From NCBI RefSeq assembly GCF_009931435.1, contig NZ_CP043414.1: DNA of 64,000 nucleotides. The stretch is one strand, 5' to 3'. A model generated the notes under the pieces. That model saw nothing but the letters and a program-made list of their open reading frames with translations. It did no database searches and had not been told where the DNA came from. The stretch comes from Escherichia coli (GTDB lineage: Bacteria; Pseudomonadota; Gammaproteobacteria; Enterobacterales; Enterobacteriaceae). Position numbers and translations under genes: made by a program. Of the stretch, positions 1 through 64,000 are shown piece by piece. Each line of letters begins with the position of its first letter. Positions within the stretch are counted from its first letter, which is position 1.

Positions 1-1221
1 AGCATGATGCTCGGCGCAGCAATTGGTGCGCTGTTTAATGGGTGGTTGTCGTTCCGCCTGGGGCGTAAATACAGCCTGATGGCGGGGGCTATCCTTTTTG
101 TGCTCGGTTCGATAGGGTCCGCTTTTGCGACCAGCGTAGAGATGTTAATCGCCGCTCGTGTGGTGCTGGGCATTGCTGTCGGGATCGCGTCTTACACCGC
201 TCCTCTGTATCTTTCTGAAATGGCAAGTGAAAACGTTCGCGGTAAGATGATCAGTATGTACCAGTTGATGGTCACACTCGGCATCGTGCTGGCGTTTTTA
301 TCCGATACAGCGTTCAGTTATAGCGGTAACTGGCGCGCAATGTTGGGGGTTCTTGCTTTACCAGCAGTCCTGCTGATTATTCTGGTGGTCTTCCTGCCAA
401 ATAGCCCGCGCTGGCTGGCGGAAAAGGGGCGTCATATTGAGGCGGAAGAAGTGTTGCGTATGCTGCGCGATACGTCGGAAAAAGCGCGAGAAGAACTCAA
501 CGAAATTCGTGAAAGCCTGAAGTTAAAACAGGGCGGTTGGGCACTGTTTAAGATCAACCGTAACGTCCGTCGTGCTGTGTTTCTCGGTATGTTGTTGCAG
601 GCGATGCAGCAGTTTACCGGTATGAACATCATCATGTACTACGCGCCGCGTATCTTCAAAATGGCGGGTTTTACGACCACAGAACAACAGATGATTGCGA
701 CTCTGGTCGTAGGGCTGACCTTTATGTTCGCCACCTTCATTGCGGTCTTTACGGTAGATAAAGCAGGGCGTAAACCGGCTCTGAAAATTGGTTTCAGCGT
801 GATGGCGTTAGGCACTCTGGTGCTGGGCTATTGCCTGATGCAGTTTGATAACGGTACGGCTTCCAGTGGCTTGTCCTGGCTCTCTGTTGGCATGACGATG
901 ATGTGTATTGCCGGTTATGCGATGAGCGCCGCGCCAGTGGTGTGGATCTTGTGCTCTGAAATTCAGCCGCTGAAATGCCGCGATTTTGGCATCACTTGTT
1001 CGACGACGACAAACTGGGTGTCGAATATGATTATCGGCGCGACCTTCCTGACTCTGCTCGATAGCATTGGTGCGGCAGGTACGTTCTGGCTCTACACTGC
1101 GCTGAACATTGCGTTTGTGGGCATCACTTTCTGGCTCATTCCGGAAACCAAGAATGTCACACTGGAACATATCGAACGCAAACTGATGGCTGGTGAGAAG
1201 TTGAGAAATATCGGCGTCTGA
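1..1221 (+). CDS. araE: Arabinose:H+ symporter, MFS sugar porter (3' portion; gene starts upstream of window)
   Basis: ORF in frame from position 1; sugar-porter TM pattern and C-terminus recognised; synteny with ygeA/lysR/lysA. Confidence 0.8.
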
Positions 1222-1227
1222 TTTCAC

Positions 1228-1260
1228 GGGCCGGATGTGCTGTACATCCGGCCCTTTTTT
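1228..1260 (+). terminator. Rho-independent terminator downstream of araE
   Basis: GC-rich inverted repeat gggccggatgt...acatccggccc followed by T6 run. Confidence 0.7.
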
Positions 1261-1349
1261 CGTTAATAGAGATTGGGCACCTGGCCGTTGAGGCGTTTGT
1301 CTCGTTCCTTATTCAGCCTTGTTGCGGTAACACACATCAGGAGAGAGGA

Positions 1350-2042
1350 ATGAAAACAATTGGTTTGCTGGGAGGAATGAGTTGGGAATCCACTATTCCT
1401 TATTATCGTCTGATTAATGAAGGTATTAAACAGCGGCTTGGTGGGCTTCACTCTGCGCAAGTGCTGCTACATAGCGTCGATTTTCATGAAATAGAAGAGT
1501 GCCAGCGTCGCGGCGAGTGGGACAAAACCGGGGATATTCTGGCTGAGGCGGCGCTTGGCTTACAGCGGGCGGGCGCAGAAGGCATTGTGTTATGTACCAA
1601 TACGATGCACAAAGTGGCGGATGCCATTGAGTCTCGTTGCTCGCTGCCTTTCTTACATATAGCGGATGCCACCGGACGTGCAATTACCGGGGCCGGAATG
1701 ACTCGTGTGGCGCTGCTGGGTACGCGTTACACCATGGAACAGGATTTTTATCGCGGGCGGCTGACGGAACATTTTTCCATCAACTGTCTCATTCCTGAAG
1801 CGGATGAACGGGCGAAAATTAATCAGATTATTTTTGAAGAACTGTGTCTGGGGCAATTTACCGAAGCGTCACGCACTTATTATGCGCAAGTGATTGCTCG
1901 CCTTGCAGAACAGGGCGCACAGGGTGTCATTTTTGGCTGTACGGAAATTGGTTTACTGGTGCCAGAAGAGCGCAGTGTTCTGCCTGTGTTTGATACTGCG
2001 GCGATCCATGCCGAGGATGCTGTCGCTTTTATGCTGTCGTAG
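1350..2042 (+). CDS. ygeA: Asp/Glu-type amino-acid racemase
   Basis: 230 aa ORF, racemase family motifs, RBS aggagagagg 5' of ATG; position between araE and lysR. Confidence 0.8.
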
Positions 2043-2964
2043 CTGACGACAAAATAGCGTCAAGAGAAGTGACCAGTTTCGGTAATCCCGCTTGTAAATG
2101 CTCACTAAACGCCTGAACCAGCGCTGATGACGGGCGGTGCAGGGGGCGGATCAGGCTGACGGTGAACGGAACCGCAATACTGAACCGCCGTACCACTAAA
2201 CCGCTTGCCGCATAATCCAGTGCGGTGAGCGGGTTAACCACCGAAACACCTACCCCCGCCCGTACCATTGCGCAGACTGATGCGGCGCTGTGGGTTTCTA
2301 CGATCATGCGTCGTTTAACCTGATTCTCAGTAAACAATTGATCCAGCAACTGGCGATAGCTGTCAGTACGGGAAAGGCTGATGTAGTTCTCACCCTGAAA
2401 ATCATCCGGCGTTAATACCTTTTTTACCGCCAGCGGATGATCCGGGGGTAACACACATACTTCATCTAAAGAGAGTAATTCGGTACGTTCTGTTCCCGCA
2501 GGCGTATGGAGTGTCTCGGTGAGTCCTAAATCATGACGCTGGGCCGAGAGCCACTCTTCAAGTAGCGGTGACTCCTGCGGCACGATATTTAAGCTGACAT
2601 CGGGATAACGTGCCAGAAAGGGTTGCAGGAGCTGCGGTAAAAAAGATTGCGAAAAGACCGGCAGGCAGGCAATAGACAGTTCTCCCTGGCGAAACTCGCG
2701 CAGACTTTCTGCGGCACTGACAATGCGATCCAGTCCGTACCAGGATCGTTGCACTTCTTCAAACAGACGCAGTCCTTGCACGGTAGGATGTAATCGTCCA
2801 CGTATGCGCTCAAACAATTTCAGCCCGATCACCTTCTCAAAGCGCGCCAGTTCGCGGCTGACGGTTGGCTGTGAGGTGTGTAGCAGGTGTGCCGCCTCAG
2901 TCAGGCTTCCGGCGGTCATTACCGCATGAAAAATTTCAATATGACGTAAGTTAACGGCGGCCAT
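2029..2964 (-). CDS. lysR: LysR-type transcriptional activator of lysA
   Basis: 311 aa, N-terminal HTH; divergent from lysA. Confidence 0.9.
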
Positions 2965-3085
2965 TAGCGCTCTCTCGCAATCCGGTAATCCATATCATTT
3001 TTGCATAGACTCGACATAAATCGATATTTTTTATTCTTTTTATGATGTGGCGTAATCATAAAAAAGCACTTATCTGGAGTTTGTT

Positions 3086-4348
3086 ATGCCACATTCACTG
3101 TTCAGCACCGATACCGACCTCACCGCCGAAAATCTGCTGCGTTTGCCCGCAGAATTTGGCTGCCCGGTGTGGGTCTACGATGCGCAAATTATTCGTCGGC
3201 AGATTGCAGCGCTGAAACAGTTTGATGTGGTGCGCTTTGCACAGAAAGCCTGTTCCAATATTCATATTTTGCGCTTAATGCGTGAGCAGGGCGTAAAAGT
3301 GGATTCCGTCTCGTTAGGCGAAATAGAGCGTGCACTGGTGGCGGGTTACAATCCGCAAACGCACCCCGATGATATTGTTTTTACGGCAGATGTTATCGAT
3401 CAGGCGACGCTTGAACGCGTCAGTGAATTGCAAATTCCGGTGAATGCGGGTTCTGTTGATATGCTCGACCAACTGGGTCAGGTTTCGCCAGGGCATCGGG
3501 TATGGCTGCGTGTTAATCCGGGGTTTGGTCACGGGCATAGCCAAAAAACCAATACCGGTGGCGAAAACAGCAAGCACGGTATCTGGTACACCGATCTGCC
3601 CGCCGCACTGGACGTGATACAACGTCATCATTTGCAGCTGGTCGGCATTCACATGCACATTGGTTCTGGCGTTGATTATGCCCATCTGGAACAGGTATGT
3701 GGTGCTATGGTGCGTCAGGTCCTCGAATTCGGTCAGGATTTACAGGCTATTTCTGCGGGCGGTGGGCTTTCTATTCCTTATCAACAGGGTGAAGAGGCGG
3801 TTGATACCGAACATTATTATGGTCTGTGGAATGCCGCGCGTGAGCAAATCGCCCGCCATTTGGGCCATCCTGTGAAACTGGAAATTGAACCGGGTCGCTT
3901 TCTGGTAGCGCAGGCTGGCGTATTAATTACTCAAGTGCGGAGCGTCAAACAAATGGGTAGCCGCCACTTTGTGCTGGTTGATGCCGGGTTCAACGATCTG
4001 ATGCGCCCGGCAATGTACGGTAGTTACCACCATATCAGTGCCCTGGCATCTGATGGTCGTTCTCTGGAACACGCACCAACGGTGGAAACCGTCGTCGCCG
4101 GACCGTTATGTGAATCGGGCGATGTCTTTACCCAGCAGGAAGGGGGAAATGTCGAAACCCGCGCCTTGCCGGAAGTGAAGGCAGGTGATTATCTGGTACT
4201 GCATGATACAGGGGCATATGGCGCATCAATGTCATCCAACTACAATAGCCGTCCGCTGTTACCAGAAGTTCTGTTTGATAATGGTCAGGCGCGGTTGATT
4301 CGCCGACGCCAGACCATTGAAGAATTACTGGCGCTGGAATTGCTTTAA
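3086..4348 (+). CDS. lysA: Diaminopimelate decarboxylase
   Basis: 420 aa, PLP-dependent Orn/DAP decarboxylase fold; recognised sequence. Confidence 0.95.
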   Translation: MPHSLFSTDTDLTAENLLRLPAEFGCPVWVYDAQIIRRQIAALKQFDVVRFAQKACSNIHILRLMREQGVKVDSVSLGEIERALVAGYNPQTHPDDIVFTADVIDQATLERVSELQIPVNAGSVDMLDQLGQVSPGHRVWLRVNPGFGHGHSQKTNTGGENSKHGIWYTDLPAALDVIQRHHLQLVGIHMHIGSGVDYAHLEQVCGAMVRQVLEFGQDLQAISAGGGLSIPYQQGEEAVDTEHYYGLWNAAREQIARHLGHPVKLEIEPGRFLVAQAGVLITQVRSVKQMGSRHFVLVDAGFNDLMRPAMYGSYHHISALASDGRSLEHAPTVETVVAGPLCESGDVFTQQEGGNVETRALPEVKAGDYLVLHDTGAYGASMSSNYNSRPLLPEVLFDNGQARLIRRRQTIEELLALELL

Positions 4349-4354
4349 CTGCGG

Positions 4355-5386
4355 TTAGTCGCTGGTTGCATGATGACTTGCCTCCAGCGACGGAGTTGAC
4401 ACTGAATGGCGACGTACCAGCGTCGGACTAAAGACATTAGTGATTTCCGGGAGAGGGCGATTATCAGCCAGCGCCAAAGCCAGTTCGGCAGCCTGGGTCG
4501 CCATCGTCACGATTGGGTAACGCACGGTGGTCAGACGCGGGCGCACATAGCGTGACACCAGCACATCATCAAAGCCAATTAACGAAATCTCACCCGGTAC
4601 TTCAATACCATTATCATTGAGAACGCCCATCGCACCCGCCGCCATTGAATCGTTATAACAGGCTACCGCAGTGAAATTCCTTCCGCGTCCCAAAAGCTCG
4701 GTCATTGCCTGTTCGCCGCCGCTTTCGTCTGGTTCGCCAAATGTCACTAGCCGGTCATTGGCCGGAATACCACTTTCAGCAAGGGCATCGTAATACCCTT
4801 GCAGACGATCTTCGGCGTCAGAAATAGAGTGGTTAGAGCACAGATAACCAATGCGGGTATGACCTTGCTGAATTAAATGACGCGTTGCCAGCCAGGCACC
4901 GTAACGATCGTCCAGAGCAATACAACGGTTTTCAAAGCCAGGCAGGATACGGTTGATCAGCACCATACCGGGCATTTGTTTCATTAATGAGGCTAAATCG
5001 GCATCCGGGATCATTTTGGCATGGACAACCAGCGCAGCACAGCGGTGGCGGATCAGTTGCTCAATGGCCTGACGCTCTTTTTGTTCGTTGTGGTAACCGT
5101 TGCCAATCAATAAAAAATTACCAGTGTGATAAGCCACCTGCTCGACCGCTTTCACCATTGCACCGAAAAACGGATCGGAAACATCACCAACGACCAGACC
5201 GACCGTTTCAGTGGTCTGTTGCGCCAGCGCACGGGCGTTGGCGTTCGGGTGATAACTAAGAGACTCCATTGCACTATGCACAGCCAGCCGGGAGGCTTCG
5301 CTGGCTTTGGGTGAATTATTAATGACGCGGGAAACGGTGGCGACTGAAACGCCTGCCAGTCGGGCTACATCCTTTATGGTCGCCAT
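4355..5386 (-). CDS. galR: Galactose operon repressor, LacI family
   Basis: 343 aa, N-terminal HTH MATIKDVARLAGVSVATVSRV; convergent with lysA. Confidence 0.9.
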   Translation of the reverse strand: MATIKDVARLAGVSVATVSRVINNSPKASEASRLAVHSAMESLSYHPNANARALAQQTTETVGLVVGDVSDPFFGAMVKAVEQVAYHTGNFLLIGNGYHNEQKERQAIEQLIRHRCAALVVHAKMIPDADLASLMKQMPGMVLINRILPGFENRCIALDDRYGAWLATRHLIQQGHTRIGYLCSNHSISDAEDRLQGYYDALAESGIPANDRLVTFGEPDESGGEQAMTELLGRGRNFTAVACYNDSMAAGAMGVLNDNGIEVPGEISLIGFDDVLVSRYVRPRLTTVRYPIVTMATQAAELALALADNRPLPEITNVFSPTLVRRHSVSTPSLEASHHATSD

Positions 5387-5400
5387 GAAAATACCTTAGT

Positions 5401-5416
5401 GGGTAAACGCTTACAT
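5401..5416. promoter_or_regulatory. Putative GalR/GalS-type operator upstream of galR
   Basis: gggtaaacgcttacat matches 14 of 16 positions of the gal operator consensus GTGKAANCGNTTMCAC as I recall it; about 15 bp upstream of the galR start. Confidence 0.35.
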
Positions 5417-5599
5417 TCTGTCAGTGTTACGGAAAATACCTGTTGGTTCAAGTGGCGACGTGTTTTCATCGTGGGAATGTGAGCCAAACGCAAATAAATA
5501 AGACAAAAAAAGAGATTGCAAACCTTTGGTTACACTTTGCGAAACGCTGTTGCGATTGACCGCTGGTTGCGTTTGGCTTCAGGTTGCTAAAGTGGTGGT

Positions 5600-5681
5600 C
5601 CCAGAGGTATTGATAGGTGAAGTCAACTTCGGGTTGAGCACATGAATTACACCAGCCTGCGCAGATGCGCAGGTTTTTTTT
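5600..5681 (+). ncRNA. omrB: OmrB small RNA (OmpR-regulated, Hfq-dependent)
   Basis: Conserved 5' end cccagaggtattgat, 3' terminator hairpin cctgcgcagatgcgcagg plus T-run; tandem with omrA. Confidence 0.85.
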
Positions 5682-5796
5682 TGCCGGTCATCAATCTGTA
5701 ACAGTAACCGACAATTTACACACCTCGTTGCATTTCCCTTCATTCCTTTGCGTTTTATCGCTGGCGAAGAGTCGTCGTGCAGACCACAATCAAGAT

Positions 5797-5884
5797 CCCA
5801 GAGGTATTGATTGGTGAGATTATTCGGTACGCTCTTCGTACCCTGTCTCTTGCACCAACCTGCGCGGATGCGCAGGTTTTTTTT
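5797..5884 (+). ncRNA. omrA: OmrA small RNA
   Basis: Same conserved 5' end, terminator cctgcgcggatgcgcagg plus T8; 88 bp upstream of aas. Confidence 0.85.
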
Positions 5885-5950
5885 CGCACCTAATTTACTG
5901 TCGCTCGCGTTCTTTATCTCGTGTAATCTCCCTCCATTCGCTTTTACTGA

Positions 5951-9317
<3,367 letters not shown>

Positions 9318-9321
9318 GCTT

Positions 9322-9352
9322 TCACCAGATGGCATATTCAGCCATCTGGTGA
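9322..9352. terminator. Hairpin between convergent lplT and the DUF4139 gene
   Basis: Perfect 12-bp inverted repeat tcaccagatggc / gccatctggtga with 7-nt loop; no clear U-tract. Confidence 0.4.
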
Positions 9353-9355
9353 AGA

Positions 9356-11011
9356 TCACATTCCCGAAGGGTGCATACCTTTCGGATACTTCACGCTGTA
9401 TGAGAATGGCAGACTCACGTTCTCTTTGCCTGACAGTTTCAGCGTCCAGGACAGTTCACCCGTCTTCGCATCAAACTGTGCCTGGCCATATTGCATTTTT
9501 TCCACCGTAATATCACTGTTAGCACTGACTGGGATCTGGTCGAGTAGAGTGATATCCACCGCTTCGCCGTAGCTGTTCTTTACATTGAGGGTGTAACTGA
9601 AGTTGCGTACCGCGCTGTCGTTAAAGATAGATAACGCATTCTCTTTTTTGAGTACGGCTTTACGCTGAATAATCAGCTTAGGATCGCGGTTAAGCTGAAT
9701 ATCCAGCGACTTACCATCTTCTGGCGGCTGCAAATAGCCCACGCCGGTACGGTTGTTACCAAAGAAGATCTGACTTTCGCCGGGGATTAAATTTAACTGT
9801 TCCCACTCTTTAATTTGCACCTGGAGATACGCGTCATTACTGATCTTCGGAATAGCAAAGAAGCGATATTTACCGCTGACCGACTCTTCCTTAATGACCA
9901 CCGTGCGCGCGGTATTATCGCTGTCGATTTGCCACGGCAGCGAAAGCGCATAGCGGACATTTTGCGCAGTGAAACTTTCTGGTCGAGCCGAAGCTGGCAC
10001 TGCCTGTTCGGCATACTTGCGCCCGGCTTGTCGCTCCCTTGTTTTTTGCATCTCTGCCACCAGGGTTTTCTGCAATTCTGAGGCATCCTGGTTAGACGAA
10101 TATTCCGAACGCTGTTCCATCACGGGTGATGCTGAAAGCGAGCCGCTTACACCACCATACTCCGGAACATCCACATACAGGGTTTCCAGGTGTGGCAACG
10201 TAAGATGAGTATCAGGTTCACTGGTCGAGAGCACGAGATTAACGCCTTTCCAGGGCAACCCCGTATACTGGCGAATATTAGCCTTGTAAACCAGACGCAG
10301 CGGCTGGTTTATGGCAGTGGCGTGAATATCATAGATCGGCGTCCAGGTAGCATCAGGGGTCATATAACGTACCACCGCTTTCGCTGTGACGGCTTTTGGG
10401 GCATAGACCTTAGCGACAATAACCTGCGGATCATTGGCTGCCACCGAATCGCCGTTACTCATGCTCTCGCGTTGCTCCAGCTTTTCAATTTCAAGCTGCT
10501 TATCAGCAAGTTTCTGCGTCAACTCATTGTCGGCTCGTAATAACTCACCATTTTTCTCTTTCACCATTTGCAGATACTTGCCAACTTCGGCGGCACTTTT
10601 ATTGGTTAATGTGCTATTTGCCTCTAATACCTTAATTTGAGCCGCGATATTGTTTTTCTCGGCGGTCAGTTTTGCCTGTTCCACCTTTGCTGCTTTTAAC
10701 TGTTGCTGAATATCTGACGGCAGCGCATTCGGCTGTGTTTCCATTAGCGCGATACGTGAGGAAAGCACAGTCACTCCGTTATCGATAGAAATGGCGATGC
10801 TGTCGTCGGTTACCGAATTGGCGATATTAGTGAAAATAATTTCGCTTTCACCTGCCGGTAAGTTGAGTGTCTCTTCACCTTGTAGGCTGGCACCATGCAG
10901 ATAAACAGTGACGTCTTTGAGTGTTAGCGGTTGAGTTAACTGCGCCCCCCAAGCGGAGGACAGACACCCGGTAAGCAACATGGCGAGGGGAATAGGTTTG
11001 AAAATCAACAT
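9356..11011 (-). CDS. DUF4140/DUF4139-family putative lipoprotein with central coiled coil (MuiA-like); function unknown
   Basis: 551 aa from the ATG at 11011 (RBS aagga 7 nt upstream; ORF-track TTG at 11026 less likely); signal peptide with lipobox LLTGC; DUF4140-like N-terminus, coiled-coil segment, DUF4139-like C-terminus. Confidence 0.75.
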   Translation of the reverse strand: MLIFKPIPLAMLLTGCLSSAWGAQLTQPLTLKDVTVYLHGASLQGEETLNLPAGESEIIFTNIANSVTDDSIAISIDNGVTVLSSRIALMETQPNALPSDIQQQLKAAKVEQAKLTAEKNNIAAQIKVLEANSTLTNKSAAEVGKYLQMVKEKNGELLRADNELTQKLADKQLEIEKLEQRESMSNGDSVAANDPQVIVAKVYAPKAVTAKAVVRYMTPDATWTPIYDIHATAINQPLRLVYKANIRQYTGLPWKGVNLVLSTSEPDTHLTLPHLETLYVDVPEYGGVSGSLSASPVMEQRSEYSSNQDASELQKTLVAEMQKTRERQAGRKYAEQAVPASARPESFTAQNVRYALSLPWQIDSDNTARTVVIKEESVSGKYRFFAIPKISNDAYLQVQIKEWEQLNLIPGESQIFFGNNRTGVGYLQPPEDGKSLDIQLNRDPKLIIQRKAVLKKENALSIFNDSAVRNFSYTLNVKNSYGEAVDITLLDQIPVSANSDITVEKMQYGQAQFDAKTGELSWTLKLSGKENVSLPFSYSVKYPKGMHPSGM

Positions 11012-11168
11012 GGTTATCCTTAACAATGGGCACAGACATTGAAACGCGCGCTGGCGTTGGCCAAAGGAGTCTATTGCTCTTTGTCAGGAAAGATGTGGCG
11101 AAAAGTAGTGAATATATTCTGAAAAGTGGGGAAAAGAGACGCCTGGTGCAAAACACCAGGCGAAAGGA

Positions 11169-12209
11169 TCACGGTGCCGGATAAGTATAAACCTGATGTA
11201 CCGCTTCAATTTCAGCTAATACGTCTTCGCTTAACTCCAGATGCAAACTTTCGACGTTAGTTTTCAGCTGCTCCATCGTGGTTGCGCCCAGCAGAGTGCT
11301 GGCAACAAACGGTTGACGGCGTACAAACGCGAGCGCCATCTGAGCAGGATCCAGACCATGACGTCTGGCAATATCAACATACGCCGCGACGGCTTTTTGC
11401 GTTTGCTCACCGCTATAGCGGGTGAACCGACTAAAGAGCGTATTACGTGCGCCAGCGGGTTTTGCACCGTTGAGATATTTCCCGGTCAGCGTGCCGAAAC
11501 CCAGGCACGAATAGGCCAGCAGCTCGACCCCTTCATACTGGCTGACTTCTGCCAGACCTACTTCAAAACTGCGGTTTAACAGACTGTAAGGGTTCTGAAT
11601 GGTGACAATACGCGGCAGATCGTGTTTGTCCGCCAGATGCAGGTAGCGCATTACGCCAAATGCAGTTTCGTTCGACACGCCGATATAACGAATTTTTCCC
11701 GCGCGTTGGTACTCTGCCAGTGCGTCCAGCGTATCCAGTAACGAAACCGCAGGGGCAGAATCTGTCCAGCTATAACCGAGTTTGCCGAAGCAGTTGGTCG
11801 GGCGCTGCGGCCAGTGCACCTGATAAAGATCGAGGTAATCAGTCTGCAGGCGCTTGAGGCTGTCATGCAGCGCTTCGCGGATATTCTTCCGATCCAGCGC
11901 CTGATCCGGGCGGATGCCCTTGTCATTATTGCGCGACGGTCCGCTCACTTTGGAGGCGATAATTAACTTTTCGCGGCTGCCATGTTTCGCCAGCCAGTTA
12001 CCGACGTAGGTTTCGGTTAACCCTTGCGTTTCGGGGCGCGGCGGCACTGGGTACATTTCGGCAACGTCGATAAGGTTAATGCCCTGAGCGACGGCATAGT
12101 CGAGTTGTGCGTGGGCGTCGGCTTCGCTGTTCTGTTCACCAAACGTCATCGTGCCAAGCCCCAGCGTGCTGACTTCCAGCGAACTGTGGGGTATACGGTG
12201 ATATTGCAT
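11169..12209 (-). CDS. tas: NADP(H)-dependent aldo-keto reductase
   Basis: 346 aa AKR family; recognised sequence. Confidence 0.9.
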   Translation of the reverse strand: MQYHRIPHSSLEVSTLGLGTMTFGEQNSEADAHAQLDYAVAQGINLIDVAEMYPVPPRPETQGLTETYVGNWLAKHGSREKLIIASKVSGPSRNNDKGIRPDQALDRKNIREALHDSLKRLQTDYLDLYQVHWPQRPTNCFGKLGYSWTDSAPAVSLLDTLDALAEYQRAGKIRYIGVSNETAFGVMRYLHLADKHDLPRIVTIQNPYSLLNRSFEVGLAEVSQYEGVELLAYSCLGFGTLTGKYLNGAKPAGARNTLFSRFTRYSGEQTQKAVAAYVDIARRHGLDPAQMALAFVRRQPFVASTLLGATTMEQLKTNVESLHLELSEDVLAEIEAVHQVYTYPAP

Positions 12210-12316
12210 AGCCGTTTCCTTTTTATAATCACGACATAAGGAATATAAAAATGGCAGAGGGAAGGGAAAAGGGAAAGCGAAAAATCTTAAGGCCAGCCGG
12301 ATGCTGACCTTATTTT

Positions 12317-12535
12317 TTAACGTTCAATAATTTGCGAAACATCATCACGGTTAATTTGCATCGCGTTACCTTGCTGATCGTGATAACTCACCAGCCCGGT
12401 ATCATCATCAATTTCAGGTTTTCCATCGGTCAAAATCATACGGCCATCTTTGGTCGCCATGACGTAATCACTGGAACACCCGGAAACAGCAAACGCCAGT
12501 CCGACTGCAGAAATTATTACTGCCCATTTTTTCAT
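12317..12535 (-). CDS. ygdR: Small DUF903 lipoprotein
   Basis: 72 aa, signal peptide with lipobox VSGC; paralog of the ORF at 46165-46392. Confidence 0.8.
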
Positions 12536-12671
12536 CCGGTTATCCTCATTTGGCCCACCTATGATAATAGTCTGTTTATAAATGGACGTTATATATCTTG
12601 AAAGCAGGAAAATCTTAAATTGTGAGGCTAACAGGAGTGAGTACGCTCTCCTGCAGGAGAGCGTACGGATA

Positions 12672-13385
12672 TCAAAGTGGATTTTTTTTGTTGCGAATCA
12701 GGTTGAGGCTTTCAACCGCAATAGAGAAGAACATCGCGAAGTAGATGTAACCTTTCGGTACGTGGATGTCGAAACTTTCCAGAATCAGGGTAAAGCCCAC
12801 CAGAATCAGGAAAGAGAGCGCCAGCATTTTTACCGAAGGATGGCGTTCGACAAAATCACCAATGGAGCGCGCGGCAAACATCATCACGCCTACGGCAATC
12901 ACCACGGCTGCCATCATAATAAACAGGTGATCTGACAGACCCACAGCGGTAATCACCGAGTCGAGGCTGAAGATAATATCCAGCAGCATAATTTGCACGA
13001 TAGCGCCGAGGAATGATGAAACGCGTGATTTCAGCCCTTCTTCTTCACCTTCGATGGATTCGTGGATTTCCTTGCTGGCTTTCCAGATAAGGAACAAGCC
13101 ACCCAGAAGCAGAATCAAATCACGGGCGGAAATTTCCTGGCTGAATATTGTAAAAAGCGGATTTGTCAGGCGCGTAACCCAGGCGATTGATGCCAGCAGC
13201 GCCAGACGCATAACCATGGCTCCCGCCAACCCCAGACGCCGCGCATGAGCACGTTGTGCTGTGGGGAGCTTTGCCACCACCAGAGAAAGAAAAATAATAT
13301 TGTCGATCCCAAGAACGATCTCCAGCAGCGTCAGCGTACCGAGCGCAAGCCAGGCGTTAGGATCGGTTATCCATGCAAATAACAT
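12672..13385 (-). CDS. ygdQ: TerC-family inner membrane protein
   Basis: 237 aa polytopic membrane protein. Confidence 0.8.
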
Positions 13386-13453
13386 CTAAAAAGCCCTGCC
13401 AAAAAAATGAAGCGGTAATTATATGCCCGGAAAGCGGCAGGTCAAAGCGATGG

Positions 13454-14143
13454 CTACTGGATCAGAAAATGACGGGCCAGCAGCGCACTGGTGAAATTCT
13501 TCTTCAAATAAAAGCCACGCGGCAGCGTCAAAATCCGTTCGCCCCGGGCACCAATGGCTTCGGTAAGCGCTTTCGCATTCGCTGCTTTCGGGCGTATCTG
13601 TAAATACTCCCCGTGACGAGCGGTGATCCGCTCAACCTGACCGAGAACAATCATATCCATTAATTCTTCCCAGTCTTCGCGCAGTTGCCGGTCTTCCTCT
13701 TCATTCGGGCTCCATAGCAATGGTGATCCTACGCGACGCTGCGCCAGCGGGATGCTACGTTCGCCTTCAACCGGTATCCACAGCACGCGTTTGAGCTTGT
13801 GGCGCACGTGGCTGGTTTCCCAGGTCACTCCACTATTGCCCGTTAATGGGGCAACACAAACGAATGTTGTTTCCAGCGGACGCCCAAGACTATCCACAGG
13901 AATAGTTTTAAGTTCCACACCCAGAGCAGCAAAATCTTGTTCTGGTTTACTCCCTGCACTGGCACCTAGCCAGATCTCCAGCAACACGCCGATCCAGCCC
14001 TTATCGCGTTTTAAATTCTCCGGCGTCACCAGCCCGGCAAGTGCCGCCAGTTCACCCAGTGTATAACCGGAAAGTTGCTGTGCTTGCGCTAACAACTGTG
14101 CTTCTGTTTCGGGAGGAGAAAGCAGTGGGCGAGGTTGGGACAT
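13454..14143 (-). CDS. mutH: DNA mismatch repair endonuclease MutH
   Basis: 229 aa; recognised sequence. Confidence 0.95.
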
Positions 14144-14299
14144 GTCATGATACCTTGGTTAAAAAACAAACAGCTGTTCTTTGCCGAATATTCGCAGTGT
14201 AACTTTTTCCACATGCGTTATTCAATTCTATGATTTATATTGCTTTTTAGATTGTCGGTAATCGAGTTGCGCAACACTGCAACGGGTTTTCCAAATCTG

Positions 14300-14700
14300 G
14301 TCACTGAAAATAAACAGGATCTTACACCATGTTATCCACAGAAAGCTGGGATAACTGTGAAAAACCTCCACTACTGTTTCCATTTACAGCCTTGACGTGC
14401 GACGAAACTCCAGTTTTTAGTGGTTCAGTGCTTAACTTAGTGGCACATTCTGTGGATAAATACGGCGTTGGTTGATCTTTCGCCAACCTGTAAATGAGAG
14501 GTGTGACCTGGGTCACGAATTACTCCTTTTTATTACTTAAATTACATGTAATGCATTGACTAGTAATGATTATTTTAAAGTGTCGATATCAGGCTTATTC
14601 AGAATGCTCCGGGTTTTCCCGTAGTAATTCCGTAGTTCTTCACAACTCTATCCACAGAAAAGGTGAATAAAAACGGCTATCCACCCCTTCCTCTGTTTAT
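14300..14700. promoter_or_regulatory. DnaA-box cluster in the mutH-rppH intergenic region, consistent with DARS2
   Basis: Perfect DnaA boxes TTATCCACA at 14332-14340 (+) and TGTGGATAA at 14451-14459 (box on minus strand); near-consensus CTATCCACA at 14648-14656; AT-rich 684-bp non-coding region. Confidence 0.5.
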
Positions 14701-14827
14701 AACTCTGCACATAACTGTGAGTTATTCAATTGTTATTAGTGTGTAATGCCCTGCAGAGAGTGGTTTACCGTCTTCATGGAGTATGAAACAATCATTCGTA
14801 TATAAAGCTTTATTTTGAGGTAGTCCG

Positions 14828-15358
14828 GTGATTGATGACGATGGCTACCGCCCAAACGTAGGTATCGTGATTTGTAATCGCCAGGGGCAGGTAATGTGGG
14901 CCCGGCGATTTGGTCAGCACTCCTGGCAATTTCCGCAAGGCGGAATTAACCCAGGAGAATCCGCAGAACAGGCGATGTACCGTGAATTGTTTGAAGAAGT
15001 AGGATTAAGCCGCAAAGACGTTCGAATCCTTGCTTCAACGCGTAACTGGTTGCGCTACAAATTACCGAAACGTTTGGTGCGTTGGGACACGAAGCCGGTT
15101 TGTATCGGCCAAAAACAAAAATGGTTTCTCTTGCAGCTGGTGAGCGGCGATGCAGAAATCAATATGCAAACCAGCAGTACACCAGAGTTTGATGGCTGGA
15201 GATGGGTAAGTTACTGGTATCCGGTCAGACAGGTGGTGTCATTTAAACGTGATGTCTACCGTAGGGTAATGAAAGAGTTCGCGAGTGTTGTGATGGCGCT
15301 GCAGGATAATACGCCAAAACCACAAAACGCATCTGCTTATCGACGTAAAAGAGGTTAA
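14828..15358 (+). CDS. rppH: RNA pyrophosphohydrolase (Nudix)
   Basis: 176 aa, Nudix box [22 protein letters not shown]; GTG start. Confidence 0.9.
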
Positions 15359-15370
15359 GTCACGCCAATT

Positions 15371-17617
15371 ATGCTCACTCGCCTGCGCGAAATAGTCGAA
15401 AAGGTAGCCAGCGCACCACGCCTGAATGAGGCGTTAAATATTCTGGTTACCGACATCTGTCTTGCGATGGATACCGAGGTCTGTTCGGTCTACCTGGCCG
15501 ATCATGACCGACGTTGTTACTACCTGATGGCGACCCGGGGGCTGAAAAAACCACGCGGTCGCACTGTAACGCTTGCGTTTGATGAAGGGATCGTCGGCCT
15601 GGTTGGCAGGCTGGCGGAACCGATAAACCTTGCAGATGCGCAAAAGCACCCCAGCTTCAAATACATCCCCTCCGTAAAAGAAGAACGTTTCCGCGCGTTT
15701 TTAGGCGTACCAATTATTCAACGTCGCCAGTTGCTTGGTGTACTGGTGGTACAGCAACGAGAGTTGCGCCAGTATGACGAAAGTGAAGAATCCTTCCTGG
15801 TGACGCTTGCCACCCAGATGGCAGCGATTCTTTCTCAGTCGCAGTTGACTGCCTTGTTTGGGCAATATCGCCAGACGCGAATCCGTGCATTACCGGCAGC
15901 GCCTGGTGTGGCGATTGCCGAAGGCTGGCAGGATGCCACGTTACCTTTAATGGAACAGGTGTATCAGGCATCAACGCTGGATCCGGCTCTGGAACGCGAA
16001 CGACTGACCGGGGCGCTGGAAGAAGCGGCAAACGAGTTTCGCCGCTACAGCAAACGCTTTGCCGCCGGTGCACAAAAAGAAACGGCGGCTATTTTCGATC
16101 TTTACTCGCACCTGCTTTCGGACACCCGGCTGCGTCGCGAATTGTTTGCCGAGGTTGATAAAGGCTCGGTGGCAGAGTGGGCGGTAAAAACGGTCATTGA
16201 AAAATTTGCCGAACAGTTTGCCGCGCTAAGCGATAACTATCTCAAAGAGCGGGCTGGCGATTTACGTGCGCTGGGTCAGCGATTGCTGTTTCATCTTGAT
16301 GACGCTAATCAAGGGCCGAACGCCTGGCCGGAACGTTTCATTCTGGTGGCAGATGAACTGTCAGCGACAACGCTTGCTGAGCTGCCCCAGGATCGCTTAG
16401 TCGGTGTTGTCGTGCGAGATGGCGCAGCCAACTCCCATGCTGCGATCATGGTACGTGCGCTGGGGATCCCTACCGTAATGGGCGCGGATATTCAGCCTTC
16501 GGTGCTGCATCGTCGGACGTTGATCGTCGATGGTTATCGCGGTGAATTGCTGGTCGATCCGGAGCCGGTACTGCTGCAAGAATATCAGCGGCTAATTAGT
16601 GAAGAGATTGAGCTTAGCCGTCTGGCGGAAGATGACGTCAATTTACCCGCCCAGTTAAAAAGCGGCGAGCGCATTAAAGTCATGCTCAATGCCGGTTTAA
16701 GCCCGGAACATGAACAAAAACTGGGCAGCCGTATTGATGGCATAGGACTTTATCGCACTGAAATCCCATTCATGTTGCAAAGTGGTTTTCCGTCGGAAGA
16801 AGAACAGGTGGCGCAGTATCAGGGGATGCTGCAAATGTTCAATGATAAACCCGTCACCTTGCGTACGCTGGATGTCGGAGCAGATAAGCAGCTGCCTTAC
16901 ATGCCGATCAGCGAAGAGAATCCATGCCTGGGTTGGCGTGGGATTCGCATTACGCTCGATCAGCCGGAGATCTTCTTGATTCAGGTGCGGGCGATGCTGC
17001 GTGCTAATGCCGCTACGGGCAACCTGAATATTCTGTTGCCGATGGTCACCAGCCTCGATGAAGTTGACGAAGCACGCCGCCTGATTGAACGTGCCGGACG
17101 TGAAGTCGAGGAGATGATCGGTTACGAAATTCCCAAACCACGTATCGGCATCATGCTTGAAGTGCCGTCAATGGTATTTATGCTGCCGCATCTGGCAAAG
17201 CGGGTCGATTTTATCTCTGTTGGCACCAACGATCTGACTCAATACATCCTGGCCGTTGATCGCAACAATACCCGGGTGGCGAACATTTATGACAGTCTTC
17301 ATCCTGCAATGTTACGAGCTCTGGCGATGATCGCTCGGGAAGCGGAAATACATGGTATCGATCTCCGTTTGTGCGGTGAAATGGCGGGCGATCCCATGTG
17401 CGTGGCAATCCTCATTGGGCTTGGGTATCGCCATCTGTCTATGAACGGACGTTCTGTAGCGCGCGTAAAATACCTGCTGCGGCGCATTGATTATGCCGAA
17501 GCAGAAAACCTTGCGCAGCGTAGTCTGGAAGCGCAACTGGCGACCGAAGTTCGCCATCAGGTTGCAGCCTTTATGGAGCGTCGCGGCATGGGCGGGTTGA
17601 TTCGCGGAGGGTTATAG
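15371..17617 (+). CDS. ptsP: Phosphoenolpyruvate-protein phosphotransferase EI-Ntr (GAF + EI domains)
   Basis: 748 aa; 13 bp downstream of rppH. Confidence 0.95.
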   Translation: MLTRLREIVEKVASAPRLNEALNILVTDICLAMDTEVCSVYLADHDRRCYYLMATRGLKKPRGRTVTLAFDEGIVGLVGRLAEPINLADAQKHPSFKYIPSVKEERFRAFLGVPIIQRRQLLGVLVVQQRELRQYDESEESFLVTLATQMAAILSQSQLTALFGQYRQTRIRALPAAPGVAIAEGWQDATLPLMEQVYQASTLDPALERERLTGALEEAANEFRRYSKRFAAGAQKETAAIFDLYSHLLSDTRLRRELFAEVDKGSVAEWAVKTVIEKFAEQFAALSDNYLKERAGDLRALGQRLLFHLDDANQGPNAWPERFILVADELSATTLAELPQDRLVGVVVRDGAANSHAAIMVRALGIPTVMGADIQPSVLHRRTLIVDGYRGELLVDPEPVLLQEYQRLISEEIELSRLAEDDVNLPAQLKSGERIKVMLNAGLSPEHEQKLGSRIDGIGLYRTEIPFMLQSGFPSEEEQVAQYQGMLQMFNDKPVTLRTLDVGADKQLPYMPISEENPCLGWRGIRITLDQPEIFLIQVRAMLRANAATGNLNILLPMVTSLDEVDEARRLIERAGREVEEMIGYEIPKPRIGIMLEVPSMVFMLPHLAKRVDFISVGTNDLTQYILAVDRNNTRVANIYDSLHPAMLRALAMIAREAEIHGIDLRLCGEMAGDPMCVAILIGLGYRHLSMNGRSVARVKYLLRRIDYAEAENLAQRSLEAQLATEVRHQVAAFMERRGMGGLIRGGL

Positions 17618-17767
17618 CGCGGATCATATACATATCTTTTAACGGTATCCGGCAACCAGCCAGGTCCCCTTGTGCTATTATTCGCACCTTTGGAGCGCCT
17701 GAAACCTGCGGCGCGCATTTCAATCGCTGTTCTCTTTCAGCGAAATAACAAGAACTTGTGGTGACAG

Positions 17768-18643
17768 ATGACCAGTAGCTATCTGCATTTTCCGGAGTTT
17801 GATCCGGTCATTTTCTCAATAGGACCCGTAGCGCTTCACTGGTACGGCCTGATGTATCTGGTGGGTTTCATTTTTGCAATGTGGCTGGCAACACGTCGGG
17901 CGAATCGTCCGGGCAGCGGCTGGACCAAAAATGAAGTTGAAAACTTACTCTATGCGGGCTTCCTCGGCGTCTTCCTCGGTGGACGTATTGGTTATGTTCT
18001 GTTCTACAACTTCCCGCAGTTTATGGCCGATCCGCTGTATCTTTTCCGTGTCTGGGACGGCGGCATGTCCTTCCACGGCGGCCTGATTGGCGTTATCGTG
18101 GTGATGATTATCTTCGCCCGCCGTACTAAACGTTCCTTCTTCCAGGTTTCTGATTTTATCGCACCACTCATTCCGTTTGGTCTTGGTGCCGGGCGTCTGG
18201 GCAACTTTATTAACGGTGAATTGTGGGGCCGCGTTGACCCGAACTTCCCGTTTGCCATGCTGTTCCCCGGCTCCCGTACAGAAGATATTTTGCTGCTGCA
18301 AACCAACCCGCAGTGGCAATCCATTTTCGACACTTACGGTGTGCTGCCGCGCCACCCATCACAGCTTTACGAGCTGCTGCTGGAAGGTGTGGTGCTGTTT
18401 ATTATCCTCAACCTGTATATTCGTAAACCGCGCCCAATGGGAGCTGTCTCAGGTTTGTTCCTGATTGGCTACGGCGCGTTTCGCATCATTGTTGAGTTTT
18501 TCCGCCAGCCCGACGCGCAGTTTACTGGTGCCTGGGTGCAGTACATCAGCATGGGACAAATTCTTTCCATCCCGATGATTGTCGCGGGTGTGATCATGAT
18601 GGTCTGGGCATATCGTCGCAGCCCACAGCAACACGTTTCCTGA
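17768..18643 (+). CDS. lgt: Prolipoprotein diacylglyceryl transferase
   Basis: 291 aa membrane protein; recognised sequence. Confidence 0.95.
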
Positions 18644-18649
18644 GGAACC

Positions 18650-19444
18650 ATGAAACAGTATTTAGAACTGATGCAAAAAGTGCTCGACGAAGGCACACAG
18701 AAAAACGACCGTACCGGAACCGGAACGCTTTCCATTTTTGGTCATCAGATGCGTTTTAACCTGCAGGATGGATTCCCGCTGGTGACAACCAAACGTTGCC
18801 ACCTGCGTTCCATCATCCACGAACTGCTGTGGTTCTTGCAGGGCGACACAAACATTGCTTATCTACACGAAAACAATGTCACCATCTGGGACGAATGGGC
18901 CGATGAAAATGGCGACCTCGGTCCGGTGTATGGTAAACAGTGGCGTGCCTGGCCAACGCCAGATGGTCGTCATATTGACCAGATCACTACGGTACTGAAC
19001 CAGCTGAAAAACGACCCGGATTCCCGCCGCATTATTGTTTCAGCGTGGAACGTTGGTGAACTGGATAAAATGGCGCTGGCACCGTGCCATGCATTCTTCC
19101 AGTTCTATGTGGCAGACGGCAAACTCTCTTGCCAGCTTTATCAGCGCTCCTGTGACGTCTTCCTCGGCCTGCCATTTAACATTGCCAGCTATGCGTTACT
19201 GGTACATATGATGGCGCAGCAGTGCGATCTGGAAGTGGGTGATTTTGTCTGGACCGGTGGCGACACGCATCTGTACAGCAACCATATGGATCAAACTCAT
19301 CTGCAATTAAGCCGCGAACCGCGCCCGCTGCCGAAGCTGATTATCAAACGTAAACCTGAATCCATCTTCGACTACCGTTTCGAAGACTTTGAGATTGAAG
19401 GCTACGATCCGCATCCGGGCATTAAAGCGCCGGTGGCTATCTAA
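18650..19444 (+). CDS. thyA: Thymidylate synthase
   Basis: 264 aa; recognised sequence. Confidence 0.95.
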
Positions 19445-19465
19445 TTACGAAACATCCTGCCAGAG

Positions 19466-19493
19466 CCGACGCCAGTGTGCGTCGGTTTTTTTT
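19466..19493 (+). terminator. Rho-independent terminator downstream of thyA
   Basis: Hairpin ccgacgc-cagtgt-gcgtcgg followed by T8. Confidence 0.7.
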
Positions 19494-19628
19494 ACCCTCC
19501 GTTAAATTCTTCGCGACGCCTTCCCGAAATTTTGCAACCTCCTGCAACGGCGTAAATAGTCCGGAAGATGCGCCGAAGAAATAGAAACTGGCCCTCGTCT
19601 TTTTTTCTCCTCGCTCCATACTGCCGGC

Positions 19629-20099
19629 ATGAAAACACAACGTGGTTATACGCTGATTGAAACGCTGGTCGCGATGCTGATTCTGGTCATGCTAAGCGCA
19701 AGTGGACTCTATGGCTGGCAATACTGGCAGCAGTCGCAACGGCTATGGCAAACCGCCAGCCAGGCGCGGGACTATTTGCTCTATTTACGTGAAGATGCCA
19801 ACTGGCATAACCGCGACCACAGTATCAGCGTTATCAGGGAGGGGGCGTTATGGTGCCTTGTGAGTTCCGCGGCTGGGGCCAATACCTGTCATGGCAGTTC
19901 ACCATTGGTCTTTGTGCCACGCTGGCCCGAAGTCGAAATGAGCGACCTGACACCTTCGCTTGCTTTCTTTGGCCTGCGCAATACCGCATGGGCCGGGCAT
20001 ATTCGCTTTAAAAACTCAACGGGCGAGTGGTGGCTGGTGGTTTCGCCGTGGGGAAGACTCCGGCTTTGTCAGCAAGGAGAAACAGAAGGATGCCTGTAA
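19629..20099 (+). CDS. ppdA: Prepilin peptidase-dependent protein A (type IV pilin-like)
   Basis: 156 aa; N-terminal prepilin motif [11 protein letters not shown]. Confidence 0.85.
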
Positions 20100-20653
20100 A
20101 AGAGCAAGGTTTTTCTTTGCTGGAAGTGTTGATTGCTATGGCGATCAGTAGCGTATTGTTGCTGGGGGCTGCACGCTTTCTGCCCGCGTTACAGCATGAA
20201 AGTTTAACGAGCACCCGTAAGCTGGCGCTGGAAGATGAAATCTGGCTGCGGGTATTTACCGTCGCGAAGCATCTCCAGAGGGCGGGTTATTGTCATGGCA
20301 GCTGTACCGGCGAAGGGCTGGAAATTGTCGGACAGGGGGACTGTATCATTGTGCAGTGGGATGCGAACAGTAACGGTATCTGGGATCGCGAACCGGTAAA
20401 AGAGTCCGACCAGATTGCATTTCGTGTGAAGGAGCATGTGCTGGAAACGCTACGCGGTGCGACATCCTGTGAAGGTAAGGGCTGGGATAAAGTCACTAAT
20501 CCGGATGCCATCATTATCGACACTTTTCAGGTTACCCGACAGGATGTCAGCGGTTTCTCGCCGGTGTTGACGGTTAATATGCATGCTGCCAGTAAGTCTG
20601 AACCGCAAACCGTGGTGGATGCCAGCTATAGCGTGACAGGATTCAACCTGTGA
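20090..20653 (+). CDS. ppdB: Prepilin peptidase-dependent protein B
   Basis: 187 aa from the ATG at 20090 (RBS aggaga upstream); prepilin-like motif [11 protein letters not shown]; overlaps ppdA 3' end. Confidence 0.8.
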
Positions 20654-21057
20654 ACCGCGAAAAGGGTGTTTCGTCACTGGCTCTGGTCCTTATGCTGCTG
20701 GTTTTGGGTAGCTTGCTATTGCAAGGAATGAGTCAGCAGGATCGCAGTTTTGCCTCTCGCGTGAGCATGGAAAGTCAGTCATTGCGCCGCCAGGCCATCG
20801 TTCAGTCGACGCTGGAGTGGGGAAAAATGCACGCCTGGCAGACGCAGCCCGCAGTTCAGTGCTTACTGTACGCAGCCACCGGTGCCCGGGTTTGTCTGCG
20901 TTTATTGGCTGATAATGAAGCCTTATTGATTGCCGGTTATGAAGGCGTTTCGTTGTGGCGAACAGGCGAAGTCATCGATGGAAACATTGTTTTTTCGCCA
21001 CGCGGCTGGAGCGATTTTTGTCCGCTGAAAGAGAGGGCGTTATGTCAGCTTCCCTGA
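20650..21057 (+). CDS. ygdB: Conserved protein of the ppd operon (DUF2509)
   Basis: 135 aa; GTG start overlapping the ppdB stop. Confidence 0.7.
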
Positions 21058-21365
21058 AGAATCAACAAGGCTTTAGCCTGCCAGAGGTAATGTTGGCGAT
21101 GGTGTTGATGGTGATAATTGTCACTGCGTTATCGGGTTTCCAGCGAACATTAATGAACAGTCTTGCCAGCAGAAACCAGTACCAACAGCTCTGGCGGCAT
21201 GGCTGGCAGCAAACGCAACTGCGCGCGATTTCGCCACCTGCCAACTGGCAGGTCAACCGAATGCAGACATCGCAGGCGGGATGTGTCAGCATCAGCGTTA
21301 CGCTAGTTTCACCCGGGGGCAGAGAAGGCGAGATGACCCGCCTGCATTGCCCGAATCGTCAGTAG
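21042..21365 (+). CDS. ppdC: Prepilin peptidase-dependent protein C
   Basis: 107 aa from the ATG at 21042; prepilin-like motif [11 protein letters not shown]. Confidence 0.75.
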
Positions 21366-21377
21366 TCAGGAGCCGCT

Positions 21378-24300
21378 ATGTTAAGGGTCTACCATTCCAA
21401 TCGTCTGGACGTGCTGGAAGCGTTGATGGAGTTTATTGTCGAACGCGAACGGCTGGACGATCCTTTCGAACCAGAGATGATTCTGGTGCAAAGTACCGGT
21501 ATGGCGCAGTGGCTGCAAATGACCCTGTCGCAAAAGTTTGGTATTGCGGCAAACATTGATTTTCCGCTGCCAGCGAGCTTTATCTGGGATATGTTCGTCC
21601 GGGTGTTACCGGAGATACCCAAAGAGAGCGCCTTTAACAAACAGAGCATGAGCTGGAAACTGATGACTCTGCTGCCGCAACTGTTGGAGCGCGAAGACTT
21701 TACCCTGTTGCGGCATTATCTGACTGACGATAGCGACAAGCGAAAACTGTTCCAGCTTTCTTCAAAAGCGGCGGACCTGTTTGACCAGTATCTGGTCTAT
21801 CGTCCGGACTGGCTGGCACAGTGGGAAATAGGACATTTGGTTGAAGGGCTGGGAGAAGCACAGGCCTGGCAAGCGCCGTTGTGGAAGGCGTTGGTGGAAT
21901 ATACCCATCAACTCGGGCAACCGCGCTGGCACCGCGCCAATCTCTATCAGCGCTTTATCGAAACGCTGGAGTCCGCGACGACCTGCCCGCCGGGGCTACC
22001 TTCGCGCGTCTTTATATGCGGTATTTCCGCGTTACCGCCTGTTTATCTCCAGGCGCTACAGGCGCTGGGTAAACATATTGAAATCCATCTCCTGTTTACC
22101 AACCCCTGCCGTTATTACTGGGGCGACATTAAAGATCCTGCTTATCTGGCGAAACTGCTGACTCGCCAGCGCCGACACAGTTTTGAAGATCGCGAATTAC
22201 CGCTATTTCGCGACAGCGAAAATGCCGGGCAGCTCTTTAACAGCGATGGTGAACAGGATGTCGGCAACCCGCTGCTGGCCTCATGGGGCAAGCTTGGGCG
22301 CGACTACATTTATCTCCTTTCTGATCTGGAGAGCAGCCAGGAGCTGGACGCTTTTGTCGATGTGACGCCAGATAACCTGCTGCATAACATTCAGTCTGAC
22401 ATTCTGGAACTTGAAAACTGCGCTGTTGCGGGTGTGAATATCGAAGAGTTTTCCCGTAGCGATAACAAACGCCTGCTTGATCCACTGGATAACAGTATCA
22501 CCTTCCACGTTTGCCATAGCCCGCAGCGCGAAGTTGAAGTTTTACACGATCGCCTGCTGGCAATGCTGGAGGAAGACCCGACACTGACTCCGCGCGACAT
22601 CATCGTGATGGTGGCTGATATCGACAGCTACAGTCCGTTTATTCAGGCAGTGTTTGGTAGCGCACCTGCGGATCGTTACCTGCCATATGCCATTTCCGAT
22701 CGTCGGGCGCGGCAGTCACATCCGGTATTGGAAGCGTTTATCAGCCTGTTATCACTGCCTGACAGTCGCTTTGTGTCAGAGGATGTGCTGGCGCTACTGG
22801 ATGTGCCGGTACTGGCGGCGCGGTTTGATATTACCGAAGAAGGGCTGCGTTATTTACGCCAGTGGGTCAACGAATCCGGTATTCGTTGGGGGATAGATGA
22901 CGACAACGTCCGCGAGCTGGAACTCCCCGCCACCGGTCAACACACCTGGCGGTTTGGCCTGACGCGCATGTTGCTGGGCTACGCGATGGAGAGCGCGCAG
23001 GGCGAGTGGCAATCGGTTCTGCCTTATGATGAATCGAGTGGCTTAATTGCAGAACTGGTGGGGCACCTGGCGTCGCTGCTAATGCAACTGAATATCTGGC
23101 GTCGTGGGCTGGCGCAGGAGCGTCCGCTGGAAGAGTGGTTGCCGGTTTGTCGCGATATGCTCAACGCCTTCTTCCTGCCGGATGCGGAAACCGAAGCGGC
23201 GATGACGCTGATCGAACAACAATGGCAGGCGATTATCGCCGAAGGTTTAGGTGCGCAGTATGGCGACGCGGTGCCGTTGTCACTATTGCGTGATGAACTG
23301 GCACAACGTCTGGATCAGGAACGTATCAGCCAGCGTTTTCTCGCCGGACCGGTTAACATTTGTACTCTGATGCCAATGCGTTCCATCCCATTCAAAGTGG
23401 TTTGCCTGCTGGGAATGAACGACGGCGTTTACCCACGCCAGCTTGCGCCATTGGGCTTTGACCTGATGAGTCAGAAACCGAAGCGTGGCGACCGTAGCCG
23501 TCGCGATGATGACCGCTATCTGTTCCTGGAAGCGTTAATTTCCGCGCAGCAAAAACTCTATATCAGCTATATCGGGCGTTCCATTCAGGATAACAGTGAA
23601 CGTTTCCCGTCGGTACTGGTGCAGGAACTGATCGACTACATCGGGCAAAGCCATTATCTACCGGGCGATGAAGCGCTCAACTGTGATGAAAGCGAGGCAA
23701 GGGTAAAAGCGCATCTTACTTGCCTCCATACCCGAATGCCGTTTGATCCACAAAACTATCAGCCAGGTGAACGACAAAGCTATGCACGTGAGTGGTTACC
23801 TGCGGCAAGCCAGGCTGGTAAGGCACATTCTGAATTTGTTCAGCCGCTGCTGTTTACCTTGCCGGAAACCGTGCCGCTGGAGACGCTACAACGATTCTGG
23901 GCGCATCCGGTGCGGGCGTTTTTCCAGATGCGCTTGCAGGTGAACTTCCGTACCGAAGATAGCGAAATTCCCGACACCGAACCTTTTATTCTGGAAGGGC
24001 TTAGCCGTTATCAAATCAATCAGCAGTTATTGAATGCACTGGTTGAGCAGGATGATGCCGAACGCTTGTTCCGTCGCTTCCGGGCGGCAGGGGATTTACC
24101 GTATGGCGCTTTTGGTGAAATTTTCTGGGAAACACAGTGCCAGGAGATGCAGCAGCTTGCCGACAGAGTCATTGCCTGTCGCCAACCGGGGCAAAGTATG
24201 GAAATTGATCTCGCCTGCAACGGTGTGCAAATAACGGGTTGGTTGCCGCAGGTGCAGCCGGATGGCCTGTTACGCTGGCGTCCCTCTTTATTAAGTGTGG

Positions 24301-24746
24301 CGCAGGGAATGCAACTTTGGCTGGAACACCTTGTCTACTGTGCCAGCGGTGGTAATGGTGAAAGTCGCCTTTTTCTACGCAAAGACGGCGAGTGGCGTTT
24401 TCCGCCGCTTGCAGCCGAACAGGCTTTACATTACCTCTCAGAACTGATTGAGGGGTATCGTGAAGGGATGTCCACGCCGCTGCTGGTGTTACCTGAAAGT
24501 GGCGGCGCGTGGCTAAAAACCTGTTATGACGCGCAAAACGATGCCATGCTGGATGACGATTCCACGTTGCAGAAAGCCCGTACGAAATTCCTTCAGGCTT
24601 ACGAAGGCAACATGATGGTGCGTGGAGAAGGTGATGATATCTGGTATCAACGGCTCTGGCGGCAATTAACACCAGAGACAATGGAAGCCATCGTTGAACA
24701 GTCGCAACGTTTCCTGTTACCGCTGTTTCGCTTTAATCAGTCATGA
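21378..24746 (+). CDS. recC: Exodeoxyribonuclease V gamma subunit
   Basis: 1122 aa; recognised sequence. Confidence 0.95.
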   Translation: MLRVYHSNRLDVLEALMEFIVERERLDDPFEPEMILVQSTGMAQWLQMTLSQKFGIAANIDFPLPASFIWDMFVRVLPEIPKESAFNKQSMSWKLMTLLPQLLEREDFTLLRHYLTDDSDKRKLFQLSSKAADLFDQYLVYRPDWLAQWEIGHLVEGLGEAQAWQAPLWKALVEYTHQLGQPRWHRANLYQRFIETLESATTCPPGLPSRVFICGISALPPVYLQALQALGKHIEIHLLFTNPCRYYWGDIKDPAYLAKLLTRQRRHSFEDRELPLFRDSENAGQLFNSDGEQDVGNPLLASWGKLGRDYIYLLSDLESSQELDAFVDVTPDNLLHNIQSDILELENCAVAGVNIEEFSRSDNKRLLDPLDNSITFHVCHSPQREVEVLHDRLLAMLEEDPTLTPRDIIVMVADIDSYSPFIQAVFGSAPADRYLPYAISDRRARQSHPVLEAFISLLSLPDSRFVSEDVLALLDVPVLAARFDITEEGLRYLRQWVNESGIRWGIDDDNVRELELPATGQHTWRFGLTRMLLGYAMESAQGEWQSVLPYDESSGLIAELVGHLASLLMQLNIWRRGLAQERPLEEWLPVCRDMLNAFFLPDAETEAAMTLIEQQWQAIIAEGLGAQYGDAVPLSLLRDELAQRLDQERISQRFLAGPVNICTLMPMRSIPFKVVCLLGMNDGVYPRQLAPLGFDLMSQKPKRGDRSRRDDDRYLFLEALISAQQKLYISYIGRSIQDNSERFPSVLVQELIDYIGQSHYLPGDEALNCDESEARVKAHLTCLHTRMPFDPQNYQPGERQSYAREWLPAASQAGKAHSEFVQPLLFTLPETVPLETLQRFWAHPVRAFFQMRLQVNFRTEDSEIPDTEPFILEGLSRYQINQQLLNALVEQDDAERLFRRFRAAGDLPYGAFGEIFWETQCQEMQQLADRVIACRQPGQSMEIDLACNGVQITGWLPQVQPDGLLRWRPSLLSVAQGMQLWLEHLVYCASGGNGESRLFLRKDGEWRFPPLAAEQALHYLSELIEGYREGMSTPLLVLPESGGAWLKTCYDAQNDAMLDDDSTLQKARTKFLQAYEGNMMVRGEGDDIWYQRLWRQLTPETMEAIVEQSQRFLLPLFRFNQS

Positions 24747-24921
24747 GTGCTGTATAAAAATTGCGCAATTCATCTGCTTACTTTATGATGCGCACCAGTC
24801 ACGGACTGATGGTTATATAGACATAGGCTGACTCGTGCAGCACAAGATTAAATTCTGCCGGATAATTTTCGTTAACGTATTGAATCTGGTTAGAAAATAA
24901 AGTTGATAATGAGGTCCGTGA

Positions 24922-27810
24922 ATGCCCCGCAGCACCTGGTTCAAAGCATTATTGTTGTTTGTTGCCCTTTGGGCACCCTTAAGTCAGGCAGAAACGGGAT
25001 GGCAGCCGATTCAGGAAACCATCCGTAAAAGTGATAAAGATAACCGCCAGTATCAGGCTATACGTCTGGATAACGGTATGGTGGTTTTGCTGGTTTCTGA
25101 CCCGCAGGCGGTTAAATCGCTCTCGGCGCTGGTGGTGCCCGTTGGGTCGCTGGAAGATCCCGAGGCGTACCAGGGGCTGGCACATTACCTTGAACATATG
25201 AGTCTGATGGGTTCGAAAAAGTACCCGCAGGCTGACAGTCTGGCTGAATACCTCAAAATGCACGGCGGCAGCCACAATGCCAGCACGGCACCGTATCGCA
25301 CGGCTTTCTATCTGGAAGTTGAGAACGACGCCTTACCCGGTGCGGTAGACCGCCTGGCCGATGCTATTGCTGAACCCTTGCTCGACAAGAAATACGCCGA
25401 ACGTGAGCGTAATGCGGTGAACGCTGAATTAACCATGGCGCGTACGCGTGATGGGATGCGCATGGCACAGGTCAGCGCAGAAACCATTAACCCGGCACAC
25501 CCAGGTTCAAAGTTTTCTGGTGGTAACCTCGAAACTTTAAGCGATAAACCCGGCAATCCGGTACAGCAGGCGCTGAAAGATTTCCACGAGAAATATTACT
25601 CTGCCAATCTGATGAAGGCGGTTATATACAGCAATAAACCGTTGTCGGAGTTGGCAAAAATGGCGGCGGACACTTTTGGTCGCGTGCCGAACAAAGAGAG
25701 CAAAAAACCGGAAATCACCGTGCCGGTAGTCACCGACGCGCAAAAGGGCATTATCATTCATTACGTCCCGGCGCTGCCGCGTAAAGTTCTGCGCGTTGAG
25801 TTTCGCATCGATAACAATTCAGCGAAGTTCCGTAGTAAAACGGATGAATTGATTACCTATCTGATTGGTAATCGCAGCCCAGGTACACTTTCTGACTGGC
25901 TGCAAAAGCAGGGATTAGTTGAGGGCATTAGCGCCAATTCCGATCCTATCGTCAACGGCAACAGCGGCGTATTAGCGATCTCTGCGTCTTTAACCGATAA
26001 AGGTCTGGCGAATCGCGATCAGGTTGTGGCGGCCATTTTTAGCTACCTCAATCTGTTACGCGAAAAAGGGATTGATAAACAATACTTCGATGAACTGGCG
26101 AATGTGCTGGATATCGACTTTCGTTATCCGTCAATCACCCGTGATATGGATTACGTCGAATGGCTGGCAGATACCATGATTCGCGTTCCTGTTGAGCATA
26201 CGCTGGATGCAGTCAATATTGCCGATCGGTACGATGCTAAAGCAGTAAAAGAACGCCTGGCGATGATGACGCCGCAGAATGCGCGTATCTGGTATATCAG
26301 CCCGAAAGAGCCGCACAACAAAACGGCTTACTTTGTCGATGCGCCGTATCAGGTAGATAAAATCAGCCCACAAACTTTCGCTGACTGGCAGAAAAAAGCC
26401 GCCAATATTGCGCTCTCCTTACCGGAGCTTAACCCTTATATTCCTGACGATTTCTCGCTGATTAAGTCAGAGAAGAAATACGACCATCCAGAGTTGATTG
26501 TGGATGAGGCGAATCTGCGTGTGGTGTATGCGCCGAGCCGTTATTTTGCCAGCGAGCCTAAAGCCGATGTCAGCCTGATTTTGCGTAACCCGAAAGCCAT
26601 GGACAGCGCCCGCAATCAGGTGATGTTTGCGCTCAATGATTATCTTGCCGGACTGGCGCTTGATCAGTTAAGCAACCAGGCGTCGGTTGGTGGCATAAGT
26701 TTTTCCACCAATGCTAACAACGGCCTTATGGTTAATGCCAATGGTTACACCCAGCGCCTGCCGCAGCTGTTCCAGGCTCTGCTGGAGGGCTACTTTAGCT
26801 ATACCGCTACGGAAGATCAGCTTGAGCAGGCGAAGTCCTGGTATAACCAGATGATGGATTCCGCAGAAAAGGGCAAAGCGTTCGAGCAGGCGATTATGCC
26901 CGCGCAGATGCTCTCGCAAGTGCCGTACTTCTCGCGAGATGAACGGCGCAAAATTTTGCCTTCAATCACTTTGAAAGAGGTGCTGGCCTATCGCGACGCC
27001 TTAAAATCAGGGGCTCGACCAGAGTTTATGGTTATTGGCAACATGACCGAAGCCCAGGCAACAACGCTGGCACGCGATGTGCAAAAACAGTTGGGCGCTG
27101 ATGGTTCGGAGTGGTGTCGTAACAAAGATGTCGTGGTCGATAAAAAACAATCCGTCATCTTTGAAAAAGCCGGTAACAGCACCGACTCCGCACTGGCAGC
27201 GGTATTTGTACCGACTGGCTACGATGAATACACCAGCTCAGCCTATAGCTCTCTGCTGGGGCAGATCGTACAGCCGTGGTTCTACAATCAGTTGCGTACC
27301 GAAGAACAGTTGGGCTATGCCGTGTTTGCGTTTCCAATGAGCGTGGGACGTCAGTGGGGCATGGGCTTCCTGTTGCAAAGCAATGATAAACAGCCTTCAT
27401 TCTTGTGGGAGCGTTACAAGGCGTTTTTCCCAACCGCAGAGGCAAAATTGCGGACGATGAAGCCAGAAGAGTTTGCGCAAATCCAGCAGGCGGTAATAAC
27501 CCAGATGCTGCAGGCACCGCAAACGCTCGGCGAAGAAGCATCGAAGTTAAGTAAAGATTTCGATCGCGGCAATATGCGCTTCGATTCGCGTGATAAAATC
27601 GTGGCCCAGATAAAACTGCTGACGCCGCAAAAACTTGCTGATTTCTTCCATCAGGCGGTGGTCGAGCCGCAAGGCATGGCTATTCTGTCGCAGATTTCCG
27701 GCAGCCAGAACGGGAAAGCCGAATATGTGCATCCTGAAGGTTGGAAAGTGTGGGAGAACGTCAGCGCGTTGCAGCAAACAATGCCCCTGATGAGTGAAAA
27801 GAATGAGTGA
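24922..27810 (+). CDS. ptrA: Protease III (pitrilysin), periplasmic M16 zinc metalloprotease
   Basis: 962 aa, signal peptide, inverted zinc motif HYLEH. Confidence 0.95.
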   Translation: MPRSTWFKALLLFVALWAPLSQAETGWQPIQETIRKSDKDNRQYQAIRLDNGMVVLLVSDPQAVKSLSALVVPVGSLEDPEAYQGLAHYLEHMSLMGSKKYPQADSLAEYLKMHGGSHNASTAPYRTAFYLEVENDALPGAVDRLADAIAEPLLDKKYAERERNAVNAELTMARTRDGMRMAQVSAETINPAHPGSKFSGGNLETLSDKPGNPVQQALKDFHEKYYSANLMKAVIYSNKPLSELAKMAADTFGRVPNKESKKPEITVPVVTDAQKGIIIHYVPALPRKVLRVEFRIDNNSAKFRSKTDELITYLIGNRSPGTLSDWLQKQGLVEGISANSDPIVNGNSGVLAISASLTDKGLANRDQVVAAIFSYLNLLREKGIDKQYFDELANVLDIDFRYPSITRDMDYVEWLADTMIRVPVEHTLDAVNIADRYDAKAVKERLAMMTPQNARIWYISPKEPHNKTAYFVDAPYQVDKISPQTFADWQKKAANIALSLPELNPYIPDDFSLIKSEKKYDHPELIVDEANLRVVYAPSRYFASEPKADVSLILRNPKAMDSARNQVMFALNDYLAGLALDQLSNQASVGGISFSTNANNGLMVNANGYTQRLPQLFQALLEGYFSYTATEDQLEQAKSWYNQMMDSAEKGKAFEQAIMPAQMLSQVPYFSRDERRKILPSITLKEVLAYRDALKSGARPEFMVIGNMTEAQATTLARDVQKQLGADGSEWCRNKDVVVDKKQSVIFEKAGNSTDSALAAVFVPTGYDEYTSSAYSSLLGQIVQPWFYNQLRTEEQLGYAVFAFPMSVGRQWGMGFLLQSNDKQPSFLWERYKAFFPTAEAKLRTMKPEEFAQIQQAVITQMLQAPQTLGEEASKLSKDFDRGNMRFDSRDKIVAQIKLLTPQKLADFFHQAVVEPQGMAILSQISGSQNGKAEYVHPEGWKVWENVSALQQTMPLMSEKNE

Positions 27811-30800
27811 TGTCGCCGAGACACTAGATCCTTTGCGCTTGCCCTTACAGGGCGAGCGCCTGATTGAAGCCTCTGCCGGCACAGGCAAAACCTTTACGAT
27901 TGCGGCGCTCTATTTGCGCCTGTTACTTGGACTAGGCGGTTCTGCCGCCTTTCCCCGCCCGCTAACCGTTGAAGAACTGCTGGTGGTGACCTTTACCGAG
28001 GCTGCCACGGCAGAATTGCGCGGTCGTATCCGTAGCAATATCCACGAGTTGCGCATCGCCTGTCTGCGTGAAACCACCGACAATCCACTGTACGAACGCC
28101 TGCTGGAAGAGATCGACGATAAAGCGCAAGCCGCGCAGTGGTTGTTGTTAGCCGAACGGCAGATGGATGAAGCGGCAGTCTTTACTATTCACGGTTTTTG
28201 CCAGCGCATGCTCAACTTGAATGCCTTTGAATCCGGCATGCTGTTTGAGCAGCAGCTGATTGAAGATGAGTCTCTGCTACGCTACCAGGCCTGCGCCGAT
28301 TTCTGGCGTCGCCACTGCTACCCGCTGCCGCGTGAAATTGCCCAGGTGGTCTTTGAAACCTGGAAAGGGCCGCAGGCGTTGCTGCGCGATATTAATCGTT
28401 ATCTGCAAGGCGAAGCACCGGTTATCAAAGCACCGCCGCCCGATGATGAAACGCTGGCTTCCCGCCACGCGCAAATTGTGGCGCGTATTGATACGGTAAA
28501 ACAGCAGTGGCGCGACGCAGTGGGTGAACTGGATGCGCTGATCGAATCTTCTGGTATTGATCGACGCAAGTTTAACCGTAGCAATCAGACTAAATGGATC
28601 GAGAAGATCAGTGCCTGGGCAGAAGAAGAGACCAACAGTTATCAGTTACCGGAGTCGCTGGAAAAATTCTCTCAGCGTTTCTTAGAAGATCGCACGAAAG
28701 CCGGGGGGGAAACCCCGCGACATCCACTGTTTGAGGCGATCGATCAACTGCTTGCAGAACCATTGTCGATCCGTGATCTGGTGATCACCCGCGCATTGGC
28801 TGAGATCCGCGAAACAGTAGCGCGTGAAAAACGCCGCCGTGGCGAATTGGGTTTTGATGACATGTTAAGTCGGCTCGATTCCGCGCTGCGTAGCGAAAGC
28901 GGCGAGGTGTTGGCAGCGGCGATCCGTACGCGATTCCCGGTGGCAATGATTGATGAATTTCAGGATACCGACCCCCAGCAGTACCGAATTTTTCGACGTA
29001 TCTGGCACCATCAGCCGGAAACCGCTTTGTTGCTGATTGGCGACCCGAAACAGGCCATATATGCATTCCGGGGTGCGGATATCTTCACTTATATGAAGGC
29101 GCGTAGCGAAGTTCACGCCCACTACACCTTAGATACCAACTGGCGCTCCTCACCAGGGATGGTGAACAGCGTGAATAAGCTTTTCAGTCAGACTGATGAC
29201 GCGTTCATGTTTCGCGAAATACCGTTTATTCCAGTGAAATCAGCCGGGAAAAATCAGGCGTTACGTTTTGTGTTTAAAGGTGAAACGCAGCCTGCGATGA
29301 AAATGTGGCTGATGGAAGGCGAAAGCTGCGGCGTTGGCGACTATCAAAGTACCATGGCGCAGGTATGTGCTGCGCAAATCCGCGACTGGCTACAAGCCGG
29401 ACAGCGGGGCGAAGCGTTGCTGATGAACGGCGACGACGCGCGTCCGGTGCGTGCTTCGGACATCAGTGTGCTGGTGCGCAGCCGCCAGGAGGCCGCTCAG
29501 GTGCGCGATGCCTTAACGCTGCTGGAAATCCCTTCCGTTTACCTTTCGAACCGCGACAGTGTTTTTGAAACTCTGGAAGCGCAGGAGATGCTTTGGCTGT
29601 TGCAGGCGGTGATGACACCAGAACGTGAGAACACCCTGCGCAGTGCGCTGGCAACGTCAATGATGGGGCTGAATGCGCTGGATATTGAAACGCTGAATAA
29701 TGACGAACATGCGTGGGATGCGGTAGTCGAAGAGTTCGATGGTTATCGGCAAATCTGGCGCAAACGTGGCGTTATGCCGATGCTGCGGGCGCTGATGTCG
29801 GCGCGTAACATTGCAGAAAACTTGCTGGCAACAGCAGGCGGTGAGCGGCGTCTTACCGATATCTTGCATATCAGCGAATTGCTACAAGAAGCCGGAACGC
29901 AGCTGGAAAGTGAACATGCGCTGGTACGCTGGTTATCGCAACATATCCTCGAGCCAGACAGTAATGCCTCCAGCCAACAAATGCGTCTCGAAAGTGATAA
30001 ACATCTGGTGCAGATTGTCACGATCCACAAATCGAAAGGGCTGGAATATCCATTGGTCTGGCTGCCGTTTATCACCAATTTCCGCGTCCAGGATCAGGCG
30101 TTTTATCACGATCGCCACTCGTTTGAGGCTGTTCTGGATCTTAATGCTGCGCCAGAAAGCGTCGACCTCGCGGAGGCCGAACGTCTGGCGGAAGATCTGC
30201 GTTTGCTTTACGTTGCGCTGACGCGTTCGGTTTGGCATTGCAGTCTCGGCGTTGCACCGCTGGTGCGCCGTCGTGGCGATAAAAAAGGTGACACCGACGT
30301 CCACCAAAGTGCGCTCGGGCGTTTGCTGCAAAAAGGGGAACCGCAAGATGCGGCAGGGCTTCGCACCTGTATTGAAGCGTTATGCGATGATGATATTGCC
30401 TGGCAAACGGCACAAACTGGTGATAACCAGCCCTGGCAGGTTAATGATGCTTTAACTGCAGAACTGAATGCGAGGACGCTACAACGATTGCCCGGCGATA
30501 ACTGGCGTGTCACCAGCTACTCCGGTTTGCAGCAGCGTGGTCACGGTATCGCTCAGGATCTGATGCCACGGCTGGATGTTGATGCCGCAGGCGTGGTCAG
30601 CGTCGTTGAAGAACCGACGTTAACACCGCATCAGTTCCCGCGTGGTGCGTCACCAGGGACATTCTTGCACAGTTTGTTTGAAGACCTCGATTTTACCCAG
30701 CCGGTTGACCCGAACTGGGTACAGGAAAAACTGGAACTCGGCGGCTTTGAATCGCAGTGGGAACCAGTGTTGACCGAGTGGATCACGGCTGTCCTCCAGG

Positions 30801-31345
30801 CACCTCTCAATGAAACGGGTGTTAGCCTGAATCAGCTTTCCGACCGCGATAAACAGGTGGAGATGGAGTTTTACCTGCCGATTAGTGAACCGCTCATCGC
30901 CAGCCAGCTTGATGCACTAATTCGCCAGTTTGATCCGCTATCCGCTGGCTGCCCGCCGCTGGAGTTCATGCAGGTACGCGGCATGTTAAAAGGCTTTATC
31001 GACCTGGTATTCCGCCACGAAGGGCGTTATTACCTGCTCGACTATAAATCCAACTGGCTGGGTGAAGACAGTTCGGCTTATACCCAACAGGCTATGGCAG
31101 CGGCGATGCAGGCACACCGCTATGATCTGCAATATCAGCTTTATACCCTGGCGCTGCATCGTTATCTGCGCCATCGCATTGCTGATTACGACTATGATCG
31201 TCACTTTGGCGGCGTTATCTATCTTTTCCTGCGTGGCGTTGATAAAGAACATCCGCAACAAGGGATTTACACAACCCGACCCAACGCCGGGTTGATTGAC
31301 CTGATGGATGAGATGTTTGCCGGTATGACCCTGGAGGAGGCGTAA
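27803..31345 (+). CDS. recB: Exodeoxyribonuclease V beta subunit (helicase/nuclease)
   Basis: 1180 aa from the ATG at 27803; Walker A GTGKT; overlaps ptrA 3' end. Confidence 0.95.
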
Positions 31346-33171
31346 TGAAATTGCAAAAGCAATTACTGGAAGCTGTGGAGCACAAACAGCTACGCCCGCT
31401 GGATGTGCAATTTGCCCTGACCGTGGCGGGAGATGAACATCCTGCCGTCACCCTCGCGGCAGCCCTGTTAAGCCACGACGCCGGGGAAGGGCATGTCTGT
31501 TTGCCGCTCTCACGACTTGAGAACAACGAAGCCTCGCATCCACTGTTGGCGACCTGTGTCAATGAAATCGGTGAGCTACAAAACTGGGAAGAGTGCTTGC
31601 TGGCTTCACAAGCGGTCAGCCGGGGAGATGAACCAACGCCGATGATCCTCTGTGGCGATCGCCTTTATCTCAATCGCATGTGGTGTAACGAGCGCACAGT
31701 GGCACGCTTTTTCAACGAAGTGAATCATGCCATTGAGGTTGATGAAGCTCTACTGGCGCAAACCCTGGACAAACTTTTTCCAGTAAGCGATGAAATTAAC
31801 TGGCAAAAAGTGGCGGCGGCAGTGGCGCTGACGCGGCGGATCTCGGTGATTTCCGGCGGCCCTGGCACCGGTAAAACGACCACCGTAGCGAAGTTGCTGG
31901 CAGCGTTAATTCAAATGGCAGACGGCGAACGCTGCCGTATCCGTCTGGCTGCACCAACGGGTAAAGCTGCCGCGCGCTTAACCGAATCTCTCGGCAAGGC
32001 TTTGCGCCAGTTACCGCTGACCGATGAACAAAAGAAACGCATTCCGGAAGATGCCAGCACTTTGCACCGATTGCTGGGTGCGCAGCCGGGTAGCCAGCGT
32101 TTACGTCATCATGCCGGTAACCCGCTGCATCTTGATGTGCTGGTGGTAGATGAAGCGTCAATGATCGATCTGCCTATGATGTCGAGACTGATCGACGCCT
32201 TGCCCGATCATGCGCGAGTGATCTTTCTCGGCGATCGTGATCAACTGGCCTCGGTTGAGGCTGGGGCTGTGCTGGGCGATATCTGCGCTTATGCCAACGC
32301 GGGCTTTACCGCCGAGCGTGCCGGGCAGTTGAGCCGCCTGACGGGAACTCACGTTCCGTCAGGAACTGGCACAGAAGCGGCATCTTTGCGCGACAGTCTC
32401 TGCCTGCTGCAAAAAAGCTATCGTTTCGGCAGCGATTCTGGCATTGGTCAGTTAGCTGCGGCGATCAACCGTGGTGATAAAACGGCAGTGAAAACCGTTT
32501 TTCAGCAGGATTTTACTGATATCGAAAAACGGCTTTTACAGAGCGGCGAAGACTATATTGCGATGCTTGAGGAGGCTCTTGCGGGTTACGGGCGTTATCT
32601 GGATCTGCTGCAAGCGCGTGCCGAGCCGGATTTAATCATTCAGGCGTTCAATGAATACCAGCTTTTGTGCGCCCTGCGGGAAGGGCCGTTTGGCGTGGCT
32701 GGATTGAATGAGCGAATTGAGCAGTTTATGCAACAGAAGCGCAAAATTCATCGTCATCCGCACTCACGCTGGTACGAAGGCCGGCCGGTAATGATTGCCC
32801 GCAATGACAGCGCGCTTGGGTTGTTTAATGGTGATATCGGCATTGCGCTGGATCGTGGGCAGGGGACGCGCGTCTGGTTTGCGATGCCGGATGGCAATAT
32901 TAAGTCTGTGCAACCGAGCCGCCTGCCAGAACACGAAACCACGTGGGCGATGACGGTACATAAATCGCAGGGATCGGAGTTTGACCATGCTGCGTTGATT
33001 TTACCGAGCCAACGCACGCCAGTTGTAACGCGAGAGCTGGTTTACACTGCGGTGACCCGCGCGCGTCGCCGTCTGTCGTTGTATGCCGATGAGCGCATAT
33101 TAAGTGCGGCAATCGCCACTCGTACTGAGCGGCGCAGTGGTCTGGCGGCGTTGTTTAGTTCGCGGGAATAA
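31345..33171 (+). CDS. recD: Exodeoxyribonuclease V alpha subunit
   Basis: 608 aa, Walker [10 protein letters not shown]; start overlaps the recB stop by 1 nt. Confidence 0.95.
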
Positions 33172-33178
33172 ACGTGAT

Positions 33179-33286
33179 TGCCTGATGCGACGCATGCGCG
33201 TCCTGTCATGCCTCCGGGCATTGCGCATATGCGCATCTGGCGATTTCCGTCGCTTACCCTAAATCCGCCATCAACACCTTTGATTT
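33179..33286. repeat. Degenerate copy of the argA 3' end plus its 3' flank (copy 1 of an imperfect direct repeat)
   Basis: About 105 bp aligning at roughly 85 percent identity with 33338-33442; begins with REP-like cctgatgcgacgc. Confidence 0.6.
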
Positions 33287-33287
33287 G

Positions 33288-33324
<37 letters not shown>

Positions 33325-33337
33325 ATGAGCGTCAATA

Positions 33338-33442
33338 CCTGATGCGATGCTAGCGTGTTTATCATGCCTCCAGGCATTGCGCATGTCGCATCTGGCGATT
33401 TCCACCACTTACCCCAAATCCGCCATCAACACTTTGGATTTA
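33338..33442. repeat. Copy 2 of the direct repeat, overlapping the last ~11 codons of argA
   Basis: Pairs with 33179-33286; includes the argA C-terminal coding sequence KVLMADLG-stop. Confidence 0.6.
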
Positions 33443-34740
33443 CGCTGGTAGTTGTACAACTGCTTTTTGCTCTCGGGCAGTAAATCAATATCCACCGGGG
33501 TAAATCCACGTTCCTGGAACCAGTGAATACTGCGCGTGGTCAGTACAAACAATTTGCTTAATCCGCTTTGCTTCGCCTGAGCGGCAATGCGCTCCAGCAA
33601 AACCTCGCCCCTTGATGAGCTGCGGTAATCCGGGTGAACGGCCACACAGGCCATTTCCCCAATCTTCTCTTCCGGGAACGGATAGAGTGCTGCGCAGGCA
33701 ATAGTCGTGTTATCGCGCTGAATAATAGTGAATTTGTCGATTTCCATCTCCAGTTGCTCGCGAGAACGGCGTACCAGAATACCTTGCTGCTCCAGTGGGC
33801 GAATCAACTCCAGAATGCCGCCAATATCGTTGATGGTTGCGCGACGAATTTGCTCGGCGCTTTCCATCACAATCTGCGTACCGATACCGTCACGTGAGAA
33901 CAACTCTTGCAACAGCGCGCCATCTTCCTGGTAACTAATTAAATGACAGCGACGTACGCCGCTGCGGCAGGCTTTCACCGCACCACGCAAAAAGCGCACC
34001 GTACCGGAGTTGTAATCGCCTTTCTCTTCCTGAGCTTCTACCCGCGCTTGTGCTTCGTTAGGGAAAAGCTCGGAGACAATATCGCCGTCGTCATTAGTGA
34101 CGCCCTGTGAAGAGCAAAAACCAATCATCTTTTCAGCTTTCAGTTTGATGGCCAGTTGAGTGGCGATCTCTTCCGAGGTCAGATTAAAGCTCTCGCCAGT
34201 GACTGAAACCGCGACCGGCCCCAGCAGCACTATCGCACCGCTGTCCAGTTGACGATGAATCGCATCTTCGTCAATCCGCCGGATACGCCCGCTATGGCAG
34301 TAATCCACACCGTCATCCACGCCCAGCGGCTGGGCAATAATAAAATTGCCACTGACGACGTTGATATGCGCGCCCTGCAGCGGCGTGTTATTGAGACTCA
34401 TCGACAGGCGAGCAGTAATGTCCAGTTGCAATGTTCCCGCAGCCTGCTTCACCAGTTCTAGTGTTTTGGCGTCGGTCACGCGTATATTTTTGTGATATAG
34501 CGGTTCGTGGTGATGCGCTGCCAGATTCGCATCGATCTGCGGGCGCGCTCCATAGACCACGACCAGACGGATGCCGAGGCTGTGCAGCAACCCGATATCA
34601 TTAACGATACTGGAGAAATTCTCATGCTCAATGGCTTCACCGCCGAGCATGATGACAAACGTTTTTCCCCGGTGGGTATTGATATAAGGAACCGAATGGC
34701 GGAATCCCTCGACCAACTCGGTTTTACGTTCCTTCATCAC
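33409..34740 (-). CDS. argA: N-acetylglutamate synthase
   Basis: About 443 aa; start taken as GTG at 34738-34740 (an ATG one codon downstream is the alternative); AAK and GNAT domains. Confidence 0.9.
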
Positions 34741-34970
34741 GGCACACCTCTTTGCATGATTATTCGTAATTATTGTATTTTTATTCTGTTTTTTCACTGG
34801 GTGCAAGTGCAAATTTTACGCATGAGCAACTTTTTTATCAGTAATGCCGTGAATATAAAAAGAATGTTTACCGTTTATTAGATGACAGATTATGCGTCTT
34901 TCGCTAAAGTTTCCGGTCAAATTAGTCGTTTATTTGTTACACAGCTTAGATTTTTTTGCTCGGGAGATGC

Positions 34971-36224
34971 ATGTCGGGATCCAACACAGCAATCAGCCGT
35001 CGTCGTTTACTGCAAGGCGCGGGTGCCATGTGGCTATTGAGCGTAAGTCAGGTCAGTCTGGCTGCGGTCAGCCAGGTCGTGGCGGTGCGCGTCTGGCCTG
35101 CGTCCAGCTACACCCGTGTGACGGTAGAATCTAATCGTCAGCTGAAATATAAGCAGTTCGCGTTGAGTAACCCTGAACGCGTGGTGGTGGATATCGAAGA
35201 TGTAAACCTGAACTCAGTGCTCAAGGGGATGGCGGCACAAATTCGTGCTGATGACCCGTTCATCAAGTCGGCGCGCGTCGGGCAGTTTGACCCGCAAACC
35301 GTGCGGATGGTTTTTGAGTTAAAGCAAAACGTAAAACCGCAGCTGTTTGCCCTTGCTCCGGTCGCCGGGTTTAAAGAGCGTCTGGTGATGGATCTCTATC
35401 CTGCCAATGCTCAGGACATGCAGGACCCGCTGCTGGCGCTGCTGGAGGATTACAATAAAGGCGATCTCGAAAAGCAGGTGCCGCCTGCGCAGAGTGGCCC
35501 GCAGCCAGGCAAAGCAGGGCGCGATCGTCCGATTGTCATTATGCTTGACCCTGGCCATGGCGGCGAAGACTCCGGTGCGGTGGGGAAATACAAAACGCGT
35601 GAAAAAGACGTGGTATTGCAAATTGCCCGCCGTTTGCGCTCTCTGATTGAGAAAGAGGGCAATATGAAAGTTTACATGACCCGTAATGAAGACATCTTCA
35701 TTCCGTTGCAAGTGCGCGTAGCAAAAGCACAGAAACAGCGTGCTGACTTGTTTGTCTCTATTCATGCCGATGCCTTTACCAGTCGCCAGCCGAGCGGTTC
35801 ATCTGTGTTTGCGCTCTCTACCAAAGGTGCAACCAGTACCGCGGCAAAATATCTGGCGCAAACTCAGAACGCCTCGGACTTGATTGGTGGCGTGAGTAAG
35901 AGCGGCGACCGTTATGTCGACCATACTATGTTCGATATGGTGCAGTCGCTGACCATTGCCGACAGTCTGAAGTTTGGTAAAGCTGTGTTGAATAAGCTCG
36001 GTAAAATCAACAAGCTGCATAAAAATCAGGTTGAACAAGCCGGGTTTGCCGTGCTGAAAGCGCCTGATATACCCTCCATTTTGGTCGAAACGGCGTTTAT
36101 CAGTAACGTTGAGGAAGAACGTAAACTGAAAACGGCAACCTTCCAGCAGGAAGTTGCGGAATCAATCCTCGCAGGAATAAAAGCGTATTTTGCCGATGGG
36201 GCGACGCTGGCGAGAAGGGGATAA
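34971..36224 (+). CDS. amiC: N-acetylmuramoyl-L-alanine amidase AmiC
   Basis: 417 aa from the ATG at 34971 (RBS gggag); Tat signal [11 protein letters not shown]; amidase_3 domain. Confidence 0.9.
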
Positions 36225-36321
36225 TGTTTTTATTTATTCAATGAATTTATATTTCGTTGAATAGATAATATTTACCTGAATATTAGACGTTGGTTTTGTG
36301 ACTGATGTCGAATATTTGAAT

Positions 36322-36344
36322 GTCGGCTTGAAAAATAAGCCGAC
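36322..36344. other. Hairpin about 100 bp downstream of amiC
   Basis: Perfect 8-bp inverted repeat gtcggctt-gaaaaat-aagccgac; no U-tract. Confidence 0.3.
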
Positions 36345-36395
36345 CATCTCTTTAATTAAGCACAATTCCGTGTAATGTATATGCATTAGTTAATC

Positions 36396-36470
36396 ATCTT
36401 GTAACTGTTAAATCAGGCAAGGCAATGTTTGAAGTAATTATTACTTCTGACGTGCCTTGCCTTTTTTTTT
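36396..36470 (+). promoter_or_regulatory. RAT-like element overlapping a Rho-independent terminator (BglG/SacY-type antitermination leader)
   Basis: cttgtaactgttaaatcaggcaaggca resembles RAT sequences as I recall them; its 3' half forms the 5' arm of the hairpin caggcaaggca...tgccttgcc, followed by T9, just upstream of the antiterminator RBS. Confidence 0.55.
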
Positions 36471-36481
36471 GGAGCTATGGA

Positions 36482-37306
36482 ATGATCATCGAAAAAGTCA
36501 TGAACAATAATTGTGTACAGGCATCGATGAATGGACAGGAGGTTATCATTTCTGGGCCTGGCGTCGGTTACAACAAAAAATATGGAATGTCGGTCCCTGA
36601 GCATCCGGCTAACCGGATTTTTTATGTCAGAAATGAACAAAAAAATAAACTCTACAAATTGATTGAACATGTGGATATTGAGTATGTTTTTGTTGCCGAA
36701 AAAATAGTGCAATATGCAGAGAACAATCTCGAAAAAAATCTCAATCCATCGCTACTATTGATTCTTGCTGATCACATTTCGAATGCAATATCCCGAGTCG
36801 CTTCAGGCATACAAATTAATAATGTTTTCCTTGATGAAATCAAAGCGTTGTACAAAGCAGAGTATGCGATAAGTCGCGATGCATTAACTATCATTAATGA
36901 GCAATTTAGCGTTCAACTTCCTGATGATGAGATTGGTTTTATAGCATTGCATATTTTAAATAATTATGAAAATTCAGTTGATTATGAATCAGTACGGATT
37001 ATTGAGTTGTCGCAAATAATCACGGGGCTTATTGAAGTTGTTTATAACAGAAAGGTGGACAGAAGTTCATTTAATTATTCCAGGTTCATGATACACCTTA
37101 AATATTTTTCAAGTCGCGTATTATGCAATGAAAAAATAAAACAGAAAGATATTGGTGATCTCTATGAACAGTTTCTTGAGAAAGACATTCTGTTACAGCG
37201 CGCAATTCATGAAATTGAAAGGTATTTGTACGCCACTTTTAAATATGAATTGATTTTGGAAGAAAAACTATATCTCTCTATTCGCACCAAAGTATTAATG
37301 GACTAA
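36482..37306 (+). CDS. BglG/LicT-family transcription antiterminator (CAT RNA-binding domain + two PRDs)
   Basis: 274 aa from the ATG at 36482 (RBS ggag 8 nt upstream); N-terminal KVMNNNCV...GQEVIISGPGVGY matches the CAT domain; PRD-like histidine contexts; the ORF-track start at 36425 lies inside the terminator loop. Confidence 0.8.
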   Translation: MIIEKVMNNNCVQASMNGQEVIISGPGVGYNKKYGMSVPEHPANRIFYVRNEQKNKLYKLIEHVDIEYVFVAEKIVQYAENNLEKNLNPSLLLILADHISNAISRVASGIQINNVFLDEIKALYKAEYAISRDALTIINEQFSVQLPDDEIGFIALHILNNYENSVDYESVRIIELSQIITGLIEVVYNRKVDRSSFNYSRFMIHLKYFSSRVLCNEKIKQKDIGDLYEQFLEKDILLQRAIHEIERYLYATFKYELILEEKLYLSIRTKVLMD

Positions 37307-37337
37307 TTATATATAACATTTATATGAGATAACCCGC

Positions 37338-38918
37338 ATGAAACAAAAGAAAGCCTGGAGTTTTTTTCAGAGCCTGGGAAAGGCATTTATGTATCCCATC
37401 GCTCTGCTAAGTGTATGTGGCATGATGTTAGGGCTAGGAAGTGGTTTAGCCAGCGATGATATGGCAAAATTAATTCCACTACTGGCTATTCCCGTAATTA
37501 AAACCATTCTTGATTTTATTGTTAGCCTTGGTTTGTTTGCCTTTGTCAATTTACCTGTATTGTTTGCGATAGCTATACCTCTGGGGTTATTAAAAGAGAA
37601 AGAGGATAAAGCCTATGGCGCTTTTTCTGGCTTAATTGGTTTCATGGCGATGCATCTGGGAACGAACTTTTATCTTAAACAACATGACTTATTGGTCGCT
37701 GCTGATCAAATGTCGACACATGGGCAAACCATTATTCTGGGAATCCAGTCCTACAATACCAGTGTGTTGGGTGGGATTATAGCAGGATTATTAGTCGCCA
37801 GTATGTATAAAAAGATCGTTAACTTACGTATTCCTGAATCATTAGGATTTTATAGTGGCCCACGCCTGGTGCCTATTATTACACTGATTGTGATGAGTGG
37901 ATTTGGTCTGATCATCCCTTTTATCTGGCCGCCATTTTTCAATCTTTTCATGCTCATTGGCCACTGGATTTCAACTTCCGGTCCTGTTGGCTATTTTTTC
38001 TATGCAGTCGCCGAACGCGTGACGATACCTTTTGGTTTAAATCACCTGGTGACGTCAGTTTTCCGCTTTACCCCCATCGGCGGATCGGCAGTGATCGGCG
38101 GCGAAGAGTATTATGGCACCCTGAACATGTTTATGGCGTACGTCAAAGAGAATGCGGTCATTCCGCTGGATTTGGCGGGGAAAATGGAACAGGGCAAACT
38201 GATGATTCAGTATGGTCTGGCTGGTGCCGCGCTGGCGATGTATCGCACTGCTCATGCTCAAAACAGAAAAGCTATCAAAGCATTGCTTATTTCCGGGGTG
38301 CTTACAGTCATTATTGGCGGCGTCAGCGAACCGATTGAGTTTCTGTTCTTATTTGTCAGTCCACTGCTGTTTGTCTTCCATGCCTTTATGAATGGATTCG
38401 CCAACATGGTCTTGCCATATATGGGCGTGAAGATGGGATTTACTGGCGATCTGATTCAATTTATTAGCTTTGGCGTATTGCGTGGCACAAGAACAGGTTG
38501 GCCAATAGCGGTGTGTGTCGAAGTGGCCTATTTCTTTATTTATTACTTTGTGTTCCGTTGGACTATTCTCAAATTTAACCTGATGACGGTAGGCCGTGAA
38601 GAGTCCAGTCCTGTCACGCTGAACGCTCATGAGGATACGGCTATAGCGGATATCCCAACGCTTGATAAATCAGAGCTGCAAGCAGCGGAGCAGATGGTTA
38701 AGGCACTTGGTGGTAAAGAGAATATTAAATCCCTGGATAATTGCGTAACTCGTTTACGTTTAACAATCGCAGATATGGGATTGATTGACGAGGCAGCAAT
38801 AAAAAGAGCTGGCGGAATTGCGGTTGTTAAACTTGATCAAAATACCCTACAAGTCATTATCGGTACTAAAGTCATCGCCTTGCGTCGGGATATGGATAAC
38901 TACATGGGGATATGCTGA
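37338..38918 (+). CDS. PTS glucose-family EIICB component (no EIIA domain)
   Basis: 526 aa; multi-TM EIIC followed by C-terminal EIIB with cysteine motif LDNCVTRLRL. Confidence 0.85.
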   Translation: MKQKKAWSFFQSLGKAFMYPIALLSVCGMMLGLGSGLASDDMAKLIPLLAIPVIKTILDFIVSLGLFAFVNLPVLFAIAIPLGLLKEKEDKAYGAFSGLIGFMAMHLGTNFYLKQHDLLVAADQMSTHGQTIILGIQSYNTSVLGGIIAGLLVASMYKKIVNLRIPESLGFYSGPRLVPIITLIVMSGFGLIIPFIWPPFFNLFMLIGHWISTSGPVGYFFYAVAERVTIPFGLNHLVTSVFRFTPIGGSAVIGGEEYYGTLNMFMAYVKENAVIPLDLAGKMEQGKLMIQYGLAGAALAMYRTAHAQNRKAIKALLISGVLTVIIGGVSEPIEFLFLFVSPLLFVFHAFMNGFANMVLPYMGVKMGFTGDLIQFISFGVLRGTRTGWPIAVCVEVAYFFIYYFVFRWTILKFNLMTVGREESSPVTLNAHEDTAIADIPTLDKSELQAAEQMVKALGGKENIKSLDNCVTRLRLTIADMGLIDEAAIKRAGGIAVVKLDQNTLQVIIGTKVIALRRDMDNYMGIC

Positions 38919-40093
38919 TGGATGTTTTTAATACTCCTATTTCCCGCAAAGGAACATATTGTACCCAATGGGACTTTTGCGAGGACAGATTTGGTGTAAA
39001 AGATGTATTACCATTCTCTATTTCAGATATGGATCTTCCGATACCGGAAGCTATCATCAGGGCATTAAAAAAACGTCTGGAACACCCGATTTTAGGGTAC
39101 AGCCGTTGGCAGCATGATGACTATCTGAATGCGATAGTCAATTGGTATCATCAACAATATAAAACTGAAATCAAACCAGAATGGATCACCTATAGCCCAA
39201 GCGTGATGTACTCCATTGCTAAAGCAATAGAGTTATTGACATCGCATGGTGATAATATTCTCGTTTTTACACCTGTCTATAATGCATTTTTTGATATAAT
39301 TAAACATAGCGAGAGAAATATTCTGACAGCCTCTTTGATTATAAAAAATGAGGGGGGCTACGCTATCAATTGGCAAGATTTTGATCTTAAGATTCAAAGC
39401 GCAAAGATGGTGTTATTATGTAATCCTCATAACCCGACAGGAACCGTCTGGTCGGAAGAAGATCTGCATAAAATCGCTGCAAGCTGTGCAAGACATAATG
39501 TCTGGTTATGTTCAGATGAAATTCACAGTGATTTTGTTTTTAATCGTAGCTTTACATCTGCGCTTAAAATAAAAAAAGAAAAAGTAGTGGTGTTTAATTC
39601 GATATCGAAGACATTTAATGTTCCTGCGCTAACAGGATCGTATATGATTTCAACTGACGATAATTTTAATCATGAGTTCAGAACGATATCAAGATATCGC
39701 GATTTTGTAAACTCCCCATCCGTACTGAATATAATTGCAACTATTATTGCCTATAACGAATGTGAGGGATGGTTAACGTCATTAAAGGCACATATTGCCT
39801 CTAACATTCAATTCACCCAGCAGTATCTGAACGAAAATACTCCAGAATTGATCGTAAGGCCTGCTGATGGTTGCTATTTTTCGTGGATAGATTGCTCTGC
39901 TATTGGTTATCCCTTTGATGAATTCTACAGTCGATTAATTCATGAAGGCAAAGTGGGCATTATGGCGGGGAATGTCTATGGAACGGAGGGGGAGGGCTAC
40001 CTTCGTCTGAACCTGGCCTGCGGTCGAGAAAAATTATATATGGGGCTTACGCGTCTTGCGAGTGTAATTAAAAATATTAATCAAGGAAAATAA
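38912..40093 (+). CDS. MalY/PatB-family PLP-dependent C-S beta-lyase (class I/II aminotransferase fold)
   Basis: 393 aa; TYCTQWDF...DRFG N-terminal motif and PLP lysine context SISKTFNVPALTG; 7-bp overlap with the PTS gene. Confidence 0.85.
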   Translation: MLMDVFNTPISRKGTYCTQWDFCEDRFGVKDVLPFSISDMDLPIPEAIIRALKKRLEHPILGYSRWQHDDYLNAIVNWYHQQYKTEIKPEWITYSPSVMYSIAKAIELLTSHGDNILVFTPVYNAFFDIIKHSERNILTASLIIKNEGGYAINWQDFDLKIQSAKMVLLCNPHNPTGTVWSEEDLHKIAASCARHNVWLCSDEIHSDFVFNRSFTSALKIKKEKVVVFNSISKTFNVPALTGSYMISTDDNFNHEFRTISRYRDFVNSPSVLNIIATIIAYNECEGWLTSLKAHIASNIQFTQQYLNENTPELIVRPADGCYFSWIDCSAIGYPFDEFYSRLIHEGKVGIMAGNVYGTEGEGYLRLNLACGREKLYMGLTRLASVIKNINQGK

Positions 40094-40095
40094 AA

Positions 40096-40692
40096 ATGAA
40101 CAGCACGGATCTTATCCATCTCATTAAACATTTTATGCGTAACGAACATAAAGCAGTTGAAGAAGTTATTGATTCCCCCCTTTCGGAGGTCGCAAATTTA
40201 ATTAAAGTATTACAGTCTTGTCAGGGGAAAGTTGTTTTTATTGGTGTCGGTAAGTCCGGTATTATTGCCCGAAAACTCGCCGCAACATTTGCCAGCACTG
40301 GAACTCCCTCGTTTTTTGTTCACGGTACTGAAGCCGTACACGGCGATCTTGGGATGGTGGCGAAAGATGATGTTGTTATTCTTATTTCAAACAGTGGTGA
40401 GACGACAGAAATCCTGGCAACACTACCTAGTCTGAAAAAAATGGGTAATTATTTGATCTCCTTTACCCGCAGTCATCGCTCATCGCTTGCGATAAGTTGT
40501 GATTTATCCGTTGAAATTCCCGTAAAAAGTGAGGCGGATAATTTAGGTTTAGCGCCGTCATGCTCATCAACAGTCGTTCTGGTTGTTGGTGATGCGGTGG
40601 CGCTTGCGCTCTCCGAATTGAAAAAGTTTACTCGTGCTGATTTCGGCTTATATCATCCAGGAGGTGCGCTCGGTATTAAAGCAAACTCATAA
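40096..40692 (+). CDS. Single SIS-domain phosphosugar isomerase, arabinose-5-phosphate isomerase-like, lacking CBS domains
   Basis: 198 aa; GVGKSGIIARKLAATFASTGTPSFFVH and SNSGET motifs resemble the KpsF/GutQ SIS domain; no CBS pair. Confidence 0.8.
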   Translation: MNSTDLIHLIKHFMRNEHKAVEEVIDSPLSEVANLIKVLQSCQGKVVFIGVGKSGIIARKLAATFASTGTPSFFVHGTEAVHGDLGMVAKDDVVILISNSGETTEILATLPSLKKMGNYLISFTRSHRSSLAISCDLSVEIPVKSEADNLGLAPSCSSTVVLVVGDAVALALSELKKFTRADFGLYHPGGALGIKANS

Positions 40693-40762
40693 TTTTAGAA
40701 TATAAAACAGTAACCGGTCACGCCATCTTTTGGGGTGGCGTTCATTGATGTGAGTGTCAGCT

Positions 40763-41710
40763 ATGAAAAACGTTCTGGTCACCGTTCCCAGCTTTTCAGC
40801 GCGTTGTGTTTCTGCCAGCAAGCTGCTAAGAGAAAATCATTTTAACCTTATTATCAAGAATAATGTGGAGCATCTGGTTAAATCAGAATCCACAGTATTA
40901 CGAGAATCTATTTGCGCAGTCATTGCCGGAAAAGATTGTTATCAAGCGGATACGTTATCGCGACTACCAGGAGTGAAAATAATATCGAGATTCGGGACAG
41001 GGATTGATAATATTGATCTTCATACGGCTCGACAATCAGGTATTGTGGTCAATAATGCTGTTGGGATTAATTCAAATGCAGTCGCGGAATTTATCATTGG
41101 TCTTATTTTTGCGAGCATGAGAAATATCCCCGGTAGCTATCATGCGATGCAAAATGGTTATTGGGGCGAGTCGCATGGCTGCGAGTTACAAGGTAAACGT
41201 ATTGGCCTGCTTGGCTACGGCAATATTGGCAAAACACTGGCGAAAAGGTTATCTGGTTTTGATGTTGAGCTTTTAGCTTTTGACAAACAACCCGATTTCC
41301 AGGCCGCAGGCAAAGATGGAGTTCAGTTCGTATCAATTGAAGATATCTTTATGCAGTCTCATGTCATCATCGTTCTTTTGCCATTTTCTCCGGAGCTGGA
41401 GAACTTCATTAGTCATAAATATTTGTCGATGATGCGCAATGGTGCTCTTATCATCAACGCCGCAAGGGGAAAGTTGCTGGATGAGGGTGCTTTACTTCAG
41501 GTAATTGAAGAACGAAATGTTTTTGCAGCGCTGGATGTGTTTAGCTCTGAACCGCTAGCGCAATTTAGCCCATTGCTACATGCCAGGAATATCATTACAA
41601 CGCCGCATATTGCGGCCGCCACCGTTGAGTCATACCAGCAAACCGGGATATACGTTGCCAGGTCGATAATAGATTTCTTTGCAGGAAGGGAGATAAAAAA
41701 CGTGCTGTGA
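40763..41710 (+). CDS. D-isomer-specific 2-hydroxyacid dehydrogenase family protein (NAD-binding)
   Basis: About 315 aa from the ATG at 40763 (a GTG at 40754 is possible); GxGxxG motif GLLGYGNIGKTLAKRL; C-terminal catalytic His region TPHIAAAT. Confidence 0.8.
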   Translation: MKNVLVTVPSFSARCVSASKLLRENHFNLIIKNNVEHLVKSESTVLRESICAVIAGKDCYQADTLSRLPGVKIISRFGTGIDNIDLHTARQSGIVVNNAVGINSNAVAEFIIGLIFASMRNIPGSYHAMQNGYWGESHGCELQGKRIGLLGYGNIGKTLAKRLSGFDVELLAFDKQPDFQAAGKDGVQFVSIEDIFMQSHVIIVLLPFSPELENFISHKYLSMMRNGALIINAARGKLLDEGALLQVIEERNVFAALDVFSSEPLAQFSPLLHARNIITTPHIAAATVESYQQTGIYVARSIIDFFAGREIKNVL

Positions 41711-41736
41711 GTTCAGCTAAGGAAGATTTCAGGTAC

Positions 41737-41770
41737 AAAAAAACCGCAATTTGTGAAACACATTGCGGTT
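41737..41770 (-). terminator. Rho-independent terminator of the tRNA-fMet operon (minus strand)
   Basis: On the minus strand, hairpin aaaccgcaatgtgtttcacaaattgcggttt followed by T7. Confidence 0.6.
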
Positions 41771-41788
41771 TATCAGCATCATAAGTGT

Positions 41789-41865
<77 letters not shown>

Positions 41866-41898
41866 TCACCGTACTGCTTTACTTCATCAAATTTTGAT

Positions 41899-41975
<77 letters not shown>

Positions 41976-42008
41976 TCACCGTACTGCTTTACTTCATCAA
42001 ATTTTAAT

Positions 42009-42085
<77 letters not shown>

Positions 42086-42293
42086 TCCGTGGATGCGCAC
42101 TATACTCCGCTCGCGTTTTCATGCAACCTTTTTTTTACCCAGATCACGGATTTGGTATGATTTTGAGCAAAAACAAATCACTAAAGCCTGTTTTTTGTGC
42201 AAAATTTGCGTCAGGGAGAGGCTGCTCATTTCATTAAACGCAGCGGTTTGTTATCTTCATTGCGCCTTATTTTTTAAACTGAAGAAGAGAACA

Positions 42294-43391
42294 ATGAAAG
42301 GACGTTGGGTAAAGTACCTTCTTATGGGCACGGTTGTGGCAATGCTTGCCGCCTGCTCTTCCAAACCAACCGATCGCGGACAGCAATATAAAGACGGGAA
42401 ATTTACCCAGCCTTTCTCTCTGGTAAACCAGCCAGATGCCGTTGGCGCGCCAATTAACGCCGGTGATTTTGCCGAGCAAATTAACCATATCCGTACTTCG
42501 TCACCGCGTCTGTATGGCAACCAGAGTAATGTTTATAATGCGGTGCAGGAGTGGCTACGCGCAGGCGGTGATACCCGCAATATGCGTCAGTTCGGCATTG
42601 ACGCCTGGCAGATGGAAGGTGCCGACAACTATGGCAACGTGCAGTTTACGGGCTATTACACGCCTGTCATTCAGGCGCGCCATACCCGTCAGGGCGAGTT
42701 CCAGTATCCTATTTACCGTATGCCGCCAAAACGTGGTCGTCTGCCGTCTCGTGCGGAGATCTACGCGGGAGCATTGAGCGATAAATACATCCTCGCTTAC
42801 AGCAACTCTCTGATGGATAACTTCATTATGGATGTGCAGGGTAGCGGGTATATCGATTTTGGTGATGGCAGTCCGCTTAACTTCTTCAGCTATGCCGGAA
42901 AGAATGGTCATGCCTATCGCAGTATTGGTAAGGTGCTGATTGACCGTGGCGAAGTGAAAAAAGAAGATATGTCGATGCAGGCGATTCGTCACTGGGGTGA
43001 AACACACAGTGAAGCCGAGGTTCGCGAGCTGCTGGAACAGAACCCGTCTTTCGTCTTCTTTAAACCGCAATCTTTTGCTCCGGTGAAAGGGGCAAGTGCG
43101 GTGCCGCTGGTTGGTCGCGCTTCAGTTGCGTCCGATCGTTCCATTATCCCGCCTGGTACAACCTTACTGGCAGAAGTGCCGCTGCTGGATAATAACGGCA
43201 AATTTAACGGTCAGTACGAACTGCGGCTGATGGTGGCGCTGGATGTCGGTGGTGCAATCAAAGGCCAACACTTCGATATTTATCAAGGTATCGGGCCGGA
43301 AGCCGGACACCGCGCAGGTTGGTACAACCACTATGGACGTGTTTGGGTGCTGAAAACCGCCCCGGGCGCAGGTAACGTCTTTAGCGGCTGA
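42294..43391 (+). CDS. mltA: Membrane-bound lytic murein transglycosylase A (lipoprotein)
   Basis: 365 aa from the ATG at 42294; signal peptide with lipobox LAACSS; the longer ORF-track start at 42012 would read through the tRNA genes. Confidence 0.9.
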   Translation: MKGRWVKYLLMGTVVAMLAACSSKPTDRGQQYKDGKFTQPFSLVNQPDAVGAPINAGDFAEQINHIRTSSPRLYGNQSNVYNAVQEWLRAGGDTRNMRQFGIDAWQMEGADNYGNVQFTGYYTPVIQARHTRQGEFQYPIYRMPPKRGRLPSRAEIYAGALSDKYILAYSNSLMDNFIMDVQGSGYIDFGDGSPLNFFSYAGKNGHAYRSIGKVLIDRGEVKKEDMSMQAIRHWGETHSEAEVRELLEQNPSFVFFKPQSFAPVKGASAVPLVGRASVASDRSIIPPGTTLLAEVPLLDNNGKFNGQYELRLMVALDVGGAIKGQHFDIYQGIGPEAGHRAGWYNHYGRVWVLKTAPGAGNVFSG

Positions 43392-43467
43392 TGTGTTATT
43401 CTGTATACCGTTTTGACGGATACGACAGGGTGAGGGATAACCTCGCCCTTTTTAATTCTGAGGTGCT

Positions 43468-44274
43468 ATGTCTGTGGTAATTAGTGATGCATGGCGTCAG
43501 CGTTTTGGTGGCACTGCGCGTCTGTATGGTGAAAAAGCGTTGCAACTGTTTGCTGATGCGCATATTTGTGTGGTCGGTATCGGTGGCGTTGGTTCCTGGG
43601 CGGCGGAAGCGCTGGCGCGCACGGGTATTGGCGCAATCACACTTATCGATATGGATGATGTGTGCGTCACTAATACCAATCGGCAAATTCACGCGCTGCG
43701 AGATAACGTCGGGCTGGCCAAAGCGGAAGTCATGGCCGAACGTATTCGCCAGATTAACCCGGAGTGCCGTGTAACGGTGGTGGATGACTTCGTGACGCCG
43801 GATAACGTAGCGCAATATATGAGTGCCGGTTATTCGTACGTGATTGATGCCATTGATAGTGTGCGACCCAAAGCGGCGCTGATTGCTTATTGTCGGCGCA
43901 ACAAAATCCCTCTGGTCACGACTGGTGGTGCTGGTGGGCAGATTGATCCGACGCAGATTCAGGTTACCGATCTGGCGAAAACGATTCAGGACCCGCTGGC
44001 GGCGAAGTTGCGCGAGCGCCTGAAAAGCGATTTTGGCGTAGTGAAAAACAGCAAAGGTAAGCTCGGCGTGGATTGCGTGTTCTCTACCGAAGCGCTGGTG
44101 TACCCGCAGTCAGACGGTACGGTGTGCGCGATGAAAGCCACGGCAGAAGGGCCGAAGCGGATGGATTGTGCATCTGGATTTGGTGCGGCGACGATGGTGA
44201 CCGCCACCTTTGGTTTTGTTGCGGTTTCTCATGCGTTGAAGAAGATGATGGCGAAAGCGGCGCGTCAGGGGTAA
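43468..44274 (+). CDS. tcdA: tRNA threonylcarbamoyladenosine dehydratase (E1-like)
   Basis: 268 aa; ThiF/MoeB-like motif VVGIGGVGSWAAEALARTGIG. Confidence 0.9.
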   Translation: MSVVISDAWRQRFGGTARLYGEKALQLFADAHICVVGIGGVGSWAAEALARTGIGAITLIDMDDVCVTNTNRQIHALRDNVGLAKAEVMAERIRQINPECRVTVVDDFVTPDNVAQYMSAGYSYVIDAIDSVRPKAALIAYCRRNKIPLVTTGGAGGQIDPTQIQVTDLAKTIQDPLAAKLRERLKSDFGVVKNSKGKLGVDCVFSTEALVYPQSDGTVCAMKATAEGPKRMDCASGFGAATMVTATFGFVAVSHALKKMMAKAARQG

Positions 44275-44278
44275 ACAA

Positions 44279-44313
44279 TCAGGTCGGATGCGACGCGAAC
44301 GTCTTATCCGACC
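44279..44313. repeat. REP-like palindrome between convergent tcdA and csdE
   Basis: caggtcggatgcgacgcgaacgtcttatccgacctg. Confidence 0.5.
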
Positions 44314-44324
44314 TGGTTTTGTGC

Positions 44325-44768
44325 TTAACCCTGCTTTGCCGCCGCGATAATCGCCTCGCTTAACGCATTCAACCCCTGACTGCGAGAGGCGCTAAGTTGC
44401 GCACGCAATCCCAGCTCATCAAACAATGCCAGCGGCGACTGTGCTTGCAATTCGGCGGCGGTTTTCCCCTCAACGGCAGTCAACAACACCGCCAGCAGGC
44501 CGCGCACAATGCGTCCTTCGCTGTCGCCAAAGAAATGCATCGTGCCGTTTTCAGCCACGGTATATCCCAGCCAGACGCGGTTTTCGCATCCGGCGATCTC
44601 TTTAGCCTGCGCTTTTAACTCGTCTGGCAAAGCTGGAAGCTGTTTCCCCAACATAATTAGCTGACGATATTTGTCTTCCCATTGAGTCAACGGCGCGAAA
44701 GTTTCGTGTAACGTCTTTACGGTAACGGTTGTGCCGAACGGATGTCCGGCGTATTGCGGGTTCGTCAT
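44325..44768 (-). CDS. csdE: Sulfur acceptor protein (SufE-like)
   Basis: 147 aa; adjacent to and overlapping csdA. Confidence 0.9.
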
Positions 44769-45973
44769 TAATCCACCAATAATTCCAGCGCACGGTCAAC
44801 GGCATTCACCAGCGCATCTACATCACTCTTTGTATTATATGGCGCAAAAGAGGCGCGCAGTGTGCCGGTTACGCCTAATTCTGCCAGTAGCGGCTGAGCG
44901 CAATGCTGCCCGGCCCGCAGGGCAATGCCGTACTCTGCCAACAGCGTCACCATATCGCTGTGATGAACGCCAGCAAAATCAAAGGCCAGCAGGCTGGAAT
45001 CCTGGCAGCGGAATGAACGAAAGCCTGGACGTTTCGCCAGCGCTTCTTCTGCCAGCGTTGCTAAGCTACGGCTCCAGCTTTCGGCCTGGTTGATATCATA
45101 ATCTGCCAGCCATTCCAGCGCCGCGCTTAATCCTATGACACCAGCGACATTTGGCGTTCCAGCTTCCAGTTTCCACGGCGCAGATTGAGTCGTGAAGCCG
45201 TCAAAACTCACTTCGTGAACCATTTTGCCGCCGCCCAGCCAGGGCGACATCGCTTCCAGCAGTTCTGATTTGCCATACAGCACGCCGATACCTGTCGGGC
45301 CATACAGTTTGTGACCTGAAAAAGCATAGAAATCAATATCCAGTTGCTGAACATCCGCGGGGAAATGCACCGCCCCCTGAGCACCATCAACCATCACCAC
45401 CATCCCGGCTGAATGAGCAAAGGTAATCGCTCGCGCCAGATCCGGGCAACCGCCAGTAACGTTCGACATCTGACCCAACGCCAGAATCCGACTATGGGGA
45501 GTAATCAGTTCAGGCAACAAATCGATATCTGGCAACCGCTGCGCATTAAGCGGCAATTTCAGCACTTTGGCTCCGGTTTGTTGGGCGACCATCAGCCAGG
45601 GGACGAGGTTGGCGTGATGCTCTGCCACACTGACAATAATTTCATCGCCCGGTTGCAGACGCGGACGCGCATAGCATTGCGCCACCATGTTGATGGATTC
45701 AGTGGTGCCACGCGTCCAGACGATAGTTTTGTCATCTGGTGCATTCAGTAATTGCGCCACTTTTTCCCGTGCAGCTTCGTAACGCGCGGTCAGGCGTTGG
45801 GCCTCGGCAAACTGGCTACGATGGACGTTTCCGGCGCTCAGGCTGTAAAACTGTCGGGTTGCTTCAACCACGGCTTCAGGTTTAAGCGCGGTCGCGGCAC
45901 TGTCGAGATAGACGCCCGCATCCTGTAGCGCGGGAAACTGGGCGCGAAATTGCGCGGGATTAAAAACGTTCAT
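44768..45973 (-). CDS. csdA: Cysteine desulfurase / cysteine sulfinate desulfinase (PLP)
   Basis: 401 aa from the ATG at 45973; class V aminotransferase, PLP lysine context SGHKLYGP. Confidence 0.9.
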
Positions 45974-46164
45974 GGTACTCCTCGGCTTGATGCACCGATC
46001 GTGACGCAAAATTCACTTTGATACAAGGAGAGTGCTAACCATCAGAATTATCTGGATATCCTGGCGAAGCCGCGTAAGTAACATATGCTAAATAGTGTTA
46101 GGCGTTAATTTTAGCCTGTTAATCAATACTATTAAGATTTATTAATCGCTTTAAGGAGAAGATG

Positions 46165-46392
46165 ATGAAAAAGACTGCCGCAATTATTTCTGCCTGTATG
46201 CTGACTTTTGCCCTGAGCGCCTGTTCCGGTTCGAACTATGTGATGCACACCAATGACGGACGTACCATCGTCTCTGACGGCAAACCACAGACTGATAACG
46301 ATACCGGTATGATTTCGTATAAAGACGCTAATGGCAACAAACAGCAGATCAACCGTACCGACGTGAAAGAGATGGTCGAACTGGATCAGTAA
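46165..46392 (+). CDS. ygdI: Small DUF903 lipoprotein
   Basis: 75 aa, lipobox LSAC; paralog of ygdR. Confidence 0.8.
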
Positions 46393-46408
46393 TTCGCGAT
46401 CGCAAGGT

Positions 46409-46614
46409 AAAAAAAAGCACCGCAATTAGGCGGTGCTACATTAATCACTATGGACAGACAGGGTAAATGTACAGGAAGTGAAAAAAGGTAGCTTTGCTAC
46501 CATGGTCTGAATCGCAGACCAATTGCAAACACAACAACACAACATCACAACCGTAAGCCAAAAGTTCACCAGAACACGCATTCCGATAAAACTTTTCGTT
46601 CCGGCTCAGGAAGT
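46409..46614 (-). ncRNA. gcvB: GcvB small RNA (Hfq-dependent regulator of amino-acid transport)
   Basis: Minus-strand sequence begins acttcctgagccggaacgaaaag, contains the GU-rich region gttgtgatgttgtgttgttgtgtttg, ends in terminator hairpin agcaccgcctaattgcggtgct plus T8; divergent from gcvA. Confidence 0.85.
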
Positions 46615-46742
46615 GCCGCCACTATAGGTATTTGCTGGTAGAAGCTCAACGGACAATTTATAATGGCTCAGATTAAAAAAACTAATAGGTTACACAGAGT
46701 GATCTAATTGTTAAATTCATTTAACATCAAAGTTTAAAAGCC

Positions 46743-47660
46743 ATGTCTAAACGATTACCACCGCTAAATGCCTTACGAGTTTTTGATGCCGCAGCACGCC
46801 ATTTAAGTTTCACTCGCGCAGCAGAAGAGCTTTTTGTGACTCAGGCCGCAGTAAGTCATCAAATCAAGTCTCTTGAGGATTTTCTGGGGCTAAAACTGTT
46901 CCGCCGCCGTAATCGTTCACTCCTGCTGACCGAGGAAGGGCAAAGCTATTTCCTCGATATCAAAGAGATATTTTCGCAATTAACCGAAGCGACACGTAAA
47001 CTCCAGGCCCGTAGCGCCAAGGGGGCGTTGACGGTCAGTTTACTCCCCAGTTTCGCCATTCATTGGTTGGTTCCACGACTTTCCAGCTTTAATTCAGCTT
47101 ATCCGGGAATTGACGTTCGAATCCAGGCGGTTGATCGTCAGGAAGATAAGCTGGCGGATGATGTTGATGTGGCGATATTTTATGGTCGGGGCAACTGGCC
47201 GGGGCTACGGGTGGAAAAACTGTACGCCGAATATTTATTGCCGGTGTGTTCGCCGCTACTGCTGACTGGCGAAAAACCCTTGAAGACCCCGGAAGATCTG
47301 GCTAAACATACGTTATTACATGATGCGTCTCGCCGTGACTGGCAGACATATACTCGCCAATTGGGGTTAAATCATATCAACGTTCAGCAAGGACCAATAT
47401 TTAGTCATAGCGCCATGGTGCTGCAAGCGGCTATCCACGGGCAGGGAGTGGCGCTGGCAAATAACGTGATGGCGCAATCTGAAATCGAGGCCGGACGTCT
47501 TGTTTGCCCGTTTAATGATGTTCTGGTCAGTAAAAATGCTTTTTATCTGGTTTGTCATGACAGTCAGGCAGAACTGGGTAAAATAGCCGCCTTTCGTCAA
47601 TGGATCCTGGCGAAAGCCGCTGCTGAACAAGAAAAATTCCGCTTTCGTTATGAACAATAA
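46743..47660 (+). CDS. gcvA: Glycine cleavage system transcriptional regulator, LysR family
   Basis: 305 aa; recognised sequence. Confidence 0.95.
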   Translation: MSKRLPPLNALRVFDAAARHLSFTRAAEELFVTQAAVSHQIKSLEDFLGLKLFRRRNRSLLLTEEGQSYFLDIKEIFSQLTEATRKLQARSAKGALTVSLLPSFAIHWLVPRLSSFNSAYPGIDVRIQAVDRQEDKLADDVDVAIFYGRGNWPGLRVEKLYAEYLLPVCSPLLLTGEKPLKTPEDLAKHTLLHDASRRDWQTYTRQLGLNHINVQQGPIFSHSAMVLQAAIHGQGVALANNVMAQSEIEAGRLVCPFNDVLVSKNAFYLVCHDSQAELGKIAAFRQWILAKAAAEQEKFRFRYEQ

Positions 47661-47678
47661 TTTACGTAGGGTACGACC

Positions 47679-48074
47679 ATGACCAGCCGTTTTATGCTGA
47701 TTTTTGCCGCCATTAGCGGCTTCATTTTTGTGGCTCTGGGCGCTTTTGGCGCGCATGTGTTAAGTAAAACCATGGGTGCCGTTGAGATGGGCTGGATCCA
47801 GACCGGCCTCGAATACCAGGCGTTCCATACGCTGGCGATCTTAGGTCTGGCGGTGGCAATGCAGCGTCGCATCAGTATCTGGTTTTACTGGAGTAGCGTT
47901 TTCCTTGCGTTAGGCACGGTGCTGTTCAGCGGCAGCCTTTATTGCCTGGCGCTGTCCCATCTGCGTTTGTGGGCATTTGTCACACCGGTTGGCGGCGTGA
48001 GCTTCCTCGCGGGCTGGGCGTTAATGTTAGTTGGTGCTATCCGTTTAAAGCGCAAGGGCGTAAGTCATGAATAA
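47679..48074 (+). CDS. ygdD: DUF423 inner membrane protein
   Basis: 131 aa, four predicted TM segments. Confidence 0.8.
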
Positions 48075-49167
48075 GGTTGTATTGCTGTGCCGTCCGGGCT
48101 TTGAAAAAGAGTGCGCCGCAGAAATTACCGATAAAGCCGGCCAGCGGGAAATTTTCGGTTTTGCCCGCGTGAAAGAGAATGCGGGTTATGTCATTTATGA
48201 ATGTTATCAACCTGATGATGGCGATAAGTTAATCCGTGAGCTGCCGTTCAGTTCATTAATTTTTGCCCGCCAGTGGTTTGTGGTCGGGGAACTCCTGCAG
48301 CATTTGCCGCCAGAAGATCGTATTACCCCCATTGTCGGCATGTTACAGGGCGTAGTAGAGAAGGGCGGTGAACTGCGTGTTGAAGTTGCCGATACCAACG
48401 AAAGCAAAGAGTTGCTGAAATTCTGCCGTAAATTCACCGTGCCGCTACGCGCTGCCTTGCGCGATGCCGGGGTGCTGGCGAACTATGAAACGCCGAAGCG
48501 TCCGGTTGTGCATGTATTCTTTATTGCACCAGGTTGCTGCTATACCGGTTACTCATACAGCAACAATAATTCGCCGTTCTATATGGGCATTCCGCGCCTG
48601 AAATTTCCGGCAGATGCGCCGAGTCGTTCCACGCTCAAACTGGAAGAGGCATTTCATGTGTTTATTCCGGCGGATGAGTGGGATGAACGTCTGGCGAACG
48701 GGATGTGGGCGGTGGATTTAGGCGCTTGCCCAGGCGGCTGGACCTACCAACTGGTGAAGCGCAACATGTGGGTTTATTCCGTCGACAACGGCCCGATGGC
48801 GCAAAGTCTGATGGATACCGGACAGGTGACGTGGCTGCGGGAAGACGGTTTCAAATTCCGTCCGACACGCAGCAATATCTCCTGGATGGTATGCGATATG
48901 GTTGAAAAACCGGCGAAAGTTGCGGCATTGATGGCGCAGTGGCTGGTTAATGGCTGGTGCCGTGAAACAATCTTCAACCTCAAACTGCCGATGAAAAAAC
49001 GCTACGAAGAAGTGTCACATAATCTGGCGTATATTCAGGCACAGCTTGATGAACATGGCATAAATGCTCAGATTCAGGCGCGACAGTTGTATCACGATCG
49101 TGAAGAAGTGACGGTGCACGTCCGCCGTATCTGGGCTGCGGTGGGTGGTCGTCGCGACGAGCGATAA
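48067..49167 (+). CDS. rlmM: 23S rRNA 2'-O-ribose C2498 methyltransferase
   Basis: 366 aa; 8-bp overlap with ygdD. Confidence 0.9.
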
Positions 49168-49169
49168 CA

Positions 49170-49195
49170 GGCAAGGCCGGGGCGTCGTCTCCGGC
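49170..49195. terminator. Hairpin between convergent rlmM and fucR
   Basis: Inverted repeat aggccgg...ccggcct. Confidence 0.4.
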
Positions 49196-49210
49196 CTGCT
49201 ACCCTTTCCG

Positions 49211-49942
49211 TCAGGCTGTTACCAAAGAAGCCGCAACCTGGCGCTCATCAGAAATAATGTGCGTGACCTCATCCAGATGCCCGATGCGGGCTTCCCCTGA
49301 ACGATTAAATTTACTTTTATCAATCAATAACAACGATTGCGCGGCACGTTTTAATAGCATCGATTTGTAATCAGCGTTGATGGCATTGGAGTCCCACAGT
49401 GCACCGCTGCTATCGATCCCTTCACAAGAAAAAATAAACAGATCGATTTCCAGCGATTTAAGTTGGGAAATCAGCGAGGGATTGACGTAACAGCCATATT
49501 TGCGCTCAAGTGTGCCGCCGGAACTGATCAGTTGAATGCGTTCACGTTTACCGAGTTCATGGCAAATCGGATGGCTATTGGTGAAGACCTGAATGTCGAT
49601 GTCAGGCAACTGGCGTGCCAGATACCAGCAAGTTGAACTGGCGTCTAAGGCTATCACCATCCCTTCTTCAATCCACGCGAGCGCTTCGCGCGCGATATCT
49701 GCTTTATGCGCATAATGGCTTTTCAGCCGGATGTGAAAGGGATCGCCACTGTCTTGATTTTGACGGTGGATATATTTAGCGCGCCCATGATTGCGCAGAA
49801 TTTTACCCTGCGTCTGTAATTCATTGAGATCGCGACGAATGGTTTCTTTACTGACCTTTAGCTGTTCAGAGAGAGCTTCCGTGGTCAGGCTGGTATGGTT
49901 CAGCAGCAGGTCGACTATCGCTTGCTGGCGTGCCGCTTTCAT
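49211..49942 (-). CDS. fucR: L-fucose operon activator, DeoR family
   Basis: 243 aa from the ATG at 49942; N-terminal HTH, DeoR C-terminal domain. Confidence 0.9.
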   Translation of the reverse strand: MKAARQQAIVDLLLNHTSLTTEALSEQLKVSKETIRRDLNELQTQGKILRNHGRAKYIHRQNQDSGDPFHIRLKSHYAHKADIAREALAWIEEGMVIALDASSTCWYLARQLPDIDIQVFTNSHPICHELGKRERIQLISSGGTLERKYGCYVNPSLISQLKSLEIDLFIFSCEGIDSSGALWDSNAINADYKSMLLKRAAQSLLLIDKSKFNRSGEARIGHLDEVTHIISDERQVAASLVTA

Positions 49943-49999
49943 ATTTTTCACCCCATCATTCGATAACCGCCCGCGTCATGCGGGCGTACCGGTATGAGA

Positions 50000-50422
50000 T
50001 TACGGTGTTACCCCTTTTTTTAAAAGAATATTCCCGTACTTCGCTCGTTCGCCTGTGATAACGATCGCAAAGGCTTTTTGCGCCCGCTCATAAAACGCAA
50101 AACGATTGATGCGGATGATGTCAGGACAGGGGGCTTGTAGTGAAAGCGCATTACGATAACGTCGTTCTACTTCAGGATCGAGAGTGTCACCTTCTACCGC
50201 CGCCATCATCACCAGCGGCGGTGCATAACTGTCCAGTTCAAATAACGGGATAATCGCCTGGAGTAAGTCGCTCACCAACAGGCCATCAGCACGGATCACC
50301 TGCGGTCCCATCGAATGGGCGGGAAAGTGAGCATCGGAAAAAATAATTTCATCTCCATGTCCCATCTCTGCCAGCACTTTCAATAGTTCGGGAGAAATTA
50401 ACGGCGAAATTGTTTTCAGCAT
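50000..50422 (-). CDS. fucU: L-fucose mutarotase
   Basis: 140 aa RbsD/FucU family. Confidence 0.9.
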
Positions 50423-50423
50423 T

Positions 50424-51842
50424 TCACACTTCCTCTATAAATTCAGGTTCAGTTTGTGGGTAGAAATAACGGTACTGATAATGAATCTGCGCGCGAGCTT
50501 CTTCCGGGCTGTTAAATTCCCCTACGCCATACCAACCGAACAGCGCAGCTCCTGCGACGGTCGTTTCGGCGTCGTCGAGAACTTTTACCGGAATATCAAG
50601 CATATTGGCTTTAATCTGATTCCACAATGTGTTGCGACTTCCTCCACCTACTAACAATAATTCAGAGGCTTTAAAGTGCCCGATTTTTTCCAGCATCTGT
50701 AGATTGCGCTGTAATTGCGCGGTTAACCCTTCCAGCGCCGCGCGATAGAAATGTCCGCGCGTGGTATTGAGCGTCACTCCTTGCCAGCCAGCGTTCTGAC
50801 ACGACAATAAATCACACTGCATTTTCACGCCATCCGCGCCAGGCGCGATCAGACGAGCCTCTTCAATCAACATTTGCCAGGGCGTTTCAGTAGTCCAGAA
50901 CAGTTTTCTCACCCATTCCAGCACGCCGGATGCCAGCCATTGCATACCGGGGTTATACAATCCTGCCTGGCTATCCAGTTCGCAGGTGGAACCGGCGTAC
51001 TGACTTAGCAGTGAAGTATCAACCTGCGTACTGCGGACCATTAAAATTTCCCAGGTACCGGAAGAGAGCACGGGTTCATTTTGTTCGGCACCAGCACCAA
51101 AAAGGGCGAACTGGGTATCATGACCTGCAGAAATTACCGGTATGCCAACGGGTAAGCCGAGCATTGCTGCGGCGCTGTTCTGTAGCGTACCAATCTGTTC
51201 ACCCGCTTCCACCAGACGAGGGAAGAGTCGGCGTGGAATACCGGTGGCTTGTAAAATTTGCGGACTGAAATCGCGTTGCTGGATATCCAGCATCTGGCTG
51301 GTTCCGGCCATCGTGATATCAGTAGTGAATTCGCCGGTTAAACGGTGGTTAATCAGCGACGAAATAAAGAGCCAGGCGTGCGCGCGTTCCAGCAGTTGTG
51401 GATGATTTTCTTTCAACCACACCAATTTATATAACGTATTGAAACTAAAGGCTCCGACGCCAGAAATAGCCTGCAACTGCTGTGCGGAGATCAACCGTTC
51501 AATATTGTCCATTACCGCTGCTGTTCGCGGACATTTCCAGCTAATGATCGGATAGAGCAAATCGCCTTGCTTATCTACCAGAGCGCCATCCACACCAAAG
51601 GTGGTGACGGCGATACCGCGGATGTGGCATTCAGTCAGTTCACTATTGATTTGCCGACAGCAATCAGCAAAGCGTTGCAAAATGGCGTCTAAAGACCACT
51701 GGTGCCAGGTGTTGTTTTCCATCGCGATATCGCTGGCATTAGGCGTTGAGGCGCGGGCAACAATTTTTCCCTGCCGATTAACCGCGATGGCCCTGACATT
51801 GGTTGCGCCACAGTCGAGTACCAGGATAACTTCTTGTTTCAT
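50424..51842 (-). CDS. fucK: L-fuculokinase (FGGY family)
   Basis: 472 aa from the ATG at 51842 (strong RBS aggag 7 nt upstream); the ORF-track start at 51872 has no RBS and sits in a hairpin. Confidence 0.9.
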
Positions 51843-51858
51843 AATCGCTCCTGCAATA

Positions 51859-51886
51859 TAGCCGGATAACATTGTTTATCCGGCTA
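51859..51886. other. Perfect 11-bp inverted repeat in the fucI-fucK intergenic region
   Basis: tagccggataa-cattgt-ttatccggcta. Confidence 0.4.
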
Positions 51887-51950
51887 ACCACTCTTGCTTG
51901 TTCAGGCCCGGTAGCCGGAGCGACCGGGCATCACATCAGGGAGTAATGTA

Positions 51951-53726
51951 TTAACGCTTGTACAACGGACCGTAGTTCTGGCAAGCGCGGTAATCCAGGC
52001 CTTCAATATCCATGCCGTGCGCAGCCCAGGCAGAAGGACGATACACTTTGGTCTCTTCAACGTTGTGCATACATACCGGGATACGCAGCATGGAGGCGAG
52101 AGTGATAAAGTCTGCGCCAACGTGGCCGATGGTCAGAACCCCATGGTTAGCGCCCCAGTTCGCCATTACCGAGTACACATCCGTAAACGGCCCTTTACCG
52201 GTGAGGCGCGGTGCAAACCAGGTGGTTGGCCAGGTTGAGTTGGTGCGTTTGTTGAGGATGTCATGCACATCCTTCGGTAACTCAACGCTCCAGCCTTCCG
52301 CGATTTGCAGTACCGGTCCCAGGCCTTTGATGATGTTGACACGGGTCATGGTGAACGGGACACCGCCTTCAGTAAGGAAGCGGGAAGAGTAACCACCGCC
52401 ACGGAAATATTCGTGGATAGCCGGGCACCATTCGGTCGCGGCGAGGCAAGCGTCAGCCTCTTGCTGAGAGATTTCCCAGTGCGGCTTCATCGTCGGTTTA
52501 CCTTCGCTGTCGCGTTGTTTACAGGATCCGTCCAGCGCAGCAGAACCGGAGTTGATCAAGTGGATGATGCCGTGTTCTGCCAGTCCGTCCAGTTTATGCC
52601 CCGTTACTCGCTCAATTGCTTCTGGTGACCAGTAGGTACGCACATCGGCAAATACCTGAGCGGTACCGGTGAGCTGGTGGCCCATTAGCATTGCCACGCC
52701 GTTAAGACTGTCGTTTTCGGTCGCCACGACGAAGGGTTCACGCACGCCATTCCAGTCAAATGAACTGTTAAGGATCGCTTCGGCGGTGTCGCCATTGGGA
52801 TATTGATCGGTCCAGTGACGTTGTCCCTGGAAGCCCGCAGCGATGGCGTTGTAGCCAAGTGATTCTTCCACGCGACCAATATCGGCCAGTTTGCTGTTGC
52901 CTTGCATCATGTCGCGGATACACATCGCCATCAGTAAACTTTCGCGTAGAACTGCGCGGCTTTGCTCGGCATTGCGTTGATACTGTTTGTTATTTTCATC
53001 TTCGCCATAGCGGAAGTTTTTATCAGCCCAGGCCAGCGCCATTTCCAGTTCTGCTTCGTCGTAAATCTTCTGATCAATACGGCGACGCAGTTCGGTCATA
53101 TCCACCGCCTGGACTTTCATTCCCAGCCAGGATTCAAAGAAGTTGTGGTCAACGATGGAACCGGCGATCCCCATCGAAACGCCGCCCAGCGACAGATAGC
53201 TTTTACCTTTCATACTGGCGACTGCCAAACCGGCGCGGGCAAAGCGCAGCAGTTTTTCTTCAACGTCGGCAGGAATCGATGTGTCATCGGCATCCTGAAC
53301 GTCATGACCGTAAATGGAGAATGCCGGGATGCCTTTCTGGCTGTGAGCTGCCAGAGCCGCTGCCAGGTAAACAGCGCCGGGACGTTCAGTGCCGTTAAAG
53401 CCCCAAATGGCTTTCGGGCGGGTAGGGTCCATGTCAATGGTTTCACTGCCATAGCACCAGCAAGGCGTTACCGTAATGGTGAGGCCTACATTCTGGCTGC
53501 TGAATTTTTCTTCGCAAGCAGCAGCTTCAGCCATACCCGCGATACAGGTATCGGAAATGACACACTCGACGGCAGCTCCGCAGGCATGGCGCAGTTTCTC
53601 GGTCAGCAGTGCGGCCGTAGCTTTCGCCATATTCATTGTTTGTTCTTCAAGCGACTCACGAACACCCATGCGACGACCGTCAATAACCGGGCGGATACCA
53701 ATTTTCGGTAACGTATTAATTTTCAT
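51951..53726 (-). CDS. fucI: L-fucose isomerase
   Basis: 591 aa; recognised sequence. Confidence 0.95.
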
Positions 53727-53808
53727 CAGGATTCCTCATCTCGCTTTATTGGCGCTCTGCTAAGGCGGAGAAAGGAAACCACCGAAGCAGTAGTATTGGT
53801 CATTATTT

Positions 53809-53824
53809 GCTAACTCGAGTTAGC
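53809..53824. promoter_or_regulatory. 16-bp perfect palindrome GCTAACTCGAGTTAGC, putative operator (copy 1, 83 bp upstream of fucI)
   Basis: Exact self-complementary 16-mer; an identical copy lies 239 bp away. Confidence 0.45.
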
Positions 53825-54047
53825 TTAGGTTTGTAGGCTTTTTATGCACAACTTTTTTGTTGTTGAAATGTGAGGGGCTTCACGAGAAGTGGTTAAAATA
53901 CGATCTCTGTCAAATTATTATTTAGCGGGATAAAAATAAATTTTACGTATAATCAAATGGTTATTAGATTTTAATGGTTATGCATCACAGTTTTAACTCA
54001 AATGATTTGGCTAATTTGTATACCTAAAATAGCTTTAAAAGGCGATC

Positions 54048-54063
54048 GCTAACTCGAGTTAGC
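54048..54063. promoter_or_regulatory. 16-bp perfect palindrome GCTAACTCGAGTTAGC, putative operator (copy 2, 133 bp upstream of the ABC ATPase gene)
   Basis: Identical to copy 1; immediately preceded by the palindrome gcgatcgc. Confidence 0.45.
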
Positions 54064-54195
54064 AAAATGCGAAGAATAGATTGATACGATGAATATTTAT
54101 TCAAAGGTTATTCGTATCACAGTGGAGATGGCTTTAGTAGCGACGTTTATGCCGTACTTCACATTTTCAGTTTCTGATTATTGAGGAAAGCTGCA

Positions 54196-55695
54196 ATGTC
54201 CGAAACATTTTTGCAAATGAAGCATATCACCAAACGCTTTCCTGGAGTGTTGGCGCTTAATGACGTGCAATTTACCCTACGCCGGGGCGAGGTTCATGCA
54301 TTATTAGGTGAAAATGGTGCAGGAAAATCTACATTAATGAAAATTTTGTCGGGGGTTTATCAACCTGATGAAGGCGAAATAATTTTTGAAGATAAATTAG
54401 TCTCATTTTCTGATCCGTTAAGTGCGCAAAACGTAGGTATTACTATTATTCACCAGGAATTTAATTTATTTCCCGAGCTTACAGTAGAAGAAAATATTTT
54501 TATCGGCAGGGAGTTTTGTAAAAAAAATCGCTGGCGTCTGGATGAGAAACAGCAACGCAAGGCGACGATTGAAATTTTGCAAAAATTAAATTTGGCGATC
54601 AAACCAGATACTCTGGTTGCCGACCTTACGGTAGCTCAACAACAGATGGTAGAAATTGCCAAGGCCATTTCGGTTAACGCCAGGATTCTCATTATGGATG
54701 AACCTACTGCGGCGTTAACAGAAACTGAAATTGAAAGCTTATTTCGCGTCACCCGGTTATTGAAAGAACAGGGGACCGGCATTGTGTATATATCCCACCG
54801 TCTGGAAGAGTTGGCGCTAATTGCCGACCGCGCGACTGTAATGCGTGATGGTCAGTACATCAGCACAGTAGATTATGAGTGCGTAAAAATCAGCGATCTG
54901 ATTGCCATGATGGTTGGTCGCGATTTAGGGAATATCTATCCCCGCCGCGAGGCCATACAGCAGCGGATGCCGGTTCTGGAGGTCAACGGACTGACGCGCA
55001 AAGGCGTACTGAACGATATTAATTTTACGCTTTATCGTGGCGAGATCCTCGGCTTTGCCGGACTGATGGGGGCAGGTCGTACTGAACTTGCGCGTGCGAT
55101 TTTTGGTGCGGACTCCATTGACAGCGGAACGCTAAAGTTAAATGGTAAGGAAACCGTTATTAAAGATATTTCGGATGCTATTCAGCAGGGAATTAGTTAC
55201 CTGACGGAAGACCGAAAAAAAGAAGGGTTGGCACTGAATTTATCTGTTGAACGAAATATTATGTTAGGAAATTACCCTGAGTATTCCGATCGTTTTGGGA
55301 ATGTCGATTCGCGTCGTTGCCAACAAACCAGTGAGGAACAGGTAAAAGCGTTAAGGATTAAAACGCCAAATCTTGAACAGGCTGCATTAAATCTAAGTGG
55401 AGGAAATCAGCAGAAAATTATAATTGCACGTTGGGTGTGTAAAGATACTGATATTTTAATCTTCGATGAACCCACTCGCGGCATTGATGTTGGCGCCAAA
55501 CTGGAAATCTATGAGTTAATGAATCGCCTGGTGGCAAAAGGGAAATCAATCATCATGATCTCCTCTGAATTGCCGGAGGTGTTAGGAATGTGCGACCGTA
55601 TTTTAGTGATGCGCAGTGGTCGAATTACTGGCGAACTTAGCGCAAATGAAGCGACACAAGAAAAAATCATGCAATACGCGACGTTAGAGGATTAA
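54196..55695 (+). CDS. Sugar ABC transporter ATP-binding protein with two NBDs (RbsA/MglA/XylG-like)
   Basis: 499 aa from the ATG at 54196 (RBS gaggaaag); Walker A GENGAGKST and a second NBD. Confidence 0.85.
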   Translation: MSETFLQMKHITKRFPGVLALNDVQFTLRRGEVHALLGENGAGKSTLMKILSGVYQPDEGEIIFEDKLVSFSDPLSAQNVGITIIHQEFNLFPELTVEENIFIGREFCKKNRWRLDEKQQRKATIEILQKLNLAIKPDTLVADLTVAQQQMVEIAKAISVNARILIMDEPTAALTETEIESLFRVTRLLKEQGTGIVYISHRLEELALIADRATVMRDGQYISTVDYECVKISDLIAMMVGRDLGNIYPRREAIQQRMPVLEVNGLTRKGVLNDINFTLYRGEILGFAGLMGAGRTELARAIFGADSIDSGTLKLNGKETVIKDISDAIQQGISYLTEDRKKEGLALNLSVERNIMLGNYPEYSDRFGNVDSRRCQQTSEEQVKALRIKTPNLEQAALNLSGGNQQKIIIARWVCKDTDILIFDEPTRGIDVGAKLEIYELMNRLVAKGKSIIMISSELPEVLGMCDRILVMRSGRITGELSANEATQEKIMQYATLED

Positions 55696-55698
55696 ATT

Positions 55699-56682
55699 AT
55701 GACTATCTCTGTAACCTCTCCAGACAGCAATAATAAGAAAATAAAGATAAATAAAGAACTTTTGATGCGCCTTGCGCCTCTTTTTAGCTTAATTATATTA
55801 GTGCTGTTTTTTAGTTTCAGCTCTCCCTTTTTCTTTAATACCGAAAATATCATGACGATTGCTCTGCAAACGTCGGTTATCGGCATTATGGCCATTGGGG
55901 TAACTTTCGTCATTATTACCGCGGGCATCGATCTTTCATTGGGTTCCGTGGTGGCTTTTTCTGGTGTCGCCGTGGGGATTTGCGCCACACTGGGCCTGCC
56001 GCTGCCAGTGTGTATTATTGCCGGTGTTTTAGCCGGTGGAATGTGCGGCTATGTGAATGGTTTGTTGGTCACTAAAATGACTATTCCACCGTTTATCGCT
56101 ACCTTGGGCCTGATGATGTCCGTCAGAGGTATCAATATGGTGATGACCGACGGGCGCGCCATCTATTTTGCCGATTACCCGATGTTCAAAACGCTCGCTC
56201 AGGGACGCTTGTTTGATGTGCTGCCTTATCCTGTTTTCTACCTGGTCATTGTGGCGCTTGTCGGCGCTTACATCCTGAAGAAAACGGTTATTGGTCGCTA
56301 TGTCTATGCCGTAGGCAGTAATGAAGTTGCTGCTCATCTTTCTGGTATTAAAGTTCAGCGCGTGAAAATTTTCGTCTATGCCTTCTGTGGTTTATTAACC
56401 GGGATTGCGGGTGTCATTCTCGCTTCTCGTCTCAACTCCGGACAACCGACGGTGGGTGTGGGTTATGAGCTGGAAGCTATTGCTGCGGTAGTGATCGGCG
56501 GAACCAGCTTAATGGGCGGTATTGGCACTATTGGCGGCACAATCATTGGCGCTTTCATTATGAGTGTACTGAAAAATGGCCTCAATTTAATGGGGGTCTC
56601 TCAGTTCTGGCAAATGGTCGCGATGGGCGTAGTTGTGGTCGCTGCCGTTTACCTCGATACATTACGCAAAAAGATTCGTTGA
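55699..56682 (+). CDS. Sugar ABC transporter permease (RbsC-like)
   Basis: 327 aa, multi-TM; starts 3 bp after the ATPase stop. Confidence 0.85.
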   Translation: MTISVTSPDSNNKKIKINKELLMRLAPLFSLIILVLFFSFSSPFFFNTENIMTIALQTSVIGIMAIGVTFVIITAGIDLSLGSVVAFSGVAVGICATLGLPLPVCIIAGVLAGGMCGYVNGLLVTKMTIPPFIATLGLMMSVRGINMVMTDGRAIYFADYPMFKTLAQGRLFDVLPYPVFYLVIVALVGAYILKKTVIGRYVYAVGSNEVAAHLSGIKVQRVKIFVYAFCGLLTGIAGVILASRLNSGQPTVGVGYELEAIAAVVIGGTSLMGGIGTIGGTIIGAFIMSVLKNGLNLMGVSQFWQMVAMGVVVVAAVYLDTLRKKIR

Positions 56683-56755
56683 CTTAGGCTCCCTGTTTTA
56701 TCGGGAAACAACTGCCCTGACGTTAAGGGTGATTCACTCAGAACGGAGTACAACA

Positions 56756-57706
56756 ATGAAAACCAGGCATTTTATCTATGCGTTATCTCTGCTGGCTTGC
56801 GTAAGTTCCAGCGCACTGGCGAAGGATTTAAATCTTCCGGTTGTTAGTAAAGGTTTCCAACATGAATTCTGGCAAACCGTAAAAATGGGGACTGAAGCTG
56901 CGGCTAAAGAGTTGGGGGATAAAACCAGCTATGTTGGCCCGGCTGATGAAACGCAAATAGCCGAGCAAATTCAGTTAGTCGAAAATGCGATGGCGCAGAA
57001 ACCGAATGGCTTGCTTCTGGCAGCCCTCGACGCGAATGCGCTCGCCCCACTGGTAGAAACGGCAAATTCACGCGGTATCAAAGTGGTGACCTTTGATTCA
57101 GGCATCAATTCAGACATTCCGGTGAGTTTTGTCGCCACCAATAACCGTAAAGCAGGTGCTCAGGCAGCTGATGCCTTAGCTGCGCAGGTAAATAATAAAG
57201 GGAAAGTTGGGATTATCGCGCACGTTGCAGGAACATCTTCCGCTATTGAACGCTCGGAAGGCTTCATGGAGCGTATGAAAGAAAAATATCCTGACATTAA
57301 AGTCTTACCCGTTCAGTACAGCGATGGTGACCCGCAAAAAGCGATGGATAAAACTATCGATATGATTCAGGCCAATCCCGATCTTGCTGGGATCTATGGC
57401 ACCAATGAAGGTTCAACGCTCGGGGTGGCGAATGCCATTGATAGCCAGAATCTGAAAGGTAAGGTGAAGGTCATTGGTTTTGATAGTACGGAAGCGATTA
57501 TTAACTTCCTGAAGAACGGGGTCATTCAGGGCTTTGTTGTTCAGGATGCATACCAGATTGGCTATCAAGGGATCAAAACGTTGAACGCGGCCCTTTCGGG
57601 GCAAGCCGTTGAAAAAGAGATCGATATTCCCGTGAAATTTGTTAATGCCGAGAATATTAACACGCCAGAAATCGACAAACTCCTGCACCCATTCGGTAAG
57701 AAATAA
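56756..57706 (+). CDS. Periplasmic sugar-binding protein (RbsB-like)
   Basis: 316 aa from the ATG at 56756; signal peptide MKTRHFIYALSLLACVSSSALA; type-I periplasmic binding fold. Confidence 0.85.
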   Translation: MKTRHFIYALSLLACVSSSALAKDLNLPVVSKGFQHEFWQTVKMGTEAAAKELGDKTSYVGPADETQIAEQIQLVENAMAQKPNGLLLAALDANALAPLVETANSRGIKVVTFDSGINSDIPVSFVATNNRKAGAQAADALAAQVNNKGKVGIIAHVAGTSSAIERSEGFMERMKEKYPDIKVLPVQYSDGDPQKAMDKTIDMIQANPDLAGIYGTNEGSTLGVANAIDSQNLKGKVKVIGFDSTEAIINFLKNGVIQGFVVQDAYQIGYQGIKTLNAALSGQAVEKEIDIPVKFVNAENINTPEIDKLLHPFGKK

Positions 57707-57759
57707 AAAAATTGGGGATGAATTCTCATCCCCGTTATCTCCAGCGTCAGGGAGGCTTT

Positions 57760-59340
57760 ATGCACAACGGTTATTTTCTCGGTGTCGATGTCGGATCGGC
57801 CAGTGTCAGGGCAGGCGTTTACAGTGCCAGTGGCCACAGGCTGGCATTCGCTACTGCGCCCGTCTCCCAGTTTCGCCCTGGCGGCGAGCGTGTCGAACAG
57901 TCTTCGGCAGAGATCTGGCAACAAGTTTGTAAAACGGTGAAAGAGGCGACAGCTTTGGCAGGCATCCCCATTTCCGCAATTCGCTCACTGGGTTTTGACG
58001 CTACCTGCTCGCTGGTTGTTCTTGATGAACAAGGCCAGGGTTTAGCGGTTTCGTCCGGTGGATCTGCGAATCACGACATTATTATGTGGATGGATCATCG
58101 TGCAACTGTCGAGACGGCGCAGATTAACGCAACGAAGGATCCCGTATTGCGCTACGTTGGCGGCGAAGTGAGCGTCGAGATGGAGTTACCAAAGTTACGT
58201 TGGTTGAAGACGCATCTACCGCAAACCTGGCAGGCCGCTCATCGCTTTTTCGATCTGGCGGATTTTCTGGTCTGGAAAGCAACAGGGCGAGACGTCGCGG
58301 GATTGTGCACGCTAACGTGTAAATGGAATTATCTGGCTCATGAACAACGCTTTAGCCATAGCTTACTGGAATCGGTAGACCTGACCGACATGCTCGAAAG
58401 AATTCCCGCCGAAATTCTTCCGCCTGGTGCTGCCGTGGGAACTTTAACTGCCACAGCTGCTGAAGAATTAGGATTAACGACCAATGTTATCGTGGCCAGT
58501 GGTTTGATTGATGCCCATGCCGGTGGCATGGCGCTGGCTGGCGCGCAGCCATCAGGAACGCTGGCATTGATAAGCGGAACGTCGAATTGCCACATGTTGT
58601 GCAGTGAAAAAGAAATATTCACCCCTGGCGTCTGGGGGCCATACTGGTCGGCCATGTTGCCAAATTACTGGCTAACTGAAGGCGGGCAAAGCGCCGCAGG
58701 GGCGCTGGTGGAGTGGACGCTTCAGGAGTCCGGGGCAAGCGCAAATCTTTTTAACAAGGCGCAGCAACGCGGGTGTCATCCGATTCAACTGATTAATGAA
58801 TGGGTAGCCGCCCTGGAAGCTAACGAGTCAGAACCCACACGAAATTTACATGTGCTTGCCGATCATCACGGCAACCGTTCGCCACGAGCGCGGCCCGATG
58901 CCAGAGGCAGTGTTTATGGCTTAACACTGGAGCGTGGTGAAAATCAGCTCGCGCGGCTTTATCTTGCGACTTTACAGGCAATAGCCTTTGGCACCAGACA
59001 TATTATTGAAACTCTGCGGGAAAATGGGCATACCATTACCCGATTAACATTATGTGGTGGTGCAACGCACAACCCTTTATGGCTACGCGAATATGCAGAC
59101 GTGACAGGTTGCGATATCCACCTGATGCAAGAAGAAGATGCCGTTACGTTGGGCGCAGCAATTAGCGGCGCTGTTGCCAGCGGAGCATGGGGGGATTTTA
59201 CATCTGCGTGTAAAGCAATGGTTGAAGCCGGAGAGGTTATTCAGGTAAATCCACAACGCCGTGAATTTTTAGAGCGTAAATACCGGGTTTACCTGACGCT
59301 TTGGGAGCAACAACAGGCGGTTAACCAACTGATGCAATAA
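57760..59340 (+). CDS. FGGY-family pentulose/carbohydrate kinase (D-ribulokinase-like)
   Basis: 526 aa from the ATG at 57760 (RBS ggagg); N-terminal GVDVGSASVR motif. Confidence 0.8.
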   Translation: MHNGYFLGVDVGSASVRAGVYSASGHRLAFATAPVSQFRPGGERVEQSSAEIWQQVCKTVKEATALAGIPISAIRSLGFDATCSLVVLDEQGQGLAVSSGGSANHDIIMWMDHRATVETAQINATKDPVLRYVGGEVSVEMELPKLRWLKTHLPQTWQAAHRFFDLADFLVWKATGRDVAGLCTLTCKWNYLAHEQRFSHSLLESVDLTDMLERIPAEILPPGAAVGTLTATAAEELGLTTNVIVASGLIDAHAGGMALAGAQPSGTLALISGTSNCHMLCSEKEIFTPGVWGPYWSAMLPNYWLTEGGQSAAGALVEWTLQESGASANLFNKAQQRGCHPIQLINEWVAALEANESEPTRNLHVLADHHGNRSPRARPDARGSVYGLTLERGENQLARLYLATLQAIAFGTRHIIETLRENGHTITRLTLCGGATHNPLWLREYADVTGCDIHLMQEEDAVTLGAAISGAVASGAWGDFTSACKAMVEAGEVIQVNPQRREFLERKYRVYLTLWEQQQAVNQLMQ

Positions 59341-59404
59341 GACAAAAGTTGAAAATACTTTTATGATTGTGATTTGACGTCTGGATGTTAACTGGGAAAT
59401 ACCT

Positions 59405-60403
59405 ATGGCTAAAACAGTAGAGCAGATAGCCAGCGACCTGAATTTATCGGTTACGACCGTGCGACTGGTGCTAAATGGAAAAGCGGAACAATATCGAATC
59501 AGCGTCAAAACCCAAACGCGTATCAATGAATATGTTGAACGCTATGGTTATATCATTAATCATTCCGCTCGCAGCCTTAAGCTTAACAAAACTGATACAT
59601 TAGGGTTGATTGTTCCCAACATATCCAACGTCTTTTTTGCTACGCTGGCAGAAAAACTCGAACAACGCTGTCGACGTTCCGGATATCAACTTACAATCAG
59701 TTGCACTTATGATGATGTTGACTATGAAAATAAATTGACGAAAGCATTTATCGCACGAAATGTAGATGGTCTTTTTATTGTTCCTTCGACGCTGGAAAAT
59801 CAGCAGCATCATTTACGCAAAATTCGTAAGCCAATGGTTTTACTCGATCGTGATTTTAAATATACCGATAACGCATTGGTAGAGAGTAATAATATTTCTG
59901 GCGGAGAAAAGCTGACGCAAAATATTCTTGAGGCCGGGCAGGCTCCAGTATGGTTTTTGCTGGGAGATGCCGGTTTGCCGAGTATCAGCGATCGTCTGAC
60001 AGGTTATTTGAATGCGTTGGCAAAAAAAGGGATTACCCATCGCGATTGGGTGCGGGAAGGTCCGGTAAATACTCCGGAAGGCGGCTATGTCATTATGGAA
60101 AAACTCATTGAAGAGCAGGGATGTCCGCAGGCATTTATCGCCTCGTCTTTACCTGTGCTTGAAGGCGCTGTCCGCGCGATTCGCGACCGTCTTGGCGCTG
60201 TACCGCCAGAAATCAATATTGGCACTTTCGATGAACATCCTATGCTGGGATTTCTCGCCAACAATGTCTGGTCAATGCAGCAGGATGAAAATGCCTGGGC
60301 AGAAAAAGCGTTCGAAATGATGTTAAGCGCGATCGAAGAAAGACCAGTAAAAAAAACAGTTAAAGTAGAAATGAAATTAATTAAGCGCATAAGAAAAAAA
60401 TAA
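59405..60403 (+). CDS. LacI-family transcriptional regulator
   Basis: 332 aa; N-terminal HTH TVEQIASDLNLSVTTVRLVLNG; periplasmic-binding-like effector domain; AT-rich codon usage by eye. Confidence 0.85.
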   Translation: MAKTVEQIASDLNLSVTTVRLVLNGKAEQYRISVKTQTRINEYVERYGYIINHSARSLKLNKTDTLGLIVPNISNVFFATLAEKLEQRCRRSGYQLTISCTYDDVDYENKLTKAFIARNVDGLFIVPSTLENQQHHLRKIRKPMVLLDRDFKYTDNALVESNNISGGEKLTQNILEAGQAPVWFLLGDAGLPSISDRLTGYLNALAKKGITHRDWVREGPVNTPEGGYVIMEKLIEEQGCPQAFIASSLPVLEGAVRAIRDRLGAVPPEINIGTFDEHPMLGFLANNVWSMQQDENAWAEKAFEMMLSAIEERPVKKTVKVEMKLIKRIRKK

Positions 60404-60535
60404 TAATCGCCAAAAGATATCAGGCTACTGAACAATGATATTCAGTGGCCTCCCCTTACTAAAAATAACCCCGTCTTCATTTGCGGTGCTGTTTTACGCA
60501 ACAAGGCGAGCTGAAACTGTATCTGGAGAATAGAA

Positions 60536-61183
60536 ATGGAAAGAACACGTTTATCCCGTGAAATAATTGAAACCTGTCTGGAAATGACGCGCCTTGGGTT
60601 AAATCAGGGGACAGCGGGGAATGTCAGCACACGTTTTGAAAACGGCATGTTGATTACTCCCAGCGGTATTCCTTATGAAAGAATGACGGAGAATATGATT
60701 GTCTATGTTGATGGCAACGGCAAATACGAAGAAGGTAAGATTCCTTCCAGCGAATGGCGTTTCCATATGGCGGCCTATCAAAGCAGACCGGATGCCAACG
60801 CGGTTGTTCACAATCATGCCGTTCATTGCACGGCAGTTTCCATTCTTAACCGACCGATCCCTGCTATTCACTACATGATTGCGGCGGCTGGCGGTAATTC
60901 TATTCCTTGCGCGCCTTATGCGACCTTTGGAACTCGGGAACTTTCTGAACATGTTGCGCTGGCTCTCAAAAATCGTAAGGCAACTTTGTTACAACATCAT
61001 GGGCTTATCGCTTGTGAGGTGAATCTGGAGAAAGCGTTATGGCTGGCGCATGAAGTTGAAGTGCTGGCGCAACTTTACCTGACGACCCTGGCGATTACGG
61101 ACCCGGTGCCAGTGCTGAGCGATGAAGAGATTGCCGTAGTGCTGGAGAAATTCAAAACCTACGGGTTACGGATTGAAGAGTAA
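60536..61183 (+). CDS. fucA: L-fuculose-1-phosphate aldolase (class II aldolase)
   Basis: 215 aa; C-terminal two-thirds match FucA as I recall it, N-terminal ~68 residues appear diverged. Confidence 0.85.
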   Translation: MERTRLSREIIETCLEMTRLGLNQGTAGNVSTRFENGMLITPSGIPYERMTENMIVYVDGNGKYEEGKIPSSEWRFHMAAYQSRPDANAVVHNHAVHCTAVSILNRPIPAIHYMIAAAGGNSIPCAPYATFGTRELSEHVALALKNRKATLLQHHGLIACEVNLEKALWLAHEVEVLAQLYLTTLAITDPVPVLSDEEIAVVLEKFKTYGLRIEE

Positions 61184-61210
61184 TTTCGTAAAGCAACAAG
61201 GAGAAGGATG

Positions 61211-62359
61211 ATGGCTAACAGAATGATTCTGAACGAAACGGCATGGTTTGGTCGGGGGGCTGTTGGAGCTTTAACCGATGAGGTGAAACGCCGTGGTTAT
61301 CAGAAGGCACTGATCGTCACCGATAAAACGCTGGTGCAATGCGGCGTGGTGGCGAAAGTGACCGATAAGATGGATGCTGCAGGGCTGGCATGGGCGATTT
61401 ACGATGGTGTAGTGCCCAACCCGACAATTACTGTCGTCAAAGAAGGGCTTGGTGTATTCCAGAGTAGCGGTGCGGATTACCTGATCGCTATTGGTGGTGG
61501 TTCTCCACAGGACACGTGTAAAGCGATTGGCATCATCAGCAACAACCCGGAATTCGCCGATGTGCGCAGTCTGGAAGGGCTTTCCCCGACCAATAAACCC
61601 AGTGTACCGATTCTGGCAATCCCCACCACAGCAGGCACTGCGGCAGAAGTGACCATTAACTATGTGATCACTGACGAAGAAAAACGACGCAAGTTCGTTT
61701 GTGTTGATCCGCATGATATCCCGCAGGTGGCATTTATTGACGCTGACATGATGGATGGTATGCCGCCTGCGCTGAAAGCCGCGACGGGTGTCGATGCGCT
61801 CACTCATGCTATTGAGGGGTATATTACCCGTGGCGCGTGGGCGCTAACCGATGCACTGCACATTAAAGCGATTGAAATCATTGCTGGGGCGCTGCGAGGA
61901 TCGGTTGCTGGTGATAAGGATGCCGGAGAAGAAATGGCGCTCGGGCAGTATGTTGCGGGTATGGGCTTCTCGAATGTTGGGTTAGGGTTGGTGCATGGTA
62001 TGGCGCATCCACTGGGCGCGTTTTATAACACGCCACACGGTGTTGCGAACGCCATCCTGTTACCGCATGTCATGCGCTATAACGCTGACTTTACCGGTGA
62101 GAAGTACCGCGATATCGCGCGCGTTATGGGCGTGAAAGTGGAAGGTATGAGCCTGGAAGAGGCGCGTAATGCCGCTGTTGAAGCGGTATTTGCTCTCAAC
62201 CGTGATGTCGGTATTCCGCCACATTTGCGTGATGTTGGTGTACGCAAGGAAGACATTCCGGCACTGGCGCAGGCGGCTCTGGACGATGTTTGTACCGGTG
62301 GCAACCCGCGTGAAGCAACGCTTGAGGATATTGTAGCGCTTTACCATACCGCCTGGTAA
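61211..62359 (+). CDS. fucO: L-1,2-propanediol oxidoreductase (lactaldehyde reductase), iron-containing ADH
   Basis: 382 aa from the ATG at 61211 (an ATG at 61208 is also possible); recognised sequence. Confidence 0.9.
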   Translation: MANRMILNETAWFGRGAVGALTDEVKRRGYQKALIVTDKTLVQCGVVAKVTDKMDAAGLAWAIYDGVVPNPTITVVKEGLGVFQSSGADYLIAIGGGSPQDTCKAIGIISNNPEFADVRSLEGLSPTNKPSVPILAIPTTAGTAAEVTINYVITDEEKRRKFVCVDPHDIPQVAFIDADMMDGMPPALKAATGVDALTHAIEGYITRGAWALTDALHIKAIEIIAGALRGSVAGDKDAGEEMALGQYVAGMGFSNVGLGLVHGMAHPLGAFYNTPHGVANAILLPHVMRYNADFTGEKYRDIARVMGVKVEGMSLEEARNAAVEAVFALNRDVGIPPHLRDVGVRKEDIPALAQAALDDVCTGGNPREATLEDIVALYHTAW

Positions 62360-62375
62360 TTGCGCTGATGTGACG

Positions 62376-62408
62376 ATGCCGGATGCGACGTTTGCGCCGT
62401 ATCCGGCA
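62376..62408. repeat. REP-like palindrome between fucO and xni
   Basis: gccggatgcgacgtttgcgccgtatccggc. Confidence 0.5.
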
Positions 62409-62413
62409 CGCCG

Positions 62414-63280
<867 letters not shown>

Positions 63281-64000
63281 TTAATCGCAGGCAACGATCT
63301 TCATCGCCAGGCCACCACGAGAGGTTTCGCGGTACTTGGCATTCATATCTTTACCTGTTTCGTACATGGTTTCGATAACTTTATCGAGGCAGACACGTGG
63401 TTCGCTGGTACGGCGTAGCGCCATACGTGCAGCGTTCACCGCTTTTACTGCCGCAATGGCGTTACGCTCAATGCACGGTACCTGAACTTGTCCAGCAACC
63501 GGGTCACAAGTCAGACCGAGGTTGTGTTCCATGGCGATTTCCGCCGCGATGCACACCTGCGCCGGGCTTGCGCCTAACAGTTCTGCCAGACCAGCTGCCG
63601 CCATAGAGCACGCCACGCCAACTTCACCCTGGCAACCCACTTCAGCACCAGAAATCGAGGCGTTCATTTTATAAAGAGAGCCAATGGCGCTGGCAACCAG
63701 CAGGTAACGAGCCAGTGAGTTAGCGTTCACTTCGCGGATAAACTTGTCGTAGTACGCCAGCACTGCCGGGATAATCCCGCACGCACCGTTAGTCGGCGCA
63801 GTCACCACGCGACCGCCCGCAGCGTTCTCTTCGTTCACTGCCAGTGCGAACATGTTGATCCAATCAACAACCGCCATCGGGTCAGTGGTGGTTTTATCCT
63901 GGCTGACCAGCATCCGGCGCAGTGCCGCAGCGCGGCGTGGAACGCGCAGTTTGCCTGGCAACACGCCTTCGGTGGCAATACCGCGCTCAATACCGCCACG
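63281..64000 (-). CDS. sdaB: L-serine dehydratase (3' portion; gene continues beyond window end)
   Basis: C-terminal region ends ...[11 protein letters not shown]; the frame stays open to the window edge; an sdaA/sdaB paralog call rests on synteny with xni-fucO. Confidence 0.8.

What the first reader, a model, noticed from the sequence alone, without database searches (positions are those of the whole stretch)
40096..40692. Minimal single-SIS arabinose-5-phosphate-isomerase-like enzyme without CBS domains
Canonical arabinose-5-phosphate isomerases (KdsD, GutQ, KpsF) carry a SIS domain plus a tandem CBS pair; this 198-aa protein is SIS only. In a PTS catabolic operon it more likely interconverts a pentulose or hexulose phosphate than feeds Kdo synthesis. 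It would add a third or fourth API-like paralog to the cell.
Basis: partly seen in the sequence, partly recalled or inferred. Interest (0 to 1): 0.5.

Follow-up and report, generated by a model that had tools for sequence, protein, structure and literature searches.

The report
Known single-domain arabinose-5-phosphate isomerase (c3406 ortholog)

Summary
Window 40096-40692(+) is an intact 198-codon gene whose only Pfam domain is SIS. No CBS remnant exists anywhere in the 64 kb.

It is not new. The protein is 192/198 identical to the CFT073 protein at the same locus. That CFT073 protein has the same sequence as PDB 5UQI/5VHU and is c3406, the subject of Mosberg et al. 2011 (J Bacteriol 193:2981).

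The gene is fourth in a five-gene operon, preceded by a RAT-like motif and a terminator:
- a LicT-like antiterminator
- a MalX-like PTS EIICB
- a MalY/PatB C-S lyase
- the SIS protein
- a PGDH-like dehydrogenase

The operon lies between amiC and the three tRNA-Met genes, where K-12 has only 73 bases. It is present in 1688 of 5426 complete E. coli genomes.

The five residues I recall as catalytic in KdsD are invariant, and dN/dS against CFT073 is 0.04. All 120 best homologs are SIS-only proteins. The antiterminator-EIICB-lyase-SIS core recurs in Clostridioides difficile (CD3031-CD3027), which argues for a catabolic role rather than Kdo synthesis.

What remains open is the PTS substrate. Interest is low.

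The parts
36399..36420 (+). RAT-like motif (binding site for a BglG/LicT-type antiterminator) in the operon leader
   Evidence: TTGTAACTGTTAAATCAGGCAA is the only match in 64 kb to TTGTNACTG-N4-8-CAGGCAA, with 0 expected by chance. The same motif lies upstream of the antiterminator gene in CFT073, Atlantibacter and Citrobacter, and in the C. difficile and Terrisporobacter operons. Its resemblance to the published RAT consensus is from my memory.
36415..36471 (+). Leader intrinsic terminator; its 5' arm overlaps the RAT-like motif
   Evidence: Long hairpin followed by U9. Whole 96-nt leader fold (36385-36480): MFE -30.3 kcal/mol, z -5.05 against 200 shuffles, none as good. It ends 10 bases before the antiterminator ATG.
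36482..37306 (+). BglG/LicT-family transcription antiterminator (274 aa; c3410-end of the CFT073 cluster)
   Evidence: NCBIfam LicT E 2e-67. RefSeq names it a PRD domain-containing protein with this start. The ORF list start at 36425 is an over-extension that would run through the terminator.
37338..38918 (+). PTS EIICB, MalX-like (glucose/maltose family), with no EIIA domain
   Evidence: TIGR02004 PTS-IIBC-malX E 5.7e-161, 536.6 bits, below the 632 cut-off. 68% identical to C. difficile CD3030 MalX.
38918..40093 (+). MalY/PatB-family PLP-dependent C-S lyase (391 aa)
   Evidence: TIGR04350 366 bits, above the 340 cut-off. Best solved relative is E. coli MalY 1D2F, E 3e-85. RefSeq start.
40096..40692 (+). 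The finding: single-SIS-domain arabinose-5-phosphate isomerase, ortholog of CFT073 c3406
   Evidence: Pfam SIS only. 192/198 identical to CFT073 WP_001066223.1, whose sequence equals PDB 5UQI/5VHU. K53, H82, E105, E146 and H187 are invariant. dN/dS 0.039.
40763..41710 (+). D-isomer 2-hydroxyacid dehydrogenase (PGDH-like, 315 aa), an optional fifth gene
   Evidence: TIGR01327 PGDH E 6e-62, far below cut-off. Best PDB hit 1WWK. Frameshifted in the closest genome. Not called in the Enterobacter and Atlantibacter loci; present in Citrobacter.
41789..42085 (-). Three tandem tRNA-Met genes (the metZ, metW and metV genes of K-12), right-hand border of the operon
   Evidence: ARAGORN. K-12 has the same three genes 73 bases from amiC, with no operon between them.

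Best explanation
The gene encodes the E. coli single-domain D-arabinose-5-phosphate isomerase known as c3406 in strain CFT073. It is a KdsD-type SIS domain without the C-terminal CBS pair, and it interconverts arabinose 5-phosphate and ribulose 5-phosphate. By analogy with other SIS aldose-ketose isomerases, this would proceed through an enediol intermediate.

It is translated from a PTS operon controlled by antitermination. Uptake of an unidentified sugar through the MalX-like EIICB would free the LicT-like antiterminator. The antiterminator would then bind the RAT-like motif and prevent formation of the leader terminator.

Its most likely cellular job is catabolic: to pass a phosphosugar made in this pathway into the pentose phosphate pathway. 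Supplying A5P for Kdo is a capacity it has, but probably not its purpose.

Shown here: the anatomy, the orthology, residue conservation, selection, and conservation of the operon across phyla. Taken from the literature: the API activity. Inferred: the catabolic role and the regulatory logic.
For: Orthology:
- 97% identity to the CFT073 protein at the same position of the same cluster.
- The PDB 5UQI/5VHU chain differs from the window protein at the same six positions as the CFT073 protein, so the two are the same sequence.
- Bryant et al. place c3405-c3410, labelled 'PTS system, maltose/glucose specific', in PAI-CFT073-metV.
- The Mosberg et al. 2011 title and its use as the API reference appear.

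Enzyme family:
- The NCBIfam KdsD model is the best hit (E 4e-58), matching profile positions 36-201 of 328.
- 59% identity to KdsD and 43% to GutQ.
- KdsD K59, H88, E111, E152 and H193 correspond to K53, H82, E105, E146 and H187, which are invariant in 9 sequences.
- None of the six substitutions against c3406 falls in an invariant column.

Functional gene:
- dN/dS 0.039.

Regulation:
- A unique RAT-like motif overlaps a strong terminator, and the motif is conserved in orthologous operons.

Catabolic role:
- The antiterminator-EIICB-lyase-SIS core recurs in Enterobacter, Atlantibacter, Citrobacter, C. difficile and Terrisporobacter.
- In Terrisporobacter it is followed by split transketolase genes.
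- Mammaliicoccus lentus has the order RbsD, LacI, SIS, PfkB kinase, MFS transporter, which looks like a pentose to pentose-5-P to Ru5P route.
Against: - The PTS substrate is unknown, and nothing here shows that A5P is formed in the pathway.
- A glucose-family EIICB is expected to deliver a hexose-type 6-phosphate, not a pentose phosphate.
- Complementation of API mutants is not specific evidence of role. Eukaryotic GFATs, which also carry SIS domains, complement the same kdsD gutQ strain and isomerise A5P/Ru5P.
- The Mosberg paper could not be read here, so its kinetic and complementation details rest on my memory.
- The window allele differs from c3406 at six residues and has not itself been assayed.
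Confidence: 0.9

Rival explanations
1. The API activity is a side activity. The physiological substrate would be a different phosphosugar, for example a hexose- or thio/amino-sugar 6-phosphate produced after PTS uptake and the MalY-like lyase step.
For: The gene is tightly coupled to the C-S lyase: a 2-base gap here and 8-base overlaps in Enterobacter and Atlantibacter. The transporter is a glucose-family EIICB. SIS enzymes with other main functions also isomerise A5P and complement API mutants. From memory, the single-SIS Listeria protein 3FXA (hit at E 6e-30) was reported as a glucose-6-phosphate isomerase rather than an API.
Against: All five residues I recall as catalytic in KdsD are kept, and identity to KdsD is high at 59%. 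As I recall, c3406 has kinetics like full-length APIs. Pentose-type contexts exist for Gram-positive homologs.
Confidence: 0.25
2. It is a 3'-truncated remnant of a KdsD/GutQ/KpsF-type gene that lost its CBS pair (a pseudogene).
For: It aligns only to the N-terminal half of the KdsD, GutQ and KpsF models and falls just below the TIGR00393 cut-off, 191.8 against 203.7 bits.
Against: No CBS remnant is found in 64 kb. dN/dS is 0.039. All 120 best homologs are SIS-only. The same C-terminus is seen from E. coli to Firmicutes. The identical-length ortholog was crystallised.
Confidence: 0.01
3. It is a 6-phospho-3-hexuloisomerase (HxlB/PHI) or another single-SIS enzyme such as GmhA or MurQ. This corresponds to the 'hexulose phosphate' alternative.
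For: Similar size and a single SIS domain. Weak NCBIfam hits: HxlB E 1.7e-13, MurQ E 3e-7, GmhA E 7e-4.
Against: HxlB scores 50.8 bits against a 160 cut-off, while the KdsD model scores 197 bits. No hexulose-phosphate synthase gene is in the operon.
Confidence: 0.03
4. Its main role is as a back-up or conditional supplier of A5P for Kdo or capsule synthesis in E. coli.
For: It is a bona fide API by the literature. GutQ is a precedent for an API encoded inside a PTS sugar operon.
Against: The module is conserved in Gram-positives, which make no Kdo. It is absent from about 69% of complete E. coli genomes. KdsD and GutQ already cover this need.
Confidence: 0.07

Closest known systems
c3406 of E. 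coli CFT073 (WP_001066223.1; PDB 5UQI, 5VHU; Mosberg et al. 2011, J Bacteriol 193:2981)
   Same: Same length (198 aa), 192/198 identical, same operon and same chromosomal neighbourhood next to amiC. This is the same gene in another strain.
   Different: Six substitutions (N3S, H15R, L18H, F32V, A104T, H128R), none at an invariant position. In CFT073 a type VI secretion island of about 27 kb separates the operon from metV; here the operon abuts the tRNA genes.
KdsD, GutQ and KpsF, the canonical two-part arabinose-5-phosphate isomerases
   Same: Homologous SIS catalytic domain: 59% identity to KdsD and 43% to GutQ, with K59, H88, E111, E152 and H193 equivalents conserved. GutQ is also encoded inside a PTS sugar operon.
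   Different: No tandem CBS pair. It scores below the curated cut-offs of all three full-length models.
Other single-domain APIs: Bacteroides fragilis API (PDB 3ETN) and Clostridium tetani CtAPI (Cech et al. 2017)
   Same: SIS-only proteins of about 200 aa. 3ETN is hit at E 4.7e-30 over residues 6-196. [quoted passage not shown] The CtAPI paper is cited.
   Different: More distant than KdsD's SIS domain. The genomic context of the B. fragilis and C. tetani genes was not examined here.
C. difficile CD3031-CD3027 operon (antiterminator, malX, malY, 'putative phosphosugar isomerase' CD3028, EIIA)
   Same: Same gene order. EIICB is 68% identical, SIS 52%, and the best C. difficile lyase hits are 47-49%. 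Described as one PTS operon, strongly regulated in biofilm and in vivo.
   Different: It has its own EIIA-Glc gene and no dehydrogenase. Four tandem RAT-like motifs lie between the antiterminator and PTS genes. CD3028 is annotated only as a putative phosphosugar isomerase in the papers found here.
E. coli K-12 malX-malY
   Same: A MalX-like EIICB gene followed by a MalY C-S lyase gene.
   Different: From my knowledge, K-12 malXY has no SIS or dehydrogenase gene and is controlled by the MalI repressor, not by antitermination.

Membership tests
Arabinose-5-phosphate isomerase (KdsD/GutQ/KpsF family) | SIS catalytic domain of the KdsD type | tested here: met
   Pfam SIS E 1.6e-25. NCBIfam KdsD model E 4e-58 and TIGR00393 E 1.7e-56. 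59% identity to KdsD over 154 aa.
Arabinose-5-phosphate isomerase (KdsD/GutQ/KpsF family) | Active-site residues (KdsD K59, H88, E111, E152, H193; the list is from my knowledge of Sommaruga 2009 and Gourlay 2010) | tested here: met
   K53, H82, E105, E146 and H187 are invariant in the 9-sequence alignment with KdsD and GutQ.
Arabinose-5-phosphate isomerase (KdsD/GutQ/KpsF family) | Tandem CBS domains C-terminal to SIS | tested here: not met
   No CBS in Pfam. No CBS-like sequence in 64 kb. The curated full-length cut-offs are not reached: 191.8 against 203.7, 197 against 505, and 163 against 481 bits. The canonical architecture therefore fails, and the protein belongs to the single-domain subgroup.
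Arabinose-5-phosphate isomerase (KdsD/GutQ/KpsF family) | Catalyses A5P to Ru5P interconversion and rescues a kdsD gutQ mutant | not testable with these tools
   Reported for the 97%-identical CFT073 ortholog. The Mosberg 2011 title and a summary are. The details are from my memory because the paper is not held.
Single-domain APIs (c3406, B. fragilis 3ETN, C. tetani CtAPI) | About 200 aa, SIS only, KdsD-like active site | tested here: met
   198 aa. 97% identical to the c3406/5UQI sequence. 3ETN is hit at E 4.7e-30.
6-phospho-3-hexuloisomerase (HxlB/PHI) | Score above the TIGR03127 cut-off; partnered with a hexulose-phosphate synthase | tested here: not met
   50.8 bits against a 160 cut-off. 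No HPS gene in the operon.
BglG/LicT-type antitermination-controlled PTS operon | CAT/PRD antiterminator, a RAT site overlapping a leader terminator, and a cognate EIIB-containing PTS permease | tested here: met
   LicT model E 2e-67 and an EIICB gene. Unique RAT-like motif overlapping a hairpin plus U9 with z -5.05, conserved in orthologous loci. Actual antitermination was not tested.

The most novel reading that the evidence does not exclude
The conserved four-gene core (LicT-like antiterminator, MalX-like EIICB, MalY/PatB C-S lyase, 198-aa SIS isomerase) is shared by E. coli (part of c3405-c3410) and C. difficile (CD3031-CD3027). It may encode an undescribed catabolic route for a sugar conjugate, for example an S- or O-glycosyl amino acid. 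In that route the lyase would release a phosphosugar and the SIS enzyme would isomerise it. A5P/Ru5P would then be either the true funnel into the pentose phosphate pathway or only a side activity. Rare in-frame lyase-SIS fusion proteins in E. coli and Shigella records hint at a functional partnership, but they could be homopolymer sequencing errors.
Probability: 0.2. Interest if true: 0.5.

Novelty: already known. Interest (0 to 1): 0.1.

Why it matters
The protein needs no new interpretation. It shows that CBS domains are dispensable for API catalysis, and that has been in the literature since 2011.

The open question is the substrate of the surrounding operon. By my recollection of Lloyd et al. 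2009 and Mosberg et al. 2011, this operon is linked to urinary-tract fitness of CFT073. Its C. difficile counterpart is among the most strongly regulated PTS operons in biofilm and infection transcriptomes.

Identifying that sugar would also explain why MalX-type transporters are so often paired with MalY-type C-S lyases.

Tried and rejected
- **Papers not held.** I tried to read Mosberg 2011, Cech 2017 and Gourlay 2010 and Lloyd 2009. Only their titles, taken from other papers' reference lists, could be confirmed.
- **Locus-tag searches.** Full-text searches for c3406 and c3405-c3410 gave mostly unrelated hits. The one useful paper was PMC2831201.
- **Truncation or frameshift.** Rejected by tblastn of the CBS halves, dN/dS, and homolog lengths.
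- **HxlB, MurQ or GmhA membership.** Rejected on NCBIfam scores.
- **Plasmid origin.** No plasmid record has a relative above 60% identity, and the best listed hits are kdsD, several of them on chromosome-sized records.
- **Promoter scan.** Uninformative: 14 sites found against 16.8 expected. The terminator scan missed the leader hairpin because its loop rule is too strict, so I folded the leader directly.
- **Insertion junctions.** Comparing the K-12 empty site with the window junctions gave no clear target duplication for the operon itself.
- **Sandbox files.** Two scripts failed because loci are stored several to a file; this was resolved.

Full report
**1. The observation**

Window 40096-40692(+) is an ATG-to-TAA ORF of 198 codons. 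It begins two bases after the stop of the upstream gene, and AAGGA lies upstream of the ATG. Pfam finds one SIS domain (PF01380, residues 41-170, E 1.6e-25) and no CBS domain.

I took full-length KdsD and GutQ from K-12 and ran their CBS halves by tblastn against all 64 kb. Nothing scored better than E 1.9. The SIS halves hit only this gene, at 59% and 43% identity.

In a multiple alignment the protein stops five residues after the HPGGALG motif, which is where the CBS pair of KdsD and GutQ begins. Only 61 bases separate the stop from the next gene.

**2. Identity**

A search of the sequences of solved structures returned a 198-aa chain, PDB 5UQI/5VHU 'phosphosugar isomerase', at E 9e-121 with six differences.

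The operon DNA (window 36300-41800) matches 1688 of 5426 complete E. coli genomes. RefSeq annotates it there as PRD protein, PTS EIIC, MalY/PatB, 'KpsF/GutQ family sugar-phosphate isomerase' and phosphoglycerate dehydrogenase.

In CFT073 (NC_004431) the same five genes lie next to amiC at the far end of the type VI secretion island attached to metV. The CFT073 protein is 192/198 identical to the window protein. It differs at the same six positions as the PDB chain, so 5UQI is the CFT073 protein.

Bryant et al. list c3405-c3410 as a 'PTS system, maltose/glucose specific' gene set inside PAI-CFT073-metV. Two papers cite Mosberg et al. [quoted passage not shown] That paper is not held in the library.

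From my memory of its abstract:
- c3406 is homologous to the SIS domain of APIs but lacks the CBS pair.
- It is soluble and active, with properties like those of full-length APIs.
- It complements an A5P-auxotrophic kdsD gutQ strain.
- The operon is proposed to take up and use an unknown carbohydrate.

**3. Anatomy of the unit**

The operon has a leader followed by five genes:
- RAT-like motif at 36399-36420. It is the only match in 64 kb to TTGTNACTG-N4-8-CAGGCAA, with 0 expected by chance.
- Terminator at 36415-36471, overlapping that motif: a long hairpin followed by U9. The 96-nt leader folds at -30.3 kcal/mol, z -5.05.
- LicT-like antiterminator, 36482-37306.
- MalX-like EIICB without an EIIA domain, 37338-38918.
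- MalY/PatB C-S lyase, 38918-40093. It is above the TIGR04350 cut-off, and its closest structure is E. coli MalY.
- The SIS gene, 40096-40692.
- A PGDH-like D-2-hydroxyacid dehydrogenase, 40763-41710.

Three tRNA-Met genes on the minus strand follow at 41789-42085, and then mltA. K-12 has only 73 bases between amiC and metV.

The RAT-like motif is conserved at the equivalent place in CFT073, Atlantibacter and Citrobacter, and in the C. difficile and Terrisporobacter operons. This arrangement is the standard logic of a BglG/LicT-controlled PTS operon. The regulation itself is inferred, not tested.

**4. Is it a working enzyme?**

The residues I know as the KdsD active site (K59, H88, E111, E152, H193) correspond to K53, H82, E105, E146 and H187. 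All five are invariant across the window protein, c3406, KdsD, GutQ and five single-domain homologs. None of the six substitutions against c3406 touches an invariant column.

Against the CFT073 allele the gene has dS 0.34 and dN 0.013, giving dN/dS 0.039. The other four operon genes have dN/dS 0.03-0.12.

**5. History**

The operon is AT-rich, 33-46% G+C against 51-57% in the flanks. Its EIICB is 68% identical to that of C. difficile. Both points suggest transfer from low-G+C Firmicutes.

However, synonymous divergence between the window and CFT073 alleles (0.15-0.43) is similar to that of flanking amiC (0.37) and mltA (0.23). Atlantibacter hermannii also carries the cluster at the same argA-amiC/mltA site. 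The acquisition therefore looks old, with later losses in lineages such as K-12. This is an inference.

In CFT073 a repeat of about 27 bases flanks the type VI secretion island. One copy follows metV and the other precedes the dehydrogenase gene, while the window has a single copy. The secretion island seems to have inserted between metV and a pre-existing operon. No close ortholog is found on plasmids.

**6. Role**

All 120 best homologs are SIS-only, with full-length ones about 190-218 aa. Outside the Enterobacteriaceae they come mostly from Firmicutes.

Conservation of the module:

| Organism | Genes found |
|---|---|
| Enterobacter | antiterminator, EIICB, lyase, SIS; no dehydrogenase |
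| Atlantibacter | same core at the same chromosomal site; no dehydrogenase gene called |
| Citrobacter freundii | different site; dehydrogenase present |
| Clostridioides difficile | core plus an EIIA gene |
| Terrisporobacter mayombei | core plus EIIA, then split transketolase and a phosphoglucomutase-type gene |

The C. difficile operon is CD3031-CD3027. There malY is reported as essential and as the most biofilm-induced gene, and CD3028 is annotated as a 'putative phosphosugar isomerase'.

Other Gram-positive homologs sit in different sugar contexts. Mammaliicoccus has RbsD-LacI-SIS-PfkB-MFS, which looks like a pentose kinase-isomerase route. Lactiplantibacillus and Companilactobacillus have the gene beside a GAT-type PTS, a DHDPS-like gene and a KDPG-aldolase-type gene.

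From general knowledge these Gram-positive organisms make no Kdo, so the module's purpose is most simply catabolic.

One caution applies. Rescue of a kdsD gutQ mutant is not proof of physiological role, because eukaryotic GFATs, which also contain SIS domains, rescue the same strain. A different native substrate therefore remains possible, at about 0.25.

**7. Comparison and verdict**

The protein fails the canonical API architecture (no CBS) and all three curated full-length cut-offs. It meets every testable feature of the single-domain API subgroup. That subgroup includes c3406 itself, B. fragilis 3ETN and C. tetani CtAPI. It is not an HxlB-type hexuloisomerase: 50.8 bits against a 160 cut-off.

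Novelty: already known. Interest: low, 0.1. The residual question, for the operon rather than the protein, is the identity of the PTS substrate and why a C-S lyase and an API-type isomerase are so tightly coupled.

Noticed in passing
L016:3999-4331 (C. difficile), compared with window 36399-36420: C. difficile has four tandem RAT-like motifs spaced about 104 bases apart between the antiterminator and PTS genes. E. coli has a single motif upstream of the antiterminator gene. A fourfold repeated antiterminator site is unusual.
   Followed up: no
L002:7388-7440 and L002:34520-34580 (CFT073); window 41711-41788: A direct repeat of about 27 bases (ATTTATTAGAATGCTGACAAACCGCAA) flanks the CFT073 type VI secretion island, once after metV and once before the dehydrogenase gene. 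The window has one copy and no island. The c3405-c3410 operon therefore seems to pre-date the island it is usually counted in.
   Followed up: partly
window 40080-40100 (lyase/SIS junction); proteins P0123, P0125, P0127, P0129: Some E. coli and Shigella records encode in-frame MalY-SIS fusion proteins of 550-592 aa. In P0123 and P0125 the junction reads ...NINQEK(K/E)MNNTD..., while P0129 joins the two parts through an internal deletion. A common third allele (P0127, 402 aa, 532 members) has lost the lyase stop and overlaps the SIS gene. The junction is an A-rich run, so the fusions may be real slips or sequencing errors.
   Followed up: partly
window 40763-41710; L001:8464-9410: The dehydrogenase gene is intact in the window but frameshifted in the closest complete genome. 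No dehydrogenase gene is called in the Enterobacter and Atlantibacter loci. It looks like a dispensable accessory of the module.
   Followed up: partly
window 54181-60403: Between fucI and fucA, where K-12 has fucP as I recall, the window carries five ORFs. In the closest genome these are annotated as a sugar ABC transporter (ATPase, permease, binding protein), an FGGY-family kinase and a LacI regulator.
   Followed up: no
window 36300-41800 against 5426 E. coli genomes: The operon occurs in 31% of complete genomes, in distinct identity classes: 94 genomes at 99% or more, 50 at 95-99% and 1544 at 90-95%. The window carries the minority class. As I recall, the 2011 paper described the operon as present in only a small number of pathogenic strains, so it is much more widespread than that.
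   Followed up: partly

Follow-up and report, generated by a model that had tools for sequence, protein, structure and literature searches.

A conserved stem-loop of REP origin between fucI and fucK of Escherichia coli and its proposed role as a stabiliser of the fucI 3' end

REP sequences in operon spacers of the malE-malF and hisJ-hisQ type are said, from the work of Newbury et al. in 1987 and Stern et al. in 1988, to act as mRNA stabilisers. In E. coli these elements (palindromic units of the y, z1 and z2 classes, arranged in BIMEs) are defined by a conserved GTAG tag on the 5' side of the palindrome foot together with an imperfect palindrome whose stem carries a two-base mismatch or bulge (PMC3333891, PMC8266576), and both mRNA stabilisation and termination have been credited to them (PMC3333891, PMC8266576). 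TnpAREP needs both the GTAG and the mismatch, and B268TT, a synthetic REP mutant in which TT turns the stem into a perfect palindrome, was neither bound nor cleaved by TnpAREP in vitro (Ton-Hoang et al., PMC3333891). BIMEs also bind gyrase, IHF and Pol I (PMC3333891, PMC1525189), and the insertion sequence IS1397 inserts specifically into E. coli REPs (PMC1525189). Here we describe a hairpin between fucI and fucK of E. coli, a transcribed, untranslated and conserved stem-loop of REP origin, and compare it with these systems.

The window analysed is a 64,000-nt stretch of E. coli DNA in which the fuc operon lies on the minus strand. The preliminary description of this DNA had reported an 11-bp perfect inverted repeat between fucI and fucK, and a repeat search recovered the same arms, an 11-nt inverted repeat with 100% complementarity at 51859-51869 (TAGCCGGATAA) and 51876-51886 (TTATCCGGCTA) around a 6-nt loop. 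This hairpin, designated hairpin B, had been placed between the two cistrons, and that placement held: since the fucI stop codon TAA is at 51953-51951, hairpin B falls inside the 108-nt fucI-fucK spacer. A second, imperfect hairpin (hairpin A) lies upstream of it in the same spacer at 51906-51929. A 401-nt query around the site gave matches in 5424 of 5426 complete E. coli genomes, with fucI and fucK annotated there. The features of the junction, in the order in which they are transcribed, are as follows.

51951..53726, minus strand: coding sequence of fucI (L-fucose isomerase), stop codon TAA at 51953-51951, taken from the ORF list; its megablast matches are annotated fucI
51843..51950, minus strand: fucI-fucK intercistronic spacer of 108 nt, highly structured and diverging well below the fourfold-site rate in Escherichia
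51906..51929, minus strand: hairpin A, GCCCGGTCGC tccg GCTACCGGGC, the left-hand REP relic (iREP orientation) of an ancestral BIME
51887..51905, minus strand: linker between the two REP relics (BIME linker), from the spacer alignment
51876..51886, minus strand: 5' arm of hairpin B on the mRNA, UAGCCGGAUAA, in which GCCGGAU is the ancestral REP foot and the former GTAG is now GTTAG
51870..51875, minus strand: loop of hairpin B, ACAAUG in the window, holding a non-initiating ATG at 51872-51870
51859..51869, minus strand: 3' arm of hairpin B, UUAUCCGGCUA, in which the ancestral CC is now TT, removing the REP stem mismatch
51853..51858, minus strand: short unpaired stretch UAUUGC, rich in A/U, that separates hairpin B from the Shine-Dalgarno sequence, a candidate endonuclease site (RNase E type)
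51848..51852, minus strand: fucK Shine-Dalgarno sequence AGGAG, of which GGAG is invariant in 23 aligned spacers
50424..51842, minus strand: coding sequence of fucK (L-fuculokinase), 472 aa, start codon ATG at 51842

RNA folding, one of the checks that the preliminary description had proposed, supported the structure: in a 290-nt context, hairpin B formed with a pair probability of 0.96 and hairpin A with 0.99 (helix 1 being 97% paired in pair counts). Hairpin B alone, folded as RNA, had a free energy of -16.7 kcal/mol, and the 136-nt junction folded at -45.6 kcal/mol with a z score of -3.86. Four perfect hairpins with stems of 11 bp or more and loops of 3-10 nt were found in the window, whereas 200 dinucleotide shuffles gave 0.125 on average, so that such hairpins are about 30-fold commoner in the window than in shuffles. 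Among the other perfect hairpins, an 11-bp stem at 1228-1254 (GGGCCGGATGT gctgt ACATCCGGCCC) is followed by TTTT and carries the REP foot GCCGGAT/ATCCGGC, and by its sequence may be another REP-derived terminator-like hairpin; the remaining two are 13 bp at 9321-9353 and 11 bp at 12641-12666. REP-like sequences were also seen at 33289-33323 (REP profile match of 11.9 bits, E = 0.017) and at 62373-62407, the latter with GCCGGATGCGACGTTTGCGCCGTATCCGGC at 62378-62407, downstream of a fucO-like ORF.

The mechanical ORF list opens a 482-aa fucK (50424..51872) at an ATG which, as had been pointed out, lies inside the hairpin; we found it in the loop, which reads ACAATG on the mRNA (minus strand), at 51872-51870. 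The frame is open from 51872 and the long form is present in older GenBank records, where it was found in 45 contigs and in no other kind of entry, so that FucK of at least partly 482 aa would be conceivable. However, the loop AUG has no Shine-Dalgarno sequence and belongs to a hairpin of -17 kcal/mol, while the downstream ATG at 51842-51840 stands behind AGGAG at 51852-51848 with a spacing of 5 nt. Nor is the upstream ATG conserved: the corresponding codon of E. albertii is ATA, and other genera show an upstream frame that is closed or shifted, or that has no ATG at the matching position. The curated databases give 472 aa: K-12 RefSeq NP_417283.2 (a revised version) and PGAP annotate fucK as 1419 nt, and UniProt FUCK_ECOLI is the 472-aa form, which an exact look-up found in at least 1000 contigs. 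Position 1 of Pfam FGGY_N corresponds to residue 15 of the 482-aa form and residue 5 of the 472-aa form, so that in the 472-aa form the N-terminal FGGY_N domain starts close behind the initiator Met, as in FGGY carbohydrate kinases. In a tblastn search with one genome per species, 43 of 43 enterobacterial loci matched from residue 1 of the 472-aa query, with a start context of ATG AA(A/G/T) behind GGAG or GGGG. The fucI-fucK spacers are 50-183 nt long, have no common frame and are not related by multiples of three, and many of the orthologous spacers have no in-frame upstream start or meet a stop first. Overall, use of the upstream ATG can be practically dismissed and fucK starts at 51842 and encodes 472 aa, which was the start favoured in the preliminary description. 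The 482-aa ORF call is an artefact; the practical result is a small one, the curated length being already right.

Orthologous spacers of Citrobacter, Klebsiella, Salmonella and Raoultella planticola hold two inverted REPs (for example GCCCGGTGGCGCAAGCTTACCGGGCCTAC ... GTAGGCCGGATAAGCGCAGCGCCATCCGGC), and in the spacer alignment hairpin A corresponds to the left REP (iREP) and hairpin B to the right REP of these orthologous BIMEs. Hairpin B matches GTAGGCCGGATAAGCGCAGCGCCATCCGGC of 17 non-Escherichia spacers column for column, the distance from the right-hand REP or hairpin B to GGAG is identical in the aligned spacers, and the CCGGCTA tail of hairpin B also occurs in C. braakii and C. youngae. 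Hairpin A is degenerate at its tail, where CTAC has become CTGAAC in the alignment with REP1 of Citrobacter/Klebsiella. A REP profile (nhmmer) was built from the 17 non-Escherichia right-hand orthologous REPs, and in E. coli it matched the classical malE-malF REP (18.0 bits) and the tcdA-mltA BIME (22.0 and 18.1 bits); because the profile finds these REPs, the 17 orthologues are true members of the dispersed REP family. From these alignments it is shown, or nearly so, that hairpin B descends, in degenerate form, from the right-hand REP of an ancestral BIME (an inverted REP pair) in the fucI-fucK spacer, and, at the same strength, that this BIME was already there in the ancestor shared by Escherichia, Salmonella, Citrobacter and Klebsiella. 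This derived origin is the main point about hairpin B, and it had been missed by the preliminary description.

Relative to the ancestral REP, the Escherichia hairpin B has lost the GTAG tag, the orthologues reading GTAGGCCGG and the window, K-12, E. albertii and a further Escherichia locus (L005) reading GTTAGCCGG, a change of GTAGG to GTTAG. In the 3' arm CC has become TT, by which the AA/CC mismatch became AA/TT and the stem a perfect 11-bp stem. The inner stem GCGC...GCGCC is absent, and the hairpin is shorter than the ancestral REP by at least 2 nt. Four substitutions occurred in Escherichia, each creating a new base pair, and no sequence other than the four from Escherichia has these 4 extra pairs. 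The 7-bp foot, by comparison, has been kept from genus to genus, and S. diarizonae shows one compensatory change in it, of G-C to C-G. The stability of the Escherichia hairpin B (-16.7 to -17.6 kcal/mol) lies within the span of intact REPs (-13.5 to -20.7 kcal/mol).

Set beside an E. coli REP, hairpin B is likewise extragenic, occupies an orthologous REP-iREP position with an inverted partner, shares the GCCGGAT/ATCCGGC stem foot, and has been a target of IS1397. In contrast, it is 28 nt instead of 30-40 nt, has GTTAG for GTAG and A-T pairs for the two-base mismatch, and with the REP profile scores 7.7 bits in K-12 (E = 0.36), the window hairpin giving no match, against 18-22 bits for true REPs. 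It is also single-copy: with 38- and 54-nt hairpin queries, the median was 1 place per genome across 5424 E. coli genomes, where true REPs are present in high copy number, and only the 7-nt foot motif recurs. The K-12 RefSeq annotation lists no REP at this junction, but lists none even in the classical malE-malF spacer, and the REP catalogues examined contain no fuc entry. We call hairpin B a REP relic rather than a REP because natural equivalents of both inactivating changes are present in it, and by analogy with the published substrates it is predicted to be neither bound nor cleaved by TnpAREP, having lost both GTAG and the mismatch. A close parallel is B268TT, as both lose the stem mismatch via TT and become perfect palindromes; however, the behaviour of B268TT was established in vitro, whereas hairpin B is known here from its sequence, is a natural allele fixed across a clade, and additionally lacks GTAG.

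Two natural isolates of E. coli carry insertion sequences in this spacer:

IS1397 in E. coli BH100 (L052), 4035-5470: within hairpin B
IS2 in E. coli 13KWH46 (L053), 2669-3999: within hairpin A

In strain BH100, IS1397 lies at the boundary between the loop and the 3' arm of hairpin B with a GTTA duplication (window 51870-51867), and in strain 13KWH46, IS2 interrupts the apical part of hairpin A and has duplicated CTCCG (window 51920-51916). Targeting by REP-specific insertion sequences (IS1397, IS621) is one of the marks of a REP, and this single natural event shows that the REP identity of hairpin B is still visible to IS1397. Both insertions should be polar on fucKUR. In E. whittamii hairpin B is entirely absent and the spacer is 54 nt long. 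Because E. whittamii does without hairpin B and the IS1397 and IS2 insertions are tolerated in isolates, the hairpin element is not essential and any function would be modulatory.

Conservation of the hairpin, another of the proposed checks, was evaluated by comparing the spacer with fourfold-degenerate sites of fucI and fucK:

Window and K-12: fourfold divergence of fucI + fucK 9.5%; spacer 1/108; binomial P 2.5e-4
Window and L003, an Escherichia locus: fourfold divergence 16%; spacer 2/108; binomial P 1.8e-6
Window and E. albertii: fourfold divergence 23%; spacer 3/108; binomial P 3e-9
Window and L005: fourfold divergence 28%; spacer 8/108; binomial P 9e-8

Throughout these Escherichia comparisons the divergence of the 108-nt spacer is thus 4-10 times lower than that of fourfold-degenerate sites, these sites being an imperfect neutral standard and the four comparisons sharing history. 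Within hairpin B, no changes were found in the 22 arm positions across the four Escherichia comparisons and 5 were found in the 6 loop positions; all 3 spacer differences of E. albertii fall in the loop, which is GCAAUG in K-12 and most E. coli and GCCAUA in E. albertii. Among 5424 E. coli genomes, the 38-nt hairpin is identical to K-12 in 4911 and differs at one position in 513, mostly by A/G in the loop, the window allele (loop A for G) accounting for 476 genomes. The fucR-rlmM spacer, used as a control, was near the neutral rate (5-8/43 in three non-coli lineages), and a second control, the fucU-fucR spacer, was also conserved. Part of the spacer conservation may come from the fucK ribosome-binding region at the spacer 3' end, and the conservation of the arms, with no arm variation, fits an RNA stem and a protein-bound DNA palindrome alike.

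Several observations concern the surrounding operon. The fucU-fucR spacer (49943-49999, 57 nt) has 0-1 differences across Escherichia against 16-28% at fourfold sites, which suggests a constrained element, for example fucR translation signals or an internal promoter. The fourfold divergence between the window and K-12 (8.8% in fucI and 10.5% in fucK) is high for two E. coli strains. Upstream of fucI, fucP is absent (53727-62359), and in its place is a divergent plus-strand cluster with a sugar ABC transporter ATPase (54181-55695) and two permeases, continuing with an FGGY-family kinase (57712-59340), a substrate-binding protein and then fucA/fucO-like ORFs. Among 5426 complete E. coli genomes, only 384 have this arrangement without fucP, which corresponds to the fucose locus described as 'variant 2' (PMC10221146). 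The high fourfold divergence from K-12 points to a fuc locus that is divergent or has recombined, in connection with the variant lacking fucP. An Rfam 15 covariance scan of 49000-56000 (E <= 5) found nothing relevant; one Twister-sister match at 49164-49257 stays below threshold, with 24.1 bits (gathering score 34) and E = 0.092. It overlaps the spacer between the convergent fucR and rlmM, and a terminator hairpin matched by chance is its most likely explanation.

When 44 enterobacterial fucI-fucK spacers were folded and compared with shuffles, all of them proved structured and far more stable than the shuffles; the median z score was -4.0 and 41 of the 44 were below -2. The spacers were of several kinds: BIMEs, a single REP (C. 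sedlakii, E. whittamii, Kosakonia-like), hairpins with a U-run, and other insertions. In Raoultella, Kluyvera, some Enterobacter, Symbiopectobacterium and a MAG, a G+C-rich hairpin followed by a U-run stands directly before the fucK Shine-Dalgarno sequence; these hairpins occur in genera without REPs in the spacer, have the form of intrinsic terminators and are unrelated in sequence to hairpin B. The E. coli hairpin shares with those of Raoultella, Kluyvera and Enterobacter its position, operon and similar stability, but has no U-run and was not called as a terminator. In eight loci from several genera (L017, L018, L023, L024, L026, L028, L040 and L043) a terminator-form hairpin lies 10-25 nt before the fucK start in what is presumed to be a single operon. 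The junction thus holds a stable hairpin in each of the enterobacterial genomes examined, regardless of where its sequence came from, and the family as a whole seems to have a stable stem-loop at the 3' end of fucI. Two entries in the comparison need comment: a 382-nt contig labelled Agrococcus sp. (L046), whose FucK fragment is 98% identical to that of E. coli, is probably contamination, and a 'Serratia marcescens' assembly (L009) with a Citrobacter/Klebsiella-like fuc locus and a BIME may be mislabelled or contaminated.

We consider it probable that hairpin B, a REP/BIME relic which forms a stem-loop in the untranslated spacer, acts as a REP-type RNA stabiliser of the fucI 3' end. The fuc spacer, like those of malE-malF and hisJ-hisQ, has stable stem-loops downstream of a gene and a function suggested by conservation, but its REPs are relics rather than intact members, and the role proposed for them is read from sequence. 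The stabiliser role, which we infer from this analogy and from conservation, is the most likely one; the idea of processing or stability in the preliminary description is plausible, with indirect support from REP ancestry and purifying selection. Literature searches found no fuc-operon data on 3' ends, processing, half-lives or REPs. In the lineage of E. coli, E. albertii and the cryptic clade, the REP lost its GTAG, its two-base stem mismatch (CC to TT) and its G+C-rich inner stem, and four pair-creating substitutions built the perfect 11-bp stem of -17 kcal/mol, with about the stability of an intact REP. Hairpin B is present in the fuc(P)IKUR mRNA as untranslated spacer; these steps, too, are shown or nearly so. 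RNase E type cleavage prefers A-U/A-U-U. In the mechanism that we propose, an endonuclease may cut the A/U-rich stretch that follows the stem on its 3' side, or 3'-to-5' decay may arrive from downstream, and hairpins A and B together would block PNPase and RNase II. The fucI segment would outlive the fucKUR segment, which would set the ratio of isomerase to kinase and regulator, and the loss of GTAG and mismatch would hide the hairpin from TnpAREP, freezing it in place.

Other readings of the hairpin were weighed against this one. It may be a decayed REP without present function, kept by chance or by linkage to the fucK ribosome-binding site, and its absence from E. whittamii, the IS1397 and IS2 insertions of natural isolates, its single copy and failure against the REP profile, and a searchable literature that yields no experimental function are all in keeping with such a neutral fossil. 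We nevertheless regard this as unlikely, because the spacer is constrained in four Escherichia lineages to the extent given above while the neighbouring non-operon spacer is near the neutral rate, hairpin B changes in its loop and in none of its arm positions, and all four reshaping substitutions created base pairs. A transcription attenuator, in which RNA polymerase pausing or termination (intrinsic or Rho-dependent, as for BIMEs) lowers fucKUR relative to fucI, is quite unlikely. A U-run follows neither E. coli hairpin, the stem of hairpin B being followed by UAUUGCAGGAG, and a terminator scan of 51600-52200 found 0 terminator-like sites; a 108-nt untranslated gap is, moreover, short for Rho loading. 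These points have to be set against the terminator activity credited to REPs (PMC3333891) and the U-run hairpins at the same spacer position in Raoultella, Kluyvera, Enterobacter, Symbiopectobacterium and the MAG. The promoter scan called none, and because both scans were empty, neither an internal fucK promoter nor an intrinsic terminator is supported.

The stem ends 6 nt before AGGAG, an in-frame AUG is in its loop, and the apical CGCUCC of hairpin A is complementary to the Shine-Dalgarno region GGAGCG, which would fit a translational element that buries a spurious AUG, insulates the fucK ribosome-binding site from upstream anti-Shine-Dalgarno-like pairing and tunes initiation. We hold this to be very unlikely: the unpaired probability of the Shine-Dalgarno sequence in silico is 0.27-0.30 and essentially the same with arm complements, restored stem or deletion, that of the start codon is 0.75-0.77 and falls to 0.55 only when the 5' arm is complemented, and the loop AUG, with no Shine-Dalgarno sequence of its own, is absent from E. 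albertii. Insulation of the ribosome-binding site was rejected since the in-silico arm mutants hardly alter Shine-Dalgarno accessibility. Invariant arms around a variable centre are what would be expected of a dimer-binding palindrome, and proteins do bind BIMEs, yet a role at the DNA level (a palindrome bound by gyrase, IHF or another protein, or a cruciform) is hard to credit when the hairpin sequence is single-copy in E. coli and its half-site has 3 matches in the window, both arms included, with 0.81 expected, which is chance level. Unrelated hairpins stand at the same place in other genera, so structure rather than sequence appears to matter. REP-mediated translation stalling, for which according to Liang and Deutscher in 2015 the REP reportedly has to lie no more than about 15 nt from the stop codon, was set aside, as 21 nt separate the fucI stop from the beginning of hairpin A. 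Spot 42 has been reported to repress fucI and fucK, and a review lists fucK as a target (PMC12612679). A k-mer search found nt 48-55 of Spot 42 (CGUAAUCG) complementary to CGAUUAUG at 51840-51847, across the fucK start codon; this 8-nt match is at chance level, about 5 being expected by chance, and RNAduplex with full-length Spot 42 gave meaningless long duplexes.

Returning to the stabiliser, a further reading that we put forward tentatively, and for which the case is somewhat less than even, is that hairpin B is an exapted, immobilised REP: selection for an RNA stem-loop at the 3' end of fucI would have driven the four pair-creating substitutions, which would at the same time have abolished both determinants of TnpAREP recognition and turned a mobile repeat into a fixed, clade-wide regulator of the ratio of FucI to FucK/FucR. 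The hairpin is a known and ordinary kind of element which is clearly conserved, and it leaves existing ideas unchallenged; it offers a clean example of a mobile REP decaying into a fixed, conserved stem-loop inside an operon. If the stabiliser role is confirmed, it would explain how differing amounts of isomerase and of kinase and regulator are made from one transcript. If the exaptation is true, hairpin B would be the equivalent in nature of the laboratory 'TT' REP mutant, and would exemplify a need for a stem-loop at this junction which different enterobacteria satisfy with REPs, terminators or other hairpins.

Follow-up and report, generated by a model that had tools for sequence, protein, structure and literature searches.

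The fuc locus in this stretch of Escherichia coli DNA (the window, 64 kb in length) is very probably the E. coli B-type allele of fuc, a combined L-fucose and D-arabinose catabolic locus. Five intact plus-strand ORFs were found in the ORF layout between fucI on the minus strand and fucA on the plus strand, and these five genes are orthologous to, and arranged in the same order as, those of strain REL606. The arrangement has already been published as the E. coli B/BL21 type, a minority form of the fucose locus, and is therefore no discovery. What is added here is the mapping of the junctions, the mutual exclusivity of fucP and the cassette, the set of genera without fucP and a candidate operator; the operator, the junction mapping and a link to family GH172 were not found in the published literature on the locus that was accessible.

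Identity and distribution of the locus

The block and its surrounding genes are as follows.

49211-51842, minus: fucK, fucU and fucR, K-12-type, all intact
51951-53726, minus: fucI, L-fucose/D-arabinose isomerase (ORF layout, RefSeq)
53712-60748: block in place of K-12 fucP, the fucP-fucA control region and about the first 71 codons of fucA (pairwise K-12 alignments)
54196-55695, plus: ABC ATPase of a sugar transporter, two fused nucleotide-binding domains, about 500 amino acids (NCBIfam, RefSeq at identical loci)
55699-56682, plus: ABC permease, RbsC/AraH-like (NCBIfam)
56756-57706, plus: periplasmic sugar-binding protein, RbsB/AlsB-like (NCBIfam)
57760-59340, plus: darK, FGGY pentulose kinase, D-ribulokinase (TIGR01315, REL606 orthology)
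59405-60403, plus: LacI-family regulator (NCBIfam, RefSeq name)
60536-61183, plus: fucA, L-fuculose-1-phosphate aldolase, intact, chimeric
61208-62359, plus: fucO, lactaldehyde reductase (ORF layout)

A sequence-only reading of the window had proposed this five-gene plus-strand set between fucI and fucA, and the ORF layout and NCBIfam models bear it out; the starts of the ATPase (54196), the binding protein (56756) and the kinase (57760) are those of RefSeq and not the earliest in-frame start codons. The same reading had remarked that the MFS permease FucP was missing. Neither the gene nor a remnant is present: K-12 FucP had no tblastn match anywhere in the window (64 kb; best E = 3.6), and a blastn search of it with the K-12 fucP gene and its intergenic DNA was likewise negative. 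The G+C content was observed to be 36-40% in the fucI/ABC intergenic region and to run from 40% to 55% along the cassette.

The suspected link to darK of E. coli B proved correct, as fucI and fucA of REL606 also enclose these five genes in unchanged order, with fucP absent and with identical junctions. Identity to REL606 is 97.5% for the ATPase, 97.9% for the permease, 99.7% for the binding protein, 98.0% for darK (which occupies the equivalent position) and 99.6% for lacI, and the flanks from rlmM to xni are collinear at the same chromosomal position. The two loci differ in fucA, which is intact in the window but disrupted (fucA::IS1) in both REL606 and T7 Express, a BL21 derivative. E. coli alleles are combined as a mosaic in the window cassette, whose left part is identical to strain R32_14_1F and whose part over darK is nearly identical to strain 2014C-3075.

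An ABC system in place of fucP has been described as "variant 2" of the fuc operon (Saif 2023; PMC10221146), and the window has this composition, with the ABC genes, darK and the LacI-type gene between divergent fucI and fucA and no fucP. The replacement was reported in 50 of 1,058 genomes, with BL21 as an example, and in 3 of 40 clinical isolates (PMC10221146), and metabolic models of B strains already include such a locus (PMC6150544). The loss of fucP and the ABC genes, which had been flagged as needing an explanation, are part of this published B-type locus.

The cassette was found in 381-382 of 5,426 complete E. coli genomes (about 7%), REL606 included, and fucP in 5,039; together they account for 5,421 genomes. 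In E. coli genomes, the presence of either fucP or the cassette excludes the other. The sequence-only reading had named as a possible refutation that the arrangement is simply the common E. coli configuration: it is annotated and recurrent, and its function is largely known, but it is a minority form. For the E. coli strains that carry it, the workhorses BL21 and REL606 among them, the fucose locus is differently built and probably differently regulated, which is relevant to fucose sensing, gut colonisation and B-strain metabolic models.

Outside E. coli, the layout without fucP was also observed in E. whittamii, eight Citrobacter genomes, Lelliottia, Huaxiibacter, E. hormaechei, Atlantibacter and Affinibrenneria. 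None of the 80 top-ranking kinase relatives, each at 55% identity or more, had fucP within 9 kb of darK, and no ABC-type locus had another fucose transporter within 9 kb. Genes fucK, fucA, fucO and fucU are intact beside the cassette across many genera without fucP. In Chimaeribacter, fucI, darK and lacI occur together without the ABC genes, and the isomerase and kinase therefore form a conserved unit. fucR is absent from the locus in E. whittamii and more distant genera. It is kept in E. coli and Citrobacter carriers despite the loss of its K-12 target region, and the model of regulation proposed below leaves its role unaccounted for.

Control region and its wider occurrence

Conserved elements were found in the region between fucI and the ABC genes.

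53809-53824: operator candidate O1, perfect palindrome GCTAACTCGAGTTAGC, 83-98 bp upstream of the fucI start codon
53869-53884: CRP-like site TGTGAGGGGCTTCACG (TGTGA-N6-TCACG) between O1 and O2, putatively bound by CRP from the consensus
53983-54040: conserved intergenic blocks TCACAnTTT...CAAAtgaTTTG and CTAAAATAGCTTTAAAAGG (multi-species alignment)
54048-54063: operator candidate O2, second perfect copy of GCTAACTCGAGTTAGC, 133-148 bp upstream of the ABC ATPase start

The 16-bp palindrome occurs in two perfect copies, where 0.18 matches at up to three mismatches would be expected by chance. Beyond E. coli it is kept in 15 loci from nine genera and in every ABC-type locus examined. O1 and O2 are 239 bp apart, and a spacing of 239-240 bp was observed in all 13 loci having both palindromes, whereas the intergenic region overall shows 55% column identity. 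A distance of 239 bp does not correspond to an integral number of helical turns, so the spacing does not imply DNA looping between O1 and O2. Both half-sites of the CRP-like site are invariant in the eight aligned species. The CTAAAATAGCTTTAAAAGG block contains a -10-like TAAAAT (54025-54030) just upstream of O2, which is only tentatively assigned to a promoter; no convincing placement of a sigma-70 promoter was found.

The regulator aligned with TIGR02417 (Cra/FruR-ScrR) over residues 4-328 of 332 (E = 1e-69) at 234.9 bits against a cut-off of 389.55. It is a LacI-family protein nearest to Cra/FruR-ScrR and is not an assigned member of the Cra/ScrR subgroup. The position, palindromy and conservation of the 16-bp palindrome suggest that it is likely the operator of this regulator. 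In the proposed model, the LacI-family protein would repress both divergent operons, fucIKUR and abc-darK-lacI, through the two palindromes, while CRP would act at the invariant site that separates the two, and transcription of abc-darK-lacI would probably continue into fucAO. As a counter-point, Affinibrenneria retains the palindromes, yet no lacI homologue was found within its locus at the thresholds used.

Further copies of the palindrome were found upstream of an operon encoding a GH172 protein and a GPH symporter in Lelliottia, Huaxiibacter and Chimaeribacter, and the GH172 family includes exo-D-arabinofuranosidases (PMC10115798). The GH172 gene is present in 6 of 5,426 E. coli genomes, and cassette carriers are generally without it. 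We tentatively suggest that fuc in E. coli may be a long-lived polymorphism between a FucP/FucR form and an ABC/DarK/LacI form, the latter with a LacI-type repressor acting through two operators of fixed spacing. The second form might be the remnant of a wider regulon for scavenging D-arabinofuranosides, because the same operator precedes the GH172 operon in three genera. D-arabinose is usually regarded as an unnatural sugar for enteric bacteria; if this reading is true, it would gain a natural source and a dedicated regulator in them. The predicted operators and the GH172 link serve as hypotheses on the regulator's signal and on the natural origin of D-arabinose.

Kinase, transporter and their substrates

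The kinase scored 534.7 bits against TIGR01315 (cut-off 408.7) with residues 22-536 of 542 aligned, and fell under every cut-off of the NCBIfam models for L-ribulokinase, xylulokinase and fuculokinase. It is DarK, which acts as D-ribulokinase in the D-arabinose pathway of E. coli B. DarK is known to be located inside the fucose locus (PMC12307932), D-ribulose 5-phosphate is the product used in E. coli B (PMC6336799), and B strains grow on D-arabinose (PMC3446290; PMC6150544). FucI would convert D-arabinose to D-ribulose, a step taken from the literature and supported here, and DarK would then form D-ribulose 5-phosphate for the pentose phosphate pathway, with FucA not required. REL606 scores "++" on D-arabinose and "-" on L-fucose (PMC3446290); since its fucA is interrupted by IS1, the former gives independent support for the bypass of the aldolase. 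L-fucose would still be degraded through FucI, FucK and FucA, all of which are intact in the window. By orthology with the B strains, the strain of the window is predicted to grow on D-arabinose without mutation and to have D-ribulokinase activity.

The earlier proposal of a remodelled locus, with ABC uptake and a D-ribulokinase route for D-arabinose, is supported by the REL606 match, the transporter being the presumptive part of it. The transporter proteins were below every NCBIfam cut-off for the ribose (RbsABC), xylose, L-arabinose, allose, galactose and galactofuranose equivalogs but have the make-up of these systems, with a fused two-domain ATPase, one permease and an RbsB-like binding protein. 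The ATPase aligned over its full length with RbsA, XylG and AraG (RbsA score 585.9, cut-off 745), the permease scored best with RbsC (304.2, cut-off 398) and the binding protein with AlsB (127.4, cut-off 335) and RbsB (126.9, cut-off 337). The binding protein has an N-terminal signal peptide, MKTRHFIYALSLLACVSSSALA, ending before KD, and among solved structures it is closest to 4RXT (E = 6e-55) and 4WUT (E = 2e-51), the latter of which contains D-fucose. The transporter would take up D-arabinose and, because the ring stereochemistry is the same, probably L-fucose too.

It is unlikely that the transporter is specific for D-arabinose or a D-arabinose-containing oligosaccharide and that high-affinity L-fucose uptake is lost in carriers. 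Such specificity would suit the GH172 D-arabinofuranosidase-family operon in the regulon of three genera, and metabolic models needed an unassigned fucose transport reaction (PMC6150544). BL21 also grows poorly on fucose in the sole growth comparison in the literature, BL21 against K-12 (PMC10221146). However, this comparison is confounded by fucA::IS1, seen in a BL21 derivative, which explains the poor growth; the published conclusion that FucP transports fucose better than the ABC system does is based on BL21, from this same fucA::IS1 lineage. The retention of intact FucK, FucA, FucO and FucU in many genera without fucP argues that fucose still enters, and fucose was fermented by all three fucP-negative clinical isolates (Saif 2023). 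Aldolase-positive revertants of E. coli B grow on fucose without fucP.

More doubtful is the idea of the cassette as an independent unit for the use of free D-ribulose, similar to Rbl and merely seated in the fuc locus, with L-fucose and D-arabinose entering otherwise. The operator motif also precedes fucI in every species examined, the Chimaeribacter fucI-darK-lacI unit exists without ABC genes and D-arabinose itself supports the growth of B strains, all of which speak against such independence. An ABC transporter, an FGGY D-ribulokinase and a regulator would indeed suffice for D-ribulose use, and a comparable system is present in C. rodentium (PMC12307932), but DarK and RblK belong to separate clades and separate contexts (Cottam et al., PMC12307932) and no C. 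rodentium locus is among the 80 best kinase relatives. In favour of such a module, a K-12 fucP deletion mutant still grows on fucose, although slowly (PMC10221146), and other routes of fucose entry must therefore exist; the ABC-type loci, however, lack any other fucose transporter within 9 kb.

Junctions of the block and comparison with known systems

Pairwise alignments to K-12 place the junctions inside codon 5 of fucI and about codon 71 of fucA, and the block extends 15 nt into the former gene and about 213 nt into the latter. The interval had been given as 53727-60740 in the sequence-only reading; its content stands but its limits do not, as the block differing from K-12 runs from 53712 to 60748 and measures 7,037 bp; its K-12 counterpart has about 2.1 kb, which makes the B-type allele about 4.9 kb longer. 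fucI is a K-12-type allele (97.5% to K-12) except for codons 1-5, which come from the replaced block and give the N-terminus MKINTL where K-12 has MKKISL. Nucleotides 1-213 of fucA are cassette-type (75% identical to K-12, 90% to E. whittamii), and the remainder is K-12-type (98%). Since the block also replaces the 5' ends of fucI and fucA, the cassette is an allelic replacement with both junctions inside these genes and not an insertion. A 1994 description of E. coli B, which reportedly mentioned an extra segment, implied an insertion.

That the block is an island gained recently by horizontal transfer and inserted into a fuc locus otherwise resembling that of K-12 is highly improbable. The low G+C at the left edge (36-40%), the carriage by just 7% of genomes and the larger size would fit such an island, but the junctions within homologous coding sequence and the block's own fucI and fucA 5' ends indicate that it came by homologous replacement, its source being a fuc locus built in the same way. 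No integrase or transposase ORF was found between 53727 and 60535 (ORF layout, NCBIfam) and no tRNA at the block edges (the window's only tRNAs are at 41789-42085), the alleles diverge within E. coli by up to 3.6% (abcP 96.4%, darK 96.8%) and lie in at least two flanking backgrounds (xni and sdaB of the window show only 95-96% identity to the K-12-like flanks of REL606), and E. whittamii, the nearest relative outside E. coli, is only 88-91% identical over the cassette (core flanking genes 93-94%). The B-type allele would rather represent an old alternative fuc architecture common to E. coli and other Enterobacterales.

Compared with the K-12 fuc regulon (fucPIKUR/fucAO, activated by FucR and CRP), the window shares the chromosomal position and K-12-type fucI, fucK, fucU, fucR, fucO and the 3' two-thirds of fucA at 97-99% identity. 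It lacks fucP and the whole fucP-fucA control region, in place of which it has the ABC transporter, DarK, the LacI-type regulator and a new control region that contains the two palindromes. Rbl of Citrobacter rodentium (Nat Commun 2025, PMC12307932) likewise combines a monosaccharide ABC transporter with an FGGY D-ribulokinase (RblK) and feeds D-ribulose 5-phosphate into central metabolism. However, its kinase clade and genomic context are different and it has no linkage to fucI, whereas the module of the window is embedded among the fuc genes and apparently co-regulated with them.

The kinases of the Klebsiella ribitol operon and the yeast and human FGGY D-ribulokinases share family and reaction with DarK according to the literature, the TIGR01315 score above cut-off being that of DarK only and the others being compared by published description. 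They serve ribitol oxidation or metabolite repair, whereas D-ribulose here would come from isomerisation of D-arabinose by FucI. In Dysgonomonas gadei, PUL42 acts on D-arabinan and combines GH172 and GH183 enzymes with a fucose isomerase (PMC10115798). The pairing of GH172 with a fucose-type isomerase for D-arabinose is paralleled in Lelliottia, Huaxiibacter and Chimaeribacter, where GH172 shares its operator motif with fucI and darK, but PUL42 is a polysaccharide utilisation locus from the Bacteroidota, and its uptake is of the SusCD type.

Gene content of the locus and boundaries of the replacement

The locus belongs to the E. coli B-type fuc/dar cluster and shows every sequence-level feature that defines this cluster. 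In place of fucP, five plus-strand genes are located between fucI and fucA. The ORF map and the NCBIfam searches confirmed these five genes as the sequence-only reading had described them, except that its start codons need correction and are given here as in RefSeq. The genes of the locus are, from left to right:

rlmM, plus strand, left of the fuc genes (ORF map)
fucR, fucU, fucK and fucI (fucI at 51951-53726), minus strand (ORF map)
Five cassette ORFs between fucI and fucA, plus strand (ORF map), as in the next five lines
Sugar ABC ATPase of about 500 aa with two nucleotide-binding domains, RefSeq start 54196, plus strand (NCBIfam; end-to-end alignment with RbsA, XylG and AraG)
Permease, RbsC/AraH-like, plus strand (NCBIfam)
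Periplasmic binding protein, RbsB/AlsB-like, RefSeq start 56756, plus strand (NCBIfam)
FGGY pentulose kinase, RefSeq start 57760, plus strand (NCBIfam TIGR01315, 534.7 bits against a cut-off of 408.7)
LacI-family regulator, nearest to the Cra/ScrR group, plus strand (NCBIfam)
fucA, 60536-61183, plus strand (ORF map)
fucO, right of fucA, plus strand (ORF map)
xni and sdaB, right end of the locus map, minus strand (ORF map)

Neither K-12 FucP (tblastn) nor the K-12 fucP gene with its control region (blastn) has a match anywhere in the 64-kb window, which excludes a displaced or decayed copy there and bears out the earlier claim that fucP is absent. The K-12 fucP-fucA control sequence is also absent from the new intergenic regions (blastn and alignments to K-12) and FucR sites of the K-12 type therefore cannot be presumed. 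An Rfam scan of 49000-62500 gave no match.

Identity to K-12 was observed to stop 15 nt into fucI, where 53712 is the first divergent base of the alignment, and fucI codons 1-5 read MKINT in the window versus MKKIS in K-12. At the other end, the first 213 nt or so of fucA share only about 75% identity with K-12, and identity is 98% from 60749 on. The divergent block (53712-60748) spans 7,037 bp where K-12 has about 2.1 kb, a net gain of about 4.9 kb. A 1994 paper by Elsinghorst and Mortlock reportedly placed an extra segment of similar size, 5.2 kb, on the restriction map of E. coli B; the gene order in the 1988 and 1994 abstracts is said to be fucA-darK-fucI-fucK. Both junctions are located inside homologous coding sequence and the block brings its own fucI and fucA 5' ends, which are nearer to E. 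whittamii than to K-12. The block is therefore not an insertion but an allelic replacement, brought in by homologous recombination from a fuc locus that already had the ABC-type architecture. Its flanks hold neither mobility genes nor tRNA genes (ORF map and tRNA positions).

Elsewhere in the window, a 5.6-kb segment (36222-41788) without K-12 counterpart has amiC on one side and three tRNA-Met genes (41789-42085) on the other. Its products are a BglG/LicT-type antiterminator, a MalX-like PTS IIBC component, a PatB/MalY-type C-S lyase, a short KpsF/GutQ-like sugar-phosphate isomerase domain protein and a 2-hydroxyacid dehydrogenase. A 1.85-kb segment in the tas to lplT interval (9318-11172) also has no K-12 counterpart, and its minus strand encodes a 556-aa protein of the MuiA family (TIGR02231; 9356-11026).

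Relation to E. coli B, distribution and origin

The full block was found in 381 of 5,426 complete E. coli genomes (megablast of the interval) while the rest match at the fucI end only, and the kinase gene occurs in 382, in every case as a single chromosomal copy. Since fucP is present in 5,039 genomes, fucP and the cassette together account for 5,421 of the 5,426 and behave as mutually exclusive alleles. The kinase carriers include REL606 (E. coli B; 98.0% identical), where the annotation gives fucI, ATPase, permease, binding protein, FGGY kinase, LacI regulator, fucA and fucO in the identical order and without fucP. The shared position, order and identity make the cassette kinase gene darK, which encodes the D-ribulokinase with which E. 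coli B catabolises D-arabinose.

This collinearity, together with published accounts, supports the suggestion of the sequence-only reading that the locus is remodelled and carries a D-ribulokinase related to darK. The arrangement, including the missing fucP and the ABC transporter, is already annotated and published as the E. coli B-type form. Cottam et al. (PMC12307932) cover DarK within the fucose locus, and Saif et al. (PMC10221146), with BL21 as the example, also found the ABC-type variant in three of 40 clinical isolates, those without fucP. Metabolic reconstructions of REL606 (PMC3446290) and BL21(DE3) (PMC6150544) draw the cluster and assign to it D-arabinose catabolism with ABC uptake. 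The locus is real yet already known, its gene content, occurrence in E. coli and kinase role all having been described. The junction mapping, exclusivity count, cross-genus architecture, operator prediction and GH172 link were not found in the accessible literature and are modest refinements, not discoveries.

Relatives were sought by scanning one genome per species and then comparing every protein of the locus by tblastn. The fucP-less layout is common to E. whittamii, Lelliottia, Huaxiibacter, eight Citrobacter genomes (C. youngae among them), Enterobacter hormaechei subsp. hoffmannii, one C. freundii strain, Atlantibacter and Affinibrenneria. In Chimaeribacter the unit is reduced to fucI-darK-lacI, and remoter kinase homologues (at most 62% identity) occupy unrelated contexts. 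Compared with E. whittamii, DNA identity is 88-91% for the cassette, 93-94% for the core flanks (rlmM, xni and sdaB) and only 82-86% for fucIKU, far below the neighbouring core genes. This pattern indicates that the E. coli allele is a chimera with K-12-type fucIKUR and fucAO ends and an ABC-type centre.

We considered whether the cassette had recently arrived as an island from either Citrobacter or E. whittamii, and rejected the idea because identity is just 72-83% and 88-91%, respectively; no recent donor was found among the sampled species. Divergence among the cassette alleles of E. coli reaches 3.6% and the window cassette is a mosaic, being identical to R32_14_1F on the left and nearly identical to 2014C-3075 over darK. 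Furthermore, the alleles occur in at least two flanking backgrounds, as xni and sdaB of the window share just 95-96% identity with the flanks of REL606, which are K-12-like. Given this allele divergence, mosaicism and variety of backgrounds, long residence in E. coli or repeated recombination would fit the sequences better than a single recent event.

We also noticed that xni and sdaB (62250-63964) are 95-96% identical to K-12, REL606 and 2014C-3075 versus 98-99.6% to R32_14_1F, unlike rlmM and fucR of the window, which are 98.5% identical to K-12. The background of the window is therefore locally quite diverged from K-12.

Candidate operators and the GH172 operon

Two perfect copies of a 16-bp palindrome, GCTAACTCGAGTTAGC, were found in the divergent intergenic region between fucI and the ATPase gene (O1, 53809-53824; O2, 54048-54063), where 0.18 matches are expected by chance with up to three mismatches allowed. 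At its centre the palindrome has the CG step that is characteristic of operators of the LacI family, and we take it to resemble a Cra half-site. The LacI-type regulator is predicted to act at these candidate operators. Both copies are perfect in E. whittamii, as they are in the seven Citrobacter loci covering the region, and carry one or two mismatches in Lelliottia, Huaxiibacter, Enterobacter and Affinibrenneria. The O1-O2 spacing is constant (239-240 bp) in all these two-site loci, with a regional column identity of only 55%. The C. freundii strain and Atlantibacter have a recognisable fucI-proximal copy only, with two mismatches.

All eight species of the alignment share, without change, a CRP-like site (TGTGA-N6-TCACG, 53869-53884). 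Between this site and O2, a block at 53983-54013 (TCACAnTTT...CAAATGATTTG) is strongly conserved in 8/8; it holds the short palindrome CAAAT-G-ATTTG and does not fit the CRP consensus. A -10-like TAAAAT is located about 17 nt upstream of O2. A sigma-70 consensus scan gave 14 sites versus 11.7 expected from shuffled sequence, and without an excess no promoter can be placed with confidence.

In E. whittamii, rlmM adjoins fucU directly (153-1718 of its locus, L005) and fucR is hence missing, as it is from the locus in more distant genera, which leaves the LacI-type protein as the sole regulator in those loci. The E. coli and Citrobacter carriers retain an intact fucR despite the loss of the K-12 control region. 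No third palindrome copy was found upstream of fucA in the window at up to three mismatches, nor was a terminator-like site found on the plus strand of the lacI-fucA spacer, which is 132 nt long in the window and shortens to about 25 nt in Lelliottia and Enterobacter. Together these observations suggest that transcription may read through from lacI into fucAO. According to a 1988 abstract, L-fucose and D-arabinose themselves reportedly induce the B enzymes, and constitutive mutants are said to de-repress the fucose enzymes and D-ribulokinase together, which would fit a shared repressor.

Further palindrome copies are located directly upstream of an orthologous operon of a DUF2961 gene and a GPH symporter in Lelliottia (L014, 10949-13793), Huaxiibacter (L015, ~15206) and Chimaeribacter (L019, 11704-14624). 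DUF2961 corresponds to glycoside hydrolase family GH172, and exo-alpha-D-arabinofuranosidases are among the enzymes of this family that have been characterised (PMC10115798). RefSeq names the rare E. coli homologues by the GH172 family name, and the gene occurs in only 6 of the 5,426 genomes. The position of the palindrome before this operon connects D-arabinose with the motif and so with the LacI-type regulator, and suggests a putative D-arabinoside-scavenging arm of the fuc-locus regulon in these three genera.

Predicted catabolism, uptake and related systems

Both laboratory E. coli B lineages carry IS1 inside fucA, namely REL606 (L003, 11825-13249) and T7 Express, a BL21 derivative (L085, 7825-9249), and fucA of the window is intact. 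D-arabinose catabolism in E. coli B is covered by Watanabe et al. Despite its disrupted fucA, REL606 scored "++" on D-arabinose and "-" on L-fucose in phenotype arrays (PMC3446290); the DarK route therefore works without the aldolase, which is an independent argument for this pathway. This is consistent with Saif et al. (PMC10221146), who noted that B strains are without activity of the aldolase and that revertants which have regained it grow on fucose. With fucA intact, both sugar pathways are predicted to be functional in the window strain, where L-fucose would pass through FucI, FucK and FucA, and D-arabinose through FucI and DarK into the pentose phosphate pathway.

The ABC transporter has the general make-up of monosaccharide importers, yet no named specificity was matched in NCBIfam. 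Its binding protein has a typical signal peptide, and the nearest solved relatives are the structural-genomics sugar-binding proteins 4RXT (E = 6e-55), whose ligand we take to be D-arabinose, and 4WUT (E = 2e-51), whose ligand was confirmed as D-fucose. No second fucose transporter was found nearby by tblastn at any ABC-type fuc locus of any genus, and fucK, fucA and fucU are kept at all of them. On these grounds, we favour a transporter that would take up both D-arabinose and L-fucose. The published claim that FucP transports fucose more efficiently than the ABC system depends on the slow growth of BL21 on fucose, which is confounded by fucA::IS1 in that lineage; a K-12 fucP deletion mutant is also slow on fucose (PMC10221146).

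Among known systems, the cassette kinase belongs to the TIGR01315 pentulose kinases. The Rbl D-ribulose system of C. rodentium is alike in its logic, combining an ABC transporter with a D-ribulokinase, but its kinase belongs to another clade and it is found in another context than the window cassette (PMC12307932).

Follow-up and report, generated by a model that had tools for sequence, protein, structure and literature searches.

Twin palindromes in the variant fucose locus of Escherichia coli as predicted operators of a local Cra-related repressor

We propose that two identical 16-bp palindromes, GCTAACTCGAGTTAGC, located at positions 53809-53824 (O1) and 54048-54063 (O2) of a 64,000-nt stretch of Escherichia coli DNA (the window), are very probably the operators of a LacI-family repressor of the Cra/FruR subfamily, the gene for which lies at 59405-60403. 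In the complete model, which we hold with considerable confidence from sequence comparison, repressor bound at O1 and O2 would shut off two divergent CRP-dependent transcription units until it is released by an inducer. By every feature tested the palindromes look like a LacI-family operator pair, for which binding is predicted. The window is the fucose locus known from B- and C-type strains of E. coli, and its gene content has already been published, but the regulator and operators of this variant locus were previously undescribed. The mechanism itself is a textbook genetic switch, and the system would work like a lac control region duplicated back to back and governed by a Cra-related local repressor.

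The two copies are separated by 239 bp from start to start, and exact matching confirms both the positions and the separation reported in the initial annotation of this DNA, while a search of the 64-kb window that allowed up to three mismatches returned no further match. GCTAACTCGAGTTAGC is a perfect palindrome of even length with the centre TCGA, which bears out its earlier description as LacI-operator-like with a central CG. A lone perfect palindrome of 16 bp is unremarkable, as the window contains four of them against 0.84 expected from shuffles, the remaining two (at 12646 and 51277) being unrelated singletons, but an identical pair 239 bp apart is beyond chance, with about 2e-4 exact copies of any given 16-mer expected per 772 kb. 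The identity between O1 and O2 ends at 16 bp and their flanks differ. O1 lies 83 bp from the fucI ATG (53726) and O2 ends 133 bp from the RefSeq ATG of the ATPase gene (54196), the same distances as were first claimed. The intergenic region between these genes is indeed AT-rich (35.8% GC vs 50.4% in the window); the length of 454 bp originally assigned to it holds if the upstream TTG at 54181 is taken as the ATPase start, whereas with the annotated ATG the region measures 469 bp.

On the minus strand, fucI (51951-53726), fucK, fucU and the DeoR-type regulatory gene fucR (49211-49942, intact) make up a native block at 49211-53726 that matches K-12 at 97-100% identity as far as the fucI ATG. Divergent from these, on the plus strand, an ABC sugar transporter stands in the place of fucP (54196-57706, comprising the ATPase at 54196-55695, the permease at 55699-56682 and the binding protein at 56756-57706) and is followed by an FGGY pentulose kinase (57760-59340), the LacI-family regulator, whose coordinates were correctly given at the outset, and then fucA (60536-61183) and fucO (61211-62359), which together extend over 60536-62359. 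The kinase scores above the cut-off of TIGR01315, and within this fuc locus it has been identified as DarK, the E. coli B D-ribulokinase (PMC12307932, PMC6150544). The ABC transporter has been described as a substitute for fucP in 50 of 1,058 genomes, including BL21, in which fucI mRNA is more abundant on fucose than on glucose (PMC10221146). Neither PMC10221146 nor PMC12307932 mentions the regulator, a promoter or an operator. We find the arrangement in 381 of 5,426 complete E. coli genomes (approximately 7%), always single-copy and chromosomal, and these include E. coli C and B strains.

Homology to K-12 ends at 53738, 12 nt upstream of the fucI ATG, and restarts at 60557 within fucA, such that fucP and the whole 546-bp control region of K-12 are replaced by 6.8 kb of DNA carrying the ABC transporter genes, darK and the LacI-family regulator gene. 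Between the K-12 control region and its counterpart in the window, nucleotide comparison (blastn with a word size of 7, and k-mers) found only AT-rich 9-10-mers in common. Within fucA there are 26-27 mismatches to K-12 per 100 nt over 60536-60735 and 0-7 per 100 nt thereafter, the first ~200 nt of the gene being imported and the remainder native. Since fucI is native to its start and the 5' ~200 nt of fucA are divergent, we conclude that the segment was acquired by recombination from a donor in which the order fucI-module-fucA was already in place. A plasmid origin was considered and rejected, as the sole plasmid match is an Enterobacter hormaechei replicon with cyo and yajQ, which looks like chromosomal context.

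The same alternative fucose cluster, with its ABC transporter, regulator and operators, is conserved in Citrobacter, Salmonella, Enterobacter, Pluralibacter, Atlantibacter, Buttiauxella and Lelliottia, and in several of these genera the LacI-family protein is the only regulator in the cluster. In Enterobacter, Pluralibacter, Yokenella and Superficieibacter it is flanked by cyoE and yajQ, it is otherwise identical and lacks darK in C. amalonaticus, Pluralibacter and Buttiauxella, and in Acerihabitans and Sodalis the ABC transporter shares one operon with fucI. The initial annotation had spoken of a cassette that places native fucose genes under a foreign repressor. The break in K-12 homology supports the part of this claim that concerns imported DNA, but the protein belongs to an alternative fucose cluster as its resident regulator, and in that sense it is not foreign.

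The regulator (WP_001140843.1, 332 aa) gives full-length matches to TIGR02417, to Cra and to PurR-type models and structures. The best family match is the fructose-repressor subfamily TIGR02417, at 235 bits against a curated cut-off of 390, while the Cra equivalog model NF008452, with a cut-off of 385, gives 217 bits. Among solved structures, Cra proteins come closest to it. Judged by these scores it is a relative of Cra/FruR and is itself neither Cra nor FruR. Its DNA-binding domain carries the three-residue insertion of the Cra type ('QYR'), and its recognition helix reads SVTTVRLVLNG vs SRTTASYVING in Cra. The alignment to PurR runs end to end (residues 4-328 to PurR 2-327 of 340), with no extra tail, and at 332 aa the regulator lacks the C-terminal heptad tetramerisation extension of the LacI type. 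The hinge, ARSLKLNKT, resembles that of PurR, ARSLKVNHT. Orthologs with 70-91% identity are found in Citrobacter, Salmonella, Buttiauxella, Pluralibacter, Yokenella, Atlantibacter, Superficieibacter and others. Searches of the literature by locus tag and keyword found no study of the regulator, and no report of its binding, footprint, transcript start or mutants appeared in the literature searched. A compendium of LacI-family regulons has no fucose entry for Enterobacterales in the parts covered, and a text search for the 16-mer string matched only shRNA constructs.

The assignment of this protein to O1 and O2 rests primarily on how the 16-mer is placed in other genomes. A search for the exact 16-mer in 100,044 species, each represented by a single genome (298 Gbp in total), found it in 53 stretches, at about 69 sites. 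Because a uniform-random expectation in 298 Gbp is also about 69 sites, the observed total is uninformative and was dropped as evidence, and only the placement of the sites is non-random. Homologs of fucI, the transporter, DarK or the regulator adjoin 42 of the 53 stretches; 16 stretches hold two copies, and in all but one of these 16 the copies are 239-240 bp apart in the fucI/ABC intergenic region, in Citrobacter species and E. whittamii. A site lies less than 100 bp upstream of a gene for a DarK-like kinase in several genera and also in three metagenome contigs of betaproteobacteria. The 16-mer is confined to the fucose locus in every Citrobacter genome of the scan, and K-12, in which the regulator is missing, has no copy. 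A widespread repeat was one of the two outcomes that the initial annotation had named as counting against its proposal, and the genome searches show the 16-mer to be locus-specific instead.

When mismatches are allowed, two sites 238-240 bp apart occupy the fucI/ABC intergenic region in E. coli, E. whittamii, Salmonella, many Citrobacter, Pluralibacter, Atlantibacter, Buttiauxella, Lelliottia, Affinibrenneria and E. hormaechei. Salmonella has the layout of E. coli with two exact sites, and C. amalonaticus, with the order fucRUKI / ABC-regulator-fucA and no darK, has two exact sites 240 bp apart. Pluralibacter lignolyticus resembles C. amalonaticus in layout, lacks the DeoR-type fucR and has two sites with one mismatch each, 239 bp apart, and in Atlantibacter, which has darK and also lacks the DeoR-type fucR, O1 has two mismatches and O2 is degenerate (GCTACGTCGACGCAGC). 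Where the regulator has other neighbours the site accompanies it: the regulator of Superficieibacter adjoins fucI and has an exact site there, with a second exact site 4.1 kb away upstream of a GH172-MFS operon, and Yokenella has one site upstream of an operon of transporter, alpha-L-fucosidase and regulator genes. Paralogs with 57% identity in Serratia fonticola and Sodalis belong to loci that encode a DarK-like kinase, a 550-aa protein, a DHDPS-family enzyme and MFS transporters, and the 16-mer, with 0-3 mismatches, lies upstream of those operons and of the paralogs' own genes. Residues 1-70 of these paralogs are almost identical to those of the E. coli regulator, which together with the shared 16-mer is the pattern expected if that domain reads the 16-mer. 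This co-occurrence with the regulator and its paralogs lends comparative support to the earlier nomination of the LacI-family protein as the candidate binder. With one site at each of two divergent promoters, the joint control of fucIKUR and the transporter operon that was also suggested is the natural reading of the same kind of evidence.

Alignments of the intergenic region, made with five and then eight genera and supplemented with E. hormaechei to give nine genera in total, show conserved islands amid variable DNA. O1 is found in the same place with 0-2 mismatches in all nine. On the minus strand, a predicted -10 element of a fucI promoter, TAAGCT (53822-53827), shares 3 nt with O1 and occurs as TA(A/T)GCT at a fixed position in the nine genera, with the T-A...T positions invariant, and it is preceded by an 18-nt spacer and a predicted -35 element, TTGTGC (53846-53851), that appears as TTGTnn at O1+37 in 9/9 genera, the spacer sequence being variable. 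The predicted start would lie near 53815, approximately 7 nt past the -10 element, so placed that O1 would overlap the -10 and start of fucIKUR and span roughly -9 to +7. Centred 61.5 bp upstream of this start, the position typical of class I CRP-dependent promoters, is a CRP-type site, TGTGAGGGGCTTCACG (53869-53884), with one mismatch to TGTGA-N6-TCACA, and its minus-strand form TGTGA...TTCACG (TGTGA-N6-TCACG) is invariant at O1+60 in nine genera.

The transporter side is organized in a similar way on the plus strand. A predicted -35 element, TTGGCT (54007-54012), found as TTG(G/T)C(T/G) at O2-41/42 in nine genera, is separated by a 17-nt spacer of variable sequence from a predicted -10 element, TAGCTT (54030-54035), found as TAnnnT at O2-18/19 in nine genera. 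The start would lie near 54042, and O2, which is conserved in eight of the nine genera, would occupy about +7 to +22. A second, half-degenerate CRP-type site (53974-53989) is centred ~60.5 bp upstream of this start; its TCACA (53985-53989) is invariant at O2-63/64 in nine genera, and beyond TCACA only one G is kept, so that its assignment to CRP is tentative because the distal half is poor. Between the two promoters, in a variable AT-rich spacer, a candidate IHF-type bend site, AATCAAATGGTTA (53951-53963, plus strand), agrees with 9/9 specified positions of WATCAANNNNTTR. A score of 8-9 of 9 is reached at this position in four of the nine genera, with the T-C-A...T-A columns of the alignment invariant, and the match is weak because AT-rich DNA readily fits this consensus.

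Across the nine genera, the distances of the -35, -10 and CRP-type elements from O1 and O2 are thus constant, whereas spacers and leaders are variable, the leader 3' of O2 ranging from 40 to 150 nt and the distance from O1 to fucI from 83 to 94 nt. A simple sigma-70 consensus scan of the region missed the proposed hexamers and returned two chance-level matches in the AT-rich spacer. The architecture nevertheless suggests two back-to-back lac-like promoters, placed by conservation alone. Downstream, the gap between the regulator gene and fucA ranges from 28 to 141 nt, and since it is short in all of the genera compared, fucA and fucO are probably on the regulator's transcript.

The circuit that we infer builds on three direct observations, namely the sites themselves, their co-occurrence with the regulator and its paralogs, and the conserved architecture that surrounds them, and it extends from these to binding, repression, the promoter and start positions, the role of CRP and the inducer. 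A repressor dimer on O1 would cover the -10 and start of the fucIKUR promoter, and a dimer on O2 would block the promoter of the ABC transporter, darK, the regulator and fucAO. Both transcription units would then be shut off, including the repressor's own gene, which lies within the operon that it would repress, giving negative autoregulation. An inducer derived from L-fucose or D-arabinose would free the DNA of repressor, upon which cAMP-CRP would activate both promoters, thereby providing catabolite control. In the lineage to which the window belongs, this module has replaced fucP and the FucR/CRP control region of K-12, and the intact DeoR-type fucR could still contribute to control. Elsinghorst and Mortlock reportedly observed in 1988 that L-fucose and D-arabinose induce the fucose enzymes of E. 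coli B in coordination with its D-ribulokinase, that constitutive mutations affect the fucose enzymes and D-ribulokinase together, and that the two sugars themselves, and not their 1-phosphates, appear to be the inducers in that strain. Such coordinate induction and joint constitutive mutants would fit one shared repressor. The closest solved relatives of the transporter binding protein are 4RXT and 4WUT, which were reportedly solved with D-arabinose and D-fucose.

Could the palindromes be bound by another protein, such as Cra or the DeoR-type FucR, with the local LacI-family protein acting elsewhere? We regard this as very improbable. Cra operators have GCT...AGC ends and a central CG, and a relative of Cra is the proposed binder of a site that matches the Cra consensus in length, outer triplets and centre. 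Cra is, however, present in all of these bacteria, K-12 included, yet the 16-mer occurs only where the regulator or its paralogs are encoded, and the recognition helix of the regulator differs from that of Cra. FucR might be thought of since its gene is intact in the window, but the sites are kept in Pluralibacter, Atlantibacter, Lelliottia and E. hormaechei, whose clusters have no DeoR-type fucR, and the TGACCG/CGGTCA boxes, of which there are five in the K-12 fuc control region, number zero in the regulatory regions of the window. Less probable still, and largely refuted, is the idea that the palindromes are RNA hairpins (terminator or leader), a dispersed repeat or a recombination scar. A pattern scan did mark O1 as terminator-like on the plus strand, and the O1 of Affinibrenneria has a symmetric double change (GCTAATTCGAATTAGC). 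The hairpins, however, are weak, with a 6-bp stem and -6.5 to -8.3 kcal/mol, and two of three are no better than shuffles (z -1.3 to -1.4); one-sided changes that break the pairing are common (e.g., GCTAACTCGAATTAGC), O1 lies at a promoter and outside the leader, and Rfam gives no match at E up to 1. An intrinsic terminator was rejected on the weak 6-bp stem and the absence of a U-run in the transcribed orientation. A dispersed palindromic repeat of the REP or MITE type was also discarded, there being two copies in the window and one place per genome in 381 E. coli, where the region is single-copy and chromosomal; the restriction of the 16-mer to the fucose locus in Citrobacter and the confinement of O1/O2 identity to 16 bp argue against a repeat or scar as well. 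Operators of the local LacI-family protein are the reading that we retain.

A different question is whether O1 and O2 act together. In one version of repression, O1 and O2 would be bridged by a repressor complex, perhaps aided by a bend at the IHF-like site, and both promoters would be looped out in a GalR-type repressosome in which neither operator is strong alone, and we consider this unlikely, although well short of negligible. In its favor, the spacing between O1 and O2 is 238-240 bp in nine genera and the AT-rich centre is held at 99-101 bp despite ~52% identity, whereas the DNA beyond the two operators differs in length by tens to more than 100 nt, and four genera have a counterpart, identically placed, of the consensus IHF match at 53951-53963. 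Fixed distances between operator, promoter and CRP-type site, however, account for part of the constant spacing, and each operator is already placed to block its own promoter. Moreover, the regulator is without the tetramerisation tail of LacI, the 239 bp correspond to 22.8 turns at 10.5 bp per turn and to ~21.5 at 11.1, with no clear phasing, the Acerihabitans and Sodalis loci have a single operator, and the Superficieibacter operators are 4.1 kb apart at separate operons. Looping, which the initial annotation had raised from the spacing, is thus favored by the constancy of that spacing and disfavored by the missing tail, the phasing and the single or distant operators of relatives; it is possible and is not required by the model, in which simple repression at each promoter would suffice.

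The various lines can be joined into a broader reading, which we consider rather unlikely. The imported module, in replacing a DeoR-type FucR circuit induced by fuculose-1-phosphate, would let B and C strains induce the fucose enzymes and DarK on D-arabinose without mutation; its two operators would form a GalR-like repressosome, the fixed 100-bp centre, perhaps bent by IHF, would couple the promoters, and fucR would be left targetless. If this reading is true, darK came from a fucose cluster of the Citrobacter/Enterobacter type that was recombined in via fucA. The simpler model of repression from O1 and O2 already provides a regulatory scheme for the fucose/D-arabinose locus of ~7% of complete E. 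coli genomes, including B/BL21 and C, and names a likely regulator and operators for a locus with published gene content and undescribed control. It is also relevant to the long-standing question of D-arabinose use by B strains, and it suggests that the difference between K-12 and the D-arabinose-positive B strains lies in regulation as well as in the DarK enzyme. The operator-repressor pair is compact, its 16-bp site is defined, and it might be reused as a fucose- or arabinose-responsive switch.

Several known systems resemble the predicted one in part. The lac control region matches the predicted layout of both promoters in combining a weak sigma-70 promoter, a CRP-type site centred ~61 bp upstream of the start and a palindromic operator of the LacI family that lies on the start or just past it, but in the fucose locus there are two predicted promoters back to back with one identical primary operator each, the operator sequence is different, and the repressor gene is inside the regulated operon and encodes no tetramerisation tail. 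Cra/FruR is the closest homolog by family model and solved structures, with the shared 'QYR' insertion and a 16-bp operator with a central CG, and the Cra consensus, GCTGAAAC joined to GTTTCAGC, has GCT/AGC ends like those of the 16-mer. The regulator is, however, ~40% identical or less overall, its recognition-helix residues differ, its half-site is GCTAACTC vs GCTGAAAC for Cra, and it is local and cluster-specific whereas Cra is global. The gal repressosome (GalR, OE/OI and HU) is similar in that two operators for a dimeric LacI-family protein bracket a promoter region and a site for an architectural protein may lie between them, although the operators are 239 bp apart here vs 113 bp and flank two divergent promoters here vs one promoter pair in gal. 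With rbsDACBKR and RbsR the fucose locus shares a LacI-family gene placed distally in an operon of ABC transporter and kinase genes, a product that represses (here by prediction) from a start-proximal operator, and transporter proteins that are nearest to RbsA/RbsC-type components; the sugar and operator differ, and a second operator here would also control a divergent catabolic operon. Finally, the fuc regulon of K-12 (fucPIKUR and fucAO, with the activator FucR and CRP) has the same catabolic enzymes, chromosomal site and divergent layout, but in the window fucP, the 546-bp control region and the candidate FucR boxes are gone, and control is predicted to be exerted by a repressor of another family.

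The 16-mer palindrome that occurs twice between fucI and the ABC transporter operon is a candidate operator whose distribution extends beyond the fuc locus. A paralogous regulator, which is 57% identical to the LacI-family regulator of the fuc locus and has the same DNA-binding domain, is predicted from its association with the same 16-mer to control a different operon, distinct from the fuc cluster. This operon encodes an FGGY kinase resembling DarK, the D-ribulokinase of E. coli B, together with an approximately 550-aa protein with no Pfam match, a DHDPS-family enzyme, MFS transporters and sometimes a BNR protein, and it is found in Serratia, Sodalis, Brenneria, Silvania, Mangrovibacter and others. 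The 16-mer is located at 4424-4439 and 9934-9949 in one such stretch (L011) and at 2238, 8165 and 9931 in another (L012), and further paralog-linked stretches are L026, L028, L031, L033, L035, L040, L043, L052, L054 and L063.

The exact 16-mer is also present in four betaproteobacterial metagenome contigs (L019 at 6833, L039 at 91, L018 at 1126 and L055 at 1793). A DarK-like kinase lies immediately downstream of it in two of these, and in three a LacI-family gene (31-39% identity) shares the stretch with it, and therefore the pairing of the candidate operator with the kinase extends past the Enterobacterales. In a Bacteroidales metagenome contig (L042, 588-3707), six sites fit the pattern G(C/T)TAAC(N)CGAGTTAGC and are arranged in pairs spaced 91 bp apart, and no homolog of the E. 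coli regulator was detected in that stretch; these sites may represent an unrelated regulon with a similar motif.

Within the E. coli window, the boundaries of the imported segment, which replaces fucP and the control region of K-12, can be placed at both ends. The 5′ ∼200 nt of fucA (60536-60736) differ from K-12 by 26-27% while the remainder of the gene differs by 0-7%, and hence fucA is a chimeric gene with one recombination junction inside it. The second junction precedes the fucI ATG by 12 nt. The gene for the DeoR-type activator, fucR (49211-49942), is intact, and the K-12 control region on which FucR acts (positions 3690-4235 of the K-12 stretch, L002) is gone from the window. That region contains five TGACCG/CGGTCA boxes that look like FucR sites, and none is present in the regulatory regions of the window. 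FucR may be without remaining targets in this E. coli lineage.

Between the two palindromes an IHF-type match, AATCAAATGGTTA (53951-53963), agrees with all specified positions of the IHF consensus WATCAANNNNTTR and is at the same distance from the palindrome O1 in four of nine genera. The surrounding AT-rich spacer is kept in length (99-101 bp) and not in sequence. The leader of the transporter operon contains a nested inverted repeat (54083-54118), GATACGA...TCGTATC around TGAATA..TATTCA, and this part of the leader is probably dispensable since it is absent in Pluralibacter. Directly past the regulator stop codon (within 60404-60535) is an inverted repeat, ACTGAA-N8-TTCAGT, that lacks a T-run and could serve, in front of fucA, as a weak attenuator or a binding site. 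Elsewhere in the window, three tandem tRNA-Met (CAT) genes with 110-bp spacing (41789-42085, minus strand) resemble the metZWV cluster.

The sole match designated a plasmid is a 362-kb replicon of E. hormaechei (L066, NZ_CP056156.1, 140514-158773), possibly a chromid or else an artefact of assembly. On this replicon lie the cyo operon, a LacI-type fuc cluster and yajQ, and this arrangement is the chromosomal context of Pluralibacter and Yokenella.
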